A DNA stretch of 64,000 nt from Bdellovibrionota bacterium (GTDB taxonomy: Bacteria; Bdellovibrionota_C; UBA2361; CALJRW01), in assembly GCA_041740355.1 (NCBI GenBank), contig JBGSMD010000048.1, positions 23,912 through 87,911 of the forward strand, read 5' to 3'. The position numbers were made by a program, and so were the translations under genes. The notes below the pieces were generated by a model. The model did not search any database and had not been told where the DNA came from. It saw only the letters and a program-made list of their open reading frames with translations. Below, one piece after another: positions 1 to 64,000 of the stretch (the stretch's first letter is position 1; every line of letters starts with the position of its first letter).

Positions 1-2
1 AT

Positions 3-3000
3 ATTAATGATGGCGATACTGCTAATTTAGTACTTAGCGTTACAACGCAAGGAAATGAAGCTGGGCCAGTTAGTATCGTCTACACTGCGACACTTTCTAG
101 CATTAACAGTAAGTCTGTTCCAATTACTGTTCAAATTAATCCAGATGGTGGAACAGCAACTGCCAGTAGTGATTATTCCAATTTCTCAGGTCGAATAATC
201 ACAATATTACCTGGAAGTAACAGTGGAACTGTTAATGTTTCTGTTGCAGATGATAATTTCTTTGAAAGTACAGAAACAGTTACTGGAACACTATCAGCGG
301 TCTCCGATCCCGGTGTAACAATCACTGGCCCTTCAGCGACAGCCAATATCACTGATAACGATAATACTGCTGCTAGTGTTAACTCTCTTTTAACACTTAG
401 TGGTTTAGGTAGCGAAGCAGGTGCTACTACCATGACTTTGACAGTTTCCTTATCCAAGAAGAACTTTACCGGAAGTCCAATTGTTTTTGATTTGAGTCAA
501 ACCGCTGGAACAGCAACTGATGGTGCGGATTATACAGATTTAACAGGTGCAACTATCTCAGTTGCCAATGGATCAGACATTGGGACCTTCTCATTTAGTG
601 TGGTGGATGATGCCTTATTTGAAAATGATGAAACTTTTACCATTTCACTTTCCAATCCGAGTAATCCCGCAATTAATCTATTTTCTCCAAATGCATCTGG
701 GGTAATTGTTGATAATGATAATGTGACTGCTACAACTAATGCCGTATTAAGCGTTAATAATGGAACGGAGGGAGGATCTGATTTAATTTTCAACGTAACC
801 TTAAGTCAAACTAATAACACGGGCGTTCCAATCACATTTGAAATATATCGGAATGGTGGATCAGCTACTGTAACCACTGATTATAGCGATTATGCAGGAT
901 TAATTTCTGTACCGAATGGTTCAAATGTTGGAACTTTGAATGTTACTATTGTTGATGACGCTTTTTTTGAAAATTCGGAAACAGTAGCAGCTGGGATATA
1001 TAATCCTTCAGATCCAGCCATTCAAATTACAGTTCCAAAAGTTACTGGAAATATTATTGATAATGATAATGTTACTATTGGGGCTGATTTAACAGCAGAA
1101 GTGAATGGAAATGAAGCTGGGAGAGTAAGCATTGTTTATCGCGTAACTTTAACAAATGCTAATAATACAGGTAGCGATATTTTCTTTGACATTGATCCAA
1201 TCGGTGGAACAGCAACTCCAGGAATTGATTATGTAGATTTTACCGGTCGAACAATCCGAGTTGGAAGTGGTAGTAGCATTGGGGAAATTTCAGTTGAAGT
1301 TACCGATGACTCATTAATTGAAAATGATCAAACAGCAGAAGCTGTAATTACTAATAGTAGCGATCCGGCTGTAACTATTGGAACAGCAAACGCTACAGCT
1401 TCTATAATTGATAATGACAATAGTATTGGATCAATTACGGCAGACTTAGTTCGTTTAGTTGATGGACATGAGTCTGGACTGATTAATATAATCTATCAAG
1501 TTGAGCTATCAGAAGTTAACTATACTGACTCTGCTATAACTTTTAATATTGATCCGATTGGTGGGACTGGGACTGCTGGGGTAGATTATGTTGATTTTAC
1601 AGGGGCACAAATTGTTGTTCCCTCCGGATCTCGTTTTGGACAATTTACAGTTGCCGTGCTTAATGATCCCGATTTAACTAGCGATACCGTAGTTGCCCAA
1701 ATTTCTAGTCCTTCCGATACTAGTATCAATTTAGGTACTGATACAGCAACAGCTACTATTAACGATGATGATGCTCCAACTGGAACTTACAACGCTAGTA
1801 TTAGGGATGCTGTTATTCAAGGTAACGAAACTGGTGTTGTAAACGTTAGTTTTGTTGTTGAATTATCTGAACCTAACACTACTGGCTCTGCAATAACATT
1901 TGATATCAATCCATTAGTTGGTGGAACTGCAACTCTTACTTCCGATTATACCAACTTTACCGGTCAAACTGTAAGTATTCCCAACGGTGCTTCGCAAGCT
2001 ACATTTAATGTGACAGTCGTTAATGATACTCTTTATGAAAGTACGGAATCACTCTTTGCAGAAATTTCCAATCCAAGTTCAGGTGCAGTTACGATTATTG
2101 ACTCTGATGCAGTAGGGTATATTTATGACAATGATCAAATTCACTCTGCAGTAATTACTGGAACTGTTAATGGTGCTGAAGCTGGACTTGTCGCGATGGA
2201 GTACACAATCACTATTCCAGTCATTAATAACACTCAAAATCCAATCCAATTTAATATAGCTTCTGCCGGAGGTAGAGCATCTTCAGGAGTCGATTATGAT
2301 TCACTAGTTAGTAGTACTATTTCTATACCAGTTGGAGCCAATTCAGTTTCATTCACTGTTGATGTATTAGATGATCTTCTATTTGAGAATACTGAAAATG
2401 CTATAATTAGTATGTTGAATCCATCTGATCCTGGTATCTATTTGAACTTTGGAAATACCAGAGGTTCGGCTAGTATTATTGACAATGATAACATTGGAGT
2501 TAATGCTGTTTTAGATGTCCTCCAAGATGGTTCTGAAGCAGGACCGACAAGCATGATTTATCGTGTTACATTATCAGAGCCTAATAACACAGGTGGGACA
2601 ATATTTTTTGACATTGATCCGATTGGAGGGTCTGCTCTTCCAGGGGATGCGGTTGAAAATAATGACTATATTGATTTCACAGGATCTCGAATTGGTGTTC
2701 CAAGTGGATCAAGCACGGGAACATTCTCAGTTTCAATTTCCAATGATACTCGTTTTGAAAATATTGAGACGATTGAGACTGAAATTTCAAATCCAAGCGA
2801 TCCCGCCGCGGTATCAATTATTACTGCAGTTGCAACTGGAAATATTAACGATAACGATAATGCTCCAGCAGATGTTACAGCTTCGATATCAACCTTTGGA
2901 ATCGGAAATGAAGATGGACCGACATCTGTTACATTTTTAGTAACTCTTTCTAATATTAACTTTACTGACCAAGACGTAACATTTGATATTAATCCAACAG

Positions 3001-6000
3001 GTGGAACTGCGACTGTCGGAAGCGATTATGTTGATTTCTCTGCAATCCAAGTTGCAATTCCTTATGGACAAGACAGAGCTCTTTACACGATTACAGTCTT
3101 AGATGATGCGTTATTTGAAAATACGGAAACGATAGAAGCAACACTCAGCAATCCTTCTGATCCAGCAATTGATATTACCACAGCAACGGCAACAGGACTA
3201 TTATTAGATAACGATAACGTTACAAATACAATTAATGCAAATCTTTCTGTTACAACTCAAGGCGAAGAAAATCTAACTAATATTGTTTACACAGTAACCC
3301 TTGACGAAGTTAATGATACGCCATTCCCAATTGATTTCACGCTATATGTTGATGGTGGAACTGCTGTTGCTGGCACAGACTACACAAATTTTAACGGAGT
3401 AACGATTAGTGTTCCTGTTGGATCTAACCAAGGTACCTATACAGTTAATGTTACTAACGACTTATTATTTGAAAATTTAGAAACAGCTATTGCTGAACTT
3501 GCTAATCCTTCTGATGCTGCAATTGTAATTGGGACAGCAATTGCAACTGCAAATATTACTGATGACGATGTTACAGTTGCTAATATTGCAGTAACAACTA
3601 ATGGGGATGAAGATGGTCCAGTAGATTTAGTTTATACAATAAGCATTTCTAATACTAATGGTACTGGTAGTGATATCGAAATTGATGTTGATCCAGATGG
3701 TGGCACAGCTACAATTGGATCAGATTATACAACATTTGCGGGAAGTACTGTAATTATACCAGATGGAAGTAGCTCGGTAACACTAACAGTTCCAGTGCTT
3801 GATGATTCATTATTTGAAAACACAGAAACCGTAGGTGCTGAAATCTCAAACCTATCGCATCCAAGTTTAAGTTTAGCTACAGCAACAGCCACAGGAGACA
3901 TTCTTGATGATGAGAATGGAGTTGGTGCAGTAAATGCAGTTCTCTCGACAATTACTAACGGCACAGAATCAGGAACTCAAATTCGCTATCGTGTAACTTT
4001 AGCGACTATCAACAATACTGGCTCTCCAATTACTTTTGATATTGATCCAACTGCTGGAACAGCGATTGCTAATACTGATTACACAACGTTTGCGGGTGCT
4101 ACAATTACAGTTGCTAATGGTGCAAGTACTGGAGACTTATTAGTAACTGTTACTGATGATACTCTATTTGAAAATACCGAAACTGCCACAGCAACTATTA
4201 CTAACGCTAGTGATCCAGCAATTAATATTTCTACAGGCAGTGCCACAGCAAATATTATCGATAATGATAATACAGCTTCCAGCATTAGCGCAGTTCTTAC
4301 TACAACTCAGAACGGCAATGAAACCGGACCAGTTGATATAAGTTTATTGTTAACAATTGGGAAAATTAACAACACCGGAGCACCGATTGTTTTTACAATT
4401 ACTCCGAGTGGTGAAGCAGTTTCTGGAAGTGATTATACAGGATTAACAACGATCTCAATTCCAGATGGCTCAGATACGGGGACATTAATTTTAACTGTAG
4501 TTGATGATCTTTTATTTGAGAATGAAGAGGATGCAACTTTCACTGTAACTGCAGCCACAGATCCAGCGATCACTACAGGTTCAAATACAACGCCAACAAT
4601 TACAGATAACGATAATACTGCGACTAGTATCACAGCAAACTTATCTAAAACAACTGATGGTTTAGAAGGAACAACAAATATTGTCTTTACTGTTACTTTA
4701 GATAAGGTCAACAATACTCATGCACCAATCTTAATAGATATCGATCCAACAGGTGGAACAGCAATTGCTGGCACAGATTATACTAACTTTGCTGGTGCTC
4801 AGATTTCCATTCCTGATGGTTCAAGCAGTGGAACATATACTGTTATAGTTACCAACGACGCTCTATTTGAGAATACGGAAACAGTTCAAGCAACAATCAC
4901 GAATCCATATGATCCTGCTGTTACTTTAGGTACAACATTAGCCACAGCAGATATTGTTGATAGCTCACCACAAGCAACTATCACTGCAACTACTAGCGGT
5001 AATGAGACCGGACCAGTATCAATTGTTTATTCAGTTAACTTAGGCAAAACAAATGACACAGGAGCCACAATAACTTTTGATGTTGATCGTAATACTACTG
5101 AAGATGGATCTGCTGATGTAGGTACTGATTATACAAATTTTGATGGAACAACTGTAGATATTATTAATGGCGCCAGCTCTGCTACTGTTACAGTTCCCGT
5201 CGATGATGATGCTTTGTTTGAGAATAACGAAACAGTTATTGCAACTCTTTCCAATGTTACAGATCCACGCGTAACAATTGCAACAGCCAACGCTACAGGA
5301 ACAATTATTGATAATGATAATCCAACTAATGGAATTCCAATAAACTTAAGTGTTACTCAAGATGGTAATGAAACTGGCCCTGTGTCGATCATCTATACGG
5401 TTACATTAGGTACTGTAAACAATACTCATGCAGCTTTAGTTTATAATTTAAGAAGTACTGGTGGAAATGCCTCAGTTGGAACTGACTATACTGCACTAAA
5501 TACAACAACATCGACAATCACAATTCCAGATGGTTCAAATGTTGGAACATTAACTGTTCCAGTTACAAATGATGCCTTATTTGAAAATAATGAAACTGTT
5601 CAAGCAACCCTTACGAGACAAGCTGTCTTTGATCCCGCTGTCGCTATTGGAACTGGCGTGGCAACAGCAAATATTGTTGACAATGACAATGGCGCAACGA
5701 CTGTTAATGCCTCTTTAAGCACTGTTACTAATGGTACTGAAGCTGGAACTGCAATCCGCTACCGAGTAACTTTGGCCGTTGCTAACAACACGCACGCCCC
5801 AATTACTTTTGCAATTAACCCAACAAGTGGAACTGCTACTGCTGTTAGTGACTATACTTTTGGTACAACTACAATTACTGTCGCAGATGGCGCATCCACT
5901 GGGGACAAAACTGTTGCTACCGTAAATGATATACTTTTTGAAAATACAGAAACAGTTGTCTCTACAATTTCAACACCATCTGATCCAGCAATCAATATTG

Positions 6001-9000
6001 TAACTGCAAGTTCCAGTGCTAACATCACTGATAATGACTCGCCATCTGCTAGTATTGCAACAACAACTCAAGGGAATGAAACTGGTCCAGTGTCCATAGT
6101 TTATACTGTTAGTATTTCTAGGCAAAATGCTACAGGAGTTCCAATTACATTTAACGTAAATCCAACAGGTGGAAATGCTGATGCCACAGATGACTATACA
6201 AATTTTGCCGCAACAGTTGCCTCAATTGCGGATGGAGCATCTTCGACAACAGTAACGGTTCCAGTTGTAGATGATTCCTTATTTGAAAATACCGAAACAG
6301 TTCAAGCAACTATTTCTAGTCCAAGCAATGGTTCCGTGACCATTGGAACTGCTGCTGCGACTGCAAATATTACTGATAATGATAATCCTGTAAATGGAAT
6401 CAATATTGATCTTGCAGTAACTCAGGATGGTAATGAAACAGGTCCAGTAAATATTATCTATACAGCTACATTAGCAACTGTAAATAATACTCATCAACCA
6501 CTTATATATAATCTTTTCCGCAGTGGTGGCAACGCATCTATGGGAACAGATTATACTAACTTAGATGCAACAACTACCACGATTTCAATTCCTCATGGTT
6601 CAAATACTGGTACAAGAATAATTACCGTTGTAAATGATAGTCTGTTTGAAAATGATGAAACTGTTACCGCGACTATGAGTCGACAAGGTACTTTTGATCC
6701 TGCAGTTCGCATTAATACAGCTTCTGATACAGCTGATATTATTGATAATGATAACGGAGCGGGAACAGTCGATGCAGTGTTAGATGTTCAGACTCAAGGT
6801 ATTGAAGGAAGTGTCAACGTGGTATTCCGAGTAACTCTCGAGAATACAAATAACACCCATCTACCAATTAACTTTAATATAGATCCAAATGGTGGAACAG
6901 CAATTACTGGTACTGATTATACTACTTTTGCTGGTGGAACAATTACAGTTGCCGATGGTTCTAACACTGGGACTTTAACAGTTACATTAACTAACGATGC
7001 TCTATTTGAAAATCTAGAAACAATTATCGCCTTGATAACTAGTTCGATTGGTATTGACCCAGCTATTAACATATTAACTTCAGGTGCGACTGCCAATATT
7101 ACAGATAATGATACCACTACCGCAAATATTGCTGTTACAACTGATGGTGATGAAACTGGTCCGGTATCCGCTGTTTACACAATTAGTCTTACAAATGTTA
7201 ACGGAACAGGAGTTCCAATTACAATTGATGTAAATCCAAATGGTGGAACAGCAACGGTAGCTGGGCTTGATTACACTGATTTTACTGGAAGCACAGTTAG
7301 TATTGCTGATGGTGCAAGTAGCACAACTCTCACTGTTCCAGTAGCAGACGATCTATTACTTGAAAATGATGAAACAATAATTGCTAGAATCACTAATCCA
7401 AGTAATGGAGCTTTAACGATTGGAACTGCTAATGCTACAGCAGATTTAATTGATAATGATAATACGCCTGGAAGTGTCAATGCCGATCTAAGTGTAACCA
7501 CAAATGGAGTAGAAGGTGGGGCGAATATAGTTTACCGAGTGGATATTGGTGCAACAAATAATACACATGCCCCAATAAGTTTTACAATTAACCCAACAGG
7601 AGGTGATGCCACAGCAGGTTCTGACTATACAACATTTGCCAGTGGTACAATATCAGTACCTGATGGAGCAAACTTTGGAACACTAACAGTCAACGTTACA
7701 GATGATGCACTTTTTGAGAACTTAGAAGAAGTTGAAGCAACAATTACTAGCCCTAGTGATCCAGTAATAGATATTAATACTGCAAGTGCAACAGCCAGCA
7801 TCACTGATAATGATAATGGAATTACTGCTGTTGATGCCGACTTAAGTGTTACGACTCAAGGTGTCGAAGGAAGCATTAATATTGTTTACACAGTAACATT
7901 AGCTAATGCTAACAACACGGGAGTACCAATCACTTTTGCCTTTAATCCAACAGGTGGAACAGCAATTACCGGAACTGACTATACAGACTTTACTGGTGGA
8001 GTAATCTCAATTCCTAATGGATCAGCAACAGGCACATTCACCGTTGTTATTACAAATGATAATTTATTTGAAAATCTAGAAACAGTAATTGGTACAATTA
8101 GTGCTGCGTCTGATCCAGCAATTAATATTGTTACAGCAACTGCCACCGCAGATATTACGAATGACGACACTACAACTGCGAGTATTGTTGCTACAACAGA
8201 TGGGGATGAAGATGGGCCAATTTCAATTGTTTACACAGTAAGCATTTCGAACACTAACGGAACAGGTCAACCAATTACAATTGATGTTGATCCAAATGGA
8301 GGTAACGCCACAGTTACCAGTGACTTTGCTGATTTTGCAGGAACAACAGTTACAATTCCAGATGGTTCAAGCTCTGATACAGTAACAGTTGTAGTTGTTG
8401 ATGACGCAATCCTAGAACATTTAGAAACAGTAGAAGCTACAATCTCTAACTTAAGTGATGGAGATTTAAGCATTGCAACTGCAAGTGCCACAGCTGATAT
8501 CGTGGATAATGATGATGCCGTTGGTGCTGTCAATGCTGACTTAACTGTTACAACGCAAGGGGTAGAGGGTGGAACAAACATTGTTTATACAGTCACTCTT
8601 GCTAATGTTAATGGAACTCATAGTCCGATCACCTTTGATATTAATCCATCAGGTGGAACTGCTATCGATGGAACAGATTACACGACATTTATTAATGGAT
8701 TAGTTTCAATTGCTGATGGGGCAAGTACAGGCACATATACTGTATTTGTTACTAACGATACGCTATTTGAAAACTTAGAAACTCTGGAATCTACAATTAG
8801 TAATGTTTCAGATACTTCCGTTAATATTAATACAGCAAGTGCTACTGCAAATATCACTGATAATGATAACGCGGTTGGAAGTATTGACGCTGACTTATCT
8901 GTAACTACTCAAGGTGTCGAAGGAAGTATTAATGTTGTTTACACAGTAACTCTAGGAACAGTAAATAATACAGGTGGACCAATTACATTTGCCTTTAATC

Positions 9001-12000
9001 CATCAGGTGGAACAGCAATTGCTGGGACTGATTATACAGACTTTACTGGAGGAGTAATTACAATTCTAGATGGTGAAAGCACAGGAACATACACTGTAGT
9101 AATTACTGATGATAGTTTGTTTGAAGATTTGGAAACAATAATTGGTACAATTTCAGCGGCTTCCGATCCAGCGATAAATATAGCTACTGCTTCTGCCACA
9201 GCTGATATTAGTAACGATGACACAACTACTGCCAGCATCTCTGCCACAATAAATGGTAATGAAACCGGACCGATCTCAATTGTTTACACTGTAACGTTAA
9301 CAAATGAGAATGGAACAGGAACTGCAATTACCTTTGAAGTCAATCCGAATGGTGGAACCGCTATTGCCGGGATTGACTATACTGACTTTACTGCTGGTAG
9401 TGTAAGTATTGCCGATGGTGATACAACGGGAACACTAACAGTTCCAGTTGTTGACGATAATATTCTAGAAAATCTAGAAACAGCGATTGCTGAAATTTCT
9501 AATCCAAGTAACGGAGCAATCACAATTGCTACAGCTAGTGATACTGCGGATATCCTTGATAATGATAACGTAGCTGGCACTGTAGATGCTGATTTATCTG
9601 TAACGACTCAAGGTGTCGAAGGTGGATTTAATATCGTTTACACAATAACTCTTGCAAATCCAAATGGAACTGGCGCTCCTCTTACCTTTAGTATCAATCC
9701 AACAGGTGGAACAGCAACTATTACTGATGACTTTACTGACTTTACTGGAGGAACAATTAGCGTTGCAGATGGTGCAAGTACTGGAACATTCACGGTCTTT
9801 GTTGCCAACGATACATTATTTGAAAATTTAGAAACAGTTGAAGCTACTGTTAGTAGTCCATCAGATCCTGCTATTAATCTTAATACTCCAACAGCTACAG
9901 CTAATATTACAGATAATGATAACGTTGTCGGAAGTATTGATGCTGATCTAAGTGTCACAACGCAAGGTGTGGAAGGAAGTGTGAATGTTGTTTACACAGT
10001 AACATTAGGCACAGTTAATAATACTGGTGGACCAATTACTTTTGCATTTAACCCGACAGGTGGAACAGCAATAACTGGAACTGATTACACTGACTTTACT
10101 AATGGTGTAATAACAATTCTGGATGGGGAAAGTACAGGGACCTATACAGTAGTAATTACTGATGATAGTTTGTTTGAAAATCTAGAAACAATAATTGGTA
10201 CAATCACTGCAGCTTCTGATGCAGCTATTAATATTGTAACTGCTAGTGCTACAGCAGATATTACAAATGACGACACTACTACTGCTAGTATCGTTGCAAC
10301 TACAAATGGTGATGAAGATGGACCAGTATCAATTGTTTATACAGTAAGCATTTCTAATCCTAACGGTACAGGTCAACCAATTACAATTGATGTTGATCCA
10401 AGTGGAGGAAATGCTACAGCCGGTACTGATTATACTGATTTTGCCGGAGCTTCTGTCTCAATTGCCGACGGAGAAAGTTCCGATACGATAACGTTAGTTG
10501 TTGATGATGATGCCATTCTAGAACATTTGGAAACGGTTGAAGCAACAATTTCTAACTTAAGCGATGGAGATTTAAGTATTGCGACTGCCAGTGCTACTGC
10601 TGATATTCTAGACAATGATGACGCTGCAGGTTCTGTTGATGCCGATTTATCTGTTACAACTCAAGGTGTTGAAGGTGGAACAAACATTCTTTACACAGTA
10701 ACTCTTGCCAATGTTAACGGAACTCATACTCCAATTACATTTGATATTAATCCAACAGGTGGAACAGCAACTGATGGTTCTGATTATACGACATTTAGTA
10801 ATGGCCTAATTACAATTGCTGATGGTGCAAGCACTGGAACGTATACAGTATTTGTTACAGATGATTCACTGTTTGAAAATTTAGAGACATTAGAATCTAC
10901 TATTAGTAATGCTTCTGATGCATCAATTAATATTAATACAGCAAGTGCCACTGCCGATATTACCGATAATGATAATGGTGCTGGAACAATTAATGCCAGT
11001 TTAGCAATTACAACTAATGGTAGTGAAAATAATCTGGGAAGTGTAACTGATATTGTAGTTACACTAACTTTAGCAACAATTAACAATACTGGTGCTGATA
11101 TTACTTTTGACTTGGATTTAAATAATGGCACAGCTACTGCTTGGCAAGATTTTAATGTTAGTGGTGCCGGTTTTGCTACTGTTGTAGTTCCAAATGGATC
11201 AAACACTGCAACTATTATAATCCCAGTGATTGAAGATTCTAATAACGAAGGAACTGAAGACCTAGATGTAGTGATTTTTAATCCATCCGATACAGCGATC
11301 AATATAGTAACTGGCACAGTTACACCATTTATTGTTGATGATGAGGCTAATAATTGTGGATCTGGCACGCTTGATTTATTTGAACAATGTGATGACAGTA
11401 ATACTGATAATGCTGATGGCTGTGACAGCTTCTGCCAAATTGAAACTGGATACACTTGTGAAGGCGAACCAAGCGTTTGTCATGAAACTTGTGGTAATGG
11501 TGTTATTACTGGAAGAGAAACTTGTGATGATGGTAATGAAGTAGATGGAGATGGATGTTCTGATATCTGTCGCATTGAAACAGGCTTTAGTTGTTTTGGT
11601 GATACAAGTCTTTGTGCCAGCGGTTGTGGTAATGGAACAGTTGCTGGGTTGGAAGAATGTGACGATGCCGATAATGTCGATGGCGATGGCTGCTCAGCAA
11701 CATGTACACTAGAACCTGTTTGGTCATGTAGTGGCGCAGCACCAAGTATTTGTACTAATACTTGTGGAGATAGCACGCTTGATGCTGGTGAAGCTTGCGA
11801 CGATGGTAATGTCACCGAAGGTGATGGCTGTACGGCAAGTTGTGTAATTGAAACTGCCTATAGTTGTACAGGGACTCCTAGTACTTGTAGCTCAACTTGT
11901 GGCGATGCTGAAATTGCTTCTGATGAACAGTGTGATGATGGCAATACCACAACTGGAGATGGTTGTGATGCTAGTTGTTCAATTGAATCTACATTTACAT

Positions 12001-15000
12001 GTGTTGGTGTGCCTAGTATTTGTTTAGCAACATGCGGTAACAATATTATTACTGATGGCGAAGTTTGTGATGATGGAAATCTAGTTAATGGTGATGGCTG
12101 TTCTAATACTTGTGAAATTGAAATTGGATCAAGTTGTGTAGGGGAACCAAGTGCTTGTACAGCTACTTGTGGTGATAACACAGTTGACGTTGGTGAAGCT
12201 TGTGATGATGGAGATAATACTAACTTTGATGGTTGTAGTGAAGTTTGCCAAATTGAAATTGGTTATGAGTGTAACGGTAATCCAAGTGGCTGCTTAGCAA
12301 CTTGTGGTAACGGCACAATGGAAGGTGGCGAATCTTGTGATGATAAAAATTTCGTAAATGGTGATGGTTGTTCCGCAGCTTGCCGTGTTGAGGTTGGATT
12401 CTCTTGCTTAGGAGAACCTAGTACTTGTGATACAAGTTGTGGTGATGGAATTATTACAGGAACTGAAACATGCGATGATAGTAATGGCATCGGAGGCGAT
12501 GGTTGTTCCGCAACATGTCAGATTGAAGATACTTTTGCTTGTACTGGTGAGCCAAGTAGCTGTTTAGCAACATGTAGTAATGGAACAATTGATGCCGGTG
12601 AAGCTTGTGATGACGGTAATGCGACTAATGGCGATGGTTGCTCGGCAATTTGTGAAGTTGAAACAGGAGAAAGTTGTTTAAATACATCAGGTGAGCCAAG
12701 TCTTTGCTATACAGCATGTGGTAATGGAACGATTGATGCCTTTGAACAATGTGATGATAGTAACAATACTAGTGATGATGGTTGTTCTGCAAGTTGCCTA
12801 ATTGAGATCGGATATGTTTGTACTGGCACGCCAAGCGCATGTGTAGCAACTTGTGGAAATGGACATATTGCCTCACAAGAAGCTTGTGATGATGCTAACC
12901 AAGTAAGTGGAGACGGTTGTAGCAATGTCTGTCTAAACGAAGTTAATGCGACACTTAGCTTTGACCAAAATGGCACAGAAGCTGGACCAGATGCCGTGGA
13001 ATTCTTGGTCACGTTAGATACTGCAAATGCTACGGGCGCAAATCTCAATTTCTTGATTAAGGAAAATGGTGGAGTCGCTAGCACTGGGGTTGATTACACT
13101 GGATTTAATAATCAGATTGTAACTGTCGCCAGTGGAGCAACAACAGGAACATTATCTGTTCCGGTAATTGATGACCTATTATTTGAAAACTCAGAAAGTG
13201 TTGATGTCCTGCTTAAAGATACTTCACACCCAGCAGTTCTAATTGGTACGGATACTGCTACTGGTGATATTATTGATAATGATAATGTGATTACTGCCAC
13301 TCTTGCTGGAATCACGAATGGTAATGAAACTGGCCCAGTTAATGCTGTCTTCCAAGTAACATTATCAGCAATTAATAATACTGGCTCGCCAATAACATTT
13401 GTTTTAAATCCAAATGGAGGTACGGCAACATTAGGTGATGATTATGCTGATTTCACTGGAACGATAGTAACAATTCCAATTGGAAGTGATACTGCAACAT
13501 TCACTGTGATCATTAATAATGATGCTTTCTTAGAAGCCACTACGGAAACATTAATTGCTGCATTATCGACTTCTAGTGATTCAAGTGTGACAATTGGAAC
13601 TAGTACGGCCTCAATTACTATCAGTGATGATGAAGCCTTGTTAGATGATGATTTTGATACAATTCCTAACTATGTGGAATGTCCAACAGGTATTCCATGC
13701 GTGAATACAGATGGCGATCCAAATCCAAACTATTTAGATACAGATTCTGATAATGATGGTATTCTTGATGATCATGAAACTGTTACTGACACAGATGGTG
13801 ACAATATTCCTAACTACATTGATGAAGATTCTGATAATGATGGTATTAAGGATGAAAACGAAAAGGAAACAGATTTTGATGGAGACTTAATTCCAAATTA
13901 TCTTGATTTAGATTCTGATGGCGATTCAATTCCTGATGCCGAAGAAGGTGATAGCGATCAAGATGGTGATGGACAGCCAAATTATCTAGATCTTGATTCC
14001 GATAATGATGGAGTAACTGACACTCTAGAAAAAGGGAACACTAACGATGGTGATGGAATTCCTGATTATCTAGATATTGATGCTGATAACGATGGTATTA
14101 CTGACATTATTGAAGCTGGTGGTGTTGATACAGATCAAGACGGAACAGTTGATGGTTTTGTTGATGCTGACCAAGATGGATTGAGTGATAATATTGCAAT
14201 TACTTCATTAGCAATTCCTGATACCGATGGAGATGGATTACCTGATATGCTAGACATTGATGCTGATGGTGATGGAATTAATGATAATATTGAAGGACAA
14301 GTTAGCATTGGCTACATAGATCCTTCTGGACTTGATGCTAACAGTAATGGATTAGATGATGCTTACGATGCACTAGTTGGAGGCTTTTACATTATACCAG
14401 TAGATACTGATAGCGATGGCGATCCAGATTATCAAGATCTTGATTCCGATGGTGATGGATTAAGTGATTACATTGAAGCTTATGATTCTGATTATGACTT
14501 CATCGCCGATGTCCTACCACTTGGTGTTGATAGTGATAACGACGGGTTGGATGATGGATTTGATACCTTTGATCGATCACTTAGTACTAATTGGGTAGCT
14601 AACCTTCGTGGTTCTAACATCATTTTAAATGATTTGAACTTCGATGGGACTCCTGACTTCCGTGAATTCTGTTCAGGTAGTGATTGTGGTGGCTGTGAAG
14701 AAATATCACCAACTAAGAAAGTTAAGAAGAAAGCTAAGAATGCCAATAATGCAGCAAGTATTCTGCATAACCGAACAATTAGTTTTTCTCAGCGTGCCGA
14801 AGCCTGTGGCTCTCCAGACCTAAGTAAGTCAAGAGTTAAATCTAAGGAGCTTTTAGCACAGTTTAGGGATTTAGTTAATGCGAGCTTCAAAGATACTAAG
14901 CTAGATTGTGCACAGAATGATTGCCTAAATCAATCAAGTAAATCTGTAACTAATAAGCTAAATAGAATTGCTACGCGTTTATTTAAAATCGCTAAGAAAT

Positions 15001-15134
15001 CTAAGCTGGAATACATTGATTATTGCAAACCTGTTCACGATCCTAATGACACTCGGAAGAGATCGGAAGATTACTTGGATGATTTAAATGCGGCAATTAA
15101 AGCATTGCCAAAAAGTCATTTGGTTTGTGATTAA
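3..15134 (+). CDS. Giant surface adhesin, 5' end outside the window (>5000 aa): about 30+ Calx-beta-like repeats, 12 Myxococcus-type Cys-rich repeats, 2 more Calx-beta-like units, Asp-rich TSP3-like repeats, basic helical C-terminal domain
   Basis: Frame is open from position 3 (INDGDTANLVLSVTTQGNEAGPVSIVYT...), upstream of the tracked ATG at 432. Units of ~118 aa carry GTA..G.DY, DD.LFE..ET and A.I.DND motifs. CGNG..E.CDDGN..GDGCS..C..E repeats and DxDxDGxPxYLD repeats follow. Stop TAA at 15132-15134. Confidence 0.93.
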   Translation: MNDGDTANLVLSVTTQGNEAGPVSIVYTATLSSINSKSVPITVQINPDGGTATASSDYSNFSGRIITILPGSNSGTVNVSVADDNFFESTETVTGTLSAVSDPGVTITGPSATANITDNDNTAASVNSLLTLSGLGSEAGATTMTLTVSLSKKNFTGSPIVFDLSQTAGTATDGADYTDLTGATISVANGSDIGTFSFSVVDDALFENDETFTISLSNPSNPAINLFSPNASGVIVDNDNVTATTNAVLSVNNGTEGGSDLIFNVTLSQTNNTGVPITFEIYRNGGSATVTTDYSDYAGLISVPNGSNVGTLNVTIVDDAFFENSETVAAGIYNPSDPAIQITVPKVTGNIIDNDNVTIGADLTAEVNGNEAGRVSIVYRVTLTNANNTGSDIFFDIDPIGGTATPGIDYVDFTGRTIRVGSGSSIGEISVEVTDDSLIENDQTAEAVITNSSDPAVTIGTANATASIIDNDNSIGSITADLVRLVDGHESGLINIIYQVELSEVNYTDSAITFNIDPIGGTGTAGVDYVDFTGAQIVVPSGSRFGQFTVAVLNDPDLTSDTVVAQISSPSDTSINLGTDTATATINDDDAPTGTYNASIRDAVIQGNETGVVNVSFVVELSEPNTTGSAITFDINPLVGGTATLTSDYTNFTGQTVSIPNGASQATFNVTVVNDTLYESTESLFAEISNPSSGAVTIIDSDAVGYIYDNDQIHSAVITGTVNGAEAGLVAMEYTITIPVINNTQNPIQFNIASAGGRASSGVDYDSLVSSTISIPVGANSVSFTVDVLDDLLFENTENAIISMLNPSDPGIYLNFGNTRGSASIIDNDNIGVNAVLDVLQDGSEAGPTSMIYRVTLSEPNNTGGTIFFDIDPIGGSALPGDAVENNDYIDFTGSRIGVPSGSSTGTFSVSISNDTRFENIETIETEISNPSDPAAVSIITAVATGNINDNDNAPADVTASISTFGIGNEDGPTSVTFLVTLSNINFTDQDVTFDINPTGGTATVGSDYVDFSAIQVAIPYGQDRALYTITVLDDALFENTETIEATLSNPSDPAIDITTATATGLLLDNDNVTNTINANLSVTTQGEENLTNIVYTVTLDEVNDTPFPIDFTLYVDGGTAVAGTDYTNFNGVTISVPVGSNQGTYTVNVTNDLLFENLETAIAELANPSDAAIVIGTAIATANITDDDVTVANIAVTTNGDEDGPVDLVYTISISNTNGTGSDIEIDVDPDGGTATIGSDYTTFAGSTVIIPDGSSSVTLTVPVLDDSLFENTETVGAEISNLSHPSLSLATATATGDILDDENGVGAVNAVLSTITNGTESGTQIRYRVTLATINNTGSPITFDIDPTAGTAIANTDYTTFAGATITVANGASTGDLLVTVTDDTLFENTETATATITNASDPAINISTGSATANIIDNDNTASSISAVLTTTQNGNETGPVDISLLLTIGKINNTGAPIVFTITPSGEAVSGSDYTGLTTISIPDGSDTGTLILTVVDDLLFENEEDATFTVTAATDPAITTGSNTTPTITDNDNTATSITANLSKTTDGLEGTTNIVFTVTLDKVNNTHAPILIDIDPTGGTAIAGTDYTNFAGAQISIPDGSSSGTYTVIVTNDALFENTETVQATITNPYDPAVTLGTTLATADIVDSSPQATITATTSGNETGPVSIVYSVNLGKTNDTGATITFDVDRNTTEDGSADVGTDYTNFDGTTVDIINGASSATVTVPVDDDALFENNETVIATLSNVTDPRVTIATANATGTIIDNDNPTNGIPINLSVTQDGNETGPVSIIYTVTLGTVNNTHAALVYNLRSTGGNASVGTDYTALNTTTSTITIPDGSNVGTLTVPVTNDALFENNETVQATLTRQAVFDPAVAIGTGVATANIVDNDNGATTVNASLSTVTNGTEAGTAIRYRVTLAVANNTHAPITFAINPTSGTATAVSDYTFGTTTITVADGASTGDKTVATVNDILFENTETVVSTISTPSDPAINIVTASSSANITDNDSPSASIATTTQGNETGPVSIVYTVSISRQNATGVPITFNVNPTGGNADATDDYTNFAATVASIADGASSTTVTVPVVDDSLFENTETVQATISSPSNGSVTIGTAAATANITDNDNPVNGINIDLAVTQDGNETGPVNIIYTATLATVNNTHQPLIYNLFRSGGNASMGTDYTNLDATTTTISIPHGSNTGTRIITVVNDSLFENDETVTATMSRQGTFDPAVRINTASDTADIIDNDNGAGTVDAVLDVQTQGIEGSVNVVFRVTLENTNNTHLPINFNIDPNGGTAITGTDYTTFAGGTITVADGSNTGTLTVTLTNDALFENLETIIALITSSIGIDPAINILTSGATANITDNDTTTANIAVTTDGDETGPVSAVYTISLTNVNGTGVPITIDVNPNGGTATVAGLDYTDFTGSTVSIADGASSTTLTVPVADDLLLENDETIIARITNPSNGALTIGTANATADLIDNDNTPGSVNADLSVTTNGVEGGANIVYRVDIGATNNTHAPISFTINPTGGDATAGSDYTTFASGTISVPDGANFGTLTVNVTDDALFENLEEVEATITSPSDPVIDINTASATASITDNDNGITAVDADLSVTTQGVEGSINIVYTVTLANANNTGVPITFAFNPTGGTAITGTDYTDFTGGVISIPNGSATGTFTVVITNDNLFENLETVIGTISAASDPAINIVTATATADITNDDTTTASIVATTDGDEDGPISIVYTVSISNTNGTGQPITIDVDPNGGNATVTSDFADFAGTTVTIPDGSSSDTVTVVVVDDAILEHLETVEATISNLSDGDLSIATASATADIVDNDDAVGAVNADLTVTTQGVEGGTNIVYTVTLANVNGTHSPITFDINPSGGTAIDGTDYTTFINGLVSIADGASTGTYTVFVTNDTLFENLETLESTISNVSDTSVNINTASATANITDNDNAVGSIDADLSVTTQGVEGSINVVYTVTLGTVNNTGGPITFAFNPSGGTAIAGTDYTDFTGGVITILDGESTGTYTVVITDDSLFEDLETIIGTISAASDPAINIATASATADISNDDTTTASISATINGNETGPISIVYTVTLTNENGTGTAITFEVNPNGGTAIAGIDYTDFTAGSVSIADGDTTGTLTVPVVDDNILENLETAIAEISNPSNGAITIATASDTADILDNDNVAGTVDADLSVTTQGVEGGFNIVYTITLANPNGTGAPLTFSINPTGGTATITDDFTDFTGGTISVADGASTGTFTVFVANDTLFENLETVEATVSSPSDPAINLNTPTATANITDNDNVVGSIDADLSVTTQGVEGSVNVVYTVTLGTVNNTGGPITFAFNPTGGTAITGTDYTDFTNGVITILDGESTGTYTVVITDDSLFENLETIIGTITAASDAAINIVTASATADITNDDTTTASIVATTNGDEDGPVSIVYTVSISNPNGTGQPITIDVDPSGGNATAGTDYTDFAGASVSIADGESSDTITLVVDDDAILEHLETVEATISNLSDGDLSIATASATADILDNDDAAGSVDADLSVTTQGVEGGTNILYTVTLANVNGTHTPITFDINPTGGTATDGSDYTTFSNGLITIADGASTGTYTVFVTDDSLFENLETLESTISNASDASININTASATADITDNDNGAGTINASLAITTNGSENNLGSVTDIVVTLTLATINNTGADITFDLDLNNGTATAWQDFNVSGAGFATVVVPNGSNTATIIIPVIEDSNNEGTEDLDVVIFNPSDTAINIVTGTVTPFIVDDEANNCGSGTLDLFEQCDDSNTDNADGCDSFCQIETGYTCEGEPSVCHETCGNGVITGRETCDDGNEVDGDGCSDICRIETGFSCFGDTSLCASGCGNGTVAGLEECDDADNVDGDGCSATCTLEPVWSCSGAAPSICTNTCGDSTLDAGEACDDGNVTEGDGCTASCVIETAYSCTGTPSTCSSTCGDAEIASDEQCDDGNTTTGDGCDASCSIESTFTCVGVPSICLATCGNNIITDGEVCDDGNLVNGDGCSNTCEIEIGSSCVGEPSACTATCGDNTVDVGEACDDGDNTNFDGCSEVCQIEIGYECNGNPSGCLATCGNGTMEGGESCDDKNFVNGDGCSAACRVEVGFSCLGEPSTCDTSCGDGIITGTETCDDSNGIGGDGCSATCQIEDTFACTGEPSSCLATCSNGTIDAGEACDDGNATNGDGCSAICEVETGESCLNTSGEPSLCYTACGNGTIDAFEQCDDSNNTSDDGCSASCLIEIGYVCTGTPSACVATCGNGHIASQEACDDANQVSGDGCSNVCLNEVNATLSFDQNGTEAGPDAVEFLVTLDTANATGANLNFLIKENGGVASTGVDYTGFNNQIVTVASGATTGTLSVPVIDDLLFENSESVDVLLKDTSHPAVLIGTDTATGDIIDNDNVITATLAGITNGNETGPVNAVFQVTLSAINNTGSPITFVLNPNGGTATLGDDYADFTGTIVTIPIGSDTATFTVIINNDAFLEATTETLIAALSTSSDSSVTIGTSTASITISDDEALLDDDFDTIPNYVECPTGIPCVNTDGDPNPNYLDTDSDNDGILDDHETVTDTDGDNIPNYIDEDSDNDGIKDENEKETDFDGDLIPNYLDLDSDGDSIPDAEEGDSDQDGDGQPNYLDLDSDNDGVTDTLEKGNTNDGDGIPDYLDIDADNDGITDIIEAGGVDTDQDGTVDGFVDADQDGLSDNIAITSLAIPDTDGDGLPDMLDIDADGDGINDNIEGQVSIGYIDPSGLDANSNGLDDAYDALVGGFYIIPVDTDSDGDPDYQDLDSDGDGLSDYIEAYDSDYDFIADVLPLGVDSDNDGLDDGFDTFDRSLSTNWVANLRGSNIILNDLNFDGTPDFREFCSGSDCGGCEEISPTKKVKKKAKNANNAASILHNRTISFSQRAEACGSPDLSKSRVKSKELLAQFRDLVNASFKDTKLDCAQNDCLNQSSKSVTNKLNRIATRLFKIAKKSKLEYIDYCKPVHDPNDTRKRSEDYLDDLNAAIKALPKSHLVCD
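11352..12935 (+). repeat. 12 tandem Myxococcus cysteine-rich (DUF4215-like) coding repeats of about 45 aa
   Basis: Twelve E.CDD.N....DGC motifs counted in the translation. Confidence 0.9.
13640..14660 (+). repeat. Asp-rich thrombospondin type 3-like Ca-binding coding repeats
   Basis: Repeated DTDGDxxPNYLDxDSDNDG motifs. Confidence 0.85.
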
Positions 15135-15143
15135 GATCTGAAA

Positions 15144-15168
15144 GTTGCTAACATAAAATGTTAGCAAC
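15144..15168. terminator. Probable bidirectional intrinsic terminator
   Basis: Perfect 11-bp stem GTTGCTAACAT-AAA-ATGTTAGCAAC between convergent genes, with A/T flanks. Confidence 0.75.
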
Positions 15169-15203
15169 AATTTATTTGAATTACTGATTCAAAAGCAAAG
15201 TCT

Positions 15204-16097
15204 TTATTTTGCAAGCTGAGGCATTTTCCAATTAATATTTTCTTCGCTTGCCGCAGAAGCAAACAAAGGAAGTGCAGTGCTTGGATAATCAAATGAAAGT
15301 CGAAAAGTTCCAAAGTGAGAAGGTATTACCGTATCAACTTTTAAATCGATTGCAGCTTGTACAGCCTCCTTAGGACTAAGGTGATAATCTTTTAAAATAA
15401 ATTCCGGACGAAAAGCACCAATTGGAAGAATCGCAATGTCTGGTTGATAGAGTTCGGCAATTTCATGGAATTGATTAGAATATCCCGTGTCACCCGAATA
15501 GTACAGCGTACTCTTACCATTAGTGATGATGTACCCTAAGGCCTGATACTTAGATTTAAAAGGATGATAACGTGAACCATTATGCATCGCTGATACTGCT
15601 GTAATTTTTAAGTTTCCAATTTGAATCTGTTCTTGAGGGTTTAAATCCGTAATTTGAGTTTTACTTGTTAAAGTTAGTGGTAAAAAATTTTGGCTGAGTT
15701 TTGGTAGAACGATTCTAGTAATCCTAGGAATTTCTTCCAGTGTCGGTATGTCTAAATGATCATAGTGCGCATGGGAAATAATAACTGCATCAAGCTCACC
15801 GAGTGCTTCAGATTTGATTGGTGCTGAAAAAGTACGACGACTAACTTTACAAAACTCAGAAAGATTAGGATCAAACGCTAAACGTTCATTTTCCCATTCA
15901 ATTAGAAATCCGGCATGACCAAGCCAAGATATTTTTGGTTGGGTATTGTCGGGCTGATAAAAGTTAACCTGCAACTCCTTAGGAATTTTGTTCCAGCCAG
16001 TTGAAATCTGCCAAGATTTATTTGAATCAAACCAGTTTAATTGCCATAAACTTATTAGGATTACGAATAGTAAAAGTATTAAAATTTTTCTAATCAT
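15204..16097 (-). CDS. MBL-fold metallo-hydrolase (NAPE-PLD/RomA-like) with N-terminal membrane anchor
   Basis: Motifs WLGHA, ISHAHYDHLD, YYSGDTGY, LPIGAF, PSHFGTF. Confidence 0.88.
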   Translation of the reverse strand: MIRKILILLLFVILISLWQLNWFDSNKSWQISTGWNKIPKELQVNFYQPDNTQPKISWLGHAGFLIEWENERLAFDPNLSEFCKVSRRTFSAPIKSEALGELDAVIISHAHYDHLDIPTLEEIPRITRIVLPKLSQNFLPLTLTSKTQITDLNPQEQIQIGNLKITAVSAMHNGSRYHPFKSKYQALGYIITNGKSTLYYSGDTGYSNQFHEIAELYQPDIAILPIGAFRPEFILKDYHLSPKEAVQAAIDLKVDTVIPSHFGTFRLSFDYPSTALPLFASAASEENINWKMPQLAK

Positions 16098-17982
16098 TTA
16101 AAGATTTTGTTCCAGAAATTTTTGATCTAACTTCAACAAGATAATTGGTGAGGCCAATTATTTCCGCATCACTAAAGTATTCATGTCCGGGCATTGTAGA
16201 ACCTGGAATACCAAATTTTATAACTCTCATAATGTTTAAAGAATCGGTGTTTGTCTCATTATAAAATCTAAGCGGATCCTTAAACAAATTGGGAGCTTTT
16301 ATAGTTAACTTATTTTTTAGGAGTGGCTCCTCGTTAGCTTCTGAGTAGTGACACTGGGTGCAAGATTTATCAAATAATATAGCAGCATTCTCAAAACCAA
16401 TAGGAGTGAGGTCCTTTTTAGGCTCCCACTTAAAAGCATAATCAACTCTTTTTGCAAAAGTATCTGCACCAAGAGACATCAAATATTCAATTAAATCATC
16501 GCCCGCTGTATCCTTAAAGAGATGAGCATAAGACGGCATTTTACTACCAGGGGAAATTATTTGTGGCATCATAAAATGAAGCTTTAACCACTCCCGATTT
16601 CTTCGGTTGCCAATGTTTTGTAAGTCAGGTCCCACACGACGATTGCCAATTAGAGGTGGAATTTGTTTAGTGTGTAAATCTAGGCTCTCTGCAACAGGTC
16701 CCCATAGCTCTTCGTCCTCAGTACCTGGGCGTACAAATTGAGAATGGCAATTAATACAGCCTTCTTGTAAATATATTTGACGACCACGAATCTGGGCGTC
16801 ATCAGCTACAAGATCAACGTTAGAAATAAAGAGGATACTAAATATGATTAGGTAACTAAGATTTTTTTTAAAGATTCTTACCGGAGTATAAAGAAAGAGA
16901 ATTATAGTTCCGGCAATAATCATAAAAAACGCGGGAACATAATGAAGGTCCCCTGCCATGCCAATCCCCATCGCTGAGGCTAACCAGCCAGCAAAAGCAT
17001 AAAGGCGTGCGGCTTTAATTTCGGTTGAAATTGTTGGAAGTTTTATACTTAAAAGAGGATAGGCAATTAGAGCAGTAGAGTAAATTGATACTCCCGCGCA
17101 GTAAAATACACTTGCGAATACTTCCAGTTGGAGTGATTTTTCTTGTAAGAAATAAACTGCAATTGCTAACAGTAGAAAGGCAGTGATGCCGAGCAGCTTT
17201 GCTTGTCTTAAATCAATTAGTTTTCCAGCAAGAAGAGCAAAGACTAAGTGCACCCCACCATTGGCCCAGAGTCGACCAAAAGATTGCCAAGTCAGAGATT
17301 TGTATTCAGTACTTTGTTGGATCACATAGAAGGCCGCGGAGTCTAACCAGACCAATACGGCAAAGAGCAAAATGCAACTAACTAGTCCTAGCTTGCGAAA
17401 GCTAAAATCCTGCGGAGCAAATTGATCAGAGTTCTTAACTCTTTTATGGAAGGGAGATAGCGCCAAAAAACCTAAAACAACTAAGCATAAGACTGCCGCA
17501 AAGATTGTTTGATTATATGGAGATGCTTGAAAAAGGATTGGTAAATTGCAACAGAAATAAGCTATTCCTGTGCCAAGACCAATTAATAATCCGGGAGATT
17601 TTGTATTTAGTAATGATTCTAATGATGAGATTGTACTAATCGAAACAAAAGCTATTCCGCAAGCAATTAATAAGGCGACTAGCGAAGCAAAAAACATAGA
17701 TTCGATTCCCAAGCTAAGTAAACTTGCTAAAGAGCAAAGTCCTAGTCCGATTAATAAGGCAGTTTTTAGTGTGTAACGCTTAATGAAAGTAGGTACAAAG
17801 AAAGAACAAAGAAATCCTCCCACACCCATAAATCCCATGATAATTTTTAGATTATTATCTGATTTTAACTGAGTTTCTAAATTTTCCAAAAAGGCAAATT
17901 GAGCAAAGATTAAAAAATAAATATAAAGTGTTGCTATTAGTAATACGGCAAGAAAATTTTGAGATCTGGATTTTGAATTCAT
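16090..17982 (-). CDS. Fusion of an MFS-like multi-TM domain, a cbb3 subunit II (CcoO/FixO)-like cytochrome c and a second cytochrome c
   Basis: About 390 aa of hydrophobic helices, then GRQIYLQEGCINCHSQFVRP...RRVGPDL...PGSKMPSY, then CTQCH...GIPGSTMPG. Confidence 0.85.
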   Translation of the reverse strand: MNSKSRSQNFLAVLLIATLYIYFLIFAQFAFLENLETQLKSDNNLKIIMGFMGVGGFLCSFFVPTFIKRYTLKTALLIGLGLCSLASLLSLGIESMFFASLVALLIACGIAFVSISTISSLESLLNTKSPGLLIGLGTGIAYFCCNLPILFQASPYNQTIFAAVLCLVVLGFLALSPFHKRVKNSDQFAPQDFSFRKLGLVSCILLFAVLVWLDSAAFYVIQQSTEYKSLTWQSFGRLWANGGVHLVFALLAGKLIDLRQAKLLGITAFLLLAIAVYFLQEKSLQLEVFASVFYCAGVSIYSTALIAYPLLSIKLPTISTEIKAARLYAFAGWLASAMGIGMAGDLHYVPAFFMIIAGTIILFLYTPVRIFKKNLSYLIIFSILFISNVDLVADDAQIRGRQIYLQEGCINCHSQFVRPGTEDEELWGPVAESLDLHTKQIPPLIGNRRVGPDLQNIGNRRNREWLKLHFMMPQIISPGSKMPSYAHLFKDTAGDDLIEYLMSLGADTFAKRVDYAFKWEPKKDLTPIGFENAAILFDKSCTQCHYSEANEEPLLKNKLTIKAPNLFKDPLRFYNETNTDSLNIMRVIKFGIPGSTMPGHEYFSDAEIIGLTNYLVEVRSKISGTKSLND

Positions 17983-18380
17983 AAACGATGTTTTGAAATC
18001 AAGTAGAATTGTAAGATAGCAATACTTAAATCAGCAAGAGCAACTGTTAGCCAAAGAAAATGTAGCAGTCCGAGAGAAACAGTGATTACTAAAAACGACC
18101 CAATAGTTAATCTTATCAGCCCAGTGAAGGCCCAGAGGCCTTTAACATAAATTAAATAATTTGTGTCACGAAAGTAAAGTGCCGAGATTAGATATGTACT
18201 TCCTACAGCACAGACAAATGCACCAATAAATCTTAAGTAGATTGTTTCTATTGGAATCTCTGGAATAAATAATAGCTTCAGAACAATTACCGGGCTGATC
18301 ATCAGCAAGATCCCCGTCAGGGTATCCATTAGCCCAATAACTGTATTAAGCAGTAAGATTTGTTTTGTTTTTAATCGCAT
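17979..18380 (-). CDS. Small 4-TM membrane protein
   Basis: Hydrophobic 133-aa ORF overlapping both neighbours in the operon. Confidence 0.75.
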   Translation of the reverse strand: MRLKTKQILLLNTVIGLMDTLTGILLMISPVIVLKLLFIPEIPIETIYLRFIGAFVCAVGSTYLISALYFRDTNYLIYVKGLWAFTGLIRLTIGSFLVITVSLGLLHFLWLTVALADLSIAILQFYLISKHRL

Positions 18381-19650
18381 ATTTAATAGATGAAATAAAC
18401 CAGTAGACAGAGCAGTAGGTCATTAAAAGACCAGCAATAATTCGCAACAAGTCAAAAGCTTGGCTGTTAAAGTCATTTCGAAATGAACTGGCTAACGAAG
18501 TATTTTCTATGTAACCTAATCCAATTAATGCTCCGAGGTGGATTGCGAGTGCCATATTCCAAAGATAAAAATAAAAATTTTGGATGAGATACTTGTGCTG
18601 AGTAACTTGCGAACTATTTTGATTTCCCAAGAGAAATAGTATTAGCATAGAAATGGCAGTTAGCATTCCCGCCATAGCTAGGTGACTATGGGCAACTAGT
18701 AGACTTGTAAATTTTACGTACTCCAACTTACCCGGCAAAAACATAAAAGTTGCCGAGATTGTTAGTAAACTTCCCCAGAAAGCGAAGGATATTAACCATA
18801 ATCTACTCCCAGTGGGCCAATCAAATTTGCGATAATACCAAAAGATAATTGGAATCCAAAGGAGTAAGCTGCCTAGACCCAGGTATTGTTCTTGGGATAA
18901 ATTAGTTACATGTCCATGATCCATTAGGCTAAATACTACTAAGTGAGTAATTAGTAATAAGGCAAAGACAAACATGCTCTTATGAAATTTTAAGGCTTTA
19001 GGTAAAAGGCCAGGTAAACAACCAAAAATTAAAATTAGGCCTAGAGTAGAACCGAGTAAGCTAGCTCCGGTAGGTCCTCCGCTCGTTGGATTTATTGCTG
19101 GGTAGACTTTTTGATTTAGGGCATAATGAAAAACAAATGGAAGGCTACCTAGTAAAACTAATAATGGTATTTTTAGTAAGAGTAATGACCAACTTTCCCT
19201 AGCCCGACAATTTTTAGTAAGATACGAGTAAGTCAATACTACCCAAAGACTAAAAAATGTGAATTCGAGTACGCTCGCGCTGACTCCGGTCCATTCTAAA
19301 AATATTTTTCCGCTACTATACCCGGCTAGCCAACTTGCCCCACCAATTATTAAAGAAATGGACCAGATCCACATGGCAGCTTCGGCAAGTCTCTTGGATG
19401 TATAAAACCAATGAAAGAGAAGTCCGAGGACTGGAAAGCTTAGCCAACCATAAAGATGGAAATTCAAGTGCAATGGGACTAGTCTACCGTAGGTTAAAGG
19501 AGAGAAGATTAAGCCAATTTCTGGAAAGAGCATTAAGCAACTCATTAGCAAACCAACTAAGTTAGCAAGCAATAACCAAAAGGTACTAAAGCCAATTACA
19601 GAATTTGAATTCTTCTTATTGTTATTACCTAAAGTCAATTGGTATCTCAA
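18346..19650 (-). CDS. Divergent heme-copper oxidase subunit I (CcoN)-like membrane protein
   Basis: LTYGRLVPLHLN resembles CcoN FGRLRPLHTN. LVAHSHLAMAG gives the HxH heme ligands. About 12 TM helices. No WWYGH or PHH CuB motifs. Confidence 0.8.
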   Translation of the reverse strand: MRYQLTLGNNNKKNSNSVIGFSTFWLLLANLVGLLMSCLMLFPEIGLIFSPLTYGRLVPLHLNFHLYGWLSFPVLGLLFHWFYTSKRLAEAAMWIWSISLIIGGASWLAGYSSGKIFLEWTGVSASVLEFTFFSLWVVLTYSYLTKNCRARESWSLLLLKIPLLVLLGSLPFVFHYALNQKVYPAINPTSGGPTGASLLGSTLGLILIFGCLPGLLPKALKFHKSMFVFALLLITHLVVFSLMDHGHVTNLSQEQYLGLGSLLLWIPIIFWYYRKFDWPTGSRLWLISFAFWGSLLTISATFMFLPGKLEYVKFTSLLVAHSHLAMAGMLTAISMLILFLLGNQNSSQVTQHKYLIQNFYFYLWNMALAIHLGALIGLGYIENTSLASSFRNDFNSQAFDLLRIIAGLLMTYCSVYWFISSIKYAIKNKTNLTA

Positions 19651-19771
19651 ATGTTAATTAACCATGCATAAAAGCCGATTGCTATGTAGTGCAACTGGGA
19701 GAAGGAAAATTGCATTGTTGCTAGATTACATCTAAAGTAAAAAATAACAAAATATTTTAAAAAACTATTTC

Positions 19772-21805
19772 ATGCACGCACTACTCAAATTTAGTATTAA
19801 CTATCCAAAATTAATTATTGGACTTATTTTTTTGGTGACAGTTGGTATTTGTTTGAATTTAAGCGGACTTACAATTAAGTCTTCTAATTTGGATTTAATA
19901 GATCAAGAAAATCCAGAAGTTATCAAATTCATGGATTTTTCTCGAGATTTTGGAACTCCTAATAACTTAGTTGTTGCATTAGAGGGGGCGAACGATTCAA
20001 CTCTCAGGGAAATCATACCGCAACTTCAGTCTAAAGTAGAAAAAATTTCAGGTGTTCGTAAAGTTATTTCTCAAACCTTAGATCCAGAATCTTTATCAGC
20101 GTCAGTCCCTATTTACAATTTCTTACATTCAAAAGACCAGAAAATATATTATTTATTTGTTCAACCAGAAGATATTCGAACGGATGTCACTCTAATGACA
20201 CCATTAGTCCAAAAAGTAGAAGAAGTACTTTCTGAAATTAAAAACGTACATCCTAACTTATCAGTCGGACTTACTGGTATTCCTAAATATGCACTTGATG
20301 ATCAGACTGTCATTTCTCATGATGTTAATTACCTATCATGGATTTCACTCGCTTTAGTGATGTTACTCTATGTGATTGCCTTTAAATCATTTTGGCATCC
20401 GATGTTAGCTACCTTAGTAGTATTAGTTGCCGTTATTTTAACCTTAGGTGTGGCAATGGTCTTCCCGGGTCATTTAACATTACTTTCTGCTCCTTTTGCA
20501 ATGATGATTTTTGGGATTGGAACTGATTTTGGAATCCATCTAATCAACCGTTACGAAGAATTACTAGAAGAAAAACTAAGTAATTATGAAGCAATTTACC
20601 GAGCTGGGAAAGAACTGTCTAAGACACTTTTAGCTACCTGTGGAACAACAGCAGCTGGATTTTATGTTCTATGGTTTTCTGGGTTTCAAGGCTTTCAAGA
20701 GCTAGGAGTGATTGCTGGAACTGGGATGATCATTTCTCTAATTATGATGTACACTTTATTACCAGCTGCCATACTTTTTATTAAAGCTCCAAAACATCAA
20801 GAGCACGTTAAAGAAAGTAAAATTTCCCTTAGCCGCTTTTGTTCCACCAAATTTGCATGGTATCTGGCTGGGCTATTATTAATTTTATCAATTGTTAGTA
20901 TTTTTACTCCAAAACCAGGCTTTAACTCTGACTACCTTTCTTTACAACCAAAAAATTCTGAGGCTGTGCGCTTAGAGCGTCAAATGGTTACTGGCTCAGA
21001 TTTCTCTCCATACTTCGCAGCGTTTACTGCCAACTCACTAGCGGAATCTGTGGAGATTACTAATAAATTAAGGGAAAGTTCTACTGTTGGAAATATTAAA
21101 TCTTTGAGCGACTTTCTGCCACCCAATACTCCGCCCGAAGCTCTTGCAACATTGCCTGCGGAGCTTCAGGAAATATTTATTTCTAAACAGCAAAAGTTTG
21201 CTATTTATGCTTACCCTTTAAATAATATTTGGGATCAAAAATTTGAAGCTGAATTTTTAAATGAAATGCGTTCGATTAGTCAGCAAGTTACGGGCATGCC
21301 TTTTCTGGGCAATACGATGATGGAACAAACTAAGGAAGCCCTACGCGTAACAACAATGCTGGCTATGCTTACTTTGTTAATTATTTTAATTATTGATTTA
21401 AAGCGGCCCTTATTAATTTTATTAGCTACTGCTGTTCCAATTATTTCCATGACAGGAACTCAAGCTTTTATGTTATATTTGGGAATTCGTTTTAATCCAT
21501 TAAATATCATGGCCTTACCAATAATTGTGGGAGTTTCAATTGATCATGCTATTCACATCATACATCGCTTTCAAGAAGAAAATGGTAATCTTGCCAAAAC
21601 TATGAGTGGGGCGGGAAGAAGTGTCGTCCTGACTAATTTAACAACTTTAGCGGCATTTGGGGCTTTAGCTTTTACTAGCCATGAAGGTTTAAAATCTTTT
21701 AGCTTGATGCTTTGTGCGGGGGTGGTAATTGCCTTAATTTTATCAATTCTTGTTTTGCCCCAAATTTTAAAAACATTTAAATCTAAATTTTTAATATTAA
21801 AATAA
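19772..21805 (+). CDS. MMPL/RND family transporter (HpnN-like)
   Basis: Two RND TM repeats with GIGTDFGIH and GVSIDHAIH motifs; F.GF.ELG; TTLAAFGAL. Confidence 0.88.
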   Translation: MHALLKFSINYPKLIIGLIFLVTVGICLNLSGLTIKSSNLDLIDQENPEVIKFMDFSRDFGTPNNLVVALEGANDSTLREIIPQLQSKVEKISGVRKVISQTLDPESLSASVPIYNFLHSKDQKIYYLFVQPEDIRTDVTLMTPLVQKVEEVLSEIKNVHPNLSVGLTGIPKYALDDQTVISHDVNYLSWISLALVMLLYVIAFKSFWHPMLATLVVLVAVILTLGVAMVFPGHLTLLSAPFAMMIFGIGTDFGIHLINRYEELLEEKLSNYEAIYRAGKELSKTLLATCGTTAAGFYVLWFSGFQGFQELGVIAGTGMIISLIMMYTLLPAAILFIKAPKHQEHVKESKISLSRFCSTKFAWYLAGLLLILSIVSIFTPKPGFNSDYLSLQPKNSEAVRLERQMVTGSDFSPYFAAFTANSLAESVEITNKLRESSTVGNIKSLSDFLPPNTPPEALATLPAELQEIFISKQQKFAIYAYPLNNIWDQKFEAEFLNEMRSISQQVTGMPFLGNTMMEQTKEALRVTTMLAMLTLLIILIIDLKRPLLILLATAVPIISMTGTQAFMLYLGIRFNPLNIMALPIIVGVSIDHAIHIIHRFQEENGNLAKTMSGAGRSVVLTNLTTLAAFGALAFTSHEGLKSFSLMLCAGVVIALILSILVLPQILKTFKSKFLILK

Positions 21806-21810
21806 AAACT

Positions 21811-22410
21811 ATGAAAAAAATAATTCTTATATTAATTTTATTTGTTCCAGTATTTGGTTTCGCACAAACGAATCCGACTTGGCAAATTCCGCTGAATCTT
21901 TCCAATTCAAATACCAAAGTTAGATTTGAGGTTGATACAACTTGGCACATGGTTCATGGAGAAGTTAAATCTGTAACAGGTAAGATCGCTCTGCAAGATC
22001 CAGCGGATCCCTTATCAATTTCTGCTGATATTAAAATTCCAGTTAAAAAAATTACTACAGGCTGGGGAATGCGTGACAGTAGTTTCATGGATTCAATGAA
22101 GGAAGAAGAGTTTCCAGAGATATCATTTAAATCAACAAGTTTCATTCCGAAGGGAGATTGTTCGGTGGAAGCAATCACTGCAAAAAATTGTTCGGGGGTG
22201 TTGAAGGGGAAATTAAAAATTCTTGATGTCGAAAGTGATGCTGACTTAGAAGTTAAGATTACAAAAAATAACGACATGTATCTTGTAAAGGGAAATATAA
22301 CTTTTGCCTGGGCTAAATTTAATGTTAAAGATCCATCAATCATGATGGCTAAAGTTAAACCCGATGTGACTGTATTCTGCGAAGTATCCCTTCCGGCACT
22401 TACACAATAA
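21811..22410 (+). CDS. YceI-family polyisoprenoid-binding periplasmic protein
   Basis: Signal peptide, then V.F.V..T.H.V.G, I.TG...RD and FPEISF motifs. Confidence 0.85.
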   Translation: MKKIILILILFVPVFGFAQTNPTWQIPLNLSNSNTKVRFEVDTTWHMVHGEVKSVTGKIALQDPADPLSISADIKIPVKKITTGWGMRDSSFMDSMKEEEFPEISFKSTSFIPKGDCSVEAITAKNCSGVLKGKLKILDVESDADLEVKITKNNDMYLVKGNITFAWAKFNVKDPSIMMAKVKPDVTVFCEVSLPALTQ

Positions 22411-22416
22411 GTTTTT

Positions 22417-23325
22417 ATGTTTGAAGTGCAATCTACTAAATTACCAGCTTGGCGTGCATGGCTGTTAGCTATTCGTCTGAAGACACTAACAGCATCCATT
22501 GCTCCGGTAATATGCGGAGCAGTGATCTCTTGGGAGTTTTTTCCACTACAGATTTCTTTAACTGCAATTCTTTTATTATATGCGATAAGTTTACAAGTAC
22601 TATCTAATCTATCGAATGATTACTGTGATCATTTTCGGGGAATAGATACTCCGAATCGAATTGGACCAGTGCGTGTTACTAATTCTGGATTAATAAGTCC
22701 GGAAAAAATGAAACTAGCAATGTGGCTAAATGTTATTTTCATTCTAATTTTAGGCGCATATCTAGGAACTATTTCCAGCTTCTGGATCTTTATTATTACT
22801 TTAATTGCAATCGCTAGCGCCTATCTTTACAGTGGTGGACCAAAGCCATATGGCTCAATGGGTTTAGGGGAACTATTTGTTTTCATTTTTTTTGGGCCAA
22901 TAACGGTTATCGGAACTTATTATATTTTGACTAAACAATTTTCCTTAGATGCTTTAGTACTAGGTATCAGTCTTGGTTTTATTTCTAGTGCTTTGTTAGT
23001 GGTTAATAACATCAGAGATTATGAACAAGATAAATTTGCTAACAAGCGAACCTTAGTAGTTCGTTTTGGAAAATTTTTTGGTCAAATGGAGTATTTAATT
23101 TTAATTCTTTTGGCTGCAATTATTCCTTGGTTTGATGAGCATTTAGTAGAACTTCATCCCTATAGCTTGATCTCAACAACTATCTTGTTATTTGCAATTC
23201 CCAGTTTTCAGATTGTCTTTAAACATAAATCACCTGTCGAGTTAAACTCAGTAATGGCTAAGACAGCTGCTTATATCATTCTTTTCGGACTATTCTTTGG
23301 CGCTGGTTTTTTCTTTCACGACTGA
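22417..23325 (+). CDS. menA: 1,4-dihydroxy-2-naphthoate polyprenyltransferase
   Basis: WLLAIRLKTL, NLSNDYCD...G.D...R.GP.R, YSGGPKPYG..GLGE, VNNIRD...D....KRTL.VRFG. Confidence 0.93.
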   Translation: MFEVQSTKLPAWRAWLLAIRLKTLTASIAPVICGAVISWEFFPLQISLTAILLLYAISLQVLSNLSNDYCDHFRGIDTPNRIGPVRVTNSGLISPEKMKLAMWLNVIFILILGAYLGTISSFWIFIITLIAIASAYLYSGGPKPYGSMGLGELFVFIFFGPITVIGTYYILTKQFSLDALVLGISLGFISSALLVVNNIRDYEQDKFANKRTLVVRFGKFFGQMEYLILILLAAIIPWFDEHLVELHPYSLISTTILLFAIPSFQIVFKHKSPVELNSVMAKTAAYIILFGLFFGAGFFFHD

Positions 23326-23835
23326 TGATTCTTCGCCATAAACTTTAGTAGCAACTTCTTTGATACTTTTTAAGTAAGAAATATTCTTAATCTTATTTTC
23401 TTGATCAAGTTGAATGACAGTTAGTTTTCCTTCCTTCTTTGGATATCTTAAATCAAAATCTTCATCCCGTGCCCAGATAATTGGAAAGTCATACCCGCGC
23501 ATCTTTGGTCCAGCAAATAGGAAAGTTATAATATCAGGCATGTCACTTATATCAGCAACATATTCTGTTTGATGATTTTTCAAGTAGTCTTTATCTTTAC
23601 TATCTAAAGCTTGATGGACTTTTTTAGAAAGACTCATTTCAAAAGAGAGCACAATTACTTTAGTCTCTGGTGACATCGTGTGGGGTTTCTTATGTTGTGT
23701 TTGTAATTTATATGGTTCAAACAGATCGCCAACTTTATACTCTAAAGGTTTGGCTGCTACTTGATCTTCTGCCTGAAGATTAATTGAAGATAACAGTAAT
23801 AAGAAAATGCTTATAGTTTGTGGTAGTAATTTCAT
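23290..23835 (-). CDS. Exported hypothetical protein (possible thioredoxin-like fold)
   Basis: Signal peptide; motif YVADISDMP..I...FA.PKMR.Y.FPI. Confidence 0.7.
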   Translation of the reverse strand: MKLLPQTISIFLLLLSSINLQAEDQVAAKPLEYKVGDLFEPYKLQTQHKKPHTMSPETKVIVLSFEMSLSKKVHQALDSKDKDYLKNHQTEYVADISDMPDIITFLFAGPKMRGYDFPIIWARDEDFDLRYPKKEGKLTVIQLDQENKIKNISYLKSIKEVATKVYGEESSVVKEKTSAKE

Positions 23836-24203
23836 ATCAAGCTATTAATAATTAAACGTAATAGTAAGACTAAAAAACAATTTACGTAAGTAAATTGTTT
23901 TTTTGAGCTTACTATCCCCCGGAGGGATAATAAAACCATATAGTTATTACAAAAAATAAGTTACTTTTTTTTACTTATACGTAATTTATTTTTTGGAATG
24001 ACTATAATAGCTTTTACAATAATTACGAAATTAATACTAGCAAATCATTGTATCGTTAAGATTATAATATCCACTAAGGATGTTTAGACTCATTAAGAAA
24101 TACCAAATAGCTTGAAAAAATGCTTTCCTTGTCCAGGAAAGGAGGAAACTTTGGCTAAAGTACTATTCACTTTTCAGGAAACTTTCTTAACAAAAGTTTA
24201 AAA

Positions 24204-26054
24204 TTATTTTGCAATTTTAAGTCCGCAAGTTTCTTCTAAGGAGCTTAAGTTACTAGCGGAGAATCTAGTTAATCCATAGGCATTTACGTGTAAGTCAACA
24301 AACGATGTTGCTGATGTATACGTAGGATTGATGCCTTGATTATTTACACCTTGTAAATATTGATTTTCTACAACTTTAGTTGCTTTTTTACGTGCGGCAG
24401 AAACTTCTAAGCCACTTTTGACATATTGCTTAACTAAGGCTTTACGTAGTTTTGTTGCACGGCTAAGTCCAATAGTTTTAAGGTTATTAATTGCTGATTT
24501 AAATTTATCTAGTTCAGAACTTAGACTCGATGTTTGTAAGCCTGCGGCACAATTATCAATATTCGTACACTCAAAAAGGTAGACGCCTTGTCCAATAATA
24601 GCATTATATGATTCCCACCCTTTAGTATTTTCGGCAGCAGGATCGAAATCATCAACTTTAGCTTTTATACCTAGCTGTTTGTTGATTTTTTTAATTCTTT
24701 GCTCAATCTTAGATGAGATCAGATTTAGTTGAGCCATATCTTGATCTGCCTGAGTGATGGCTTTTAAATCCGCTTGCTTACATTCAGGTATAATGGAATT
24801 AACTTTTACTTTGACAGCAGTACATTCTGTTTGCAGATTATTAAGTCCATATTCTACTAAAAAGTCTGCGCCAATTGTGTAATCACCAGCTTGATCTTTA
24901 GTTGGTGTCCAATCAATTTTAATTGTTGCTTTTCCATTAGTAGCATCTTCTTCAAAAATTACTTCTTGACCATTTGGTACGTTTGGTTTTGCGCCAGCAG
25001 GTAATCCAGAATAACTGATAATCACAGGAGCTTTTTCTGTATCAAAATAATCTTCATTAATTACTTCAAATGTTAAAGTAGTTGATTGACCAATCTCGAC
25101 GGGGTTAATTGTTACGTTAGATGCACCACAAAGTACTCTGGATTTAGTTTCTAACTCAGGATGAACGCATGTTGAGCAATCTGTTTTTTGAGTTAGTAAG
25201 CTACTGATATAGTTATCAGTGTAAGTCGGCACAGCATTGGCTGCTGCCCAGAACCAAACTCCCACACGTTCAGCAAACTTAATTCCTTCGTATGTATATG
25301 ACTTATTGCGCAGTAATAAAGGTTCAACTTGGTGCTCATTAATTCCACTGACATCAAGTTCTAAATGAATAATTTTAGTAGTTGCTGTGTTGTCAATTGA
25401 AAAGCTTACTTTATCTGGTTGATCAACTGAACTGAAAATCTCTTCACGATAATATGGGGCAGTTCGAGCATAAAAACTTTCTTTTAAACTTGCTTTGTTA
25501 ACGTATGGTCCCGTTCCATCACCCAGTGGAAATGTGCTATCAAAACCATTATGAGTTACATTTTGTTTTTCATGAATTTCTCCATTATTACAATAAAGAT
25601 TTAAATGTCCGTTAAAGGCAAAAACATTAACTTTCGGATTAAGTTCATCCGTAAAATCAACATACAAATGACCAACACTGGCTTCACAATTTTTACGACT
25701 GATATCTAGATCGCCGCTTGTTAAAACTAAATGAAAGAAGTTAGTTGTTTTTCCAGTTGTGGTATCAATTTCTGCCTCTACTGTTAATCTTTTGGCATCT
25801 TGATTGTAATTAAGATCTAGGTAATTAACTTTAACTAAATTATTACGATCCTCAATATCTTGTTGGATTTGGGCATTAGTTTTGGCACAGCCAACGCCTT
25901 CACAAATTACATTTTCGCAGTAATTAATGTCATTAAAATCTGGTATGTGGACGTTATATTCTTTGGTCGTAAGCGAAGGTAAGCCGATTAAAAGTAGTAA
26001 TGCTGATGCGGCAGTAATAATTAAAACCTTTCTTTTCATAACAACCCAAATCAA
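24204..26054 (-). CDS. Exported protein with an Ig-like domain and a basic Cys-bracketed C-terminal helical domain
   Basis: N-terminal hydrophobic segment; Ig-like GLPAGA...WTPT..QAGDY region; C-terminal C-x70-C-x5-C...C pattern. Confidence 0.8.
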   Translation of the reverse strand: MIWVVMKRKVLIITAASALLLLIGLPSLTTKEYNVHIPDFNDINYCENVICEGVGCAKTNAQIQQDIEDRNNLVKVNYLDLNYNQDAKRLTVEAEIDTTTGKTTNFFHLVLTSGDLDISRKNCEASVGHLYVDFTDELNPKVNVFAFNGHLNLYCNNGEIHEKQNVTHNGFDSTFPLGDGTGPYVNKASLKESFYARTAPYYREEIFSSVDQPDKVSFSIDNTATTKIIHLELDVSGINEHQVEPLLLRNKSYTYEGIKFAERVGVWFWAAANAVPTYTDNYISSLLTQKTDCSTCVHPELETKSRVLCGASNVTINPVEIGQSTTLTFEVINEDYFDTEKAPVIISYSGLPAGAKPNVPNGQEVIFEEDATNGKATIKIDWTPTKDQAGDYTIGADFLVEYGLNNLQTECTAVKVKVNSIIPECKQADLKAITQADQDMAQLNLISSKIEQRIKKINKQLGIKAKVDDFDPAAENTKGWESYNAIIGQGVYLFECTNIDNCAAGLQTSSLSSELDKFKSAINNLKTIGLSRATKLRKALVKQYVKSGLEVSAARKKATKVVENQYLQGVNNQGINPTYTSATSFVDLHVNAYGLTRFSASNLSSLEETCGLKIAK

Positions 26055-26250
26055 AATACATGTCTAACTAGGTTAAGATGTTATTAAACCATAATCAGAT
26101 TCAAGTAACTAATTGGATTTTATCTAAATCATTGTTTATATTAGTAATTTATGGATCGTTCGATAGTCGAGATTGAATCACAGCAGTTTACAATGCCACC
26201 TAGCCTACTTAGTAACTAAGTTTTCCTCAGTGTATAGTAATGACAAAAAA

Positions 26251-26404
26251 TAATTTACTGCCTGCCTAGCCGAAGCTTCAGCGAAGGCTGGTTAGTAAAT
26301 TAAACAAAGTCATTACGGCTAATGCAAATCTTGGATTCCCACATTCGCTTCCTCCTTCGGCGGACAAGAAAGCTATGGCAGACAAGTATCCAAGTTTGCA
26401 TAGC
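26251..26404. repeat. Two adjacent stem-loops containing GC-rich REP-like motifs
   Basis: TAATTTACT/AGTAAATTA arms enclose GCCTAGCCGAAGCTTCAGCGAAGGC. TGCAAATCTTGGAT/ATCCAAGTTTGCA arms enclose CCTTCGGCGGACAAG-AAAGCTATGGCAGACAAG. Confidence 0.6.
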
Positions 26405-26458
26405 TAAAAACAACATAAATAGTGATTCCAAGCATAATCCTTGGTTTATTAAAGTAAT

Positions 26459-27187
26459 TTATTTTTTGGACTCACTGTAAAGGGGCTCAAATTTACTAAC
26501 TAATTCTGAAGTGCGATCAATCCCCACTAGTCCATAATCTCTCGGTAATGACCAAGCTAAAAAATTGGTGATATCTTGAATTTTAGCGGGCTCATGTTCT
26601 TCGATAAAGATATTAAAGACCAAATTCATGGAAGGACTTAAAGTCATATCAGTCATCAAGAACACTGCGGGTTCTATAACTCCAAATTTTTCGCGTAAGG
26701 TGTGATAAATATTTCGGCGAATATAAGTCGGCAGATAGGTCTGGCTTGGTTGGGCTAATAAAACTTCTCGTTCTGTGAGATTTGCCTTTTTCTCATCAGC
26801 ATTTAAATTTTCCCAACGAGCTTGATCATGAATAAATATGTTTGTTTCTCGGAAGTTCCAAAGATCTCCCGCTGAAAATATCCAATCAGGCTGACTGTTA
26901 GTCTGAGGATTAACCACAATTCCTAATCCATTCTCAGTAACATAATCTAATAAATGTATGACTGAAAATGCTTCAAACGAGATCCCCGGAGTTGGTAAAT
27001 TTAGCACAAAGTAAGGAAACTTATCAGGTCCAGTAATAATTTGAGGATCTCCGCAAGTCATACTAGCGGTCGGTATAAACTGAAAGAAAGAGTTTACCCA
27101 GTTGTCTTGTCGTTGTTCAAATGGAACTTTACAAAGATTGAAAATATTATTGGTATACTCAAGATTAAAAAAATTTAGATCTGTCAT
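26459..27187 (-). CDS. Conserved-looking hypothetical protein (possibly SseB-like)
   Basis: 242-aa ORF with GPD.FPYF and G.V.NP....PDW.FS.GD motifs; function not assignable. Confidence 0.7.
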   Translation of the reverse strand: MTDLNFFNLEYTNNIFNLCKVPFEQRQDNWVNSFFQFIPTASMTCGDPQIITGPDKFPYFVLNLPTPGISFEAFSVIHLLDYVTENGLGIVVNPQTNSQPDWIFSAGDLWNFRETNIFIHDQARWENLNADEKKANLTEREVLLAQPSQTYLPTYIRRNIYHTLREKFGVIEPAVFLMTDMTLSPSMNLVFNIFIEEHEPAKIQDITNFLAWSLPRDYGLVGIDRTSELVSKFEPLYSESKK

Positions 27188-27334
27188 GATGTTAAAATAG
27201 TTAGTTTTAAATGCATTATTAATTAAAGAGCTTAATAATGTCCATGCAGTTTATTATTATTGATAATTATCATAGTCTGCCAACCTTATTCATTAATTCT
27301 AATAATCTTAAAGCACACTTTAGTATAGTTCTAG

Positions 27335-28192
27335 ATGTTCAATTTCTTTCCTAACAAACTAATTTTATTAATAGGAGTCATTGGACTCTTGATAATTGTC
27401 TACTTTACAGACTTTGATATCAGTATTTTAGGCCTATTTCTTGATCAAAAATTTTGGATTTACGCGGTCGTCGGATTTTGTGCCCAAATGATAGATGGGG
27501 CCCTTGGTATGGCCTACGGAGTTAGCTCGACTACTTTTTTACTTAGCGCAGGAGTATCTCCAGCAATAGCAAGCGCAAGTGTGCATATTGCTGAAATTTT
27601 CACTTCTGGTGTTTCTGGATTAATGCACCATAAATTGGGGAATGTGAATAAAAAACTATTTCGCCGCTTAGTTTTGCCAGGTGTAATTGGCGGAATCTTT
27701 GGAGCCTACTTATCTACGATAATTGATGGTAAATGGCTAACTCCTTACATTGCTAGCTACTTGTTAATCATGGGTTTTGTAATTATTTTTAAGGCATTTA
27801 AAAAGAAAGTTCTAAATCCAAAACCAAAAAGATTATTTCCATTAGCTTTGTTCGGAGGATTTGCTGATGCTATTGGAGGTGGAGGGTGGGGGCCAATTGT
27901 AAATAGTACTTTATTAAGTTCGGGTTGGACTCCTCGTTATGCAATTGGGTCGGTTAATCTCGCGGAATTTTTTGTAGCATTTTTTACTGCACTATCTTTT
28001 ATTGTTTTTTTAGGGCTTCATAATTGGGAGAACCTGAGTGGAATGGCAACAATTATTGCCGGATTAATTTTTGGCGGTGTATTTGCTGCCCCCTTTGCTG
28101 CCTTGCTCTGTAAAAAGCTTAAAGCAAAAACACTAATGATTATTGTTGGTCTATTAATTATTACTTTAAGTGCTAAGACATTATTCTTTTAG
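27335..28192 (+). CDS. TauE/SafE (TSUP) family sulfite exporter
   Basis: AQMIDGALGMAYG, DAIGGGGWGP, GSVNLAEF; multi-TM. Confidence 0.9.
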   Translation: MFNFFPNKLILLIGVIGLLIIVYFTDFDISILGLFLDQKFWIYAVVGFCAQMIDGALGMAYGVSSTTFLLSAGVSPAIASASVHIAEIFTSGVSGLMHHKLGNVNKKLFRRLVLPGVIGGIFGAYLSTIIDGKWLTPYIASYLLIMGFVIIFKAFKKKVLNPKPKRLFPLALFGGFADAIGGGGWGPIVNSTLLSSGWTPRYAIGSVNLAEFFVAFFTALSFIVFLGLHNWENLSGMATIIAGLIFGGVFAAPFAALLCKKLKAKTLMIIVGLLIITLSAKTLFF

Positions 28193-28274
28193 CCAGAGTA
28201 TATTTGTGATGTTAAGATTAAAGCTTTTTTGCTAAAAATGATTAAGTCTTGATTACTCTAAATCTTAATTATTC

Positions 28275-29369
28275 ATGAAAAAAATTAAAGTAGCCTTAAT
28301 ATACAGTACCAATGGTTTTGGTGGAATGGTTACAAATATAGCAAAAATAGTTAATTGCTTACATCGAGATGATTTCGAAGTAATACTAATTAGCATAGAA
28401 GCTAATAATCCAGTAGCACTTTTGATTGATCAAGAATTATCGACAAAAGTCATGGAACTGGGCTGTCGTGGTCGATTAGATTTTCAAACACTAAATAAAC
28501 TTCGTAAAATTCTACTTGAGGAAGAGGTTGGCATACTCTCACTTCATGGTTATAAAGCAAATTTTTATGGATTATTTTCGAGTTTTAATCTGAAGTTAAA
28601 ACGAATTAGTACTATTCATGGATGGGTTAGTCAGTCATTAAAATTAAAATGTTATCAGTATCTTGATAAACTTTTAGTATTTAAGTTCGACGAAATAATT
28701 GCTGTGTCTCCAGCGCAATTAATTAGACATCCTTATCTCAAGTTAATTCGTCATAGAATAACTGTCATTGAAAATGCAATTGATATTAATGAAATGAGTA
28801 TTTCATTAGAGCAGCAGTTAGAAAAAGAAAAAAATGTAATAATTTTAGGAACAAGTTCCAGATTAGAAATTGAGAAGCGAGTTCATGTTTTAATTCTTGC
28901 TTGTAGTAAATTGAAAGTACGAAATTGGAAGTTCTTGATCTTGGGAGACGGTTCGGAACGTCAGAATTTAGAAAGACTTAGCCATTCTTTAGGTTTATCA
29001 GAGGAAATTATTTTTTTAGGTTATCAAAAGAATGTAAAACCTTTTTTGCATTATTTTGATATCTTTCTAAGTGCTTCCTCAATTGAAGGACTTCCTAATA
29101 GTTTATTAGAGGCTGGTGCATGTGATAATGCTGTGATTGTCAGTGATATCGTCGAACATAGTACGGTTGTCCAGGATAAAATTAACGGACTGCATTTCCC
29201 ACTAGATAATGTTACTATTTTAGCGGAGCGAATCGCCGATTTAATAGAAAATCAAGATTTGCGAGATACTTTAGCGCTCAATCTAAAGCAGCACTTAATT
29301 GAACATTACTCATTAGGGCGAAGAGAGAAGATGTTTAACTCTTTGTTTCTAAAAGCAGGCACTAGTTAA
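28275..29369 (+). CDS. Glycosyltransferase family 4
   Basis: N-terminal GG motif, TIHGW, NAID, GDGSER, and the EGLPNSLLEA E-x7-E motif. Confidence 0.9.
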   Translation: MKKIKVALIYSTNGFGGMVTNIAKIVNCLHRDDFEVILISIEANNPVALLIDQELSTKVMELGCRGRLDFQTLNKLRKILLEEEVGILSLHGYKANFYGLFSSFNLKLKRISTIHGWVSQSLKLKCYQYLDKLLVFKFDEIIAVSPAQLIRHPYLKLIRHRITVIENAIDINEMSISLEQQLEKEKNVIILGTSSRLEIEKRVHVLILACSKLKVRNWKFLILGDGSERQNLERLSHSLGLSEEIIFLGYQKNVKPFLHYFDIFLSASSIEGLPNSLLEAGACDNAVIVSDIVEHSTVVQDKINGLHFPLDNVTILAERIADLIENQDLRDTLALNLKQHLIEHYSLGRREKMFNSLFLKAGTS

Positions 29370-29379
29370 TAGATTAATT

Positions 29380-29946
29380 ATGAAAGAATGTCTTAAAAAT
29401 ACTATTCAATTGATCACACGGATTTTTATTTTACCAGTATATTTTGTTTATCTTGTTAACTCTGCTTTATTTGGTAAAGAGCGAGCGTTCCCTGGATTCT
29501 CTCAATTTTTAGCACAGTTTCCGGGGTTAACGGGAATTTATTTGCGACGAGAGTTTTATCGTCTGGTATTAAATAACTGTGCCCGAGATTGCGTTATTGG
29601 TTATGGAAGTATTTTTGCTCATCACGAGGTTAGTCTTGGTGCAAAAGTTTCCATAGGAAGTTATTGTTGCTTTGGGGCAGTAAAAATTGCTGAAGGCACA
29701 CAAATTGCCAGTCGAGTAAGTATTATTTCTGGTTTACATCAACATCAGCGTAATGATCAGCAAGAATTATGTGAGGGACAATTTATTCCAGTAAGCATTG
29801 GAAAACAAGTTTGGATAGGAGAGGGCGCAATTATTGCAAGGGACGTTGGAGATTATTCGAATATTGCAGCCGGTGCTGTTGTGCTAAAACCAGTAGCTTC
29901 GAATTCCACCGCGGTTGGTAATCCAGCAAAAACAATTAGTAATTAA
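29380..29946 (+). CDS. Hexapeptide-repeat acyltransferase
   Basis: Left-handed beta-helix repeats, VWIGEGAII, AGAVV, VGNPAK. Confidence 0.88.
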   Translation: MKECLKNTIQLITRIFILPVYFVYLVNSALFGKERAFPGFSQFLAQFPGLTGIYLRREFYRLVLNNCARDCVIGYGSIFAHHEVSLGAKVSIGSYCCFGAVKIAEGTQIASRVSIISGLHQHQRNDQQELCEGQFIPVSIGKQVWIGEGAIIARDVGDYSNIAAGAVVLKPVASNSTAVGNPAKTISN

Positions 29947-30812
29947 CTTAAGCTTTCTGGAACAAGCCAATCTATTCTATAATTTGCGGCGGCAATATCA
30001 CCTAAATTGTTTGCTAGCCATGGAAGTGCTGAATTAATTTGGGAGTCAATTTGCCAAGGACAGTTAATAATAATCAACCCAGTTCCCGCGATCCCTAAGC
30101 CGTAGCGTTCTGCTCTAAAATTAATTTCCACCAAAAGAGTTTTTGGGATTTGTAGATCCTTAATCTGTCGGAGTAAGGTGATTTCATTCCCTCGTTCCAC
30201 AACTGGATACCAGATTAAATATATTCCATGAGCAAATCGTTTCAGGCATTCGACTAGTAAAGTTGTAACATTTAGATAATCACTCCTTAATTCGTAGGGG
30301 GGATCAATTAAGATCACACCACGGGCGGCACGCGGAGGTAAGTGTGATTTGAAATCTTTAAAACTATCTTCTGGGAAAGTTTTAATTCGTTTATCTCGCG
30401 CTTTCCAATCACGCAGTTTTTGATACTCAATGGGATGTAATTCTAATAGAGTCGCCCTATCCTGTTCGCGCATCAGATGCTGAGCCCAATAAGGAGAACC
30501 AGGGTAAAGCTTAGTATCTTTTGCTTGAGTTTGAATTAAATCGAGAGTCTTTAGCCAAAGCGTGATTTCTGATGGTAACCCTGTTGAGCTTTGCTCGGCC
30601 AGCTGTAAAAGTTTTTTTATACCTGAATCAGCTTCTCCAGTTTTTAAACTTTCGCTGCTTTCTAAGCTATAAGCACCTGCTCCCGCATGGGTGTCATAGA
30701 AATGAAAAGGCGTATCCTTTTTTTTTAGAGACTGAAGTACTAAAAATAGGATGAAATGTTTAAGGACATCAGCCGCATTTCCAGCATGATAGCCATGTTG
30801 ATAACTTAACAT
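29943..30812 (-). CDS. rlmJ: 23S rRNA m6A2030 methyltransferase
   Basis: MLSYQHGYHAGNAADVLKH, DTHAGAG, YPGSP, LIDPPYE, IWYP. Confidence 0.95.
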   Translation of the reverse strand: MLSYQHGYHAGNAADVLKHFILFLVLQSLKKKDTPFHFYDTHAGAGAYSLESSESLKTGEADSGIKKLLQLAEQSSTGLPSEITLWLKTLDLIQTQAKDTKLYPGSPYWAQHLMREQDRATLLELHPIEYQKLRDWKARDKRIKTFPEDSFKDFKSHLPPRAARGVILIDPPYELRSDYLNVTTLLVECLKRFAHGIYLIWYPVVERGNEITLLRQIKDLQIPKTLLVEINFRAERYGLGIAGTGLIIINCPWQIDSQINSALPWLANNLGDIAAANYRIDWLVPESLS

Positions 30813-31061
30813 CGGTATTCTGGTCTCTCTCGAGGTGAGTTTTAAATAGTTCTGAAATGTAGCTCATATCTAAAAGACTGGACTACTGTGTTATTTGTTT
30901 TAATCCAAAACACTAAGTTTTTCAATGGCTTATAAGTAAGATAATTAGCACTTAAAGACTTAAGATTAACTTATTTAAATTCGATAATAAAAACGAACTA
31001 ATTTATAGAGTGCCTGTCTAAAGTTGAATAAGTAACATATTTTAATTTTTATATTCTTTAT

Positions 31062-31595
31062 ATGCGACAAACAAAATCATTAAAAATAATTGATCAAATT
31101 ACAATTAAGGAACCATGTCACGAGTCTTGGGATAAAATGAAAGGAAATCAGTCTGCCCGACATTGCGACAGTTGTGTTCATACCGTCATAAACCTATCAG
31201 CTCTAACAAAGAAGCAAGCAGAAACGATATTAAAGAATCGAGGGAATAAGAGGCTTTGTGTACGCTATGAGATTAGTATTAGTGGATTAATTAAGTTTAA
31301 AAAAAGTTTCTGGGAGGAATTAAGGCAGATCTGCTCAGTCTTCCTTGCTATAGTTTGTACATTTTTAGGACTTAGCACTATGGCAATAGCGGAGGATCAG
31401 GTCAAAGCACCAGAGATAACACAAGTTCCAAGTGAATCAGTTAAAATGGGAGAGATGCCTATGAATAGTCCTAGCCCTAGTCCAATACCTAACAAGGAGT
31501 TAATGGGAGATGTGGCCATTCGACCAGTGCAGGCAGATGTTAAAATATCGCACGACGCCGTAATTAAAATGGGTAAAGTAGCTGCATCAGATTAA
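31062..31595 (+). CDS. Hypothetical membrane protein with an N-terminal Cys-rich domain
   Basis: PCHESWDKM...RHCDSC...LCVR, one TM helix, and C-terminal xMG[EDK] mini-repeats. Confidence 0.75.
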   Translation: MRQTKSLKIIDQITIKEPCHESWDKMKGNQSARHCDSCVHTVINLSALTKKQAETILKNRGNKRLCVRYEISISGLIKFKKSFWEELRQICSVFLAIVCTFLGLSTMAIAEDQVKAPEITQVPSESVKMGEMPMNSPSPSPIPNKELMGDVAIRPVQADVKISHDAVIKMGKVAASD

Positions 31596-31889
31596 CTACT
31601 TCAGTTAATAGGAGTATTCCAGCATAAAGAGAATAATTAATTTCGCTTAGATATTATAATTCTCAAAAACTAAAAATGCATTTTGCAATTTCCCCGGCCC
31701 TTCCGCACTTCCTAAAAAACCAAGCCTGTAAATATAATTTCCTTCAGGGAATTAAGTTTTGGAACGCACTATCTTTATTTTTATAATAATGAGGTCTTCG
31801 ATTAGGAAAGGAACTCTTTATTTATGAACGTACTAATCAATATCTAAAAGGAGAACTTAAGCTTTTAAATCGTGATAGGGTAGCTAAAA

Positions 31890-32987
31890 CTAATCTATAT
31901 TTTGAAAGCCATGTTCAGTAACTTCTTTGAAAATCATTGGTCGCTCTGTTGAACCATCAGGCATAATTTTAAATTTACCAGAAGCACCCTCGCGCCAAGC
32001 TTCATTGCGAATCTTGGTGTTAAGACATCTTTCTAAATCCATCGCTTTTTCCGACTGACATATACTAGCTTCAGTTAATAACATTGAAAAACCATCATAG
32101 GAAAAAACAAAATCATCAGCGACATCTTCCCCAAGGAGTTTTTTTATTTTTGTTTGAATTTCAGTAAAGCGTTGTTGATTTACCGGAAACTTTTGTTGAA
32201 TGCTCCCCAAGAATGCTTTCCGACCTTTGAGATCGTAAGTTTGTAGCATACTGGATTGAATAATAATGGAACCTTGATACCCAAAGCTCCGAAGTTGTCT
32301 AATGAAAAATACTGCAGTCGGTTCAGATGTCATGACAAAAACAACTTCTGGTTTAGTTCGAAGTAAAGCTTGAACCTCGGTAGCATTTGGTACGGCGTTG
32401 GTGCTTAGTTCGACCGATTTAAAATCAAAATCAAGGGGCTCCTTGTCAATTGCATTTTTAATTGCTGCGGCAAATTGCACTCCAAAGTATCCATCCCAGA
32501 CTAAGGCTACACCTTTCTTCCATTTATTCTTTGCGACTAATTTACTAATAGCTAATCCTTCGTAATCTAGTAATGATAACCATGATAAGGCGTTGGGATT
32601 TTTTGCTTGAAAATCTGCGGAAGATCTTCCTGAAATGAAAAAAGGGATATTATCCTTTTTTGCTAACGGAGCTATTGCTTGAGCACCTTCTAAGCAAGAG
32701 GCTACAAGCATTTGTACCTTTTCCACATAAACTAAATATTGATAGGCACTTAAAGCTTTAGCTGGCGAACAGGTTTCTTCATCTTGGAAAAATAATTCAG
32801 CAGGGGTTTTCGATTCAAGATTTGCAATTTCGATAGCGGTACGGACACTTTTGCCCCAGACGGCCACTCCTCCAGTAAGTGGTGCAATTACACCTACTTT
32901 AAATTTTTCGTTTGTAGGTGTGAGGTCAATTGCCAGAAGTATTGTCGGGAAGATTAAAAAATAAAGACTGCAAAGAATTTTTGTCAT
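31890..32987 (-). CDS. LivJ-like (type I periplasmic) ABC substrate-binding protein, orphan
   Basis: Signal peptide, KVGVIAPLTGGVAVWG, C-terminal GASGKF. Confidence 0.85.
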   Translation of the reverse strand: MTKILCSLYFLIFPTILLAIDLTPTNEKFKVGVIAPLTGGVAVWGKSVRTAIEIANLESKTPAELFFQDEETCSPAKALSAYQYLVYVEKVQMLVASCLEGAQAIAPLAKKDNIPFFISGRSSADFQAKNPNALSWLSLLDYEGLAISKLVAKNKWKKGVALVWDGYFGVQFAAAIKNAIDKEPLDFDFKSVELSTNAVPNATEVQALLRTKPEVVFVMTSEPTAVFFIRQLRSFGYQGSIIIQSSMLQTYDLKGRKAFLGSIQQKFPVNQQRFTEIQTKIKKLLGEDVADDFVFSYDGFSMLLTEASICQSEKAMDLERCLNTKIRNEAWREGASGKFKIMPDGSTERPMIFKEVTEHGFQNID

Positions 32988-33206
32988 AGTGGCGGGGATT
33001 GAGAAAATATAAAATTATACTAGGCAATTATCAAAATGACCATTTAAAACTCATCGACTCGTATCGATAGAATTTAAAAACAAGCCTTAGTAAGTAGTTT
33101 GCCAAGAATCTACAAAAATTAACAATGTTATGCCTGTTAAATCTTGATTTGTAATAATTTTGTAACAATATTGGTTGCCTAGAAGCATAGAGAATGATTC
33201 CTAAGA

Positions 33207-33878
33207 TTGGTCAGTGAGATGTTAAATACAACTAGAAAATTGCCCGTATTAGCTCATATTGCTCCCTCCCAAGCTATAACTCTTGTTGATCGAATAGCTG
33301 AATTAAGTCCTGCGAGTCAACTTCGAAGTCTTTACGAATCATCGGTTATTCGTAAAGGCCATGCTCAGGGAGAGTCAGTTTTTGATGCACTAGTTCAGTA
33401 TAAAGACTGGATTAGCAAAGATCCCAGTGTAGCAACTCGGTGCTCTAATCGACAGCTACTAACTAGAACAACACTGGTCGAAAACATGTCGAAAGTATTG
33501 TTTGCAAAGTTTTCAATTATGGAAGGAGTCACGTTTTTTGGCAGTGCGGTTCGTGGAAAAGAACGGCCAGGTAATCTAAATTTAATGATTCTAACTTCTC
33601 CCCAGGATTTGGACTTTAAGCATAACAGATATTCTCCCGAAGAGATTGCTAAAACTGAGGTTACTAAAATAGAAGATTTTATCAAAACCAATTTCCCAAG
33701 TATTGCAGGTATTAAGGTTAATTTCTTCGTAAACTATACCAATCAAGATCCCTACCTTTCCAATAGTATTTGCGAGACTGGACCTTATCTTGTTTTTGTT
33801 AAAGGCAGAAGTTCAAGAGAGATTTATCACTTTGCCAATACTAGTTGTGTTGATTATTTAAAGAATCGAGATGCTTAA
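33207..33878 (+). CDS. Hypothetical protein with a degenerate Pol-beta-like nucleotidyltransferase motif
   Basis: VTFFGSAVRGKERPGNLNLMI: GS motif retained, DxD replaced by NxN. Confidence 0.6.
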   Translation: MVSEMLNTTRKLPVLAHIAPSQAITLVDRIAELSPASQLRSLYESSVIRKGHAQGESVFDALVQYKDWISKDPSVATRCSNRQLLTRTTLVENMSKVLFAKFSIMEGVTFFGSAVRGKERPGNLNLMILTSPQDLDFKHNRYSPEEIAKTEVTKIEDFIKTNFPSIAGIKVNFFVNYTNQDPYLSNSICETGPYLVFVKGRSSREIYHFANTSCVDYLKNRDA

Positions 33879-34016
33879 ATGCTTAACAAAACTTTAGAAC
33901 ATCAGATTATTAGTATTTAATGATCCGAAATGAAGATTTATATTGAAGGAAATTATATTCATTTTTTAAAGCATACAAGAATATGAATAATTTTTTTTGG
34001 AAGTTTAAGTCTCTGC

Positions 34017-36347
34017 TCAAATATTTGGGCCCTCTGAAAGAGATCCAAAATCAATTGATTTCTTAAGAAGCCAATCTGCTTTTTCTAGATCTCGGGGAAC
34101 TCCTTTGCCTTCTCGGTAAAGCTCTGAAAGACGATGATAGGCACTAGGGTGATTACCTAAAATTGCCTTGTTGTAATAGTGCAGAGCTTTAGGGTAATTA
34201 TTTTTTAGTCTCGGACTTTCATAGAAAACTCCTAATAAATAATACGAGTCGATATGTCCTTGAGAGGCCGATTTTTTTAGGTAATCAAGCGGAACTTCTA
34301 GACTATCCTCTTTACCTAATTTAGAAATTAAATAATTGGCATAGTGAAACAGAGCTCCTGGATGCTCAGATTCAGCCAAATATTTTAAGATTCGCAGTCC
34401 CTCTGATTGTGTAGGTTGATCAATCGATTTAATTAGCAGAAGTGCATAGTTTAATGAGGCATTTGGGTTGCCAGCTTGATAACCTTTTTGGTAATAACCA
34501 TAGCTTTTGATTGGATCTTTTATACCATATTGAGTGGTTTGATAGATATCACCTAAAATAGAGTAAGCTTCAATAACATTTTTATTTCTGGCAATCTCAA
34601 GCAGCTTCAAAGCTTCTGGAATATCCTGTTTAACTCCAAAGCCATTTAGATAAATTAAGGCTAACATTAAATTGGCATTAGGATTGTTAAGTGCTTTTGC
34701 TTGTTTTAGTTCCGCCAATGCTTTTTGATAATTTTGAGGATAGATTTCACCTTTTAAATGCTCCACCCCACTATGTACTAGTGCGGCAGAGAGATTCGCG
34801 GCTCTAGCTTGATCTAGATGTTTAGCAGCACTAACTTCATCTTTTGTCTGGCCTAAGCCATAAAGATAAATTTGAAAGAGATCAAAATCAGCTAAAGGAT
34901 TAGAGTTGGAAGCAGATTTTTGTAACCAAAAAAATGCTTTATTATAGTCGCGGACTAGTTCTTTTCCTTCTAGATACCGATGTCCTATTTGATATTGAAT
35001 GTTGCTATCAGTATTAATTTTTTGAGGATTTAAAGACTGCATAAAAAACTTACCTTCGGCAGTTTGATCTTCCATAATACTAGCAAAATAAAACTCTCCA
35101 GTAGAATCAAAAATCTTACGATAAATTCCATCTAAATTTACCCCAAGTGGTAAAAGATAGTCCGTATTAGAATTGGAAATTATAATTGCTTGTTCCCCGA
35201 GCTTAAAAAAAATCTTAGCAGTTTCTATTTGCTTTGGATTGCTAACTTTGGCATGTCTTTTGATAAAAAGCCCTAATCCCTTTTCTAGACTTGCTTCACC
35301 ACTAATTTCTGAGGCACTGACGTATCTAGCATTTCTTAAGATACTTAGTGTTAACCTAAAAGATGTTGCTTTCGCGGAATCAATAAATAGCGTGCCGCCA
35401 GATCCATCACTATAGACCCCCACTAGGGCTGAACTTAGTAAGGAAGTATTTTTTAACTTTGTTAAAAGTATATTTCTTTCGTTAATCTTATCAAATGAAT
35501 TTTTCAAGACTAAATCATTGGAGTAACTTTCCCTTAGAAACTTTCCATCAAGTCCTAAATGCTCTTCCCAGTATTTATGATCCTTTTGAAAAGTTATTTT
35601 TTCACGTCCCGTGATCTTTTGTAAGTAAGACTGATAGTTGTTATTAAGACGAGTAGTTTTTTCAGCAATTTGAGTAGTTAGTAATTGTTTCTCTGCAGGA
35701 GTGTATTTTTTGGGTAGAAATTGCTGATCAAAGAAATAAAAGTCGTTAATGTTTTGGTTTGCAGAATTAAAGTGGGTAAGTCTTTCGATCTGAGCCTTTT
35801 GCTGTATAGAATCAATTGGCTTAGACTTTGTGCCAATCCCTTCATATTCGAGAAACTCTTCATTTTTTGTTACACTATTTGCTAATTTTGGAAGATTAAG
35901 TTTTGGTTCTAAATTACTTGTAGGATCTACAGGTAGTTCTAAGTATTTATTATCTTCGGAAATTTTTAAGGAATTAGGCGGAGCTGTTTTGGCAGCAGCA
36001 TCGCTAATTGTTAAACCTAAGTCTTCGAGATTTGGAATATTAATATTACCTGATATCTCATTTGGTAAATTATTTTCATTTTTATTTATCGCCACTTCTC
36101 CTACATCTTCCCCTATGTTTAAATCTAAGTTAGGTTTAGCAGATATATTAGGAGCAGATTCCTTTGAAAAATCAGAAAAATTAAAACTAATTTTTGGTAA
36201 GCTTAGCTTGCTAGTAATTTTGCTAGAACTTACACCAATACTTTTTTCTAATTCTGAGCCAGAGAATAAAAGAGCAAGGATCAACGTCGTTAGGCAGCCT
36301 AATAAAAAAGGAATCGAAAGCTTATTGTTTAAAGTTCTCCAGTTCAT
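34017..36347 (-). CDS. Membrane-anchored Sel1-repeat protein
   Basis: N-terminal TM. C-terminal repeats such as QYQIGHRYLEG..DYNKAFFW, LALIYLNGFGVKQD and LYREGKGVPRD. Confidence 0.88.
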   Translation of the reverse strand: MNWRTLNNKLSIPFLLGCLTTLILALLFSGSELEKSIGVSSSKITSKLSLPKISFNFSDFSKESAPNISAKPNLDLNIGEDVGEVAINKNENNLPNEISGNINIPNLEDLGLTISDAAAKTAPPNSLKISEDNKYLELPVDPTSNLEPKLNLPKLANSVTKNEEFLEYEGIGTKSKPIDSIQQKAQIERLTHFNSANQNINDFYFFDQQFLPKKYTPAEKQLLTTQIAEKTTRLNNNYQSYLQKITGREKITFQKDHKYWEEHLGLDGKFLRESYSNDLVLKNSFDKINERNILLTKLKNTSLLSSALVGVYSDGSGGTLFIDSAKATSFRLTLSILRNARYVSASEISGEASLEKGLGLFIKRHAKVSNPKQIETAKIFFKLGEQAIIISNSNTDYLLPLGVNLDGIYRKIFDSTGEFYFASIMEDQTAEGKFFMQSLNPQKINTDSNIQYQIGHRYLEGKELVRDYNKAFFWLQKSASNSNPLADFDLFQIYLYGLGQTKDEVSAAKHLDQARAANLSAALVHSGVEHLKGEIYPQNYQKALAELKQAKALNNPNANLMLALIYLNGFGVKQDIPEALKLLEIARNKNVIEAYSILGDIYQTTQYGIKDPIKSYGYYQKGYQAGNPNASLNYALLLIKSIDQPTQSEGLRILKYLAESEHPGALFHYANYLISKLGKEDSLEVPLDYLKKSASQGHIDSYYLLGVFYESPRLKNNYPKALHYYNKAILGNHPSAYHRLSELYREGKGVPRDLEKADWLLKKSIDFGSLSEGPNI

Positions 36348-37525
36348 TAAACAGTTTTCTTAACCTCTGCTTTGTTAACCTCTGCTTTGTTAACCTCTGT
36401 TTGTTCCCAATTTTGAAGTTGTGATTTAGCAACCTTTAACTGCGATTCATAAATCTGGTTAAGAATTTCTCGATTCAGTTTTAATTCCTGATCGGTTCTT
36501 TCTTGATTTTTAATTTTAGTAATTTCAATTTCATAATCAGCTTCAATTTTAGCCTTGGCCTCTAAAACGCGAGCAGCTTCTTTCTGTTGATTTTTGTAGC
36601 TATATAACCAATCTTCATAAGCACCAGATTCTGACATCATTTTAAAAAGCACTGGAGAAACTTCAATAAAAATAAATAGAATTGTAACTAACCATTTAAT
36701 CCAAAAAGCTACCTGATCTCTCTCGGTTATTCGATGCAGGGCTTGAATCTTAGATAAAAGCTTGTCAGCTTTGCCATAAGTTTCATCTAGTGTCTGCTTT
36801 GTTTGTTCTTTATTATTGCTAATAGCTAGGATTTTATTACGTTTATCTTCAATCTCGAACTCACGCTCTTTCTTAAATGTTTCAAATTCCGATCTAAATT
36901 GATTAAATCTTTCTAATTTGTCTTGGTAGCGATACCCAATACCTACTTTTCCACTCCCGCCGCTACCATCCCCCTCTTTAATATAATCATCTCGGTAAGT
37001 ATTGTATAACTTTCTTTGCTCAGCAATTTCTAAATTTAAATTTTCAATGTCATTTTTTAATTCACCGATTTTCTGATCATTAACATTTAACTTCTCAGTA
37101 TTCTTTTCTAAGTTTCGACTTTTCTCCTCACTAATTTCGATTTCAATTTCGCTTTGAAAAATACGAAGCTCTAGAGGTGTAGAAATAATGAATCCCAGTA
37201 GAATCGCCATCATTAAACGAGGGAAAGCAGTGATCGCTTCAGAAAAAGTAATCTTGGGAGTTCCATCTCCTCTGCCGGTTGTACTAACGATGTATCGATC
37301 TAAGTTGAAAATTACTAGACCCCAAAACATACCAAATAAAATTGCTTTTTGATCATCTTCAAATACCGTATGAAATGCATAACCTCCGGCACCAAAAGCC
37401 ATTAATGATGTAAGGAAGATAGTCAGGCCCATTCCAAAATACTTGGCATGATCGCTTGGATAGCGCTTTAAGATTTCTATATTTGCTCCAGCACACCACC
37501 ACATAAAATGATTGATTAGGTACAT
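36347..37525 (-). CDS. DUF4407-like membrane and coiled-coil protein
   Basis: WWCAGA...KY.G.G, WGLVIFNLDRYIVS, ISTPLELRIF, G.GGSG..G.G, IEVSPVLFKM. Confidence 0.85.
   Translation of the reverse strand: MYLINHFMWWCAGANIEILKRYPSDHAKYFGMGLTIFLTSLMAFGAGGYAFHTVFEDDQKAILFGMFWGLVIFNLDRYIVSTTGRGDGTPKITFSEAITAFPRLMMAILLGFIISTPLELRIFQSEIEIEISEEKSRNLEKNTEKLNVNDQKIGELKNDIENLNLEIAEQRKLYNTYRDDYIKEGDGSGGSGKVGIGYRYQDKLERFNQFRSEFETFKKEREFEIEDKRNKILAISNNKEQTKQTLDETYGKADKLLSKIQALHRITERDQVAFWIKWLVTILFIFIEVSPVLFKMMSESGAYEDWLYSYKNQQKEAARVLEAKAKIEADYEIEITKIKNQERTDQELKLNREILNQIYESQLKVAKSQLQNWEQTEVNKAEVNKAEVKKTV
36360..36403. repeat. 15-bp tandem repeat (about 3 copies) encoding AEVNK units
   Basis: TTAACCTCTGCTTTG x2 plus one degenerate copy. 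Confidence 0.85.
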
Positions 37526-38682
37526 TATTTTATTCCTCTAACGTTGTTTAAAATTTTTGTTGGATTAAGATCGACATCAACTTGACTGAAAAGTTGAGAA
37601 GTCTGAGTATTTAAATCTAATTTACTAATACTTGGAGGTAGAATCTTTAATTGCTGAGTGTGAATTGAATGTTCTAGCGTTGTCGGAGTATAAGCCAAAT
37701 TAAAGGCTGGTAGGTTTGTATAATTTGGTTTGGCAAGTTGGCTTGCTATCGGATAAGTTTTTGGCTCAGTCATAATTGGAGCAGTAATATGTACATTTAC
37801 AAATTGATTTTGCTTAATATCGGAATACTTAATCACAAGGTTTTTTTGAAAAATGCCCTGTTTGCTTTTAATTGTAAGCGTGTAGTTTGTATCAGCTGTT
37901 AATTGGACGGTTTGTTGGCCATTAGCTGGGACATTTCCAACACCACTTAGAGTATTCTCTGAGTCAAGTGGGCACTGCCAATAAAGCACTGCCTGGTTAT
38001 CATTACAAAAAACTATTTGTCGATCAGCAAAAAATGAGATTGTCTCATTCGGTACAACACTGATTGGAATTACTCGAGTAAAGCAAAATTCATTTGGAGA
38101 ATAGACGCGTAGTTTAAGTAATTGCTTATAGTTTACTTTAACTTTTCCAGTACCATTAAGTTCAGCTGGTTGATTATTAACCCATAAATAAACTTTTACT
38201 TTTGTGGGCAAGTCTTGTACTTGCCAGAAATAGTCAACTTCTGTTCCAGCAAAGACTTCAGAATTGGAGGTATAGAAACTTATTAGAGGGAATTTATAAA
38301 AATATTCCTTGGAAATTAATTCACTATTGCCCCTGATCAGATAAAATTGATCAGCCAGCAATTTAATTTTTTCTTGGTTTAACTCTGAGTAATTTATCGA
38401 TAAATCATAAGTTTGCTGAAAATCGATAATTGCAAAGCTTGTAATTGATTTTGATATTAGATTCAAATCATTAAGATAATATACAAGGCTTCCTAATTTG
38501 ATAATCGATTCCAGCAGCTTAATTTTGCGATCATTCGTGATTACTTCCCGGAAAATAATTTGAAGATCAAGCTGATAATGCTCACGATGAATTAATAGTT
38601 TCTGAAGCAATTCTATGGAAGGTTCTTTTGACAAGTATAAGTATAATGAGTGCTTTGATTTTAGAATTTCATCAATCAGCAT
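37525..38682 (-). CDS. Hypothetical protein: degenerate PLD-like N-terminal domain plus two Ig-like domains
   Basis: SFAIID...LSINYS lies where the PLD HxKxxxxD...GSxN motif would be. Later W.V...V and YTLT beta-sandwich patterns. Confidence 0.65.
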   Translation of the reverse strand: MLIDEILKSKHSLYLYLSKEPSIELLQKLLIHREHYQLDLQIIFREVITNDRKIKLLESIIKLGSLVYYLNDLNLISKSITSFAIIDFQQTYDLSINYSELNQEKIKLLADQFYLIRGNSELISKEYFYKFPLISFYTSNSEVFAGTEVDYFWQVQDLPTKVKVYLWVNNQPAELNGTGKVKVNYKQLLKLRVYSPNEFCFTRVIPISVVPNETISFFADRQIVFCNDNQAVLYWQCPLDSENTLSGVGNVPANGQQTVQLTADTNYTLTIKSKQGIFQKNLVIKYSDIKQNQFVNVHITAPIMTEPKTYPIASQLAKPNYTNLPAFNLAYTPTTLEHSIHTQQLKILPPSISKLDLNTQTSQLFSQVDVDLNPTKILNNVRGIK

Positions 38683-38683
38683 T

Positions 38684-39409
38684 TTATCTCCTTAAGTGTT
38701 TAAAGATAAAAGCGCTTGTTACGGTGGCAATCATTAAATAAATAATTGCCGTGATAATTTCATTGCTAAATAATAAATATAGGCCAAGTATGAAGAGACT
38801 CATGAGTGATAGTCCCAGAAAATAGTGACAAATAATTTTCCAAATACCAAAGCTATTAGTTTTTATTTCACGGGGTACCCGAGAATAAGGCTGTTCCCGT
38901 TCCTTTCTAGCAATTGACTCTAAATAATATTCTAAAATTTTATTAGTTCTAGTTGTAAGGCTTGTTAATCTTTGATTGTTTTCTGTTTGACCTAGACTTA
39001 GTAGCACATCTTCAAGGGATGCATAGGCCAGGTCAGTTTTTCTTTGATAATCTTCTAAAACTGAAAAATGACTAGTTTTTTCAAGTTGTAAATTGGGAGT
39101 TAAGATGTTTTTATTAAGTTGGCTCAAAAAAACATGATCTTCTACAACTACTTCCGGATATAAATAAATTTGAAAAAGTTTATTAATATCTTCTATAAAA
39201 TATTCACAGGAAAAGATTTGAGATTTAGGTTGATTAGTATCCAGATTGATTTGATGGTGAGCACGTTTAATAATTTGTTGATTAACCTTGTCATATAAAA
39301 TCCAGGCTATCTCAGGACAAAGCTTGGATTTGTTTACTTGCTGCGCTGTGAGATCCGGCGTGAAATCAAGCACTAAGGCAAATGGATTAGAGTATTCGGC
39401 CATCGACAA
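38684..39409 (-). CDS. Hypothetical protein: degenerate DEDDh exonuclease-like domain plus 2 C-terminal TM helices
   Basis: ALVLDFT...EIAWILYD resembles the Exo I region; hydrophobic C-terminus. Confidence 0.6.
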   Translation of the reverse strand: MSMAEYSNPFALVLDFTPDLTAQQVNKSKLCPEIAWILYDKVNQQIIKRAHHQINLDTNQPKSQIFSCEYFIEDINKLFQIYLYPEVVVEDHVFLSQLNKNILTPNLQLEKTSHFSVLEDYQRKTDLAYASLEDVLLSLGQTENNQRLTSLTTRTNKILEYYLESIARKEREQPYSRVPREIKTNSFGIWKIICHYFLGLSLMSLFILGLYLLFSNEIITAIIYLMIATVTSAFIFKHLRR

Positions 39410-39612
39410 AATATGGTAGTTTTACAAGTAAAAGTAATAAGTTAACTGATTTAAGATTACAACATAATTCTGATGCACAGAGACCTTAATAATTGGCAAA
39501 TAATTAGTGTGCTATAGTTAGAATGTCTTGATTGCAAAGTTATTTAATAACCTTGTTTTATTCTAAAGTTAAAAGCTTTAGTTATTTTAACTTTATAAGA
39601 TTGGTATTAGCC

Positions 39613-40872
39613 TTGATCAATAAGAAATCAAAAGTAATCATTATCGGAGCAGGTTTTGCCGGACTACAATTAGTCGAGAACCTATCAGAAGACTATTTTG
39701 AGATATTGTTAATTGATAAGTTAAATCATCATCAGTTTCAACCTCTTTTTTATCAAGTTGCTACATCTCAAATTGAACCAAGTAGTATTTCCTTTCCACT
39801 AAGGAAAATCTTCCAAAAAAGAAGTAATTTGCAAATTAGAATGGCAGAAGTTTCTGAAATCATCCCGACTTTAAAAAAGGTTTGCACAAATTTGGGCGAT
39901 TTTGGATATGATTATCTAATTATTGCGACAGGCTGTCAGACTAATTATTTTGGCAATCCGCGTATCGAGCAATATTGCTATGGCCTCAAAACCACCTATG
40001 ATGCTATTAAAATCAGAAATGCCCTATTACTAAATTTTGAAAAATGGATTTCAGCAAATCAGGAGGAACTAGAGCTGCTTTCTAATATAGTTATTGTCGG
40101 AGGTGGCCCAACCGGGGTAGAGCTTGCAGGCTCACTAGCTGAAATCAAGAAGAATATTTTACCGAAAGATTTTCCAAAGATAGATTTTAATTTGCTAAAT
40201 ATTCAGTTATTGGAAGGTAGTCCAGCAACACTAAATAACATGAGTGATTATGCAAAAGCTGCATCCCGAGAGTATTTATTAGAACTTGATGTTAAAATCA
40301 GGACTGGTATTTTTGTAAAAGATTATGATGGGACTACCGTAACCCTAAACACTAATGAAACAATAAAAAGCTCTTTTGTAATTTGGGCTGCTGGAGTTAA
40401 GGGAAACATAGTTAATGGTTTAGAGTCTGCCGTAATTAAGAATAACAGATATCAGGTAGATCGTTATAATCAGGTTAATGGTTTTGATCAGATTTATGCG
40501 GTAGGTGATATTGCCCAAATGGAAACTCCAAGATTTTCAAATGGCCATCCACAATTAGCAAATGTAGCTATAAATCAAGCAAAGAATTTAGCTAGAAACA
40601 TGCAACGTGAAAAGCTTGGCAAGTCGCGTCGAGAATATGAATATACCAATTTAGGAACTATGGCGACGATAGGTAAGCATAAAGCGATTGTTGATTTACC
40701 CTTTCTGGAATTTAAAGGTTTTATTGCTTGGTTTTTTTGGATGTTTCTACACTTAATGTTAATTCTCAGTGTCCGCAACAAGTTAATTATCTTTATTCAC
40801 TGGGCCTGGAACTACTTCTCCAAAGACACTTCTCTCAGGTTAATACTTAGAGATTATAATAAACATCCATAA
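39613..40872 (+). CDS. ndh: Type II NADH:quinone oxidoreductase
   Basis: IIGAGFAG, FQPLFYQVAT, VGGGPTGVELAG, WAAGV, GTMATIG. The likely start is TTG 39613 (track start 39532). Confidence 0.92.
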   Translation: MINKKSKVIIIGAGFAGLQLVENLSEDYFEILLIDKLNHHQFQPLFYQVATSQIEPSSISFPLRKIFQKRSNLQIRMAEVSEIIPTLKKVCTNLGDFGYDYLIIATGCQTNYFGNPRIEQYCYGLKTTYDAIKIRNALLLNFEKWISANQEELELLSNIVIVGGGPTGVELAGSLAEIKKNILPKDFPKIDFNLLNIQLLEGSPATLNNMSDYAKAASREYLLELDVKIRTGIFVKDYDGTTVTLNTNETIKSSFVIWAAGVKGNIVNGLESAVIKNNRYQVDRYNQVNGFDQIYAVGDIAQMETPRFSNGHPQLANVAINQAKNLARNMQREKLGKSRREYEYTNLGTMATIGKHKAIVDLPFLEFKGFIAWFFWMFLHLMLILSVRNKLIIFIHWAWNYFSKDTSLRLILRDYNKHP

Positions 40873-40981
40873 GTAATTAAGAATAGTAGTTCTAACAAGC
40901 ATACGTACAGTTTAATTCTTAAGAGAAATGATCTTTCATTACTATACTTCATGATTCTAATCATACTCGATGATGAGACCC

Positions 40982-41707
40982 GACTCTGATAAAGAGGAGC
41001 ATGGCTATTTGATCTAGCCAGAAATATTTATAACTAATCAGTATGGTATAAATGTTGCGCAGACAAATAAAACAAGTGATTATCTTCAAAGTAATGAAGA
41101 TTGGTGGACTAAGTCCAAAGACAATGGAAAATATCTTCGTACTGTAGCATTCGATGAAAGCTCAAACACTTATGCCCTCGATCTGAGCACAAGCATAATA
41201 GACTCAAAAGGAAATTTTCTAGGTGTTATTAAGGTATTAATCGATCTCAAAAGCCTAGGAGACAAACTGAAGTTTTTTGCTGTGAGAGCAAATCAGAAAA
41301 TCAGTCTGCTTAATAGTGATGGAAAAGTTCTTTTCAGCACCGACCTTAAACGTAAAGTATTGGAAGACGGGAGTAGTCTACTTCATGGCACTACTATCAT
41401 GAAATCCAATGAGTTTAAACATTACATTAATCATGTTGTTGTATCTGATACTAAATCATTTTCCGTTCTGAATAATTTTGAAATTAGTCGGGGGATCAGA
41501 GATCTTGGTTGGTTTCTAATTGTTCAATCTCCCGAAATCGAAGTCATGAAATCTGTTTTTCAAATTGATAAGTTGATTAAGTTTCTAATTATTTCACTAT
41601 TTATAAGCCTTGTAATCCTGTTACTCTTTTTTTTCTTATCCCTAAAATGTTTATTTAGATCTAATCTTGCTATGCCTAGCGACTTAACAATTCTTGGCCT
41701 AGCGTAA
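40982..41707 (+). pseudogene. Remnant of a dCache-type sensor (kinase or chemoreceptor) gene
   Basis: In frame upstream of the tracked ORF: GYLI*PEIFITNQYGINVAQTNKTSDYLQSNEDWW...FDESS...D..GNFLGVIK. TAG at 41015-41017, no N-terminal TM, and the ORF ends just after the TM2-like helix. Confidence 0.75.
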
Positions 41708-41872
41708 TTTCTATATAAAGATTCAAGGAATCGATTTCTGTTGGAAGAAAAAGTTTTTTGTCTTTCAACAACTTATTAAATCATTGCTCTTCATCTACTT
41801 AAAGCTCATAGTGTAGAAGTATCTGGTGGCTAATATCCTAAAAAAATAGTTTCAATAAACATCTGCTTATTA

Positions 41873-41902
41873 CTGACCACTTCCTATTATAGAAGTGGTC
41901 AG
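41873..41902 (-). terminator. Probable intrinsic terminator
   Basis: CTGACCACTTC-N8-GAAGTGGTCAG 11-bp stem just downstream of the IMPase gene, between convergent genes. Confidence 0.65.
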
Positions 41903-41918
41903 ATGTTAAAAGCTGATT

Positions 41919-42902
41919 TTATGATATCATAGTCATTTCTGCATGATCATCGGTGATTACATTAATTCTTAATGGGTCTTTCTGTCCAAGTTCAATTAAT
42001 TTCTCTGCCAAATTTCTGTTTCTAGCAATTACAATTGGACCAGTACTATCTAGTTGATATGTATTGCCATTGGATTGTAGAATAACTCCACCTGCATTTT
42101 CCACAATTAATTTAATTGGAGCGATATCCCAAATCTCCTGTTTTATTTTTGCAGAGTTGTTATCGTGGATTACAGCAACAGGCCCATCAGCTAAAAGTAT
42201 ACGACAAGCAATCGAAGAATGAGGAGGTTCTACTGTAACCATCGCAGCTCCGTCCGTGGTTCTTAAGTTGCTTCGAAGATTATTAAAGAAGCTGGTTTCA
42301 TACTGACAATCTCCATAATGGTTTAATGCCACCCAAGAAGTTTGCAAATCAACTGAAAGATTATTTGTCCGGAGATCTTCCATTTCATTCTTTGAATAGT
42401 AAAATGAGCCTTTACCAGCTACGGCAAAAAACCATTCTTCTGTAATCGGTAGATACACTATCGCTATTTCAATTTGTAGATTGTTCTGCATTGCGATCAT
42501 TACTGCTGGATGTTTCGGATTAGTTTTAAAATGAAAGGCAGAAGTTCCATCTAATGGATCTACTATCCAAGAAGGTTGTTCCCTTCTAAAATTATGATCA
42601 AGATCTTCTTCAGAAATAATTATAATTTGCGGAGTCTCTTTTTTAAGAATTTCTAATATTACTTGATTTGACTGGAGGTCAATCTCTGTAACAAAGTCAC
42701 CAATGCCTTTAGCTTGTAAGTTATTGCTTGAGCTGATCATTGCAAAAGCTTTGGCAATAATCTCTCCTGCTGCCGAGCAAGCCTCCGCTGCGGTTAGTCC
42801 ATATTCATGAAGTGCCGCCAGATGACTGATTGCCAGTAAGTTATGATTGCATGGCATTCGAGCCGGTTTAAGTTCTGAAGTTTGTTGTTGATTTGGTCCC
42901 AT
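41919..42902 (-). CDS. Inositol monophosphatase family phosphatase
   Basis: DFVTEID, IISEE, WIVDPLDGT, WDIAP...VENAGG. Confidence 0.9.
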   Translation of the reverse strand: MGPNQQQTSELKPARMPCNHNLLAISHLAALHEYGLTAAEACSAAGEIIAKAFAMISSSNNLQAKGIGDFVTEIDLQSNQVILEILKKETPQIIIISEEDLDHNFRREQPSWIVDPLDGTSAFHFKTNPKHPAVMIAMQNNLQIEIAIVYLPITEEWFFAVAGKGSFYYSKNEMEDLRTNNLSVDLQTSWVALNHYGDCQYETSFFNNLRSNLRTTDGAAMVTVEPPHSSIACRILLADGPVAVIHDNNSAKIKQEIWDIAPIKLIVENAGGVILQSNGNTYQLDSTGPIVIARNRNLAEKLIELGQKDPLRINVITDDHAEMTMIS

Positions 42903-42975
42903 CTTTTAGTTCCTAATAAAGTTAATCGAGTTATTAAAATTGATTTATGTCGATTAGCGCAAAACTTAGTGCATA

Positions 42976-43005
42976 TGATCCGTTTTCATGCTAATAAACG
43001 GATCA
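42976..43005. promoter_or_regulatory. Candidate operator, 10-bp perfect inverted repeat
   Basis: TGATCCGTTT-N10-AAACGGATCA ending 2 nt before the ATG at 43008, between divergent genes. Confidence 0.6.
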
Positions 43006-43007
43006 AT

Positions 43008-43994
43008 ATGAAACTTTCCGATCAAGAAAAGAGAATTCTAGCTACAGTTGAATTATCAGCTGATCAAACTGTGCCAGAGATAGCTCGTAAGACTAGATTG
43101 CATAGCTCTACAGTTCAGCGTCATCTAACAAATCTAATTGCAAGTGGTGTCATCGTTGGAAGAACGACAATAATTGACCTTGCTAGGCTCGGCTTAGTCG
43201 AACATGGATTTTTTGTCTCACTAGAAGGTGAAGCAAAGTTAATCGAATCATTTCTTAATGAATTAATAAAACATGCTAAGGTTAGTTGGGTGGCAGAAGT
43301 TGGTGCCAAATATGACTTAATGTTTAACGTAGTAGCTAGTCACCCCCGAGAAGTAATTTCTTTTCTTGATAACTTGACTGCGAAATATTCCGGTATCTTT
43401 CGCGCGAAAGAAATTATTGTTCGAACGGAACGGTATCGTTACTGGCGAAGATATTTAGCTAGTAGCGTTAGAAAGACCGCCCAATTTGCTTTAGGGTCAG
43501 TGGGGGAGCAGATTACGATAGATCAGCGAGATCGAGTAATTCTAATCGAACTTAGTCGAACAAAATTAGAATCATTTCGGGAGCTAGCTTCACGTTGTGA
43601 CTTACCTATTACTTCATTCCTAAGAAGAGTACAGGCTCTTCGTGACTCTGGTTTAATACTAGGATTTGGATATCGTTTAAATTTAGACTTACTTAGTGTT
43701 CAACAATACCGAGTCCTGATTTCTGTGCCTGATAGCTCAGCCAATTGTTTTCTTAAGCTAAAAAAGTATTGCGAAGATACTGGTAATATTAAGTTATTAA
43801 CAAGATCTTTGGGGGCATTCGATTTTGATTTGGAAGTAGATATTCCCAGCGGAGAAGATATTCGCAGAATTGTACGAGATCTTAAAGATCTATTGCATAA
43901 TATTCGGCCTGAAATCCAAACTATTCCCATTTTTAAACATCGTAAGTACATTGCTTTTCCAGTTGGAGAGAAGATTGGAGATAATAAATTTTGA
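43008..43994 (+). CDS. Tandem (double) Lrp/AsnC-family transcriptional regulator
   Basis: Two HTH plus RAM modules (LSDQEKRIL..EIARKT; IDQRDRVIL..RELASRC; G.YDL and G.FDF). Likely start MKLSD at 43008. Confidence 0.88.
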   Translation: MKLSDQEKRILATVELSADQTVPEIARKTRLHSSTVQRHLTNLIASGVIVGRTTIIDLARLGLVEHGFFVSLEGEAKLIESFLNELIKHAKVSWVAEVGAKYDLMFNVVASHPREVISFLDNLTAKYSGIFRAKEIIVRTERYRYWRRYLASSVRKTAQFALGSVGEQITIDQRDRVILIELSRTKLESFRELASRCDLPITSFLRRVQALRDSGLILGFGYRLNLDLLSVQQYRVLISVPDSSANCFLKLKKYCEDTGNIKLLTRSLGAFDFDLEVDIPSGEDIRRIVRDLKDLLHNIRPEIQTIPIFKHRKYIAFPVGEKIGDNKF

Positions 43995-44108
43995 TTTCTT
44001 AAGCATTAATATTAATCGTAGCTGAATAAGGCCTGTAAATTCTCCTAATTGAGCAAAGCAGAATTTTCTTCTATTCTAGAATCAAATTCATACAAACTAT
44101 TATTAATT

Positions 44109-44990
44109 ATGTTAGCTTATAATCCACGAGATTGGTTTCATGCCACATTCTCCCTCCATCGTTCTGAAACTCTGCTCAAGTTATTTCCATTAATACTACT
44201 AGTCGCTGCTTACTCTTGGTTAATAGCATATTGGGAATTAGAATATCTAAAGCTATCGTCTGCCAGCCAAATTAAAAATCTACCTCAAATACATGGATTA
44301 TTAGGATTCGTAATTTCAATCTTAATAGTTTTTAGAACCAACACTGCCTATGATCGTTGGTGGGAGGCCCGAAAGCTTTGGGGACAACTAGTTAATAACA
44401 GTCGGAGTCTGGCAATCAAGTTGCAAGCTATGCTTGGCGCCGAAGAAAAAATTTCACGTAATTTTTTTCAAGAGACTATTCCTTTATTTGCTGACACTTT
44501 GATGCATCATCTCCAGTCTAGTGAAACGCGCTTCATGCTAGATGAACAAGAGCATCCTGAATTTGATTCATTAGATAAAGAAAAGCACGGCCCAAATCAA
44601 ATTGCTGCGCTTATTTTCAAGAGAATCAATTCTCTTTACCTAGAGAAAAAAATTACTGGTGATCAATTGATAGTTTTAAATCAAGAAGTTCATTCCTTTT
44701 CCGATATTTGTGGAGCCTGTGAGCGAATCAAAAATACTCCAATACCACATTCTTACAGTTCATTTATTAAGAAATTTATTTTTATTTATGTTCTTACACT
44801 CCCTTTCGGTTATGTCGTTTCATTAGGTTATCTAGTAATTCCTGCTGTTGCCTTCGTCTTCTATATTTTGGCTTCGATGGAATTAATCGCCGAAGAAATT
44901 GAAGATCCTTTTGGTACTGAAAATAATCATCTGCCACTGGGAAAAATTGCTGAGAATATTCATAAGCATGTGGATGAGATTTTTGTATAA
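44109..44990 (+). CDS. Bestrophin-family ion channel
   Basis: VFRTNTAYDRWWEARKLWG, GACERIKNTPIP, EEIEDPFG. Likely start at 44109. Confidence 0.93.
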   Translation: MLAYNPRDWFHATFSLHRSETLLKLFPLILLVAAYSWLIAYWELEYLKLSSASQIKNLPQIHGLLGFVISILIVFRTNTAYDRWWEARKLWGQLVNNSRSLAIKLQAMLGAEEKISRNFFQETIPLFADTLMHHLQSSETRFMLDEQEHPEFDSLDKEKHGPNQIAALIFKRINSLYLEKKITGDQLIVLNQEVHSFSDICGACERIKNTPIPHSYSSFIKKFIFIYVLTLPFGYVVSLGYLVIPAVAFVFYILASMELIAEEIEDPFGTENNHLPLGKIAENIHKHVDEIFV

Positions 44991-45017
44991 GGTATAAATT
45001 GTTTTAGAAGGACTCTG

Positions 45018-45350
45018 ATGAAAGAAAATCAGCAAAGATTACAAGAAGTTAAAGCCTTAAATGATCTGCGTAAGTTTTTAAAAAGTCCAGACAATGAAAC
45101 AAAAAAGAAAAAGTTTCAAATCAGAATATTACAAATAGTCGGTTTTCTTATTCTATTTCTTTGTTTTTTATTCACCGTTTCTCTTAAAGAGTATCCTCTA
45201 ATTTTGATTGGCTTAGCAATTATTTCTGGAATATCGTTTAGTGTTGCAACGCTAACAGCGATATCTTTAGAGCAGTGGCCAATACTTTCAAAGCATTTGA
45301 GTTTGGAAAGTATTGAACAACGACTTAGAGAACTAGTAATTGAAGATTAA
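45018..45350 (+). CDS. Small 2-TM hypothetical protein
   Basis: 110-aa ORF with an AAGGA RBS-like sequence and two hydrophobic helices. Confidence 0.7.
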   Translation: MKENQQRLQEVKALNDLRKFLKSPDNETKKKKFQIRILQIVGFLILFLCFLFTVSLKEYPLILIGLAIISGISFSVATLTAISLEQWPILSKHLSLESIEQRLRELVIED

Positions 45351-45447
45351 GAGAAACTAATTATAGTTATGACATAAAGTAATTACCTACAAAAATTACT
45401 TTATGGACTTACTATATCAAACACTTTTAATTTATTCATTGAAATAA

Positions 45448-47058
45448 TCAGAGAGTTTTTGCTAGTTTCTTTGCATATTCCATATTGCGGTCTTGGCACC
45501 CTTTGGGACCAACATGTAGGAGGTGAAGGTCTCTGCCTAATATTGTAAAGTAAATTCTATAGCCAGCTAAAAGATGAAGTTTTGATTCTAAGACAGAATC
45601 GCCAAGGTATCTAATGTGTCCGAAATGCCCTTTCTTCATCCGATCAATAGTTTTTTTTATTTTCTCAAAGACTATTTCTTCGAATTCCAATTTTAGATCA
45701 GAAAATTTAAAATGGAATTTTAGTTGATATGAGTTTATAGGTTTGCTAACAACTTTTTTGGAATCACTTTCACCAGCTGGGGCCTCCGATCCAAATTTGT
45801 TGGTCCTTTTGGATGCACTTAGTGAAGAAATGCGGGAATTAGATAAAATATCCACATAAGCTTGGTTATAGATTTGCTCGGGACTATTTCCAGCCTGAAG
45901 TCTTTCTAAGACATCAGTATATTCAATGCTAGTTTTTCTAACTGCTAGGAATAATTTCCTTGACCAATGCTTTATTTCCGAAGGTTTTAATTCGGAGAAA
46001 TACTGAGTGACCGCAGCATTCAATCCACTTTTTAATTCAGCATAAATATCACTTTTAATTTCCGGATGTTCTTGAGGAGCCACAACATAGGTAGGAAAAA
46101 ACTCTCTTAAAAACTTTGGTAGATCTTTTCGAAGAAAACATTCTTTGGCTAATTTCTTCAAGTCATCTGCTGTCACTGAAATTTTGTTATCTTGTATAAA
46201 AGATCGTAGGACTAAAATATTATTAAAACCCTTGGACTCACAAAACTTCCAAGGTCGGTTAGTAAATTCCTTTGCCCATGCTTTTAGATCCGCTGGTTCT
46301 AGCGTTAGATCTAAATTCTTAGTACAATCATTGATTAACTGAATAGTAAACATTAAGGGAACAGCTTCCTTAATTGTTTTTAAAGCGATTATTCCGAGTG
46401 GGCCATAATTGCCAATCGTGAATTCGGTTGCTTGTGGAATAAAATGTTGTCGAATAATTAATTCCGAGTAACGAAGACCTTCAGCTGCGGTAATAAATTT
46501 TTGAAAGTGAGGAAGGGTGGCAAAGGCTTCGAGCCCTAATGTACTGATATGTAGATCTTTTTCTGCTGATCGTTCAATGAGCTCTCGATTCCGATAGTCA
46601 TTTATCTGCTGACGAAAAGCACTCACTATTCCTTGCTCCTGTTTTTTTAAGGTACTATGTAGTGTGGGATTATATTTTCGATCAAATGGATCAAAAGAGT
46701 TGTACCTGTCCCAGACTAATTCACGGATCATTTCTTGGCCCCAACTAGGTAAATGACTAAATTGAATACTCCGATTAGTTTGATATTCCTTAGCGGTGGA
46801 AGAATCTGCGGAATTAATATACGAAAGCAAAAGAGGTGCCGAAAGCACACGATTTCTTTCTTCAAAATTTCCTAGGTATCTAACAGAGTAGTACTTACTA
46901 CTATCCTTTCTAAGCAGATCGACAAACTTGCTTGGGTCAAACGCTGCATGTTTTAGATCCCCTTCAGGATGAGGTTTAAATCCTATCTGACAAGCAGGGT
47001 TAAACAGAATGTTTGAAAAATGATTCCAGGCGATGCCTAGTTTTTTACTTAATTCCAT
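45448..47058 (-). CDS. Large hypothetical protein with a C-terminal RelE/HigB-like (addiction-module killer type) domain
   Basis: C-terminus KIKKTIDRMKKGHFGHIRYLGDSVLESKLHLLAGYRIYF...LLHVGPKGCQDRNMEYAK. Confidence 0.75.
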   Translation of the reverse strand: MELSKKLGIAWNHFSNILFNPACQIGFKPHPEGDLKHAAFDPSKFVDLLRKDSSKYYSVRYLGNFEERNRVLSAPLLLSYINSADSSTAKEYQTNRSIQFSHLPSWGQEMIRELVWDRYNSFDPFDRKYNPTLHSTLKKQEQGIVSAFRQQINDYRNRELIERSAEKDLHISTLGLEAFATLPHFQKFITAAEGLRYSELIIRQHFIPQATEFTIGNYGPLGIIALKTIKEAVPLMFTIQLINDCTKNLDLTLEPADLKAWAKEFTNRPWKFCESKGFNNILVLRSFIQDNKISVTADDLKKLAKECFLRKDLPKFLREFFPTYVVAPQEHPEIKSDIYAELKSGLNAAVTQYFSELKPSEIKHWSRKLFLAVRKTSIEYTDVLERLQAGNSPEQIYNQAYVDILSNSRISSLSASKRTNKFGSEAPAGESDSKKVVSKPINSYQLKFHFKFSDLKLEFEEIVFEKIKKTIDRMKKGHFGHIRYLGDSVLESKLHLLAGYRIYFTILGRDLHLLHVGPKGCQDRNMEYAKKLAKTL

Positions 47059-47447
47059 ATCAGTAATTTAAAATTTAGGAATTAAATGTTTGGATGAAAA
47101 GATTGTAGCAACGAAATCTTTTATGGCGAAACGACTGTTTGGAAAATATTCTATAAGGAAAAAATCCAACATTTGCCTAGCAACGTCCGCACAACTTAGA
47201 AGGATAATATTTAGTAATATTTTTTCGTAATTTAACATAATTAGTGCTTCAGAATTTGGATAAAGAATCTCATAATTTTAATCCTAAGCAATGGTTTTAG
47301 GTCCAGGTAAGACCTCCTGGTCCTTAGATTTGCCAAAATAGTTGGAAATTGATTAATTTATTTCGTAAAATTCGATATTTTCTCGAATATATTTGATTTA
47401 TTGAAGTATTTTTGTAACAGCTTTGATTGTTTTTTCATAACAACTCT

Positions 47448-47930
47448 ATGGACCCAATTAGCGATAATATTATTAACATCAGTACTGCGCCAAAAGATTT
47501 AGGCCGAACAAGGTGGCTCTTAAAATGCACGAATGCGATCATTGGAGATGAACGAGAAAGAATTGCTCTTCTAGAAACCCAAATCAAAGTACTTGAACGG
47601 ACTCCGGCTGGAGGATTCTTCACTCCGGACATTCATTGTGTCCCCGGCAAGTGGAGTAGTTTGTCATGGAAAGATTCTAATGGAATCGAACACCGCGTAG
47701 AAGATGCCTCATTTTCTAAATGTCTGCTGAAGCATTTAGAATCTCAACCAAAAAAAATCTTAGGACTCGTTGCGGTTATTGCAGTGGGAGTTGCTTCGGC
47801 ATCTATACTTGGCGAAGTTTATCAGAGAGCTGAATCAAATGGTACTTTAGATGCTATTGAGAAAACAGCTCAGCAAGGACTTTATCGCGTTCTTGAACAA
47901 GCATTGGAAATTCGTGACAAGCATTTCTAA
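47448..47930 (+). CDS. Hypothetical protein with one TM helix
   Basis: ORF of about 160 aa; ATG 47448 preferred over TTG 47427. Confidence 0.6.
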   Translation: MDPISDNIINISTAPKDLGRTRWLLKCTNAIIGDERERIALLETQIKVLERTPAGGFFTPDIHCVPGKWSSLSWKDSNGIEHRVEDASFSKCLLKHLESQPKKILGLVAVIAVGVASASILGEVYQRAESNGTLDAIEKTAQQGLYRVLEQALEIRDKHF

Positions 47931-48000
47931 GATTTCTTTGAATAAATTAAATTTTCATTCATCTACACTGCAAGATTTAATTTAAAATGAAGTAAATTCT

Positions 48001-48339
48001 ATGAATATGTGGCCAAAAGAGCAAAATATTGGAAACTGCCGAATTCACCCTCGAGTAAACACGCTACTCGGAGATAAAAGTTCATACACATACACAAATT
48101 CTAAAAGTAAATTGACTGTTGGTGTGATCTACAAAGATGGCTTGGGCAAAATTATTATAAATAATAAAGAAGTTGCCACTAAAACTAGAAATAGTTGGAC
48201 TGCAACTTCTGGTGATTATACTTTGGGTGAGATAGAAAATGTTTTGTACAAAATGCCAGTAAAGTCGGTTCGCTCATATGATATCACTTCTGCTCCGGAC
48301 TTTTCTTCCTGTTATTTTAGAGGAATGTCTGGACTTTAG
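48001..48339 (+). CDS. Hypothetical protein, possibly a fragment
   Basis: 112-aa ORF with no recognised motif. Confidence 0.45.
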   Translation: MNMWPKEQNIGNCRIHPRVNTLLGDKSSYTYTNSKSKLTVGVIYKDGLGKIIINNKEVATKTRNSWTATSGDYTLGEIENVLYKMPVKSVRSYDITSAPDFSSCYFRGMSGL

Positions 48340-48486
48340 AAGTTTCAATAATGATTGTAATTAAAAGATTAATGCGGATAACAATCTCATGTCAGGAAAA
48401 CCTTCAATAATTTTTGCAAACCAAAACAGACACAGCCTAATGCTTAGGCATTAAAACTATACTTGTAGGTTAACTAACAATTTATT

Positions 48487-49575
48487 TTAGTCTTTAAGTT
48501 CAACAACTTTTCCGCCCTTAATAACTTTTAATTGAACAGGGTACTTGTAGTAAGGTCCATCAGTCAGATTATTAATATAAGTAAATTTACCACCAACTCC
48601 GTTTTGTTCCGAAATGCTTTGTAATTTTTTCATGAGATCCTCGGCAGCAACTGGCATTGTTTGATCATTAAACAAATGTCCAATTAGAGTGGCCATGTCA
48701 TAAGAATTTCCAGCAAAGGTAATTTGCGAATCATTTTTAAAGATCTCCTGATATCTGACTCTAAAAGCATCTGTTAGTCCAAGGTTTGGATAAACAGCAT
48801 TCTCCATGCCACCATTTGCCATATCAATCTCTGATTTACTTTCAAAGAAATCTGCTCCGAAAGTTGGAATACTAACTGCTTGTGCTGCTAGTTGTTTATA
48901 AAAAGTACTGATTTGCCCGGAAATCAAAAAAACCCCAAGATAATCGTATTTCTTTGTTTTAATTTTACTAATCGTCGATCGGAAATCTTGATCGGACATT
49001 TGGTGACTATTAACAATTTCTAGGGAGATCTCCTTTGGTAGATTTTTTACTAAACCGTCATAGAGCCCTTGAACATAACTATTCTCAACAATTACAACAC
49101 CTATTTTCTTGGCCTGCTTTTTGACTAGGTGAGGTACTAAAACCTTTGAAAAGTCTTCCACTGAGTTGATGGTTCTTATTATATACTTACGATCCTTAGT
49201 AATTTTAGGATCAGAGGACATGGCGATCATCGGTTGTTTGCGAGATTCAGCCAGCGAGGCTAAGGCTTCGCTAGTTGGATTTCCCCAGTTGTAAACCAAA
49301 TCAACTTTTTTAATATTAACTAAATCATTAAAAATACTCACCGCCTTCCTAGGATCCCACTCGGAATCTTCCATGATAAATTCTATATTTGTGAATAATT
49401 CTGGCTGGTCTTTAATTGCCAGTTCTATGGAATTCTTGGTTGCCACGCCATATTCAGCTAATGCCCCTGAGAGAGGAGCTATTAGTCCTACTGTAAACTT
49501 CTTGTTTTCTTCGGCAATAACTGAAAGATGACAGCTAAAAAAAATAGAAAAAATTATTAGAATATTTTTAAGCAT
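48487..49575 (-). CDS. LivJ-like ABC substrate-binding protein, orphan
   Basis: Signal peptide, VGLIAPLSGALAEYG, EDSEWDPRKAVS, DFRSTISK. Confidence 0.88.
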   Translation of the reverse strand: MLKNILIIFSIFFSCHLSVIAEENKKFTVGLIAPLSGALAEYGVATKNSIELAIKDQPELFTNIEFIMEDSEWDPRKAVSIFNDLVNIKKVDLVYNWGNPTSEALASLAESRKQPMIAMSSDPKITKDRKYIIRTINSVEDFSKVLVPHLVKKQAKKIGVVIVENSYVQGLYDGLVKNLPKEISLEIVNSHQMSDQDFRSTISKIKTKKYDYLGVFLISGQISTFYKQLAAQAVSIPTFGADFFESKSEIDMANGGMENAVYPNLGLTDAFRVRYQEIFKNDSQITFAGNSYDMATLIGHLFNDQTMPVAAEDLMKKLQSISEQNGVGGKFTYINNLTDGPYYKYPVQLKVIKGGKVVELKD

Positions 49576-49648
49576 AGAATTTAATTTTAAATATTATTTA
49601 ATTTGCTAAACATCATAGGCTCCCTTAGTACCCAACGCAATAAATTAA

Positions 49649-50311
49649 TTATCTAGGAATAACATAAAAAAGCATCGCCAAAAAATGACTGATAGTTCCA
49701 GCCATTACAAAGCCATGCCAAATTCCGTGATACCATTTATTAATTTCACCTTTTAAGTAGAAATACACGCCAGCGGTATAAAATACTCCACCTCCGATTA
49801 GTAAGGCAATGCCACCTAAAGCTAGATTCTGAAAAAGAGTTTTAATTGCAATTACAACAATCCAACCCATCAACACGTAAAGCACTGTGCTAACAAGATC
49901 ATATTTAGCACCATAAATTGATTTGAAAATAATTCCAAAGACCGCCATCCCCCAGACAAGTCCAAACATGATCCAACCGAGAGTACCTTTAATTATACAC
50001 AGTGAAATGGGAGTATAGGTTCCGGCAATCAGTAGATAGATGGAAATATGATCAAACTTTTGAAATAAGGAATTTGCTCTGGTTCGAGATAGTGAGTGGT
50101 AGAGAGTTGAGAAAAGGTAAAGGATAAAAGAAGTCACTCCAAAGACTGTGACCGATACCACATGGACAGTCTCACCGTAAATCGAGGCATAGACGATAAG
50201 AACTATTGCGCCAACTAAACTTAGTAGTGCACCTACACCATGAGTAATAGCATTAAGACATTCCTCGCCGACTGTATAAAGAAAAGCTTTAATCTCGTTT
50301 TCTTCTGACAC
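49649..50311 (-). CDS. Hemolysin III / PAQR family membrane protein
   Basis: EECLNAITHG, STLYHS, DHISIYLLIAGTYTP, HGIWH.FV. Confidence 0.93.
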   Translation of the reverse strand: MSEENEIKAFLYTVGEECLNAITHGVGALLSLVGAIVLIVYASIYGETVHVVSVTVFGVTSFILYLFSTLYHSLSRTRANSLFQKFDHISIYLLIAGTYTPISLCIIKGTLGWIMFGLVWGMAVFGIIFKSIYGAKYDLVSTVLYVLMGWIVVIAIKTLFQNLALGGIALLIGGGVFYTAGVYFYLKGEINKWYHGIWHGFVMAGTISHFLAMLFYVIPR

Positions 50312-50325
50312 CTAATAGTAATTCA

Positions 50326-50721
50326 TTAAAGGATAAAAACTTTTACAAAGCTGACTGAAAAGCTTAGTGCCATTACAGAATACATGAAGCTCATAAGTTG
50401 CGAAGGACTTAACTCAATCTTTAAAACTGTTTTCAAGATTCTCGCAACAAATCCTTCGGACTGTTCTTCAGATTCCTCAGGGACTGCAGGAACTAAGTAA
50501 TGCTCCAAGTCAGTTAATAAACAACGTCCGTTATTAATTTTCCACTGTAAGATTACCAAGGGAATCATTACCATGTGAATAACTAAAATTTCTTTTTTTA
50601 CAAAAATCCAACCAAGCACAATAAAAAGTAGAACCGCATAGTGAGTAGCTCTAATAGCTAGAATTGGAAGATTTTTTAAGGTTGAGTTTTGTGATATCAT
50701 ATTCAAGAAATATAATAACAT
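50326..50721 (-). CDS. DUF2784-like membrane protein
   Basis: H...F...G, CLLTDLE..L and GFV motifs. Confidence 0.7.
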   Translation of the reverse strand: MLLYFLNMISQNSTLKNLPILAIRATHYAVLLFIVLGWIFVKKEILVIHMVMIPLVILQWKINNGRCLLTDLEHYLVPAVPEESEEQSEGFVARILKTVLKIELSPSQLMSFMYSVMALSFSVSFVKVFIL

Positions 50722-50980
50722 ATTAGCCTAGTCTTAAGCTATGCAAAGGATAGAGGTAATAATGTAAAGATTTATTAGTGTAGCAAAAAGTCACCAAAGA
50801 TTTTGCTTATAATTAACATTTAAGTATCCAATATTATTAATTTTAATTTATACATTTGTTATGATATTTCTGGATATATTTAGGATCTCCTTATTAGTTT
50901 CTGGTTTTGTTTAATACTTATAAGTGGCATGACTAAGAACTCGTATCCTAATATAATATCTTAAAAATACCTTTACAGAA

Positions 50981-51718
50981 ATGATGTTTCCTATCGATCG
51001 AGATTTTAGTGCTATCGGAGAAAGTTTATTGCCTCCTAGAGTTGACCATGTAGTATCCACAGATAGTGCGAGTCCAAATCTTTTAGCCACACCATTGGCT
51101 GAAGATATCGCTTCCAAAGTAATTTTTTTTGAACGCGAACAATTAAGACCCCTTTGTACCTCTCAGCTTTTAATTAAAGCACAGGAATTTGAAGCACAAG
51201 TTTTTCGCTTAGTCATCCGCGAAGTAGTGCAAGACTCAAATGAAGCCAAGGCTATTGCCAATGGAATCATTCAACTAACAATTAAGTGTCAAATTGAAGG
51301 TGTGGGGGATCTCTTGGATACTCTGGATGCTGTTAACATTGATTTCAGTGATCAACTGGCAGAAATGAGAAAAGGAATTTCTTGTTATACCGAACTTGCC
51401 AGTCGCTTTGATTCGACATTAAGCAAAGTGTCACTTTCTAATCCCAAAAAAGTAAGAGAGCTAGCAGCGCAAATTATTACGAGACATTTAGAATTAGAGG
51501 AGACAGCACAAAAACCTAACCTAGCAGAACAGCTAATCGATTTTTCATTCCAGTTGCTAACAAAAATTGTGCCAATGAAGAGAATTACCGATGCGATCAT
51601 TACTCAAGCTAGGCGTGAAGATAAGCGTAATGAAACTAATCCCTATAAAGTTCATGCCGTAAGATTCCTAGCAGAAATACCTATAGGAAAATTTGATAGT
51701 GTCAGTCAGGAAGAGTAA
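50981..51718 (+). CDS. Hypothetical helical protein
   Basis: 245-aa ORF with no recognised motif. Confidence 0.6.
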   Translation: MMFPIDRDFSAIGESLLPPRVDHVVSTDSASPNLLATPLAEDIASKVIFFEREQLRPLCTSQLLIKAQEFEAQVFRLVIREVVQDSNEAKAIANGIIQLTIKCQIEGVGDLLDTLDAVNIDFSDQLAEMRKGISCYTELASRFDSTLSKVSLSNPKKVRELAAQIITRHLELEETAQKPNLAEQLIDFSFQLLTKIVPMKRITDAIITQARREDKRNETNPYKVHAVRFLAEIPIGKFDSVSQEE

Positions 51719-51772
51719 GATTAGTATAAACTGTTAGCAAATGATTTATTTAAAACTACCAGTAATAAGGCT

Positions 51773-52138
51773 TCAAATTGGGTAATCACCATATTCGTTA
51801 GATCCTTCCTGGCTTTCCAAACAAAGAAAGTAAATCATAATCAGTCCAATCAAAGGGATAATTCCAATAAGAACAAACCAAGCACTTCTGCCTGTGTCAT
51901 GTAGTCTTCTAACTAATACTGCCATGTAAGGAATGATAGTTGCAGAGAAATAAATAAAATGAGTTATAAAAAATAATGTGACGAGACTTGGAATCTTTAA
52001 GGATATGGAAACTACTACAAGTGACAACAATCCAAGTATTATTCCTACATGACATAATAGAAACATCCAGAACTCAGTCCTTGACGCTCGACCATTAAAA
52101 TCTGCATATTTTTTAAGCCCTTCAATCTACCAATTCAT
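51773..52138 (-). pseudogene. DUF805 (YhaH-like) membrane protein gene with a premature TAG at codon 4
   Basis: ATG at 52138 reads MNW*IEGLKKYADFNGRASRTEFWMF...VRRLHDTGRSAW, in frame with the tracked ORF. TAG at 52129-52127. Confidence 0.8.
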
Positions 52139-52215
52139 TTGATTCTCATTATCAAATTATTTTTTGATCTTAATTTAGCTACGGCTGATTGCCAATCCTG
52201 AAATAAATCATATTA

Positions 52216-53352
52216 CTATACTGCTATCCCCATTACCTGTGGTGCATGCTTTTCAAATATCCTACTCATTGCGCCACTTCTTTGCATAAACTCAATTGAT
52301 TGATCCAAAATTGTTAACAGCTCTGGCCAGTCAGGTCGCACCGCAATGGAATCCTCATATGGTGGAGCATCAGAATCACTATCTTCAAACAAAGCAGTTA
52401 GTCCAGTTGTGTGTGTCTTAAGAACTTTTAATGCCATCGGCTTATCGGTTAACATTAAATGCGCTGGTCTTGGAATATTACTAAGCATTACACGCTCTAA
52501 TGCTTCATCGGAAGTTTCTGATAATATTAAACGTTCACTTGGAATTCCAATAACTGTTTCGGCATAATGATGTGCCATTGATTCGGCGTGAACTGCCACG
52601 ATGTAATCTTTCTTTCTTAAATCAGAAATTTTTTTTGGAGCGGGGAGCTCCTTAAGTTGTGGAGATTTCTTAGTTCTTCCCACAGCGGCAATTGGCACAG
52701 TGCAAAAGGGTTTAGAATATAAACTACTAGCAAGCCTTGGCGCAGTTCGATAAATTGGTCCATAACAATCGATTTTTCCTCTCGCTAATTGATCACCAAA
52801 ATCAGCATGATTAATTTCTACAAACTCTAATTTGCAATGTAGGGACAGAGCCAGCGCTTGAATAAGCTCTGGAAAAAACCCCTCACTCTTGCCGTCAAAT
52901 AAAAAAAACTGTCCTTTGTTCAGTCCAATTCTAAGTGCTCGTTTACCAAGTAAATTCTCAAAACGTTTTGGTTGCAACTCTGATCTGACTAAGTCGCGCA
53001 CAACATCGGCAAAACCATTCATGTCTAAATTAATTGAGAGTAATCCTGATTCATGAGCACCGGGTTTTCTTATTCCCATTCCTTTGTCATAGGGCCAGGG
53101 ATCATTTAATTCAGCAATGCGAAACAACTCAGTTGGATCAGCCATCTCTAAATTTAAAGCGAGGAGTGTTAGAATCGGTTTACTAGGAATTCTTCCGTAA
53201 CGACTGATGTGCGAAAGATATTGTAAAGATACTCCACACCTCTCAGCCAAGTCAGATAAATCTAATCTGTGTTTTCGGCACCACTTCTCCGATAAATCTA
53301 AAAATACTCTTCTTAGTTCAGCTGATTTTTTAAAGGGAACTTCTTTTTTCAT
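52216..53352 (-). CDS. XRE-type HTH fused to a type II solute-binding (SBP family 3-like) domain; one-component regulator
   Basis: LSDLAERCGVSLQYLSHI...IPS, then LRIG...GF..EL...LA..L..K.EF...L..GKID...R....YSKPF. No signal peptide. Confidence 0.8.
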   Translation of the reverse strand: MKKEVPFKKSAELRRVFLDLSEKWCRKHRLDLSDLAERCGVSLQYLSHISRYGRIPSKPILTLLALNLEMADPTELFRIAELNDPWPYDKGMGIRKPGAHESGLLSINLDMNGFADVVRDLVRSELQPKRFENLLGKRALRIGLNKGQFFLFDGKSEGFFPELIQALALSLHCKLEFVEINHADFGDQLARGKIDCYGPIYRTAPRLASSLYSKPFCTVPIAAVGRTKKSPQLKELPAPKKISDLRKKDYIVAVHAESMAHHYAETVIGIPSERLILSETSDEALERVMLSNIPRPAHLMLTDKPMALKVLKTHTTGLTALFEDSDSDAPPYEDSIAVRPDWPELLTILDQSIEFMQRSGAMSRIFEKHAPQVMGIAV

Positions 53353-53443
53353 CTGGTTGTAGGTAATTAAGCTATAAACTGAGATTGTACGTTTATTTAA
53401 TACTGTGGCAAGAATTATTTGTTACTAGCCAATCAAAAGTTAC

Positions 53444-53493
53444 AGATTATGAGTATGCAGTACATTTTAAATTATACTGAATACTCATAATCT
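53444..53493. promoter_or_regulatory. 19-bp inverted repeat (18/19 match) in a divergent promoter region
   Basis: AGATTATGAGTATGCAGTA-N12-TACTGAATACTCATAATCT. Confidence 0.7.
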
Positions 53494-53622
53494 CTATATT
53501 CAAATAATACCTGATAGAAAATTCTAAAATATAAGTACTGGATATCACTAGTTAAATCCCATATCTTGCCATTATGGAGCAGGGAATTCTTCTCCAAAAT
53601 TAAGATATACAAGGAGAAAGTC

Positions 53623-54042
53623 ATGTACAGCAGTGGATTTAGACTAGATGAGTTTGCCGGGCAGTCTCTTGATACATCCTTCCCAATTGGAGGGAGAAAA
53701 CAAGTTGTTTCATCTGAACAAACTCTAATCATCGATAAATCAGCTTTTAAACTTCTGCCTCTAAGCACTATCGCAAACCTTGGCCGCATTGCTGAAGAAC
53801 ATCCTAAAGCCCTTCGCTACTTTCCACCCGGTAGCAAACTATCTTTAGGAGCAGGAGGAGATCGTGGCGACTACACCGAATCAAGCTCTGTTTACCTGCA
53901 GTGTTCCTTAAAACTTCCTTCGGGAGAACTTGTGGGCAGAGAACATATCAGCCTTTCTAATGCCAACACAGAAACTGCCTTTAGAAGATTTCTAAGCAAA
54001 TTAGAAAAGGGCAGTGATTTAGGATCTCAAAACGAACTTTAA
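53623..54042 (+). CDS. Hypothetical protein, first gene of the prs-apt-NUDIX operon
   Basis: AAGGAG RBS upstream of ATG 53623; 17-nt gap to prs. Confidence 0.7.
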   Translation: MYSSGFRLDEFAGQSLDTSFPIGGRKQVVSSEQTLIIDKSAFKLLPLSTIANLGRIAEEHPKALRYFPPGSKLSLGAGGDRGDYTESSSVYLQCSLKLPSGELVGREHISLSNANTETAFRRFLSKLEKGSDLGSQNEL

Positions 54043-54059
54043 AATTTAGTAGAGTAATT

Positions 54060-55199
54060 ATGTCAGGAGCATTAGCAAACAATTTATTAGAAAAACCACT
54101 TGTAGCAAATCAAGATTGTGTTTTAGAAGGAACTTCATTTTCGAGTAGCAACTTAAGAGAAATTACCAAACCCTTAGCACCACGCATCTCCACCCATTCC
54201 GTAATTCTCTCTCCAAGTAGTAGTGGCGATCTAGCGGAAAGAGTTTGTGCTGAGCTTGGCACAACGAAAGCTAAAATAATTTTAGATTCATTTCCAAATA
54301 GTGAAACAAGAATTGAAGTCCATGAGTCAGTCAGAAATAGACATGCCTTTATCGTTGCGAGCATTGAATCACCGGTTAACCAAGGTGTCATGGAAACTGT
54401 GCTTCTGGCACAAGCCTTAAAACTTGCTGATGCAAAAAGAATTACAGTTGTTCTTCCTTACTTCCCATATGCCCGACAAGACAGAAAAACTGATACTCGT
54501 CCGCCAATCAGTGCTAAGGCAATAACTGATATTTTAAAAGTAGTAGGAGTTGATCAAATTGTAACTATCGATTTACACGCAACTCAAATCGAAGGTTTCT
54601 TTAATGGACCACTGGAGAACTTATCAGGTCTGAACCAACTAGTAGAACCATTAATTAAAGAAGTTGGTTCAGAGTTAATTGTAGTTTCTCCTGATGCTGG
54701 TGGTGCAAAAAGAGCGGAGAAGTTTGCCAGACAAATTGAAAAACTAACCAATAATTTCACTCCGCTAGTTGTGATGAGTAAATTTCGTCCAGGGCCAGGA
54801 GTTCCCCCACAAGTAACACTTAGCTGTGGCGAGGAATTTCTATCTGGTAAAACCTGTGTCCTAGTTGATGACATGATTGATACTGGGGGATCAATTATTG
54901 CGGCAGCGGAAAGCTTAAAAGCCAAGGGGGTAGCCCGAGTAATCGTTTGTGCCAGTCATGGGGTTTTTTCAAATGAGGCTGTTTTTAAAATGAAGACAGC
55001 TTCTTTTAATGCTGAGCCAACAATTGACCAAATCTTTGTCACTAACACTCTCCCAATTAAGGAAAAGCCATCTGATTTTTTAAAGATAGTTTCCATTTCG
55101 ACACTGCTTGCTGAAGCAATTGCCAGACTTGATCAGCCGATGGGAACGCTTAGTAGCTTAAAGGAGCGAACGGATATGGGATACCTTTTAAACAAATAA
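54060..55199 (+). CDS. prs: Ribose-phosphate pyrophosphokinase with an N-terminal extension of about 45 aa
   Basis: PYFPYARQDRK, DLHATQIEGFF, VSPDAGG, LVDDMIDTGGS, SHGVFS. Confidence 0.93.
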   Translation: MSGALANNLLEKPLVANQDCVLEGTSFSSSNLREITKPLAPRISTHSVILSPSSSGDLAERVCAELGTTKAKIILDSFPNSETRIEVHESVRNRHAFIVASIESPVNQGVMETVLLAQALKLADAKRITVVLPYFPYARQDRKTDTRPPISAKAITDILKVVGVDQIVTIDLHATQIEGFFNGPLENLSGLNQLVEPLIKEVGSELIVVSPDAGGAKRAEKFARQIEKLTNNFTPLVVMSKFRPGPGVPPQVTLSCGEEFLSGKTCVLVDDMIDTGGSIIAAAESLKAKGVARVIVCASHGVFSNEAVFKMKTASFNAEPTIDQIFVTNTLPIKEKPSDFLKIVSISTLLAEAIARLDQPMGTLSSLKERTDMGYLLNK

Positions 55200-55235
55200 C
55201 AAAAATCATTTTATTTTAATTTCAGGAGTAGTAAT

Positions 55236-55787
55236 ATGAACTTAGCAGTACAGTCTTTTAAACCTTCCCGCATGATTGATCTTGAGTCTCTAATTAGAAC
55301 AGTTCCTGATTTTCCAAAGCCTGGAATCCAGTTTAAGGACATCACTCCAATCCTTGCAGATCCTAAAGCATACAGTCAGTTAATCGATCAAATGTCAGCA
55401 CAGGTAAAACTTTCCGGTGCGAATGTTGTAGTGGGTTTAGAATCTAGAGGCTTTGTTTTTGGAGTTTCCATCGCTGAACGCTTAGCACTTCCATTTGTAC
55501 CGGCAAGAAAAGCAGGGAAGTTACCAGGAGATACAGTTAAAGCTGATTACTCTTTGGAATACGGCAAGCAATCTTTAGAACTACAACTTGGATCGATTAA
55601 ACCAAATGATAAAGTTGCTATTGTTGACGACTTACTCGCAACTGGTGGGACTGCCCAAGCAGCGGAAAAATTAATTTCAATTCTTGGTGGTAATGTTGCA
55701 GGTTACTTTTTTGCAATTGAATTATTAGATTTAAATGGACGCCAAGTTTTAAATCACAGCGTTACAGAATCAATTATGAAATTTTAG
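55236..55787 (+). CDS. apt: Adenine phosphoribosyltransferase
   Basis: PDFPKPGIQFKDITP, ESRGF, RKAGKLP, YSLEYG, VDDLLATGGT. Confidence 0.95.
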   Translation: MNLAVQSFKPSRMIDLESLIRTVPDFPKPGIQFKDITPILADPKAYSQLIDQMSAQVKLSGANVVVGLESRGFVFGVSIAERLALPFVPARKAGKLPGDTVKADYSLEYGKQSLELQLGSIKPNDKVAIVDDLLATGGTAQAAEKLISILGGNVAGYFFAIELLDLNGRQVLNHSVTESIMKF

Positions 55788-55832
55788 AAATTAAGTTCTA
55801 CTTATTTTTTAATTTTATTTTTTGATTTTTAA

Positions 55833-56369
55833 ATGCAAACTTCTATTGTCCAATCTTCATCTACAAAACTTCAAGCTGTTGTTGCTACTGTTGATATCCC
55901 AACAGCTACAGCAATTATTTACAAAAAATCAGATCCCTTTAAAGTTCTAGTTGGTCACAGCAAGAAACATTCTGCTCCAGTTCTTCCGGGTGGTAAAATA
56001 GATCTGCAAGATCTTGTTTCCACTTCCATGGAACTTGTTGCCAAGCATTGTATTATTAGAGAACTACAAGAAGAAGTTGGGCTTACTGGAGTTGAGCCTA
56101 AGTTTTTAAAGATTCATTCGGACCCAGAGAGGGATAATCGAGTGATTACTGTTGGGTCGTTAAAGGGGACGGTCGTTGAGGATCTGGTTAAGGGATTTAG
56201 GGAGGATCAGTTGGTGCTCGGAAGGTATGGGGTTCCGGATTATGTTTTTTTGGTTGAGATTGACTGGCAGAGTCTCAAGGAGAGTGAGGAGTTATTGGGC
56301 TTGGAGTGGATTGATACTAGAGATGAGAAGGTATTGGGGGGAGGCCAAAAAAAGTTATTGAATCAGTAA
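55833..56369 (+). CDS. NUDIX hydrolase
   Basis: LPGGKID...CIIRELQEEVG (Nudix box with an insertion) and SDPERD.R. Confidence 0.85.
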   Translation: MQTSIVQSSSTKLQAVVATVDIPTATAIIYKKSDPFKVLVGHSKKHSAPVLPGGKIDLQDLVSTSMELVAKHCIIRELQEEVGLTGVEPKFLKIHSDPERDNRVITVGSLKGTVVEDLVKGFREDQLVLGRYGVPDYVFLVEIDWQSLKESEELLGLEWIDTRDEKVLGGGQKKLLNQ

Positions 56370-56813
56370 GGTTATTTCTATTTTATTAGTTTCAGAGACA
56401 TCTTGTATTAACTATTTACATTAGGCCAATCTTTTTCATCTAATCGGCTAATTACTCCAGCTTTAAATAAAAGTTACTTGGGGTGTTACGAGATCACTTC
56501 TCTAGCTAGTAACATCTAGAGATATTGCGATTTGACTCAGATTAAATCTTCTAAAAGCCGTTGGATCTTATCTTTCTTTTATCAAGATTGATACTTAAGT
56601 GTCTAAAAAGTTTAGGAAAATAAGATAATTAAGTTTGCTATCCCGAACAATGGCAGCAAGTATTTTAGGGGAAAGAGTTTCTCAAATTCTGGCAATATCA
56701 TTCCCTAAGCTGGCCTATCATAATGAAAATTGTTAAAATCTTAAGCTTTCATCAACTGATATAAGGCACAGACCTGATAAATACATCATAACTTATCTGT
56801 CTAAAATTATTAA

Positions 56814-58880
56814 ATGATTGACGTACGTAACAATATTAATTTAGAAGCTACTAGCTTTTTGGAACTTGTGCAGCAAGAATCCAATCCTGTTATTTTAAAA
56901 TCTTTACTTAGAAGTTACATCAGACCTGAACCAAGAAACGAGGAGGCAATCCTAAAGCAAGTTTATTCAGGGCTCCCTTCATTAACGCCGGAGCAAATTA
57001 ATTTGATGGTTTATACGCTAATGGAGTGCGTTGAAACAGATCAAAATTTATGTGCCGCTAATGCAATTAAAGAATTCAAACTATCGCTTAAGGGAAGAAC
57101 TCGCATATTCTTCGAAGATTTAATTAGTTTAGAGCAGTTTCCTGAATTAATTCTAGCTTATCATGGTCAACAAATAGAACTACCTAACTATTTGGCCAAG
57201 CAAATTGATCCTTATGACAGTCCAACAATAGAGGAAATTAATACGTGCCTTGAAGAATTATCTATTCGTATGCACTTAGAGAATGGCAAGGCATTTTTAA
57301 AATTTAGACTGACACAGATCGATAATCAATACATCATTTCTGCTGGAGGAGAGAGTCAGGTAGTTCCAATTAAAGCTTACCTTCCTGAAGAGCTGGAAAG
57401 GTTTAAAGATGTTATTCAATCCGAAGACTTGCAAATGAAATTTGCATCTCGTTATCAAAAAATCGGAGTCAAGCAAATTGCTATTATTACTCATGGTAAT
57501 CTGAAAACCATAAAGTGTTTAGAGAATCTGATTTCGTCCATCCATAAGTTTGGTAATCAAGAAGTGACGATTACAGTCTTTGATGATTTAGAATCCTCAA
57601 CTCTAAGAGAGCCTGTAAAATCTATTGATAAACCAGAAAACATTCAGATTAATTACCATGGATGGCAAGAAAGAAGTGATTGTATAAATGCTTTGACCGA
57701 GCGATTAGGGAGCGCGGAGGCGGAGGCTATTTCCGCAGCTATTGGACCTAAGACTGGTATTGGCGGTAATCGCAATTACGTGGCCTTAGCATTAGGACAA
57801 TACAATTATTTATCACTTGATGATGATATTAGTCCCATTGTTGAGTACCAAGTTGAGGGAGAATTATCGAAAGTAACGATTGATATTTTAGGTATTGCCA
57901 GTAGACATGTTAGGGCACCAGATAAACTTTGTGCCGATTTTAGATATGCCGGTGATATTGATGTTGCAGCAATTGCCAGTATCGAAACATTCTTAATGAA
58001 TCCAACAGTTTCTGATTTAAAACAATCCTGGAGATTCCCTTATAATAGTCAATGTCCCGACAATTTTGATTTGTCTAATAAAAGAAACATACTAATTTAT
58101 GACCATCGTTTCTCTAATGCAATCTCTGGTGGGGCAGTCTGTTTTGCGTCAGGTTATAATGGAATGGTCGCAAGGTTGCCGACTATTGTATCTTCCGATC
58201 TTGCTGGAAGAAATGAAGATTTATTCTTAAATACAATACCTGACTTAATTATCGATTCCCATAAATTGGCACCTCATATTTATTCTAGCGCAGCGACAGC
58301 AATTCAGCATAATCGAGAGTATAGTTTGCGAAATACGAACTTGGCACAGAATGCTGTGGAAGAAGTTGTCGTTCAATTTATGAGTTTTCTTGTGTTTAGT
58401 ATCGCTAGGAATTCACCAACAATCCAAAATGCTATTCATGGTAAGCCAACCCCATTTGGAAATCTTCGTGCCGTAATTACAGAGCTATCTAAGGAAATAT
58501 TATTCTTCACATCAAGCCCGCTTGAGCAAAATATTGCAAAAAATATGGAATTAGTTGAAATTTCAGCAATCACATTTCAGTCAGTTTATGACCTACTTCA
58601 AATTTTAAAAGGTGAAAAAATTGCTTCATTCCCAGGAGGAAGTCTAATGTCCGCTCAGCATCTCAATTTAGCTAGGGTGGATTCATATCAAAAGCTGTTA
58701 ACAGACACTGAAAATGTTTTAAAAAAATTATTTAACTCTGATTATCAAGAGATTTTGAGTCTTGAAGGGGACAGGCTCGATCAACTAATCTTTAAAACCT
58801 TATTAATAGCATCCCATGAAACACTTAATAAATATGGCCAGACTCTTGCCATCTGGAGTGAGATGTTAGACTCTGTTTAA
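56814..58880 (+). CDS. Large hypothetical protein with a central GT-A (GT2-like) glycosyltransferase domain
   Basis: IAIITH...ITVFDD...GIGGNRN...LSLDDD...RNED. Confidence 0.65.
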   Translation: MIDVRNNINLEATSFLELVQQESNPVILKSLLRSYIRPEPRNEEAILKQVYSGLPSLTPEQINLMVYTLMECVETDQNLCAANAIKEFKLSLKGRTRIFFEDLISLEQFPELILAYHGQQIELPNYLAKQIDPYDSPTIEEINTCLEELSIRMHLENGKAFLKFRLTQIDNQYIISAGGESQVVPIKAYLPEELERFKDVIQSEDLQMKFASRYQKIGVKQIAIITHGNLKTIKCLENLISSIHKFGNQEVTITVFDDLESSTLREPVKSIDKPENIQINYHGWQERSDCINALTERLGSAEAEAISAAIGPKTGIGGNRNYVALALGQYNYLSLDDDISPIVEYQVEGELSKVTIDILGIASRHVRAPDKLCADFRYAGDIDVAAIASIETFLMNPTVSDLKQSWRFPYNSQCPDNFDLSNKRNILIYDHRFSNAISGGAVCFASGYNGMVARLPTIVSSDLAGRNEDLFLNTIPDLIIDSHKLAPHIYSSAATAIQHNREYSLRNTNLAQNAVEEVVVQFMSFLVFSIARNSPTIQNAIHGKPTPFGNLRAVITELSKEILFFTSSPLEQNIAKNMELVEISAITFQSVYDLLQILKGEKIASFPGGSLMSAQHLNLARVDSYQKLLTDTENVLKKLFNSDYQEILSLEGDRLDQLIFKTLLIASHETLNKYGQTLAIWSEMLDSV

Positions 58881-59026
58881 AATAAAGAAATTTTTATCAG
58901 TTGCTAATAATCATCGAATTCATATTCAAATTTTATTAAGAATAGACTCAGGGGTAACATGAATAACCTAATTGAAGATCTACTGAATCTGAAAAAATTC
59001 AGGAAGCTGCTGCTATGGCAAAAGGT

Positions 59027-60496
59027 TTAGGATAAAAAATCGAGAGAAACATTCAGATCAGCTAGTCCTAAATCATATGTAACTTTTAATTTAGAATGAC
59101 AAGTTGCTGCATGGGTAAACAATAATATTCCTCGTTTCCCGCCTTGATGACAAATTAGAGGTAACTCCAGAGTAATTTGAGATTGATTTGGTAGAATTTT
59201 ATAGTTATCAAAGACTGTAACATCAGTTCCAATCCAAAGCTGATGCTTCCCTAATGGTAAATTTGTCAGATCAACTATGAATTCAGCTTTGCTGCTATTG
59301 GTCTGCGTCGATATAAAATTAAATGTTGGTAACTGATCAGAAAATACATAAGCTGTCGCTTTGTTTTTTAGAACAGTTGGAAAAATGGGAGACATAGGTT
59401 CAGTTTGAATTTCGGGCTGAGTAGCAGGATTCTCGTTAAGCATTAAGAGTTTTAAACTTACTTTTTCAGGAACAATTAATCCCCCTGGAATCAAGTGTTG
59501 CCTGACAACAGGTATTAATCTAGCAAAAGGTTCCATGAATAAAGCGGCGGCCATAGTTTCACTTAAAATTCCATGTACCGGCTTCTCAGGTTGCCACTTA
59601 AAAGCATCAGTAACAGTAATTTTTACGCGTTCTTCTAGTCCTAAATTTCGCACTAAGGTTTCTAGCATTAACGCCGACTGAGGGTTTAGTTCTACAAATT
59701 CAATTTTTACTCGGGGAGAAGATAAGGCCAATAAACCAAGAAAACCAAATGCACCGGCGCCGATATCTGCAATCCGAATTTCTTGGTCTCCAGGAAATCT
59801 TCGTTCAAGTTCTTTAACAGCTAGTGGTACACCATAGATAAATTGGCGAGTACGATAGGCATCAAGTAGCACGCCATCAAGTGTTCCAATCACATCAAAA
59901 GCCTCGGCCCCTGGCTGAAAAGTTAGAAATTTCTCAGGATGCTTCATGATTTCTAAGGGATTAGTCAACGAAAGGAGACTAGCTGCCAACTCTTCACAGG
60001 CAGCTTTGGTTCGTAAAATTACCTGAGTGTTATGACTAAAAGACATTTTGGAAGCAGTAGTAGAAAAAATTTCTTGAAGCTCTTTAAGATCCCTAGGTGG
60101 AACTTGCTGCTGATAATTTGCATGATGATCACAGATCTCCGCCCAGTTAGATAATTCTCTGGCAATGGCAGTACCAAGCAAAGTGAGATCTTTAGCTGGC
60201 GTTGCGCGAACGATATCTGAATTTTCAAGTACTCTAACCATTTGAGGTAATAAGTCCTCTCTTATTTTAAAAGCTTCTTGTTGGCGATCAATTAAACTGG
60301 CCAGTGGGTTGGCTTTCTCTTGAAATGCCAAGATTGCTTGTTGATGTGCGAAGCGGTCATAACTATCTACTTGTCTTAAGGCATTAAAGCTGGAGCTAAA
60401 TTTAGCAACTTGCTTCAAAATTTGAGTCACCCAAGGGCTAGGGCTAAAGCGCGCTCCTTGTAATATTTCACGCAGTGAGGATCTTGGATCATGCAT
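59027..60496 (-). CDS. Class I SAM-dependent methyltransferase, PRMT-like
   Basis: IADIGAGAFG, FVELNP, TDA, ILSETMAAALFMEP, LIPGGLIVPE. Confidence 0.8.
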   Translation of the reverse strand: MHDPRSSLREILQGARFSPSPWVTQILKQVAKFSSSFNALRQVDSYDRFAHQQAILAFQEKANPLASLIDRQQEAFKIREDLLPQMVRVLENSDIVRATPAKDLTLLGTAIARELSNWAEICDHHANYQQQVPPRDLKELQEIFSTTASKMSFSHNTQVILRTKAACEELAASLLSLTNPLEIMKHPEKFLTFQPGAEAFDVIGTLDGVLLDAYRTRQFIYGVPLAVKELERRFPGDQEIRIADIGAGAFGFLGLLALSSPRVKIEFVELNPQSALMLETLVRNLGLEERVKITVTDAFKWQPEKPVHGILSETMAAALFMEPFARLIPVVRQHLIPGGLIVPEKVSLKLLMLNENPATQPEIQTEPMSPIFPTVLKNKATAYVFSDQLPTFNFISTQTNSSKAEFIVDLTNLPLGKHQLWIGTDVTVFDNYKILPNQSQITLELPLICHQGGKRGILLFTHAATCHSKLKVTYDLGLADLNVSLDFLS

Positions 60497-60911
60497 TGGA
60501 ATTGCTTACCTGCTAGTCTTAAGTTTTAACCTGTAGTTATAATTATTTAAATTACCAAGTAACTTAGTTTTAAAAATTGAACATACTTGTTTGAATGTTT
60601 TGCAGAAATGTTTCACAAAACAGGACGATTCTGTTATGAAGTTTCTAGGAGATGTGTTTCATTTATTTTTTCGTATAGATGAATGGTTTTATGTGAAATA
60701 TTTCAAGCACTTAAATTTTCTACTTAGCAACTCCAGATCAAGGGTAGAAATTTTCTCCTATTATGAATATAGCTGGTGTTAGAAGATTGAAGAAAACTAA
60801 AGTATTGTAATCTGATCTGATAAATAAGATAATTAGGCTGTAAAGCTTTTATCAAAAAAGTTCACTCCTTTAAGTTATAATAACTTAGTACTCATTTAGC
60901 CACGATTTAAC

Positions 60912-61487
60912 ATGTGCTTTAATTTCCTTAGCAAAACGACCTATCAAAAATTAAGTCATAATTCTTTAAATAGAGGATTTTCATTAGTAGAGTTAATAGT
61001 AACTGTTGCCATTTTTGGAATACTTGCAGCAATATCAACCCAAATATTTATTGAATATAAAGCAAAATTATATGATCAACGAGCATATCTTCAATTAAAG
61101 TTGGTTGAACAATCAATCACTGCCTATCTTTTAGACTTTGATGACATCTTAGATTTTTCCTACAGAGATTCTATCATTTCACCTAATGGAACAATGACAG
61201 GTTCAAGTTCGGGAGATCCTGTGGCAACTACATTTAACATTAGCATGCTTCCTGGATTTGTTCATGATCGAGATGCTGGTGTCCGAATTTGGATGGCCAT
61301 TAGAGGAGACCATCAGGGAGGCTATACTTGGCAAGATGGTTCATTTGATATTGACGTTGCTTCTTGTAGAGGTTCAAAAAATGGCAGTGGTCATGTTAAG
61401 GAAATCAGATATTGGAATTGTCCAGATCTTTGGGGAGGCACCCAATCTTGGCACCCAACAAGATATAGAAATCTCCCCTGTCCATAA
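60912..61487 (+). CDS. Type IV pilin or pseudopilin-like protein
   Basis: Class III signal RG|FSLVELIVTVAIFGILAAI with E5; C-terminal cysteines. Confidence 0.88.
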   Translation: MCFNFLSKTTYQKLSHNSLNRGFSLVELIVTVAIFGILAAISTQIFIEYKAKLYDQRAYLQLKLVEQSITAYLLDFDDILDFSYRDSIISPNGTMTGSSSGDPVATTFNISMLPGFVHDRDAGVRIWMAIRGDHQGGYTWQDGSFDIDVASCRGSKNGSGHVKEIRYWNCPDLWGGTQSWHPTRYRNLPCP

Positions 61488-61603
61488 GATTAAACAAGAG
61501 CTTCACTGGAATTCACTTAAAACAAAAAATTACTTATTCTCATTAACTCCTCAATACTGGGATGAGTATTTTAATCACTAAGCAGATATGCTATTTTTTT
61601 AGC

Positions 61604-62371
61604 ATGAATATCAAAAAGAAAATCGCACTAATTACGGGGGCAACATCTGGAATTGGCAAAGCTACTGCTGAAGCATTTGCAAAATTAGGGATCAATCTAA
61701 TTCTATGCGGTCGAAGACTCGAACGACTTGAAGAAATTAAAAATGAATTATCAAAAGTAGTTAAAGTTTACACACTCCAATTTGATATAAGTAATTCTAA
61801 GGCGGTTAAAGAAGCGATTGGTAATTTGCCAGATGAGTGGAGCCAAATTGATATTCTGATTAACAACGCCGGTAATGCTCATGGATTAAGTCCGATTCAG
61901 GATGGGGACATATGCGATTGGGATGCCATGATCTCTAGCAACGTTCAAGGCTTACTTTATGTTTCTAGGGCAGTGCTTGGAGGAATGAGTGAAAGAAAGA
62001 GCGGACATATTATTAATATTAGTTCCATTGCAGGTAAACAAACTTATGCTAACGGGGCAGTTTATTGTGCTTCCAAAAAAGCAGTCGAAGCAATTAGTGA
62101 AGGAATGCGTTTAGATTTAACACCGCTTGGAATCAAAGTTACTAATATTGCTCCAGGTGCAGTTGAAACTGAATTTTCTTTGGTAAGATTTAAGGGTAGT
62201 AATCAAGCCGCAAAGAAGGTCTATGATGGCTTTAAGCCATTAAGTGCAAATGATATTGCCGATGCTATTGTTTTTGCCATCTCTGCTCCTGCCCATGTGA
62301 CTATTGCTGATATGACAATTTTAGCTTCTGCTCAGGCATCTGCTACTAGCATTACAAGAGAGATTAATTAG
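61604..62371 (+). CDS. Short-chain dehydrogenase (YdfG-like)
   Basis: TGATSGIG, NNAG, YCASK, PGAVETEFS. Likely start at 61604. Confidence 0.92.
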   Translation: MNIKKKIALITGATSGIGKATAEAFAKLGINLILCGRRLERLEEIKNELSKVVKVYTLQFDISNSKAVKEAIGNLPDEWSQIDILINNAGNAHGLSPIQDGDICDWDAMISSNVQGLLYVSRAVLGGMSERKSGHIINISSIAGKQTYANGAVYCASKKAVEAISEGMRLDLTPLGIKVTNIAPGAVETEFSLVRFKGSNQAAKKVYDGFKPLSANDIADAIVFAISAPAHVTIADMTILASAQASATSITREIN

Positions 62372-62491
62372 TTATCTTTTTAGGAATGCATATTACAACA
62401 AAATTGAATAAAGTGGTTCCTTGACCATAAATTTTGCTGGACTCTACCTTAAATTCAGCTAAAATTACGGAATTATTATAAAACCCCAAGT

Positions 62492-63850
62492 ATGAATTAC
62501 TCCAAAATTAAAAAAATTCTTTTTCTTATTCTATTTATTGGATTCAGCAATTTAGCTTTTTCTGAAGAAGGCCTACTTGAAGCTTGTGAAGCAGGAATCT
62601 TAGTTTCCACACCGATTACTTCAGAAGTCGTTACTAATCCAGGAGATCCAGTTTTTAATGGCGGACAGTTAATTTCTGCTTTAGGACTTGAGACTCCCTG
62701 TGCCTCACAAAACTGGTTTGGACCAAATGGTGATGATTACTCAGCTCCCCGTGCGCTTAGCGCGACAGCATTTCCAAATGTTATTTCTATTTCATCATTA
62801 CCTGTAAATGTCACCTTTAATGTTATTGGTGTTGGACTAAGCGGTGGACTAGATCTTTACATGCCCGAGTGCATGCCTCCGGCAACAGCGGCCGCTACTT
62901 TTTGTGAAAACGCTGATAACACTGTTGTTTTTAGACTGGCAGACCCTTCCGGAAACTTTACTGGTAAATGGACTATCGCTACGGCTACTAATAATCCTTA
63001 TTTTCAAATGGCTAGGAATGGCAGTTGTCCAAGCCCGCTTAGCAACTTAACTAATCCTGGAAATGGAGCTCCATGTACTTATGAATTAAGATTTAATATC
63101 GACAATAATGGAATTCCTGTTTTAACAAAAGCAATGCAATTAGTTGTTTTTAATGGAGCCGGGGGAGGGGGAACTACTACCATAGATGGTGGTGTTTACT
63201 ATAATGCAACTGCTGAATCTGCCACACCACTTTTATTTATACCAGGAAGTTCCACGGCTCTTAGCATTTCAGCAGGTAAGGGAATTCTCGAATATGGCGA
63301 ATCAACACTTATAGCTGGAAAGGTAATTGGGGCAGTGGTTCCCTCTGATTTACCAGTCTTAGCTTTGGAAGCAGCAGCACAAGGCACAAATAACTGGGCA
63401 CAAGTTGCTAGCGCGACTACGGACACTGCGGGTGAAGTTGGTTTTCCAATATCTCCTGTAACAAATACAGATTATCGTCTGAGATTACTTGGCGATTCTT
63501 TGGGGGCTGACGTTGTCTCCGAGACAAATCAAGTTATGGTAAAATCTAAGATTGTTTTGAAGAAGAAAAGAACTTTAGTAATTAAAATTGTTAATGGCCA
63601 AGAACGTAAGAAGTATTTTGGAACTTTTAGTGGATCCGTAAATCCATTGCCACTCACTGGTTCAAAGATTCATTTGGAAAGACTTGTTACCGGGAACTGG
63701 ATAAGAGTTAAATCTTCTGATGTTACTAATACTGGAACTTATAGAGTTAAACAAAAGCTTACTAAAGGAAAAAATCTTTGGAGGATTGCAGTTGATTCAA
63801 GTATTCTAAACGCCAATTCAACATCGGAAGAAAAAGAACTTAAAGGTTAG
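62492..63850 (+). CDS. Exported hypothetical protein with a Cys-containing N-domain and C-terminal Ig-like, Lys/Arg-rich domains
   Basis: Signal peptide; beta-rich C-terminal half (W.QVAS.TT...G; W.RVK...T...G.Y). Confidence 0.8.
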   Translation: MNYSKIKKILFLILFIGFSNLAFSEEGLLEACEAGILVSTPITSEVVTNPGDPVFNGGQLISALGLETPCASQNWFGPNGDDYSAPRALSATAFPNVISISSLPVNVTFNVIGVGLSGGLDLYMPECMPPATAAATFCENADNTVVFRLADPSGNFTGKWTIATATNNPYFQMARNGSCPSPLSNLTNPGNGAPCTYELRFNIDNNGIPVLTKAMQLVVFNGAGGGGTTTIDGGVYYNATAESATPLLFIPGSSTALSISAGKGILEYGESTLIAGKVIGAVVPSDLPVLALEAAAQGTNNWAQVASATTDTAGEVGFPISPVTNTDYRLRLLGDSLGADVVSETNQVMVKSKIVLKKKRTLVIKIVNGQERKKYFGTFSGSVNPLPLTGSKIHLERLVTGNWIRVKSSDVTNTGTYRVKQKLTKGKNLWRIAVDSSILNANSTSEEKELKG

Positions 63851-64000
63851 TATTCAAATAAATGGAAGTCTTGAGGAAGCTAACTTACTCTCTGCCGGAC
63901 TCTGTTAAGTGGAGATTGGAAAGGTATGGAGTTACGGAACTAATGATCGTTAGAATGTAAAATCTTCGTAAGGCTCGGGATGCGGGGGGGGGGGGGCGCG

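Follow-up and report, generated by a model that had tools for sequence, protein, structure and literature searches.

The window, by which we mean the whole 64,000-nucleotide stretch of Bdellovibrionota DNA analysed here, contains the distal part of a gene for a giant adhesin and the gene of a second exported protein, which we call protein B (Table 1). In the genome the open frame of the adhesin begins 828 bases upstream of position 1 and specifies 5320 amino acids. A signal peptide-like hydrophobic stretch at the N-terminus is followed by 25 Calx-beta stretches, one LapA domain and 11 Cys-rich DUF4215 repeats, and these three families are the only ones matched in Pfam at E <= 0.01. The terminator-like hairpin after the stop codon supports this as the true C-terminus of the protein. 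Searches of Pfam and NCBIfam revealed no known anchor on the adhesin, and Pfam gave no match to RTX, to an autotransporter beta-barrel, to TPS or to OmpA_C.

Table 1. Coordinates in the window of the two genes, their C-terminal domains and adjoining features
Feature	Position	Strand	Remarks
Giant adhesin gene, 3' 15.1 kb	1..15134	+	Open frame runs off the 5' end of the window
Asp-rich, highly acidic region with weak thrombospondin type 3 repeat (TSP3) matches; spacer before the tail	13629..14655	+	
Short Cys pair C-x4-C directly before the domain	14670..14693	+	
A-type C-terminal domain of the adhesin	14694..15131	+	HMM match, family alignment, AlphaFold2
Adhesin stop codon	15132-15134	+	
Terminator-like hairpin after the adhesin stop	15144-15168	+	
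Gene of exported protein B	24204..26039	-	611 aa if translation starts at the ATG that follows the listed TTG (ORF 24204-26054)
Tail of B, a divergent four-Cys (type-2) version	24207..24782	-	Cys codons start at 24782, 24569, 24551 and 24227

The tail region of the adhesin possesses eight Cys (codons at 14670, 14685, 14694, 14805, 14907, 14922, 15024 and 15126) spaced C-x4-C-x2-C-x36-C-x33-C-x4-C-x33-C-x33-C-D-stop. The first two occupy the position at which relatives bear a D-x-CGVCGGDGSSC linker motif; the last six are those conserved in the domain proper, which is approximately 145 residues long and strongly basic. The C-x70-C element proposed for this tail in the first-pass annotation arises only if the Cys at 14805, one of the six that the family conserves, is skipped. 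The same annotation had described an abrupt switch from an acidic to a basic sequence, and this is borne out by net charges of -24 to -33 per 100 residues in the four preceding blocks and of +15 in the block holding most of the tail. The absence of a transmembrane helix is confirmed for the A-type tails, in which no 19-residue window has a Kyte-Doolittle hydropathy above 1.6. Neither tail matches a Pfam-A or NCBIfam family (chance-level rows only at E <= 1) or a sorting domain described in either collection.

When 1.84 billion representatives were searched with the adhesin tail by phmmer, 55 proteins (clusters) were matched at E <= 1e-3, 16 of them at E <= 1e-10. They range in length from 90 to 1387 residues, and in each the match ends no more than eight residues from the C-terminus. 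Six Cys and the end motif D.RK.T.DY..DL..AI..LP.....C are conserved in the alignment of this family, here called A-type, and the adhesin tail shares the six Cys, the end motif and the short distance to the stop (0-8 residues; in this case a single residue after the last Cys). Its scores against the A-type HMM (E 2e-41 and 2e-39, from residue 5169 or 5175 to 5319 of 5320) come from a profile in which the window's own tail was one row beside those of the 55 homologues, and for this reason the independent evidence of its membership is the phmmer search. A contig search with the single adhesin tail found no relative. At 29 loci from other genomes, the domain stood at the end of the ORF in all 29 ORFs with an HMM match. 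The A-type tails have a net charge of +9 to +33 over their last 140 residues (median +17, n=45).

The passengers of the domain are mostly acidic and unrelated to one another: they include Calx-beta, Ig-like and Ca-tandemer adhesins, ice-binding-like proteins and Cys-rich repeat proteins, and the domain is usually preceded by a spacer of TSP3 repeats or CGVCGGDGSSC repeats. A crude signal-peptide test was failed by 11 of the 33 A-type representatives of at least 300 residues; several of these 11 begin with V or appear cut.

Protein B has a signal peptide, and its N-terminal domain recurs on other proteins of the phylum. Its ORF ends as had been claimed, in C-x70-C-x5-C-x107-C-GLKIAK. Searches found this tail only in its own small family of seven proteins, and comparison with longer proteins likewise retrieved that family only (four proteins). 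The tail profile matches a third family, the four-Cys type-2 domain, with the first Cys, the C-x5-C hairpin and the next helix in register. Compared with the ordinary domain, however, the B tail has an extra helix and a C-terminal extension, so that 30-40 residues follow the aligned part in place of the few that precede the stop in type-2 proteins, and the tail of a paralogue of B carries a net charge of -4. Because of the extension and the charge of the paralogue we file B as a divergent type-2 relative, not as a typical member. A kinship of B with the A-type proteins of about 600 residues in the largest genus was considered and rejected (best BLASTP E 0.47).

The first-pass annotation had proposed that the two tails share one domain. 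Compared directly they do not support this (BLASTP E 2.3; hhalign 0.2-0.3%), whereas a kinship does appear through type-2. With the linker trimmed, hhalign aligned the A-type and type-2 profiles with a probability of 90.5% (E 1.4e-6, 104 columns), and the B and type-2 profiles with 97.1% (E 6e-11, 135 columns). Reversed profiles reached 1.8% and 5.6%, and the maxima of 30 column shuffles were 0.9% and 4.7%. With the linker kept, the A-type value rises to 98.9% (E 3e-17). At E <= 0.01 the type-2 HMM recognizes 24 of the 56 A-type tails, including one whose alignment is out of register; the adhesin's own tail reaches only E 0.048, and the link from A-type to B therefore rests on profiles and not on the two sequences. 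A type-2 HMM built from other genomes only found B at E 3e-4 among the 21,671 ORFs of the window's genome. The Cys positions and the predicted topologies of the two tails correspond.

One might argue that the tails are unrelated, that a similar Cys spacing and helices rich in Lys/Arg evolved separately in each and that the profile links reflect composition. The failed direct comparisons, the restriction of the B tail to seven proteins and the differing charge of its paralogue would all fit such a view, but both profiles match type-2 collinearly with their Cys aligned and far above the reversed and shuffled controls, the N-terminal domain of B occurs on proteins with ordinary type-2 tails in the equivalent position, and the order of the predicted structural elements is identical. 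We regard independent origin as highly improbable. The two tails thus appear to be linked, albeit only via intermediates, by transitive profile homology and a common predicted order of secondary structure. Judged by sequence, the A-type and type-2 tails, with six and four Cys respectively, are two forms of one superfamily of C-terminal domains of about 145 residues.

Of the 124 genomes of the phylum, 85 have a type-2 domain (52 of the 73 of high quality), and 83 of these 85 belong to one order, which upholds the suggested restriction to a lineage. The domain is present in 87 of the 91 genomes of that order and missing from 31 of the 33 others. There are 379 matches, with 1-17 copies per genome. 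When 20 genes from 20 genomes were sampled, the domain ended 0-7 residues before the stop in every one and a signal peptide was recognized by eye in 18; the net charge of these tails was +3 to +14 and most of the passengers were negative. Given the value of -4 for the paralogue of B, positive charge is not universal. Relatives carry the labels Bdellovibrionota or Bdellovibrionales. When the type-2 profile was used in a word-indexed search, at least five proteins, named hypothetical, were returned.

The window's genome itself has about ten members with mutually unrelated passenger regions, and all nine N-termini read by eye were signal peptide-like. The type-2 HMM gave four strong matches there (E 1.8e-31 to 5e-21) and two weaker C-terminal ones, together with B and the paralogue of B; a further, partial match lies within a gene neighbouring B. 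The A-type HMM adds one divergent copy. The domain is also found on small, non-repetitive proteins of 320-460 residues. Many paralogues, always C-terminal and on signal-peptide proteins, had been named beforehand as what would support the proposal, and this pattern was found, with signal peptides on most of the proteins.

AlphaFold2 folded the adhesin tail with a pLDDT of 91.9 and a pTM of 0.83 in the order strand, long helix, helix, hairpin, long helix, helix, strand. The model is a bundle of helices (23-52, 59-81, 98-126 and 139-151) capped by a small sheet, and the B tail was modelled with the same order of elements (pLDDT 88.5). The predicted helical bundle, with Cys placed so that they could clamp both ends, agrees with the disulfide-clamped helical module suggested earlier. 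As for the two-fold internal symmetry also suggested, the spacing of the Cys is indeed symmetric, but alignment of one half with the other was not significant (16.7% probability, E 0.0015). Foldseek found nothing in the PDB at E <= 1e-3, the ESM Atlas yielded no usable match, and a wide fold search with VIA-align returned generic bundles only and no informative structural neighbour. Both models have 28 of their top 50 fold-search entries in common, these being generic four-helix bundles.

We infer that the domain acts as a handle for retention or export, and the disulfides and the export route outlined here are put forward on the same footing. The reading that we prefer, with a probability of roughly one half, is that it closes unrelated, Sec-exported surface or extracellular proteins and holds them at the cell's own envelope. 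The signal peptide would take the protein through the Sec system, after which the Cys pairs would be oxidized in the periplasm and so fix the cationic, up-down bundle of helices. C2 and C5 would form a disulfide at one end, and two more, among C1, C3, C4 and C6, would lie in a small four-stranded sheet joining the first and last strands. The resulting rigid, positive knob might then serve, once the protein is past the outer membrane, as a shared handle that keeps it at the envelope by binding an anionic component or a dedicated receptor. A possible route outward is the type II secretion system of the genome, which has an operon on contig C54 (GspC, D, E, F and G); T2SSL gave no match in this genome. 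GspC is present in 114 of the 124 genomes of the phylum, and so wide a distribution leaves the restriction of the domain to a single order unexplained. Both members on contig C48 sit among housekeeping genes, with no candidate partner, and across 24 related loci no neighbouring gene is conserved in more than five.

The domain might instead be an export signal, a folded element recognized by an outer-membrane translocon (type II or other), much as the C-terminal domain of type IX substrates is, and perhaps then removed, which would serve passage and not retention. Its strictly C-terminal position on unrelated signal-peptide cargo, the several to many clients per genome, the presence of the type II operon and a fold that must form in the periplasm, as would suit a system exporting folded proteins, all speak for this. 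We nevertheless think it unlikely: the breadth of the type II system does not match that of the domain, no dedicated machinery lies beside any member, a recognition tag has no obvious need of a strong, conserved positive charge, and the adhesin-type passengers would still be left with no anchor. That same charge could be taken to mean that the cationic bundle is the working part, neither a sorting nor a self-anchoring device but an adhesive end for anionic material outside the cell, such as the lipopolysaccharide of prey or neighbours, extracellular DNA or acidic polysaccharide. The passengers are adhesin-like, and the Bdellovibrionota and Bdellovibrionales, under which the relatives are labelled, include predatory members. 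On such an account, which we hold to be quite unlikely, the giant fibre would have no visible link to its own cell; moreover, the paralogue of B has a tail that is not basic, and a single binding module that recurs, strictly terminal, on passengers without mutual kinship, including some that are weakly enzyme-like, is more readily understood as a handle than as a ligand domain.

A purely structural role, in which the domain only stabilizes the ends of repetitive proteins, nucleates their folding or oligomerizes the chains, would be in keeping with its place after repetitive spacers, and helical bundles often mediate assembly. It is however also found on the small non-repetitive proteins, and a multi-copy pattern on unrelated cargo across an order is typical of sorting and anchoring domains; we therefore consider a mere cap very improbable. 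More speculatively, and as a rather doubtful extension, the domain could be the client tag of an undescribed, order-specific pathway of surface display, either as a folded signal for a dedicated reader in the outer membrane, comparable to the reading of the CTD in type IX secretion, or as a disulfide-locked stopper in the periplasm. In the latter version the locked domain could not pass the pore through which the acidic fibre had been threaded, a mirror of the N-terminal retention of LapA-type adhesins.

No description of the domain was found in Pfam, NCBIfam, the PDB fold searches or the full-text literature within the library searched. It marks hundreds of exported proteins (the 379 type-2 matches in 85 genomes and the A-type set) in an uncultured, Bdellovibrio-like lineage, its fold and Cys pattern are unlike those of known tags, and it is absent from the copies of Pfam and NCBIfam searched. 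Time and again, new envelope machinery has come to light through C-terminal domains for sorting or anchoring; examples are sortases, exosortases, rhombosortase, myxosortase and type IX secretion. A profile of the domain would annotate the surface proteome of the order at once and offers a concrete handle for finding a partner system; should no partner exist, it would still be a new cationic envelope-binding module.

Among known systems, the C-terminal domain (CTD) of type IX secretion in Bacteroidota is similar in being a folded domain that terminates many surface proteins, exported by Sec and otherwise unrelated, in one lineage and with several to many clients per genome. The type IX CTD is a beta-sandwich of about 80-100 residues that is not known to have conserved disulfides, whereas the present domain is modelled as a helical bundle and has four to six conserved Cys. 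Identity with the CTD was rejected on the helical model and on the lack of any Pfam or NCBIfam row at E <= 1; SprA (PF14349) had no match in the window's genome, nor in any of 14 control genomes. The CTERM tags are likewise lineage-specific C-terminal elements on many surface proteins. One preprint describes the tripartite ones as short, comprising a motif, a transmembrane helix and an Arg cluster, and as cut by an intramembrane protease, and states that passage of GlyGly-CTERM proteins to the surface needs the type II system (10.1101/2023.06.07.544157). The domain described here is, in contrast, some 145 residues long, soluble and devoid of a transmembrane segment, and both tripartite CTERM and LPXTG signals were rejected, as no NCBIfam CTERM model matched and no A-type tail had a window above the hydropathy threshold.

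A likeness to the retention module of LapA is that a giant, repetitive adhesin that binds Ca could be held at the outer membrane by a compact folded domain at its end, and the adhesin here itself has a Pfam LapA domain. LapA is a substrate of type I secretion with N-terminal retention and a C-terminal RTX signal, and RTX or type I substrates in general have nonapeptide repeats and no Sec signal peptide. The giant adhesin, unlike LapA, has a Sec signal peptide, no RTX match and its special domain at the C-terminus. An RTX or type I substrate was rejected on these grounds, the Pfam matches being Calx-beta, DUF4215 and LapA only, as were autotransporter and two-partner secretion, for which there was no Pfam match and with which the helical tail disagrees. 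In OmpA-family proteins acidic TSP3 repeats form a spacer before the peptidoglycan-binding OmpA_C domain, and the adhesin resembles these in having an acidic TSP3 spacer before its terminal domain; it differs in having no OmpA_C match and no beta-barrel, and in the helical fold of that terminal domain. Up-down helical bundles as such are found likewise in talin rod domains and in the plant pectin methylesterase inhibitors, which are stabilized by disulfides.

The giant adhesin, whose forward-strand frame extends beyond the window edge, is open over 5320 aa in the genome (contig C48). It begins with Met and a hydrophobic, signal-peptide-like stretch closing ...LVFAQ, and Pfam recognizes 25 Calx-beta stretches, one LapA domain, 11 DUF4215 Cys-rich repeats and, in the Asp-rich region ahead of the tail, weak TSP3 matches; neither Pfam nor NCBIfam revealed another anchor. 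The abrupt acidic-to-basic switch described in the first-pass annotation was borne out, the four preceding blocks carrying a net charge of -24 to -33 per 100 residues and the block with most of the tail +15. The tail possesses eight Cys (C-x4-C-x2-C-x36-C-x33-C-x4-C-x33-C-x33-C-D-stop), and from this full spacing it follows that the C-x70-C originally read here was a miscount which passed over the Cys at 14805. Beyond the stop lies a terminator-like hairpin.

phmmer, run with the last 174 adhesin residues on 1.84 billion representative proteins, found 55 matches at E <= 1e-3 (16 at E <= 1e-10) in proteins of 90-1387 aa, and in 55/55 the match ended at most eight residues from the protein end. 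In public records, relatives of the carriers of this domain are MAGs under the labels Bdellovibrionota, Bdellovibrionales, Deltaproteobacteria or Proteobacteria. Six Cys are conserved in the alignment of this domain, here called A-type: C1 precedes E or T, C2 is part of A..CG, C3 and C4 form VC...VC..S, C5 closes AKL.AI..C and C6 closes LP.....C at the end; conservation extends to a loop motif, D.RK.T.DY. In relatives the domain is preceded either by D.CGVCGGDGSSC repeats or by TSP3 repeats and, after these, a WR motif. A profile including the linker matched 57 of 124 species genomes of the phylum at E <= 1e-3 (best E <= 1e-30 in 34 of the 57, by tally), some of the weaker matches being tails of another kind, type-2. 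Among 29 loci fetched from other genomes the domain stood at the ORF end in 29/29 HMM-matching ORFs. Its last 140 residues have a net charge of +9 to +33 (median +17, n=45) and, as had been stated for the two tails of the window, no tail examined contains a transmembrane-like segment. By a crude test 22 of 33 representatives of at least 300 aa start with a signal-peptide-like sequence; several of the other 11 begin with V or appear truncated.

The repeated linker found ahead of the domain in many relatives, D-x-CGVCGGDG(S/T)(S/T)C, resembles a motif that animal ADAMTS proteases have in their Cys-rich region. When its six-letter core was searched for in full-text literature, only unrelated papers were returned.

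The exported protein B ends C-x70-C-x5-C-x107-C-GLKIAK, exactly as first read. Compared directly, the adhesin and B tails gave a BLASTP E of 2.3 and a profile-profile value of 0.2-0.3%, the A-type HMM did not match B at E <= 10, and the B tail is confined to its own family of seven proteins. It was the N-terminal domain of B that provided the route between the two tails. A profile built from the entire B family matched 24 of 124 genomes, mostly over B positions 1-400, in proteins of 250-780 aa, the larger of which (about 470-780 aa) end in type-2, a third kind of tail. This starts with a CGVCGGDGTSC linker, L-G-C-(E/T)..DI....LDG.A..Q and a basic helix, continues with A..LY..W...WS.P.....C.N..FC..VS and a second basic helix, and ends with (I/V)P.....C; its four Cys are the counterparts of A-type C1, C3, C4 and C6.

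With the linker trimmed, hhalign aligned type-2 with A-type at 90.5% (E 1.4e-6, 104 columns) and with B at 97.1% (E 6e-11, 135 columns), while A-type against B gave 0.3% (E 0.19, 16 columns). Reversed type-2 controls gave 1.8% (E 0.027, 46 columns) against A-type and 5.6% (E 0.0068, 87 columns) against B, and 30 column shuffles reached at most 0.9% and 4.7%, respectively. With the linker kept, A-type against type-2 rose to 98.9% (E 3e-17, 157 columns). Of 56 A-type tails, 24 were retrieved by the type-2 HMM at E <= 0.01 (one out of register), and the window's adhesin tail scored E 0.048. A type-2 HMM made from other genomes only picked B out of the 21,671 ORFs in the window's genome at E 3e-4.

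The AlphaFold2 model of the A-type domain (29-row alignment; pLDDT 91.9, pTM 0.83) runs from a strand at 17-19 through two helices (23-52, 59-81) and a hairpin (84-86, 92-96) to two further helices (98-126, 139-151) and a closing strand (156-160). In this model C2 and C5 appear to lie at the far ends of the two long helices, and C1, C3, C4 and C6 in or next to the four short strands; these positions suggest that one disulfide closes an end of the bundle and that two more lie in the small sheet by which the first and last strands are tied together. The B tail model (7 rows, pLDDT 88.5) has the same element order, with one helix more and a short extension at the terminus, and in distant B relatives the last Cys falls in the strand equivalent to the last A-type strand. 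By our tally, 28 of the top 50 PDB entries are common to both models, which shows only that both models are bundles of one sort. On this evidence we read the B tail as a divergent type-2 member that, like all type-2 tails, has lost the C2-C5 pair. The original observation is real apart from the miscounted spacing, and the idea of a module shared by both proteins holds through intermediates, but not by direct similarity.

Type-2 tails occur in 85 of 124 genomes of the phylum (52/73 of high quality), with 379 matches, 1-17 per genome. Tallied from our tables, they are present in 83/91 genomes of the window's order against 2/33 outside it, and 87/91 in-order genomes have A-type or type-2. The expectation that the module would always be C-terminal was upheld in a sample of 20 matches fetched from 20 genomes, all of which end 0-7 residues before the stop. 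A signal peptide was seen by eye in 18 of these 20 proteins; of the remaining two, one is cut by a contig end and the other is unclear in its start. The sampled tails carry +3 to +14 net charge, and most passengers (the parts ahead of the tail) are negative.

Several type-2 carriers in different genomes (loci L089, L092, L104, L109, L110 and L112) share the motif A-I-T-I-D-E/D-F-D/E/N-G directly after the signal peptide, which suggests a recurrent passenger family without a Pfam match. Type-2 carriers often form clusters of two or three that span a few kb of one contig (genome:contig G114:C46, G052:C28, G073:C45, G065:C81, G042:C4 and G114:C43), suggesting tandem duplication of client genes.

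Nine ORFs of the window's genome matched the type-2 HMM, and one divergent copy the A-type HMM (see table). Signal-peptide-like N-termini, as claimed for the exported carriers, were present in 9/9 domain-bearing proteins read. Their passengers are mutually unrelated: ice-binding-like, DUF4215/myxo_disulf_rpt, Big_13/Big_6/Ca_tandemer, CarboxypepD_reg with a PAAR motif, or of no known family. No family model covers the tails of these members, nor did Pfam-A or NCBIfam match the adhesin or B tail.

Features of the window and of the window's genome (C, contig; C48, the window's contig; positions without contig are window positions)
Feature	Position	Strand	Length (aa)	E
End of giant adhesin	15134	+		
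Terminator-like hairpin	15144-15168			
Oxidase-like cluster	16090-19650	-		
B	24204-26054	-	619 (frame)	3e-4
HipA_C kinase-domain gene	C48:943-1893	+		
Divergent A-type copy	C48:4625-6907		761	0.009
ParB, ParA, PF10134 genes	C48:12486-16140			
Type-2 member	C61:2471-4234		588	1.8e-31
Type-2 member	C16:165475-166848		458	1.9e-24
Type-2 member	C9:108199-109500		434	6e-23
Type-2 member	C56:28091-29413		441	5e-21
Type-2 member (PAAR)	C51:4481-7729	+	1083	1.3e-5
Type-2 member	C30:153257-158482		1742	2e-3
Region of B paralogue	C30:168934-172763	-		
B paralogue	C30		613	3e-3
Gene adjoining B paralogue (partial match)	C30		591	2e-3

The C51 protein combines a signal peptide, a PAAR motif, CarboxypepD_reg domains and the type-2 domain; PAAR on a Sec-exported protein is odd, because it is normally tied to type VI secretion spikes. 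The B paralogue is 67-70% identical to B (67% over the tail, 70% overall), and the relative beside it has a longer, differently arranged tail ending ...HFICE. The same trio is present in a same-genus genome (G041).

Some 8 kb upstream of the adhesin gene, ParB, ParA and Replication initiator protein A genes lie together, so that C48 may belong not to the chromosome but to a plasmid or secondary replicon. A HipA_C kinase-domain gene is located close to the contig start. The unusual oxidase-like cluster specifies a 630-aa fusion of a large N-terminal membrane part with FixO and cytochrome c domains, then a membrane protein of 133 aa and a protein of 434 aa that matches COX1 below threshold only.

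The domain would most likely serve to retain proteins at the envelope of the cell that makes them. The idea of a shared handle for targeting or retention is favored by its strictly terminal position on unrelated exported cargo, its multi-copy, order-wide pattern, the spacer ahead of it, a giant fibre for which no other anchor was found, and conserved positive charge against acidic passengers. It could instead be an export signal, an outward adhesive module or a structural cap, readings that we rank behind retention. The window's genome has a type II secretion operon (GspC with PDZ, GspD, GspE, GspF, GspG and pseudopilin-like genes), which offers folded, disulfide-bonded proteins a way out. Several results speak against a specific link: GspC occurs in 114/124 genomes inside and outside the order, housekeeping genes adjoin the members on the window's contig, at most 5 of 24 related loci share any one neighbor, and the tail of the B paralogue is not basic.

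None of the libraries searched lists the family, and full-text searches of the literature library covered returned no description of it. LapA retention and OmpA-type TSP3 architectures also invite comparison. The domain is unlike the tripartite Cys-bearing CTERM signals, which are short and have a transmembrane helix (preprint 10.1101/2023.06.07.544157). Among the systems compared the closest in working is the type IX CTD; our domain matches neither the models nor the fold of that family, yet both are folded terminal domains borne by many clients within one lineage.
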